DNA of 14,706 nt from Coleofasciculus chthonoplastes F2-STO-03 (GTDB lineage: Bacteria; Cyanobacteriota; Cyanobacteriia; Cyanobacteriales; Coleofasciculaceae): NCBI GenBank assembly GCA_040222015.1, contig JAVJWO010000006.1, forward strand, positions 1-14,706. The letters run 5' to 3'. Made by a program: the position numbers and the translations under genes. The notes beneath the pieces are model-generated. The model had not been told where the DNA came from. It did not search any database and saw only the letters and a list, made by a program, of their open reading frames with translations. Below are positions 1 to 14,706 of the stretch, in pieces (the stretch's first letter is position 1; every line of letters begins with the position of its first letter).

Positions 1-216
1 TGTGGGCATTGTGGTTGGCATGGAGATGCCGACTTTAATGGAGCCAATAATATTGCACTTGTGGGGCTGTCTATAAACCAGCCTGGAGGCACGGGGTTAT
101 CGTGCAAGCTAAGCCGAACTATTAAGTATGTTCAGCGTTCGACTGAGCGCTCACGCCGAAGTCTTAGCTTGTTTGATGACTTCAGGGCTACTAAAAACCC
201 AGACCTCAGCTCTTAG
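1..216 (+). CDS. tnpB: TnpB (IS200/IS605-family RNA-guided endonuclease), C-terminal part; 5' end lies outside the window
   Basis: Manual translation of frame 1 from base 1 gives CGHCGWHGDADFNGANNIALVG...PDLSS* (TAG 214-216). CxxCG followed by DADxNxAxNI is the zinc-ribbon/RuvC-III end of TnpB. Not in the ORF track because it has no start in the window. Confidence 0.9.
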   Translation, partial: CGHCGWHGDADFNGANNIALVGLSINQPGGTGLSCKLSRTIKYVQRSTERSRRSLSLFDDFRATKNPDLSS

Positions 217-252
217 CAGGTCTGGGTAGTTTATCCTATCGATTTTACAGGC
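100..252 (+). ncRNA. Putative TnpB omega RNA (scaffold overlapping the tnpB 3' end, with guide from flanking DNA); boundaries approximate
   Basis: Known architecture of TnpB loci. Visible stems are AAGCTAAG (106-113) / CTTAGCTT (163-170) and the 197-227 hairpin. The 5' boundary cannot be determined from sequence alone. Confidence 0.5.
137..163. repeat. Small dispersed repeat (SDR-like, about 27 nt) inside the tnpB 3' end
   Basis: GTTCGACTGAGCGCTCACGCCGAAGTC contains the palindrome TGAGCGCTCA, reads in frame as RSTERSRRS, and resembles cyanobacterial small dispersed repeats (recognised from memory). Confidence 0.55.
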
Positions 253-426
253 TATCTGCGATCGATTTGCGATCTCTATGAACAGTGGTGGAAGCTTGAC
301 AAACTGACGGATACGATATATAAGCAACAGGATGCATCAGGAAACCCGCGATCGCCCTTTCAGTTTAATTTAACGGTACAGCGCCTCAAACCGCCGCCAC
401 AGGAAGGAAACGAAACACCAGAGACG

Positions 427-3400
427 TTGCCCATTTTAACCGGATTACGTCAATATTCGGCAAACCATGTCCTGTTAGTTGGGCAGCCCGGTTCAGGGAA
501 ATCGACGGCATTAATTCAGTTTTTGGTAGAACAAGCCAAACAAGCCCTTTCTCACCCCCAGAATCCGATTCCTGTATTGGTGCAATTACGACAGTTTAAA
601 CCATCAGAAACTCATCATTCAGGGGTATTATATCTGATTCAAGATTTCTTAGAAATCCACGAGTTGCTACTTGAAATTTCGGATATCAAAAATCTGCTAC
701 GTAATCGGCGATTATTTCTGCTGTTCGATGGGTTAAATGAGTTACCTAGCAACTCATGCCGACGATATTTAAAAGCATTTCGCCAGAAATATCCGCATCT
801 ACCCATGATTTTTACCACACGAAATTTGGGCGAAGGCGGGGACTTATATATTCGCACTCACTTAGAAATCGAACCCCTGAATCCGTTACAAATAAAACAA
901 TTTATTCACTATTCTATGATAGGGCAAAATAAACAAACTTTACAACAGTTATCCAATCACTGGCGAGAATTGGGTCAGACGCCGTTTGTAATGGAAATGC
1001 TGTCTTTCCTCGTTCATAAAACAGGGCATATTCCCTCTAGCCTAGCCGAAACATTGCGTCAGTTTACGCAGTTATATGAACGTGGATATAAAGAAGATGT
1101 ACCTGTTTCCGATGAGTCTCGGCGCTGGTGGTCTAAATTACTGGAAAAGCTAGCATTTGAAATGATGCAGGGAGACAATCATACCGATTTTAGGTTAAGT
1201 ATTCCTCGTCGAGATGTTGAAATAATTTTTATTGAATTTTTACAAGAAAAGGTAAAGTATCCAGATGATTTGGCAATCCGTTGCTTAGAGGACTTACTCA
1301 AACATCATTTAATTGTTCGTAGTCAGCGCTTTAGCGCTTCTGGCACTGAAGTACCTACTACGAACCTTGTTAGTAGTGAGCGCTTTAGCGCTTCTGGCAC
1401 TAAAGTGCCTACTACGAACGTAGAATTTTCTCATCAACTGATTCAAGAATACTATGCGGCTGAGTATCTGCTATCGTGGCAAAAGATTCTCGAACTCAAT
1501 GATAATCAATTAAAACAAGACTATTTAAATTATTTGAAATGGACAGAACCGTTGGCGTTAATGTTGGCATTAGTTGACAATAAAGCGCAGGCGGTGCGTA
1601 TGGTTAAATTAGCGCTAGAGGTCGATTTGCGGTTAGGTGCAAGATTAGCTGGGGCAGTTAAACCCGAATTTCAAGAAAAGACTGTGGGTTTAGTGGCTCA
1701 ATTAACTGTTACGGAAGCGGTGAAAACACATTTGTTGGGAATAACCCGATCAGAATGGGCAATTGAAGCGCTAATTCCTGGCTTATCGAGTGAAGACTAT
1801 TATATCCGGTGGAGTGCCGTTAATGGGTTGGGTCAAATTAGCTCAGAATCGGTTATTGATGCACTTGAACCAGCTTTGATAGATGAAGATTACGGGATGC
1901 GTTGGACTGTGGCGGAAGTATTAGGAAAAATTGGTACAGAGAAAGCGATTGAACAATTGCGTCAACTAGCTTTCGATAAATATTGTAGTCAATATGTGGT
2001 AGAAGTATTAGGAAATATTGGCTCGGAATCAGCAATTGAACTATTAGGTGAGGTTTTGTTCAGTCAGGATAGATCGATGCATTGGTGTGCCGCTGAAGCC
2101 TTGGCAAATATTGGCACAGAATCTGCTATTAATTTACTCCATAAAGCGTTGTTTTATAGTGATATTGACTTGAGCTATAATGCGGCAAATGCACTGGGTA
2201 TAATTGATAAATTCAGGGCAATTGAGTTACTGACACAAGCATTAGAACATGAACAAAAATCGGTTCGCAGTCATGCCGCTTTTGTCTTAGTACAAAAGTC
2301 GAATGAAGCAGTTATTCCAGTGCTATGTCAGATTTTAGCAAATTTTGATGATGAGATCGCGTACCAAGCCATTAATAGCTTATCAAGTATAGGTACTGAA
2401 GCCACAATTCCTGGATTACATCAAGCGTTGTTCCATCCAAACTACCAAATTCGTAGGCGGGCGCTTAAAGGATTATTGGATATTGGTACAGCCGCAACGA
2501 TTCCAGCCCTGAGTGATGCATTGCGCGATCGCTATTTAGAACGAGAGAGCCGGATTACTGAGGTATTAAAAGAGATTGGCACATCAGACGCGATCGCGGT
2601 ATTAAAACAGGCTTTATTTAGTGATAATTATCATACCCATGAATATGCGGCTGAGGCGTTAGGAAGTATTTGTTCTGAAGAAACGATTAAGATTCTGATC
2701 CAAGCTTTATCTCATCCCAAGCATTCTGTACGCTGTTCTGTTGTTAAGGTATTGGGAAATATAGGCTGTAAATCCGCTATTCCAGAATTAATCAAAGCCT
2801 TACAAGATAAAGAGAGTTCCGTTCGGCACAGTGCGGCTAAAGCCTTAGAAACTATTGCTGATTCAGAGGCTGTTCCCGCGTTAATTCAGGCGTTACACGA
2901 TGAAGATTATCCTGTTCGTTGTCGTGCGGTTGAGGCGTTAGGAACCATTGGCGCACCGGAAGCTGTTTCTGCTTTAGTTGATGTTTGGCAGGATCAATCT
3001 GCTTGTGTACATAAAATTGTGGCTGAAGCGTTAGGTAAAATCGGCACGACAGAGGCAATTAAGGCGTTACGGCAAGCCTTATTGAATGACAATGAATTTA
3101 TTCGTTGGGATGCGGCTAAGGTATTACAAGAAATCGGCGGATCGGAACTATTACCTGATTTGTTTCAAATGCTAGCAAAAACAACCTGCGATCGCACGCC
3201 CGATATACTTGATGTAATATACGCTATTCAAGACCGTTATCAATTTTATAACCAATCTGTAGCTGAATCTTCACCATCGCTTCCGGATCAGTCTGGCGAG
3301 CCCTTGATAAATAGTCTAAAAACAATCATTCAAATCCTCAAAACTATGTCAAACAACCCTACCAATAATTTCCAAGGTGCTACTTTTAACGGCATCAACG

Positions 3401-3726
3401 GGAGTGTTACTGGAGATATCGTCGGCGATAATATTGGCAGTCAAAACAACTACCCCGCCGAACAAAGACAAACACTTACTGAAGCCGCCGCCGAGATTCA
3501 GCAATTATTAGCACAACTGAAAAACTCTAACCCAACCTTAACTGAATCTGAAAGACAAAGTGTTGTTATCGAAGCCATTAACCAAGAAATAAAAAGCAAT
3601 CCAACCTTTAAGCAGCGACTACAAAGTGCGTTAAAAGCAGGTGGTATTGAGGCATTAAAGTCACTATTTCCTGCCGTCAATATTCCCATTGAAACCATTA
3701 AAGGCTGGATGGAGGCTGAATCCTGA
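427..3726 (+). CDS. NACHT/STAND NTPase with PBS-lyase-type HEAT repeats (NLR-like); probably 5'-truncated, since the frame is open from 217
   Basis: Walker A GQPGSGKST, Walker B LFLLFDGLNE, IFTTR, winged-helix FSHQLIQEYYAA, then many HEAT repeats (e.g. VRHSAAKALETIADSEAVPALIQALHDED). The called start is TTG, but family-like sequence continues upstream in frame to about 235. Confidence 0.9.
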   Translation: MPILTGLRQYSANHVLLVGQPGSGKSTALIQFLVEQAKQALSHPQNPIPVLVQLRQFKPSETHHSGVLYLIQDFLEIHELLLEISDIKNLLRNRRLFLLFDGLNELPSNSCRRYLKAFRQKYPHLPMIFTTRNLGEGGDLYIRTHLEIEPLNPLQIKQFIHYSMIGQNKQTLQQLSNHWRELGQTPFVMEMLSFLVHKTGHIPSSLAETLRQFTQLYERGYKEDVPVSDESRRWWSKLLEKLAFEMMQGDNHTDFRLSIPRRDVEIIFIEFLQEKVKYPDDLAIRCLEDLLKHHLIVRSQRFSASGTEVPTTNLVSSERFSASGTKVPTTNVEFSHQLIQEYYAAEYLLSWQKILELNDNQLKQDYLNYLKWTEPLALMLALVDNKAQAVRMVKLALEVDLRLGARLAGAVKPEFQEKTVGLVAQLTVTEAVKTHLLGITRSEWAIEALIPGLSSEDYYIRWSAVNGLGQISSESVIDALEPALIDEDYGMRWTVAEVLGKIGTEKAIEQLRQLAFDKYCSQYVVEVLGNIGSESAIELLGEVLFSQDRSMHWCAAEALANIGTESAINLLHKALFYSDIDLSYNAANALGIIDKFRAIELLTQALEHEQKSVRSHAAFVLVQKSNEAVIPVLCQILANFDDEIAYQAINSLSSIGTEATIPGLHQALFHPNYQIRRRALKGLLDIGTAATIPALSDALRDRYLERESRITEVLKEIGTSDAIAVLKQALFSDNYHTHEYAAEALGSICSEETIKILIQALSHPKHSVRCSVVKVLGNIGCKSAIPELIKALQDKESSVRHSAAKALETIADSEAVPALIQALHDEDYPVRCRAVEALGTIGAPEAVSALVDVWQDQSACVHKIVAEALGKIGTTEAIKALRQALLNDNEFIRWDAAKVLQEIGGSELLPDLFQMLAKTTCDRTPDILDVIYAIQDRYQFYNQSVAESSPSLPDQSGEPLINSLKTIIQILKTMSNNPTNNFQGATFNGINGSVTGDIVGDNIGSQNNYPAEQRQTLTEAAAEIQQLLAQLKNSNPTLTESERQSVVIEAINQEIKSNPTFKQRLQSALKAGGIEALKSLFPAVNIPIETIKGWMEAES
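1315..1419. repeat. Two tandem 51-bp REPIN-like units (54-bp period), in frame within the NACHT gene
   Basis: Units 1315-1365 and 1369-1419. Ends are GTT(C/A)GTAGT...ACTACGAAC (inverted), with internal near-palindromes AGCGCTTTAGCGCT and GCACTAAAGTGC. Protein reads VRSQRFSASGTEVPTTNL VSSERFSASGTKVPTTN. Confidence 0.9.
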
Positions 3727-3878
3727 TCCGTTTACCCGTCTACTCTAAAAAGGCAGCACTCTACCTTATTTCTACCTCAACTTGACATGATATTAAGCCA
3801 TTACACAATACTCTCACCGAGAACAGAACGTTTTGCTGAACTGGCTCTGGATAGGTAACTTTTAATCATAAGCCATCG

Positions 3879-4391
3879 CTATGATTTTTTTTGTGGCTGT
3901 CTTGAGACATCATTCTGTGTAGATTCTGTCCAATATAAATTAGGACAAAGTAGATAATCCAATGGCAATTTTAATCCGGTTAACTCCATATTTGGAATTG
4001 TTGCACATTGGTCGAAGCTGAAACCAATTTTCGCCTCATGATCAATTATATGTAACTCTCGGATTACCTGAACCTCAAACAACATTCTTAATGTTTTTAC
4101 CGACAAAAAACCATTTTCATGCAGAAAAATTCCTAATGGCAAAGAATTATTGTATGCACTTTTTATGACTCGTTTAAGAGTTGTTTCTTTAACTAAAGAA
4201 ACTTCTAGAATTAGAGAGTACAATCCTAATCCATCAGTGCGGTGACTTGCCGCGACTAAACACCCTTTATTTAGCCAAAAAAAATGATTGGTTTTGTATA
4301 CCAACATTAGTAAGCCTGTTTTATGGCTGATCTGTAAATATTTAATGATTTCATCCAAAAAAAAATCCGTTAAATCGCCATTAATACTCAT
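3879..4391 (-). CDS. DUF4388 / PATAN-like domain protein (stand-alone)
   Basis: N-terminus MSINGDLTDFFLDEIIKYLQISHKTGLL...FFWLNKGCLVAAS and PLGIFL match the G-L-DF-L-EI...KTG-L pattern of DUF4388 proteins. No receiver domain. AT-rich. Confidence 0.7.
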   Translation of the reverse strand: MSINGDLTDFFLDEIIKYLQISHKTGLLMLVYKTNHFFWLNKGCLVAASHRTDGLGLYSLILEVSLVKETTLKRVIKSAYNNSLPLGIFLHENGFLSVKTLRMLFEVQVIRELHIIDHEAKIGFSFDQCATIPNMELTGLKLPLDYLLCPNLYWTESTQNDVSRQPQKKS

Positions 4392-4537
4392 TGAATTAAA
4401 CCGATAAAGACTTAGAAAAACTCATTAATTGATGCCAGTATACTGTCTTAAAAAAATAATTGAGTAATAATCAGTGATTACTGTTTCAATCAATTACCGT
4501 TCATATTAATTTATCTCAATCTATTTGCCATTAGACT

Positions 4538-4831
4538 TTAGGAATAGAGAACATCTGCCAAAGTGAATAAATGAAGCTGCCATTTTGCCTCTAGGGGTTG
4601 GGCAATTGCCGCAAATGCTGGGTCAATCAACCGTGGTAGGTTAAAATTGTCTAATTGCCACTCAATGCGGGTGAGAAATAGCCCGGTGTCAAAGTCAGTG
4701 TGCTGGTCTGCATGAATGATATTGCCGCCGTTAGCATAAATCAAATTGGCAAACTTGGCAACTAATCCCGGTTGATCAGGACAGGAGATTAGCAGCGTAG
4801 CCGTTTGGGGTTGATGCTCTCCCTTGCTCAT
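4538..4831 (-). pseudogene. purU: Formyltetrahydrofolate deformylase, N-terminal ACT domain only (truncated)
   Basis: TATLLISCPDQPGLVAKFANLIYANGGNIIHADQHTDFDTGLFLTRIEWQL is the PurU ACT domain. Similarity stops at WQLH and the ORF ends at 97 aa, against about 280 aa for full PurU. Confidence 0.85.
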
Positions 4832-4940
4832 TTTTTTCCCTTGAGCTGAAATTCATCGCTGAGAATGCAGTAATTCTATCAATTTATTCAGTAAAAATTG
4901 TATAGGCTAAACCAGAAAACCCTTATCGACGCTTTCCTTG

Positions 4941-5711
4941 ATGAATCTAAAGCCGATGACACCGCCAATCATTGGAATTACCACCTATAACTACAAGCCA
5001 ACGGGAAACTTTTATTCCCCGGCGGGTTATACTCAGGCAGTCCAGTCTGCTGGAGGGATACCCATTTTGCTTCCGCCTGTTCAATCTGATCCCACCGTTT
5101 TGCTGAACCAGGTGGATGGGTTAATTTTTACAGGTGGGGGTGATATCGATCCAGATTTCTACAACGGTTCCCCTCATCCGACAATTTATGGTACTGATCC
5201 GGAACGAGATCAGGCTGAATTGGCACTCGCGAAACTAGCATTGGCAAAACAAAAACCTGTTTTGGGGATTTGTCGCGGCTTAGAAGTGCTGATGGTAGCA
5301 AGTGGGGGAGATTTAGTCCCCCATCTGCCAGAGGAATTTGGGGAAGATATCCGGCATCGAGAGGAAATGCTGAAACCGAGTCAGCATAAGGTGCGGATTT
5401 ATCCCGATAGCCGACTGTCTCTAATCCTGGGAAAGGAGGAACTTACCGTTGTCTCTTGGCACCATCAAGCCGTGCGTACCCTACCTCGCGGTTGGCAGAT
5501 TGTCGCTAAAGCTGCTGATGGCTTAATTGAAGCATTAGAACACAAACAGCATCCTTTTGCGATCGCGCTGCAATGGCATCCGGAACTCTCCCTCCCAGAT
5601 TCGAGACATTTTGCCATTTTCCAAGCATTGATTCAAGCCGCAAGCTTTGATCAAGACGAATTAAACCCCAATAGTTTTTATTTGCAGACGACAGGCTGGG
5701 GATGTGGATAA
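4941..5711 (+). CDS. Peptidase C26 / gamma-glutamyl-gamma-aminobutyrate hydrolase family (class I glutamine amidotransferase)
   Basis: PIIGIT, DGLIFTGGGDIDP, catalytic LGICRG, SWHHQAV and LQWHPE motifs. The start could be ATG 4941 or ATG 4956. Confidence 0.92.
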   Translation: MNLKPMTPPIIGITTYNYKPTGNFYSPAGYTQAVQSAGGIPILLPPVQSDPTVLLNQVDGLIFTGGGDIDPDFYNGSPHPTIYGTDPERDQAELALAKLALAKQKPVLGICRGLEVLMVASGGDLVPHLPEEFGEDIRHREEMLKPSQHKVRIYPDSRLSLILGKEELTVVSWHHQAVRTLPRGWQIVAKAADGLIEALEHKQHPFAIALQWHPELSLPDSRHFAIFQALIQAASFDQDELNPNSFYLQTTGWGCG

Positions 5712-5837
5712 GCTGTTCGGCATTTAAACCTTAACGTCAATAATTGCTCTCATCCTTGTAGTGCGTTAAGCGAAGCCATGCCGCAGGCTTTGCATCTTGC
5801 TCGCTACTAATACCCAATTTAAATGCATGACAGCTTA
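5709..5837. mobile_element. MITE with about 20-bp terminal inverted repeats and a TA target duplication
   Basis: TAAGCTGTTCGGCATTTAAA (5709-5728) matches the reverse complement of TTTAAATGCATGACAGCTTA (5818-5837) at 17/20. The homologous empty site GTGGA-TA-GGGTTGATTT is present at 8661-8677. Confidence 0.85.
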
Positions 5838-5850
5838 GGGTAGATTTGTC

Positions 5851-5878
5851 TTATGTCTTATGTCTTATGTCTTATGTC
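5851..5878. repeat. Heptamer tandem repeat (TTATGTC)x4, STRR-like
   Basis: Four exact copies, directly visible. Heptamer repeats are typical of filamentous cyanobacteria. Confidence 0.9.
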
Positions 5879-5933
5879 AAAACACTGATTTCACGGATTT
5901 GTCCCCCGAACGCGGTAGATTCAATGTCAGATC

Positions 5934-5939
5934 TATAAT
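5934..5939 (+). promoter_or_regulatory. Possible -10 element for the NrtA/CmpA-like gene
   Basis: Consensus TATAAT 23 nt upstream of the ATG at 5963, with a GAGGA Shine-Dalgarno-like motif between them. Confidence 0.4.
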
Positions 5940-5962
5940 TTATTGGGTGAGGATAAAAGAAC

Positions 5963-7306
5963 ATGAAGCGCCGCCATTTTCTCAAATACACCAGTCTGGC
6001 AAGCACAGGATTAGCCTTTGCCGCTTGTAACTCGGGGAATCTATCCACCTCCCAAAAGAATAACTCTGCTGAGTCGCTATCCGTCTCAAATTCTGACTTT
6101 GGCAAACTCGAAAAAACGTACCTCAACCTCGGCATTATCCCGATTACCGAAAGTGCGCCCTTGGTTATCGCCCAAGAACTAGGCTTTTTTGCTCGCTATG
6201 GACTAAACGTTAGCCTGAGTAAGCAAGAGAATTGGAATCAAATTCAGGATGGCTTACTCGACTACCAGTTAGATGCAGCTCAAGCCTTGTATGGAATGCC
6301 AATGATGGCACAATTAGGAGCAGAAGCCGCCCCCATGGTTGCCCTGATGGTACTCAATCTTCATGGCAGCAGCATTACCTTATCTCCCAAAGCCTGGGAT
6401 GCTGGAATTCGACCAGCAATTGAATATTTCACCTTTCAGGAGTTTGCCGATTCCTATCGCCAATATGTTCGCAAATTCCAGGAACCGCCTATCTTTGCTA
6501 CTGAGTCAAATGCTTCGATGGATTATTACATTAGCCGTTATTGGCTAGCCGCCATGGGAATTAATCCCGAAAGTGAGGTTGAATTTATGGAGATTGCCCC
6601 CTCACAAATGATTTATAAAATCCAAGCAGGAGTTATGGATGCTTATGGCAGCAGTGAACCGTGGAACCAACAGACGGTTTTGCAGGGAAATGGATTTACC
6701 GCTAATGTCTCGCGGAATATTTGGACGGGTCATCCGGGAAATGTACTAGCCACAATGCAAGCCTGGGTAGACGAACATCCCGCAACCGCTAGAGCTTTAG
6801 TGGCGGCGATTCTAGAAGCCTGTCAGTTTTGCGAGCAAGCCAAAAATCGCCGCGAAGTTGCCCAAATTATTGCCCAAAGCAGGTATCTGGATACGGATCA
6901 GGAATATATAGAACCTGCTTTATTGGGTAACTATGATTATGGTGGTTTTGATAACCAGGAACGGCTGGAGACGATTCCTGATTTTTATCGGTTTTATGGT
7001 CAAAATAGCGATGATCCAGAGAAGCCGCATCCAATTAACTATCCCTGGCGTTCTCATGGGATTTGGTTGCTCACTCAGATGATTCGCTGGGGTCAAATTG
7101 AGCAACAAGATTATCCCAAAGATGCTGATCAAATATTAGAGGAAATTTACCCGTTAGACATTTATACAGAGGTAGCTGAGGCATTGAAAATTGAGCTGCC
7201 GAGTGATCCGATGAAAGTGGAACCCGCCACCGTTTTTATTGATCAACGCCAATTTGATCCGAGTGATCCGATTGCTTATCTCAATAATTTTGAGATTCAG
7301 GCATAA
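5963..7306 (+). CDS. CmpA/NrtA-family ABC transporter substrate-binding lipoprotein
   Basis: Twin-arginine signal MKRRHFLK, lipobox FAAC, LEKTYLNLGIIPITESAPLVIAQELGFF, EPWNQ, YPWRSHGIWLLTQMIRWG and C-terminal FIDQRQFDPSDPIAYL. Confidence 0.9.
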   Translation: MKRRHFLKYTSLASTGLAFAACNSGNLSTSQKNNSAESLSVSNSDFGKLEKTYLNLGIIPITESAPLVIAQELGFFARYGLNVSLSKQENWNQIQDGLLDYQLDAAQALYGMPMMAQLGAEAAPMVALMVLNLHGSSITLSPKAWDAGIRPAIEYFTFQEFADSYRQYVRKFQEPPIFATESNASMDYYISRYWLAAMGINPESEVEFMEIAPSQMIYKIQAGVMDAYGSSEPWNQQTVLQGNGFTANVSRNIWTGHPGNVLATMQAWVDEHPATARALVAAILEACQFCEQAKNRREVAQIIAQSRYLDTDQEYIEPALLGNYDYGGFDNQERLETIPDFYRFYGQNSDDPEKPHPINYPWRSHGIWLLTQMIRWGQIEQQDYPKDADQILEEIYPLDIYTEVAEALKIELPSDPMKVEPATVFIDQRQFDPSDPIAYLNNFEIQA

Positions 7307-7328
7307 TAGTTCAAGGATACTACTGGGT

Positions 7329-8450
7329 TTAAAAACGTTTTTTGGCGCGATAAAAGGGTTTTTTCACAACAACGGCGGGATAAGTCTTACCGCGAATTTC
7401 TACTTCTAACTGTTGACCTATTTTGGCTAGAGATGTGGGACAATAGGCAAGCGCGATCGCTTTCCCTAGTGTGGGTGAATAGGTACCACTCGTCACCTCT
7501 CCCACAACCTTGCCATCAGATAGCACCGAATATCCATGACGGGCGATATGTCGTCCCTGCATTTCAATCCCGACTAACCGACGTTCCACACCCTTGGCTT
7601 TTTGGGCATCTAAGACAGAACGTCCGATAAAATCGCCTTGACGATCCAAATGCACTAGCCAACTTAAACCGGCTTCTAGGGGAGTCGTCGTATTATCAAT
7701 ATCTTGTCCATAAAGTGCCAACCCTGCTTCTAGTCGCAACGTATCCCTCGCCCCCAAGCCGCAGGGAGTCACCCCAACCTGGAACAGACGCCGCCACAGT
7801 TCTACCCCAATCTCCGGTTTAACCATCACCTCAAACCCATCTTCGCCAGTGTACCCTGTCCTGGCGATAAATCCGGGTTGATCTAGAATCGTTGCATTCA
7901 GATGTCCAAAGGATTTCAGTGCGGTTAAGTCTTCCTGGACAAACGGCTGTAAGTAAGTCTCAGCTTGGGGTCCTTGTAAAGCAATTAAGACGTTTTCCTG
8001 AGAAAGATCGAGTAACTTTACCCCCATGTTGTCCAATTGGGCTAACAACCATTCTTTATCCTTCTGACAAGTCGCCGCATTAACAATCATCATCGCCTGC
8101 GGTGCGCCTGTTTCATCCTCCCCTTGGTGGTAAACAATCACATCATCAATGATTCCCCCTTGAGGATTCAGTAACACCGTGTATTGGGCTTGACCGGGTT
8201 GTAATCGACTCAAATCTGAGGGGACGAATCGCTGTAACGCTTGCCATAGCTGCTTCCCGGTAAAGGCAAATTTACCCATGTGGGAGATATCGAACATACC
8301 GGCATTGGTGCGTACTGCTTCGTGTTCTTGTCCGATGCTGCTGTATTGGACAGGCATTTCCCAACCGGAAAAGCCGGTGAAGCGGGCATTTTGTTCAACC
8401 GCGAGGTCAAATAGGGGAGTTCTTGCCAGAGAAGGTTTTGACTTAGCCAC
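7329..8450 (-). CDS. gcvT: Glycine cleavage system aminomethyltransferase T
   Basis: RTPL..GWEMPVQY..EHEAVR..GMFDISHMG, ARTGYTGEDGFE, GLGARDTLRLEAG, GEVTSGT, VVKKPFY. Likely start is GTG at 8450 (373 aa), not the track's 8567. Confidence 0.96.
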   Translation of the reverse strand: MAKSKPSLARTPLFDLAVEQNARFTGFSGWEMPVQYSSIGQEHEAVRTNAGMFDISHMGKFAFTGKQLWQALQRFVPSDLSRLQPGQAQYTVLLNPQGGIIDDVIVYHQGEDETGAPQAMMIVNAATCQKDKEWLLAQLDNMGVKLLDLSQENVLIALQGPQAETYLQPFVQEDLTALKSFGHLNATILDQPGFIARTGYTGEDGFEVMVKPEIGVELWRRLFQVGVTPCGLGARDTLRLEAGLALYGQDIDNTTTPLEAGLSWLVHLDRQGDFIGRSVLDAQKAKGVERRLVGIEMQGRHIARHGYSVLSDGKVVGEVTSGTYSPTLGKAIALAYCPTSLAKIGQQLEVEIRGKTYPAVVVKKPFYRAKKRF

Positions 8451-8479
8451 AGATAGTCTTGAGTCACAATGTTTTTCAT

Positions 8480-8485
8480 ATTCTA
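8480..8485 (-). promoter_or_regulatory. Possible -10 element for gcvT
   Basis: TAGAAT on the minus strand about 30 nt upstream of the GTG at 8450. Confidence 0.4.
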
Positions 8486-8521
8486 CCGAGTTGCTTGACT
8501 TAACCTCTGATCCGGTAAATT

Positions 8522-8668
8522 GCGATCGCGCTGCAATGGCATCCGGAACTCTCCCCTTCCGACTCAAGGCATTCGTCGATTTTCCAGGCGTTTATTCAAG
8601 CCGCAAGCGAAACTGAAGCGAACCCGAATGGCTTTCATTTACAGACGACAGGTTGGGGGTGTGGATAG
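8522..8668 (+). pseudogene. Diverged second copy of the 3' end of the peptidase C26 gene, starting at a HIP1 site
   Basis: Translates AIALQWHPELSPSDSRHSSIFQAFIQAASETEANPNGFHLQTTGWGCG*, against AIALQWHPELSLPDSRHFAIFQALIQAASFDQDELNPNSFYLQTTGWGCG* at 5559-5711. Confidence 0.93.
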
Positions 8669-8738
8669 GGTTGATTTTTGGGTATTCCGTACTTAGTGTG
8701 CTAAAAAAGAAAACAGCTAAATGCCCCCGATGTGGTCA

Positions 8739-8835
8739 GGCAGTACACAGAGTATGGTGCTGCTTGAACAATGCCCATGCGCCCAGTGTGCGATCGCCCG
8801 ATCTTATAGGTCAGGTTGCGGGATGAAACCCAACA
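8739..8835 (+). repeat. Copy of the xisI 3' end, downstream spacer, HIP1 and REP-like motif (homologous to 13058-13154)
   Basis: GGCAGTACACAGAGTATGGTGCTGCTTGAACAATGCCCATGC is identical at 8739 and 13058. The ungapped alignment continues through GCGATCGCCCGAT to GGATGAAACCC(A/G)ACA. Confidence 0.92.
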
Positions 8836-8875
8836 CTCATCACTGCTTCTCCACCTCAAACAAGAGTGCGATCGC
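8790..8875 (+). repeat. 86-bp HIP1-bounded unit, copy 1
   Basis: GCGATCGC-CCGATCTTATAGGTCAGGTTGCGGGATGAAACCCAACA...CAAGAGT-GCGATCGC; one mismatch to 10395-10480. Confidence 0.95.
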
Positions 8876-8967
8876 CGTGCCAGTTGCGTAAGTCCGGGTT
8901 AAAATAAAAATGCAGCTTTTGAAGCAAGGTTAACAAAGCTTTATGGGTTCATTAGTTTTAGAACTAA

Positions 8968-9120
8968 ACATTAGAGGTTGAATTTATTAATGGTAGTATC
9001 TACCAATACTCAGGTGTTCCGCTATCAGTCTATTCTGGTTTAATATCAGCTAGCTCACACGGTTCGTATCTAGATCAGTACGTTAAGAAAGCAGGGTATT
9101 CTTACCGGAGAGTCGGTTGA
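8968..9120 (+). pseudogene. KTSC-domain protein, 5'-truncated
   Basis: Manual translation gives TLEVEFINGSIYQYSGVPLSVYSGLISASSHGSYLDQYVKKAGYSYRRVG*, the typical KTSC pattern. An in-frame TAA at 8965-8967 precedes it and there is no convincing start or SSxxxSVGYD N-terminus. Confidence 0.85.
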
Positions 9121-9229
9121 ATTTTCCAAGCTAAAAGAACTATGTCGGTTAATTCCCACCTAACAAGTCTAGCAAGCACTCTCGTCTTATTCATCCAGGC
9201 TGACTTTATACTTCGGCAGCACAGTAACA

Positions 9230-9427
9230 GTGGTAGTCGAAGAAAAAGTAGATGGAGCCAATGCTGCCATTAGTTTTACTCCTGATGGGCAAATGCTGTT
9301 GCAAAGCCGGGGACATTATTTAACCGGAGGAGAGCGAGAAAAGCACTTTAACTTGTTCAAACAATGGGCGTACAGTCATACTGGAACGTTTTGGCAGGTG
9401 CTGGGCGATCGCTATATCCTCTATGGC
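9230..9427 (+). pseudogene. Internal fragment of an ATP-dependent RNA/DNA ligase-family protein
   Basis: VVEEKVDGAN carries the adenylation motif KxDG, followed by LLQSRGHYLTGG and DRYILYG. It stops where the motif III Glu is expected, at the DUF5615 stop codon. Upstream in-frame sequence is not ligase-like. Confidence 0.75.
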
Positions 9428-9783
9428 AGAGGTAAATAAATAATCCGATCCTGATACTCATCGTCTTCGGAAGCAAGAGCAGCTAAAATTAATTCTTCGA
9501 GATTTCCACCAATGCCTAGATCGGAATTGAGAATAAAAATACCAGGTATGTGGCGATTTTGAGCAAGATGATCGGCTAAATGTACAGGCATAGAAGCACG
9601 ATTATTAGTCACCAAAACAAACCCATTGACTTCACACCAGCATAAAATTTCAGGATCTGGCGTGCTTTTGGGAGGATTCCCAGGCTCTCCTACCATAAGA
9701 ACAACTAATTCAGGATATTGCCGCAAAAGTTGAGTTTGATAAACTCGATCGACGTTCTCATCTAAAAGATACTTCAGTGCCAC
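9421..9783 (-). CDS. DUF5615 family PIN-like toxin
   Basis: LKYLLDENV, TPDPEILCWC..GFVLVTNN, HIPGIF; overlaps the upstream DUF433 gene. Confidence 0.88.
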   Translation of the reverse strand: MALKYLLDENVDRVYQTQLLRQYPELVVLMVGEPGNPPKSTPDPEILCWCEVNGFVLVTNNRASMPVHLADHLAQNRHIPGIFILNSDLGIGGNLEELILAALASEDDEYQDRIIYLPLP

Positions 9784-10111
9784 TTGCTTTCCTCATTGCT
9801 TCTCTTTCTGCTCTCAGTTTCCGCAGTTTTTCAGAAACAGGTGGAGGATTGTGTTTTTGTTCCTCTCGCATCCTGCGACCATGCTCAATCCAATTAGCGA
9901 GGTAGGTACTGACTGCTTCTTTGTTGTGCAGATAGTATAGAATCGTAGCGTAGACTTGTTCTAAATCTAGGGTTCGATAACTCTGGGCAATTTCCTCTGG
10001 AGTGCGACACCGATGGATGAAATCGTATAAAACAGTTTCAATCCCTATTCTTGTGTCTTTTATCCGAATGTCATCAGGACTGAGGAAATCAAAATAATCT
10101 TCTAATTGCAT
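9758..10111 (-). CDS. DUF433 family antitoxin
   Basis: IRIKDTRIGIETVL...TPEEIAQSYRTLDLEQVYATILYY is the DUF433 HTH pattern; paired with DUF5615. Confidence 0.9.
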   Translation of the reverse strand: MQLEDYFDFLSPDDIRIKDTRIGIETVLYDFIHRCRTPEEIAQSYRTLDLEQVYATILYYLHNKEAVSTYLANWIEHGRRMREEQKHNPPPVSEKLRKLRAEREAMRKASGTEVSFR

Positions 10112-10158
10112 TTTTCCAGGCTTATAGATTCATAGGGGATAATACTAGGATAGCGTTG

Positions 10159-10193
10159 GCGATGCCGAAGGCGGTTCGCGTAGCGACCATCGC
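10159..10193. repeat. Small dispersed repeat inserted into a HIP1 site
   Basis: GCGAT-GCCGAAGGCGGTTCGCGTAGCGACC-ATCGC: HIP1 halves flank two mini-hairpins (GCC-GAA-GGC and GGT.CGC-GTA-GCGACC). HIP1-targeting small repeats are known in cyanobacteria. Confidence 0.6.
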
Positions 10194-10296
10194 TCGACTC
10201 ATAGAACTGCGATCTCAGGGCAAACAACTATCTAACTACCGCCATACCATATAGCAATTTCATCTTTCAACTCTATCGCCCAAGGCTCAACAGATA

Positions 10297-10392
10297 GTTG
10301 TTTTTTATGAAAATTCAGACATCACAGTTATAGTTTATGCCGTTTTCCACTGCTCTCAAGACCCGAAGAAATGGCGTAGTCGGTTGTTGTAG
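10297..10392 (+). pseudogene. RelE/ParE-family toxin, C-terminal remnant
   Basis: Manual translation gives VVFYENSDITVIVYAVFHCSQDPKKWRSRLL*, the typical ParE/RelE C-terminus. The stop lies 2 nt before the HIP1 site at 10395. Confidence 0.75.
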
Positions 10393-10394
10393 GA

Positions 10395-10480
10395 GCGATC
10401 GCCCGATCTTATAGGTCAGGTTGCAGGATGAAACCCAACACTCATCACTGCTTCTCCACCTCAAACAAGAGTGCGATCGC
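10395..10480 (+). repeat. 86-bp HIP1-bounded unit, copy 2
   Basis: 85/86 identical to 8790-8875. Similarity begins at the first GCGATCGC and ends within one base of the second. Confidence 0.95.
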
Positions 10481-10617
10481 CCAATCGAATCATGAGACTG
10501 GGATGAAACTGGCTAGGTGCAACTGTATTGAGACCATAATAGGGATAAGTGCCTTCAAGTGCCGTTTGAGGTACTCTTATCAATATGGAAAACCTCAGAG
10601 GTTTGAACGTTACCGCT

Positions 10618-11988
10618 ATGGAAATCCAACGGGTTATCTTAAATAACATTGGGCTATTTGAAAACCTGGAAATTCCTTTAGCACCCACTGAGCAAAATCC
10701 CAGCAACATCACCGTCTTTGTTGGTAATAACGGGGCTGGTAAAACCTCTGTGTTGAAAGCCTTAGCTATGTCCCTGAGTTGGTTTACTGCTCGTTTACGT
10801 ACAGAAAAAGGTAGTGGTAACCCTATCCCCGAAGATGACATACTCAACACCGCCAACGCCGCCAGTATTGAAATAGACATTTGTGATTCTTCTGGGGCAT
10901 CAGACAATCCTAATCAAAACGCGATCGAGCATCACTTCAAGTGGACTTTAGCAAAAAATAGAAGAGGACGTAAAGCCCGGTACACTAGCAATCTCAACGA
11001 CTGCACTCGCTTAGCCAATCGTTACCGTGATGCTCTTACCTGCGACGACAAAACCAGCCTTCCCCTACTTGTGTTTTATCCTGTCGAGCGCGTCGTACTT
11101 GATATTCCACTAAAAATTAGGACTAAGCATACCTTCTTACAACTAGATGGTTACGATAACTCTTTAAGTCAGGGGGTTGACTTTCGCCGCTTTTTTGAGT
11201 GGTTTCGGGAACGGGAAGATACCGAAAATGAATCAGGAATGCCTGAAGATTTTCTGAACCAACTCAAACCACTATTGGAAACCAATCCCGACGCATGGCA
11301 ACGGTTAAACGAACTCAATGCCTCAGCCAAAGATCGGCAATTAACCGCAGTTCGCACCGCCATTCGCCGATTTATGCCCCAGATGGACAATCTTAGAGTC
11401 CGTCGTAAACCCCGTCTCCACATGGCGATTGATAAAAACGGTGAAACCCTGAATGTAGCCCAACTTTCACAAGGCGAAAAATCTCTCATGGCTCTGGTTG
11501 GTGATATTGCTCGCCGTCTAGCGATGCTGAACCCTGCTCTGGAGAATCCTCTCGCAGGTGACGGTATCGTTTTGATTGATGAAGTCGATTTGCACCTGCA
11601 TCCCTCTTGGCAACGCAGCCTGTGCGATCGCCTAATCGCAACTTTCCCAAATTGTCAGTTTGTGCTGACTACCCATTCACCTCTGGTGATCAGCGACTGT
11701 AAAAATGTTTTGGTTTACACCTTAACCAATGGTGAATTGCGACAATTGCCCTCTCAGTATGGGCAAGATGCTAATACTGTCTTATTAGATGTCATGGACA
11801 CCAGCATCCGTAATCAGAAAATTAATACTGAACTGAACGATCTGCTGGATGCTATACAAGATTCAAAGCTAACTGAGGCTCAACAACGACTTGCCAAATT
11901 AACTGAGGAACTACCCGCCAATCATCTGGAATTGATCAAAGCCAAATTACTGCTCCGTAAACAAAAATTACGTCATGCGAACCATTAG
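10618..11988 (+). CDS. ABC-type ATPase, PtuA-like (Septu / retron type I-A effector family)
   Basis: Walker A GNNGAGKT, FFEWFREREDTENE, signature LSQGEKS, DIARRL, Walker B VLIDEVDLHLHPSWQ, TTHSP. Start is ATG 10618 (MEIQRVILNNIG) or 10585. Confidence 0.85.
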   Translation: MEIQRVILNNIGLFENLEIPLAPTEQNPSNITVFVGNNGAGKTSVLKALAMSLSWFTARLRTEKGSGNPIPEDDILNTANAASIEIDICDSSGASDNPNQNAIEHHFKWTLAKNRRGRKARYTSNLNDCTRLANRYRDALTCDDKTSLPLLVFYPVERVVLDIPLKIRTKHTFLQLDGYDNSLSQGVDFRRFFEWFREREDTENESGMPEDFLNQLKPLLETNPDAWQRLNELNASAKDRQLTAVRTAIRRFMPQMDNLRVRRKPRLHMAIDKNGETLNVAQLSQGEKSLMALVGDIARRLAMLNPALENPLAGDGIVLIDEVDLHLHPSWQRSLCDRLIATFPNCQFVLTTHSPLVISDCKNVLVYTLTNGELRQLPSQYGQDANTVLLDVMDTSIRNQKINTELNDLLDAIQDSKLTEAQQRLAKLTEELPANHLELIKAKLLLRKQKLRHANH

Positions 11989-12604
11989 TAAAGGATCTGA
12001 ACCCTCCAGTTTGACAGTTTGGAAACGAGCAAACCCTCACGGACGCTACAACCAGTTAACTGAAGATATTCGCCGGACTATTCGGCAATATGCTCTATCA
12101 GAACAATTCTACCTTTGTGCCTATTGCTGCCAGCGCATCCAAAACATTCATGCTTGCCACAATGAGCATATAGAAGCTCAAAAGTTGAATCCTAGACGCA
12201 CACTTGACTTTGCAAATATTGTCGCCAGTTGTAATACCTCTAATCAATGCGGTGATGCTCATAAATCACAACCCCTACCCCTAACTCCTCTGATGACGGA
12301 ATGTGAAACAGAACTTCGCTTTAAAATTAGTGGTCGGGTAGAAGGGTTAAGCGAGCGGGCAATCGTCACGATTCAAGTCTTAAACTTGGGAGATCATGAA
12401 AAAAATAACGGTGCATTGATCGAAAAACGCAAGCAATTGTCTAATGCCTTATTATGGACAAACGGTATAGACCCCGATGAAGGCTTAGAGGATGAAGAAC
12501 TGTTAGAGATGTTAATCGATGAGCTATCACAACCCCAACAGGGTCAGATGGAACCTTTTACTCCAGTGGTAATTAATATCTTGCGAAGTTGGCTTCAATC
12601 TTGA
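11975..12604 (+). CDS. HNH endonuclease, PtuB-like (TIGR02646-type)
   Basis: EQFYLCAYC, HNEHI, LDFANIVASC, CGDAHK, TIQVLNL; overlaps the ATPase stop by 14 nt. Confidence 0.85.
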   Translation: MRTISKGSEPSSLTVWKRANPHGRYNQLTEDIRRTIRQYALSEQFYLCAYCCQRIQNIHACHNEHIEAQKLNPRRTLDFANIVASCNTSNQCGDAHKSQPLPLTPLMTECETELRFKISGRVEGLSERAIVTIQVLNLGDHEKNNGALIEKRKQLSNALLWTNGIDPDEGLEDEELLEMLIDELSQPQQGQMEPFTPVVINILRSWLQS

Positions 12605-12655
12605 AAGCAACTCTTTAAATGGTTATGAATCAGTTCGGAAGCACAACCAAAAGCT

Positions 12656-12763
12656 GACACGTTTTTTCAATACGAATGCACTCAAACTGCGGTACAACGG
12701 TATCAGGTCTTGATAATTGTGTATGATCCAGTTAATGAGGTGATAGTGCGATGGACAAGGTAG
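12656..12763 (+). pseudogene. xisH: XisH C-terminal remnant
   Basis: Manual translation gives DTFFQYECTQTAVQRYQVLIIVYDPVNEVIVRWTR*, overlapping the xisI start as in xisHI operons. An in-frame TGA lies at 12626-12628 and there is no N-terminal nuclease part. Confidence 0.8.
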
Positions 12764-13086
12764 CTCAATATCGGGAGTACATTCAGACATTACTGAGCCA
12801 GTACGCCAAAGATGATGTTTCGGATGATGAAGTCGAAGTGCAACTTATCTTTGACACTGAGCGGGATCATTACCAATGGATGAATGTGGGATGGCAACAG
12901 CTTAACCGAGTTTATCGTTGTATTGTCCATTTTGATATCAAAGATGGAAAAATTTGGCTTCAGCAGAATCTGACCGACCAGAATCCTGCTGAGGATTTGG
13001 TTGAAATGGGGGTTCCCAGAGAGGATATTGTGTTGGGTTTACAGCCCCCTTACAAACGGCAGTACACAGAGTATGGTGCTGCTTGA
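12751..13086 (+). CDS. xisI: XisI family protein
   Basis: MDKVAQYREYIQ..VQLIFDTERDHYQWMNVGW..RVY..HFDIKDGKIWLQQN.T..LVEMGVPREDIVLG. Confidence 0.93.
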   Translation: MDKVAQYREYIQTLLSQYAKDDVSDDEVEVQLIFDTERDHYQWMNVGWQQLNRVYRCIVHFDIKDGKIWLQQNLTDQNPAEDLVEMGVPREDIVLGLQPPYKRQYTEYGAA

Positions 13087-13154
13087 ACAATGCCCATGCA
13101 CCCAATATGCGATCGCCCGATTTTGTCGGTTGGTTTGAAGGATGAAACCCGACA
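13058..13154 (+). repeat. xisI 3' end, HIP1 and REP-like motif (third member of the HIP1-REP unit family)
   Basis: Aligns without gaps to 8739-8835; HIP1 at 13109-13116. Confidence 0.9.
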
Positions 13155-13218
13155 AGGATACTTGAATTTTGTCCATCTACTTAATAACAATTTAAACTCA
13201 AAGAGGTAATCTGTTATT

Positions 13219-13857
13219 GTGTCTTTTGAATCCTACAAAAATCTTGGAGAAGTCCTAAAAGAATATGAAATTACTGCCTCAGAAACAAACTATATTATCG
13301 AAAACAAAATTGATATTCGAGAATCCTTTAGAGAAGATTTAGAATTTTGCATGAAAGAATTAACCTTTGAGGAGTCAGAATATGCGATTTGTGAAACGAT
13401 TATTTTTCCAGTCCTCAAAGAGCTTTATCGCCTTTATCGAGATAAGTTTACCTTGTGGAGCCACAAGTCACTAATTTATAATGAAAAATTATCCGGTGTA
13501 CCTGACTATATCATAGCCAAACGCTCTCCTCTAGGAAAAGAAATATTTGAGCAGCCGTTTTTTGTCGCGGTTGAAGCTAAACGGGATGATTTTACTAAAG
13601 GATGGGGTCAATGTTTAGCTGAAATGGTGGCGATTCAGAAGATGAATGACCACTCTGAACAGCAGACGATATATGGAATCGTATCCAATGGTCAGCTTTG
13701 GCAGTTTGGCAAACTCCAAAACAATCGTTTTACCAAGAATTTTGCAGCCTATACGATATATAATCTCGAACAACTTTTTGCAGCATTGAATTATGTGTTT
13801 AGGCAATGCGAACTGGAATTAGAGGCAATAACATCTGGGTGTAGGGACAATTCATGA
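13219..13857 (+). CDS. PD-(D/E)xK nuclease-fold protein (type I restriction HsdR N-terminal-like)
   Basis: SEYAICETIIFPVL, LSGVPDY, VAVEAKR, GWGQCLAEM, IYGIVSNGQLWQF. GTG start preceded by AGAGG. Confidence 0.75.
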   Translation: MSFESYKNLGEVLKEYEITASETNYIIENKIDIRESFREDLEFCMKELTFEESEYAICETIIFPVLKELYRLYRDKFTLWSHKSLIYNEKLSGVPDYIIAKRSPLGKEIFEQPFFVAVEAKRDDFTKGWGQCLAEMVAIQKMNDHSEQQTIYGIVSNGQLWQFGKLQNNRFTKNFAAYTIYNLEQLFAALNYVFRQCELELEAITSGCRDNS

Positions 13858-13863
13858 ATTGTC
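13841..13863. repeat. GTAG-type REP-like palindrome
   Basis: GTAGG followed by the perfect 18-bp palindrome GACAATTCATGAATTGTC (13846-13863), which contains the nuclease gene's stop codon. Confidence 0.75.
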
Positions 13864-14054
13864 TCAGAATTTAGGGCTTTATTTATATCGCAATCTCGTC
13901 CATTTGTCAAGATATAATATCAAAAAAAACTAATGGATTGTAGCTTCACAGTAAGCAGATATTGTGTTAATCTGATTCAGGTTTGGGTGGTAAGGCGCAA
14001 AGCGGCGCAAAGCCCCCACCAGCCCGTTAAATATTGATCAGGAGTAATCGGATT

Positions 14055-14534
14055 ATGTCTACCCGAAAAGAAGGATTGCATTGGCTTTTCAATAAAAAAT
14101 GTGGTTTCAAAGAGATTCCGGGGCTTCCTGCCTTCGATAGCTATCTGAAAGCGATACTGATTTGTGCGAATGGCGATAATGAGTTAACCCAGGCGGAAAG
14201 AGATTGGGTTATTGGTCACGGATCAGCCTTTAACGCCCCTGATCAAGTGATTGAGGAACTCAAAACTTACCAGGCGGATGAAGACATTGATGCGGTTATT
14301 TCTCGAGACACCGCAGCAAATGCTTGTCGCCGCTATCTTGTCTATGACGCGATCGAGGCTTGTTCGGCGGATGGTGAATACAGTAACGGAGAGCGAGAAA
14401 CCGTTACCAAAATGGCAGCTAAACTTGGTGTTGATGCAGAAATCGTGAAGCAGATTGAAGAGATTTATACTCAAGAGGCTAAACTCCGGGAAAAGCGATT
14501 ATCACTGCTATTCCCGACAGGTACTCCCCTCTAG
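14055..14534 (+). CDS. TerB-like (tellurite resistance fold) protein
   Basis: Two TerB-type motifs, CANGDNELTQAER and CSADGEYSNGER..MAAKLGV. ATG 14055 follows AGGAG at 14040-14044. Confidence 0.65.
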   Translation: MSTRKEGLHWLFNKKCGFKEIPGLPAFDSYLKAILICANGDNELTQAERDWVIGHGSAFNAPDQVIEELKTYQADEDIDAVISRDTAANACRRYLVYDAIEACSADGEYSNGERETVTKMAAKLGVDAEIVKQIEEIYTQEAKLREKRLSLLFPTGTPL

Positions 14535-14706
14535 ATAGTACCCTCCTTTATCCGCCTCTTTCTTAAACTACCTGACAGCCTTATTAAACATTATTGGTAA
14601 AGGTAATATAGCACTACGAGGATACCTGTAGGGGGGCGGGCATGACGTGCCCCCACCCTAGGTGGGGGTTGTGGGGCAAACAAAAAAAAAAAAAAAACAC
14701 AAAATA

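Follow-up and report, generated by a model that had tools for sequence, protein, structure and literature searches.

The variable defence-gene locus of Coleofasciculus chthonoplastes F2-STO-03 is a decayed chromosomal integron. On balance we favour the view, with some reserve, that this eroded, integrase-less array of defence and toxin–antitoxin (TA) genes is likely to be still turning over by homology-anchored illegitimate recombination, probably through transformation, in which HIP1 is favoured as a crossover site but plays a minor part. The integron origin is argued from the presence of attC sites in the arrays of relatives, from a gene-less module matching an intI-start/attI region and from parent KTSC genes that flank a truncated intI. 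The window analysed is a stretch of 14,706 nucleotides (GCA_040222015.1, contig JAVJWO010000006.1, positions 1–14,706) of a 7.7-Mb genome, hereafter G000. It was compared with eight congeners (G001–G008), making nine genomes of the genus.

Table 1. Features of the window, in order along the contig.
Feature	Coordinates	Strand	Remarks
Peptidase C26, intact	4938..5711	+	Pfam PF07722; upstream anchor of the locus; HIP1 at 5559
NMT1-like (CmpA/NrtA-type) binding protein	5963..7306	+	Pfam PF13379; 92% in congeners
gcvT and upstream DNA	7329..8519	-	Pfam GCV_T; relocated here from another locus
12-bp crossover with HIP1	8520..8531		joins gcvT upstream DNA to C26 tail; HIP1 here in both parents
C26 3' remnant	8522-8668	+	about 78-80% DNA identity to intact copy (5557-5710); residues 208-257 of 257
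xisI 3' remnant and spacer	8739..8789 (xisI part to 8767)	+	duplicate of 13058-13108
Unit copy 1	8790..8876	+	HIP1, degenerate GTAG-type REP arm, second HIP1 at 8868 where homology stops
KTSC 3' end	8966/8968-9120	+	Pfam E 7e-16
SMODS nucleotidyltransferase 5' remnant	9142-9229	+	43-bp internal deletion; missed by the first-pass annotation
RNA ligase internal piece	9230-9427	+	Pfam E 2e-12; residues 36-101 of 268
DUF433–DUF5615 pair, intact	9421..10111	-	Pfam; 98% in congeners
ParE toxin 3' remnant	10297-10392	+	83% to residues 69-98 of 99-aa protein called ParE by Pfam
Unit copy 2	10395..10494	+	left part of 186-base HIP1-closed REPIN-like hairpin, from integron-associated gene-less module
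Septu-type PtuA ATPase and PtuB HNH nuclease, intact	10585..12604	+	PADLOC E 4e-167 and 6e-97
xisH 3' remnant	12656/12659-12763	+	Pfam positions 105-134
xisI, intact	12751..13086	+	Pfam E 5e-47
Unit copy 3	13109..13154	+	shortened, ends after REP arm
PD-(D/E)XK nuclease	13219..13857	+	PADLOC PD_DExK E 7e-48; array position varies among congeners
TerB-like gene	14034..14534	+	weak Pfam TerB; last in array here, first in G007 and G008

The gene for the NMT1-like binding protein forms the conserved left border of the variable array, and the C26 gene adjoins this cmpA-like gene in seven of the eight congeners. All five congeners with a retrieved gcvT region carry gcvT elsewhere; its position beside the cmpA-like gene was seen also in run X1, from a close but different strain. 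The first-pass annotation had proposed a gene-shuffling defence hotspot, and the comparison bears this out, as gene content and order differ in all eight congeners. The PtuAB–nuclease block diverges by 2.0% from a close strain, against 0.24% in its flanks (P 5e-17). By PADLOC the adjacent PtuA and PtuB genes constitute a Septu (PtuAB) system, which is present, broken in some cases, in all arrays of the genus. They score under the NCBIfam retron Ec78 cut-offs, and assignment to a retron Ec78 unit was rejected because no reverse transcriptase was seen beside the genes. CBASS-type nucleotidyltransferases occur in the G002 and G006 arrays, with a scrap of one in G000. We take the DUF433–DUF5615 pair to be TA-like.

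A mosaic of this kind at the repeat-rich end of a contig, in a short-read style assembly, could be an artefact, and among the X1 contigs listed none spans the joint at 8522 by 31 letters on both sides. X1 nevertheless holds 5850–8526, 8526–8768 and 8847–10455 each as a single piece, and identical joints recur in independent genomes. The joint at 9421–9427, where the ligase piece and DUF5615 overlap by 7 bp and the two parents carry HIP1 8 and 2 bases upstream, is found in four of them. On these two grounds we regard the mosaic as real and misassembly as scarcely credible.

All six + strand gene remnants reported earlier were confirmed. They had been explained as tails left by cassette replacement at HIP1/REP sites, but HIP1 marks the cut of the C26 remnant alone; it is absent from the 5' cut points of the remaining five, among them xisI and xisH, the latter cut at a 2-bp overlap. 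The supposed bias towards 3' remnants disappears as well: the orthologous arrays hold about nine 3', ten 5' and ten internal pieces (hand count, nine genomes), and the 5' SMODS remnant lies among the 3' and internal ones of the window. Nor does the C26 tail fit the removal of a resident gene's 5' part. It is 88% identical to G008, whose 6-bp gap it shares, against about 80% to the resident 3' end, and so by its sequence it is a foreign, more distant allele; the resident C26 is 93–97% identical to six other congeners. Because a seventh remnant, that of SMODS, was found, the KTSC piece can be recognized as belonging to a single slice from an operon of two genes, truncated on either side. This slice (8966..9229) is 91% identical to G191, its parent genes were identified by Pfam, and it is closest to another family; the parent KTSC genes adjoin a truncated, divergent intI in G191 and G290. 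In congeners the RNA ligase gene anchors the array on its right side, and no intact copy was found in the G000 assembly. The ParE remnant gave no Pfam match on its own, and the gene is near-complete in the G003 array. The xisI remnant opens a 97-bp, 88% repeat (D3) of 13058–13154.

Could such scraps have arisen at home? Tandem duplication and deletion at microhomologies, within and between the chromosome copies of one cell and with little DNA entering the decayed integron from outside, is an alternative that we hold to be unlikely, though it deserves weight. In congener arrays the ligase pieces precede the intact ligase gene on its upstream side, G003 has two ligase–DUF433 scraps in tandem, and two unit copies are nearly identical (86 of 87 positions, at 8790 and 10395). 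Shared segments are co-oriented in 279 of 280 cases in the array comparison, a pattern that duplication and deletion within one chromosome predict identically. Against it stand the distant C26 allele, the KTSC slice closest to another family, and the block whose divergence between close strains is eight times that of its flanks.

The first-pass annotation also described an integron-like array with no integrase or attC site in the window. The absence was confirmed; the description is incomplete, as the array derives from a true integron, given that attC, attI-like sites and intI stubs occur in relatives. An attC of ~86 bp was found in the orthologous arrays of five of the eight congeners (two each in G001 and G005, one each in G002, G003 and G006), with R''/R' cores, L boxes and a paired stem with covariation all present. 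Nine of 18 pairs covary on both sides, a level reached in none of 500 shuffles. The attC model was purpose-built here rather than IntegronFinder's; three of the five attC-bearing congeners lie outside its training set, it finds an 81-bit attC 1.6 kb from a complete IntI in the relative G036, and five gcvT control loci gave no match. The one G005 cassette checked carries a matching core pair (GTTAGCC / GGCTAAC), its 5' core being complementary to the inverse core of its own attC; no window gene carries such a pair. The G006 array holds an attI-like site and G002 an intI stub.

In the window no intact attC was matched even with filters off, the score of a putative attC left arm following xisI was no better than chance, and genome-wide none was found among the 150 of 2173 G000 candidates scored, nor anywhere in G004, G007 and G008 (three of eight congeners). 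No attI was found in the window or in G000, and no IntI stands next to its array, so that the marks of a complete integron are missing there. Integrases exceed the TIGR02249 cut-off in none of the nine genomes of the genus and in two of 41 in the order; tblastn of the G036 IntI gave no match in G000. The CALIN definition (at least two attC without intI) applies to the orthologous locus in G001 and G005 and not to the window; every intact attC has eroded from G000, which is why its locus would not be called a CALIN. PtuAB, xisHI and the DUF433 pair, the core array genes, have no attC at their borders in any of the genomes seen, and may thus have come in another way.

The array might still be shuffled by an integron integrase supplied in trans, from a visiting plasmid or phage or from a gene absent from the assemblies. 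Intact attC sites with differing neighbours and one perfect cassette in congeners would agree with this, as would complete IntI in two of 41 relatives and the fragmented assemblies (219 contigs). No joint in the window lies at an attC/attI crossover, however, and no attC was found among the G000 candidates scored. Integron integrases move whole cassettes and leave no gene slices, unlike what is seen here, and we consider such an activity improbable.

The unit of HIP1 and REP arm had been said to follow gene ends three times. The three copies exist, but the copies at 8790 and 13109 (the latter stopping at 13154) represent one duplicated xisI–unit join, and the unit therefore follows two different gene ends. 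Its exact 15-base motif occurs three times in the genome, all within the window, and is therefore not due to chance. Copies of the unit (82–90%) occur in 12 genomes of other genera, most beginning at HIP1, and nine of these 12 have an attC within the retrieved stretch. The unit belongs to a REPIN-like hairpin inside a gene-less module. Fuller copies of this module, in other genera and families, show it flanked by an attC crossover on one side and by a truncated intI start with attI on the other; no single retrieved copy runs end to end. The match of this module to the G036 integron (E 4e-32) falls in the intI-start/attI region. The full element, in G003, has inverted REP arms forming a hairpin (fold z -5.9); the left part retained in the window gives z -3.2.

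A RAYT linked to the REP was found only in part: G000 encodes a RAYT-like Y1 gene with cognate REPs on both sides (PF01797 above cut-off), which sits on another contig (C28, 52250–52612) and which we take to be a RAYT from its motif. This transposase might cut at the unit's REP arms and seed rearrangements, and several breakpoints do fall inside the unit. The window arms, however, have ATAG and GTCG in place of an intact GTAG end, no comparable mosaics were seen at the 93 REP arms genome-wide, and most joins lie far from any REP; we give this explanation very little credence. The expected enrichment after TA/defence stops is also lacking, as REP arms linked to HIP1 in other places do not come after the stops of defence genes.

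The proposed role of HIP1 holds in part: the gcvT/C26 joint is an exact HIP1 crossover and HIP1 is enriched, but more than 90 per cent of breakpoints lie elsewhere. In arrays, 14 of 181 breakpoints fall at HIP1 against 1.8 expected, a count that includes double-counted sites (about 11 are independent) and whose neighbouring bins hold 5 and 9. Genome-wide the figure is 10 of 400 against 4.0 expected, with 0–5 in control octamer pools. HIP1 is contained in four of five joins overlapping by at least 8 bp, against 3.4% of available matches; genome-wide, none of the 30 clean joins with two parents lies at HIP1. The same unit takes part in five of the eight HIP1 joins. Alignments ending at HIP1 may be a mere effect of its conservation; judged from these counts, HIP1 is a real but minor crossover site.

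A dedicated site-specific system capturing and replacing cassettes at HIP1/REP and leaving 3' tails, as first proposed, would explain why no fewer than six left flanks, all different, join the unit at its first HIP1 and why exact HIP1 crossovers exist. Precise HIP1-bounded excision (PMC13756078) and site-specific plasmid recombination (PMC4390886) are reported. The cut points (one of six remnants at HIP1) already largely refute this model; moreover there is no 3' bias, over 90% of breakpoints lie elsewhere, HIP1 is palindromic, yet all but one of the shared segments are uninverted, and no recombinase gene was seen in any retrieved array. We judge it a poor candidate.

Under the preferred reading, incoming DNA from a related array would pair through sequence common to both (the unit, PtuAB, the DUF433 pair or the ligase), and its other end would join at 0–13 matching bases, wherever these fall. 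As this illegitimate end could lie anywhere, gene slices would remain and orientation would be unchanged. HIP1 present in both partners would be used more often than its abundance predicts, and subsequent deletions would trim the array further. Among hand-curated joins, 24 of 31 either show an overlap of at most 4 bp or lack a visible parent. The genome contains ComEC and DprA, and Ku was not found in it; transformation is probably the route of the foreign DNA.

An integron-derived locus here stays a defence hotspot without an integrase. Cyanobacterial integrons are known mainly through database counts, and here one is followed across a genus from intact attC cassettes to total erosion. The conserved gene-less module flags integron-derived defence arrays that attC-based tools would miss after attC loss. 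The function of HIP1 is unsettled, and counted natural joints with both parents visible now reveal a small but real excess. Tentatively, filamentous cyanobacteria might have in common, as a landing pad, a mobile relic of integrons that carries no gene (attC crossover, HIP1-closed REPIN, intI stub, attI), with post-integrase swaps of defence genes across species and families by transformation, anchored on the relic and finished at HIP1. If true, integrons would have an afterlife without their integrase, and the turnover of immune genes would show a first natural trace of HIP1 as a crossover site. In the literature searched, mostly outside subscription journals, no paper treating HIP1 and integrons together was found; five name both, none of them on this subject judged by title and opening of the abstract.

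Integrons are recorded from cyanobacteria, for which a dedicated attC model exists (PMC8352920). The locus resembles CALINs and degraded sedentary chromosomal integrons (Cury et al., PMC4889954; the Xanthomonas ilvD-locus integrons, 10.1101/2025.06.18.660453) in its fixed chromosomal site across the genus, its attC clusters with lost or truncated intI and its variable cassettes; unlike a CALIN, G000 retains no intact attC. In Xanthomonas, intI loss is reported to stabilize arrays (10.1101/2025.06.18.660453), whereas here each species still has its own content and order, and close strains differ too. Like integrons storing anti-phage systems (10.1101/2024.07.02.601686), the array has defence-rich cargo (PtuAB in 9/9 arrays, CBASS-type nucleotidyltransferases, TA pairs, nucleases), but most of it is no longer attC-bounded and its function is predicted. 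GTAG-family REP/REPIN elements with RAYT, and SDR5, which inserts into HIP1, are described in PMC5861425 and PMC4390886. The inverted REP arms forming a long hairpin, the RAYT with the same REPs in the genome and the HIP1 closure at both ends recall what is described there; this variant differs in being confined to integron remains, in its worn GTAG ends and in its length (about 186 bases versus the 21-base SDR5). As with Delta-attI-type cassettes (PMC12901181), the segment from attC crossover to attI could in principle be moved by IntI; the module here is gene-less and its mobility hypothetical.

The proposed turnover is closest to homology-facilitated illegitimate recombination (PMC3240628) and SPDIR (10.1101/2023.11.22.568220), which, in the sections available, likewise combine one homologous with one illegitimate end and leave truncated genes in donor orientation. 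Unlike these, the array case (a 12-bp joint to a foreign allele, co-oriented segments, a replaced block) is drawn from genome comparison and not from experiment, and a preference for HIP1 does not figure in those sections. HIP1-bounded recombination is itself known (PMC13756078, PMC4390886 and 10.1101/2024.09.10.611283) from smtB excision in Synechococcus PCC 6301, plasmid recombination in PCC 7002 and a Chi-like effect on transformation. There as here, HIP1 lies at the crossover of otherwise unrelated DNA; unlike the laboratory events, ours are natural joints between genomes, in which HIP1 accounts for about 8% of array breakpoints and 2.5% genome-wide.

The mosaic of truncated genes amid defence genes at 8522..13154 is a genuine feature of F2-STO-03 (G000), a cyanobacterial genome of 7.72 Mb in which the palindromic octamer HIP1 occurs once per 1,275 bases and of which the window forms one entire contig (G000:C6). 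The six remnants (of C26, xisI, KTSC, RNA ligase, ParE and xisH) and the three copies of the HIP1-started, REP-bearing unit all lie where the first-pass annotation had placed them; to its inventory we add a seventh remnant, which it missed and which forms with the KTSC tail a single slice of a two-gene operon, 91 per cent identical to its counterpart in G191 (see table). The possibility, raised at the same time, that the mosaic is a misassembly is ruled out. Public sequencing run X1 represents a close yet different strain (0.1–0.3 per cent flank divergence, an extra unit copy at 13869), and in it 5850-8526, 8526-8768 and 8847-10455 are each contained in one uninterrupted piece, which speaks for a correct assembly; among the pieces listed, none bridges the joint at 8522 itself. 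Runs X2, X5 and X7 give partial cover at 90–95 per cent in the relatives' arrangement and are uninformative on the mosaic; the public runs matching the window come chiefly from microbial mats and hypersaline lakes.

Features of the window, with positions in nucleotides
Feature	Position	Strand	Description
ORF	1-216		C-terminal end presumably resembling IS605-type TnpB
NACHT + HEAT-repeat protein	427-3726	+	1,099 aa
Repeat in NACHT/HEAT gene	1313-1419		54-bp unit, twice
purU-like gene, broken	4538-4831	-	5' third (ACT domain)
MITE-like element	5709-5837		129 bp, multicopy
gcvT region	7317-8531
Stretch between C26 and xisI scraps	8672-8738		about 67 bases
Operon slice	8966-9229		KTSC tail + SMODS nucleotidyltransferase 5' end
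SMODS nucleotidyltransferase 5' end	9142-9229		seventh remnant
Divergent block	10452-13869		unit copies at its edges
DNA after TerB-like gene	14545-14640

In all eight congeners (G001–G008) the genes of the window belong to a variable array, bounded on the left by a C26/cmpA-like pair and on the right, where contigs extend far enough, by an intact RNA ligase together with an HD-kinase gene. Each of the eight has its own gene content and order: PtuAB is common to all arrays, and CBASS-type genes, xisHI, Uma2, a TA pair, phytochelatin synthase and a symporter are variable. The gcvT gene is situated elsewhere in all five congeners for which its surroundings were retrieved. In G000 the DNA upstream of it meets the C26 tail via 12 common bases including HIP1. 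The left joint of the gcvT region is without HIP1, and its former neighbours now lie inside contigs C40 and C5, their adjacency lost. The C26 tail is 80 per cent identical to the resident 3' end, itself 93–97 per cent identical to six other congeners, and 88 per cent identical to G008, with which it has a 6-bp gap in common. Nearer to G008 than to the resident copy, the tail derives from another lineage.

No intact ligase or HD gene was found in the G000 assembly, and both genes seem to have been lost in this lineage. Contig C174 ends in sequence resembling, in reverse, the DNA that follows the TerB-like gene, and this contig bears the genes that come after the array in congeners. In another genus (L052, on G018:C158), a poly(A)-polymerase-like gene, the unit twice, the RNA ligase and the HD-kinase gene lie together at 88–92 per cent identity, from which it follows that the whole locus moved between genera. 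In G003 (L024:15168-16850) about eight short co-oriented scraps (60–460 bp) of the ligase, the DUF433 pair and their neighbours are joined nearly bluntly; one of the cuts falls within HIP1, another at the core of an attC site.

Left of C26, the purU-like region is a second erosion zone. The broken gene, which we take to resemble purU, has no second copy in G000 (tblastn); it forms a 292-residue frame in G003, G004 and G005 and is broken too in G002, G007 and G008. The NACHT/HEAT gene has the same place in G001 and G002 as in the window but is not there in five other congeners, and its repeat unit occurs about six times in G002. The MITE-like element has 84 near-full matches in G000, and one copy is inserted in DUF5615 in G001 and G007. 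The stretch separating the C26 scrap from the xisI scrap has parts that resemble short repeats of G005 and G328 and that read as a CPRC zinc-ribbon stub, perhaps derived from a transposase. For PtuAB a retron Ec78 identity was rejected, the NCBIfam models falling below cut-off.

The relatives point to an integron origin. A covariance model built from 10 attC sites, in which 9/18 pairs change on both sides (0/500 shuffles as high), located attC sites in G001 (2), G002, G003, G005 (2) and G006, in each case within the orthologous array; three of these congeners had not contributed to the training set, and five gcvT control loci gave no match. In one cassette of G005 the two cores are complementary, as would be expected had an integrase inserted it as a circle. 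The parents of the KTSC slice adjoin a truncated, divergent integrase gene (intI) in G191 and G290; in G191 (L150:6651-8479) KTSC, the SMODS nucleotidyltransferase and a 268-aa gene directly adjoining this intI make up a CBASS-like unit in which KTSC is the partner. G036 has 19 attC sites, one of them 1.6 kb from a complete IntI. The integrase was found in 0/9 genomes of the genus and 2/41 of the order, and no attC site in G000, G004, G007 or G008 (150 candidates scored per genome). As attC sites are present in the relatives' arrays and absent from G000, and the genus has no IntI, the window is the descendant of an array of the CALIN type (an attC cluster without integrase), not itself a CALIN. 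Counting against an integron origin are the lack of attC sites in these four genomes and the finding that PtuAB, xisHI and the DUF433 pair are attC-bounded in no genome examined. So does the failure of candidate attC left arms at 13082-13108 and 8764-8789, which fitted a loose pattern but not a weight matrix built from 19 of 28 attC sites. Separate CALINs were seen in G003 (L148, C31; three attC sites, cassettes resembling TA pairs) and G006 (L149, C12; two).

The unit itself belongs to a wider module. Among 301 genomes searched, copies of its 100 bases at 82–90 per cent occur in 12 genomes of other genera, most beginning exactly at HIP1. The DNA around these copies revealed typical attC sites as well as a larger module without genes. 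On its left this module starts at an attC crossover, and it comes after 11/28 attC sites; in its middle two inverted GTAG-type REP arms form a 186-base hairpin with HIP1 at both ends (z -5.9), whose left part is the window's unit; and on its right it aligns with the start of intI and the attI region in the complete G036 integron (E 4e-32), keeping about 15 intI codons. The whole was assembled from overlapping copies and is spanned by no single fetched copy. A RAYT-like gene on G000:C28 is bordered by REPs of the unit's family. The proposed genome-wide enrichment of the unit after defence-gene stops is not borne out: its exact motif occurs three times in G000, always within the window, and outside the window none of 93 REP arms detected by pattern follows a recognisable defence-gene stop, as judged by eye. 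HIP1 lies within 25 bases of 7/93 arms (1.3 expected), which suggests that the family inserts beside HIP1 or carries it. A second REP variant has HIP1 eight to nine bases ahead of the arm (G000:C7 28892-29187, C10 66168, C96 73104, C125 26715). A promoter role found no support: the scan of 8500-13300 gave 10 promoters vs 8.2 in shuffles, none at the unit. Terminators in the same interval numbered 6 vs 4.0, none at the unit, and the only Rfam match across the window and four further loci was a tRNA in one distant locus.

The first-pass annotation had read the mosaic as cassette capture at HIP1/REP sites that removes the 5' part of a gene and leaves its tail; its observation is confirmed and this interpretation partly supported. 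HIP1 is indeed over-represented at array breakpoints, 14/181 distinct sites ending in or just past it vs 1.8 expected (about 11 of the 14 are independent, and neighbouring bins hold 5 and 9), but the remaining breakpoints lie elsewhere, and C26 is the only one of the six remnants with its 5' cut at HIP1. A hand count over nine arrays gave about nine 3', 10 5' and 10 internal remnants, and there is therefore no 3' bias. From 58 automatic junctions, 27 were dropped by hand as parental artefacts or repeat insertions; eight of the 31 kept as recombinant joins touch HIP1, which is in both parents in four. Overlap is at most 4 bp, or a parent unseen, in 24/31; where it is at least 8 bp, HIP1 is present in 4/5, compared with 3.4 per cent of available matches. 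Genome-wide, with 1.85 of the 8.7 Mb of G002 compared with G000, HIP1 marks 10/400 breaks vs 4.0 expected (P 0.008; the ten include two related breaks and the gcvT joint), with control octamer pools at 0–5; a smaller first set (650 kb) gave 5/140. Small indels have no HIP1 excess (7/810 vs 8.1), and 0/30 clean two-parent joins genome-wide are at HIP1. HIP1 being conserved may also contribute to the excess in pairwise comparisons.

Orientation is retained by 279/280 segments common to arrays, as expected of anchoring in long homology and not of free recombination at palindromic HIP1. Between G000 and X1 the block bounded by unit copies is 2.0 per cent divergent vs 0.24 per cent in the flanks, the signature of a recent exchange of alleles. 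Both ComEC and DprA were found; Ku-type end joining was discarded, Ku not being found. Turnover is likely to proceed by homology-paired, illegitimately finished joins of DNA from related arrays: incoming DNA would pair with a common stretch, the opposite end would be closed by an illegitimate join, at times at HIP1, and later deletions would trim the product. Duplication and deletion inside the cell is the main rival to such import, and probably also contributes.

In the sources cited here, CALINs are defined and listed for cyanobacteria (PMC4889954), a cyanobacterial attC model is provided (PMC8352920), a fixed-locus integron of Xanthomonas lost intI, its arrays being more stable afterwards (10.1101/2025.06.18.660453), integrons hold defence cargo (10.1101/2024.07.02.601686), and transformation-fed cassette capture (PMC12614218) and attI-bounded cassettes (PMC12901181) are described, as are homology-facilitated illegitimate recombination (PMC3240628) and SPDIR (10.1101/2023.11.22.568220). 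HIP1 has a literature of its own (PMC13756078, 10.1101/2024.09.10.611283, PMC4390886, PMC5861425); the literature searched yielded no account linking it with integrons, and supplements may list such arrays. Integron degradation and recombination bounded by HIP1 are already known separately; what is new here is their combination, the common gene-less module and a turnover that goes on without an integrase.
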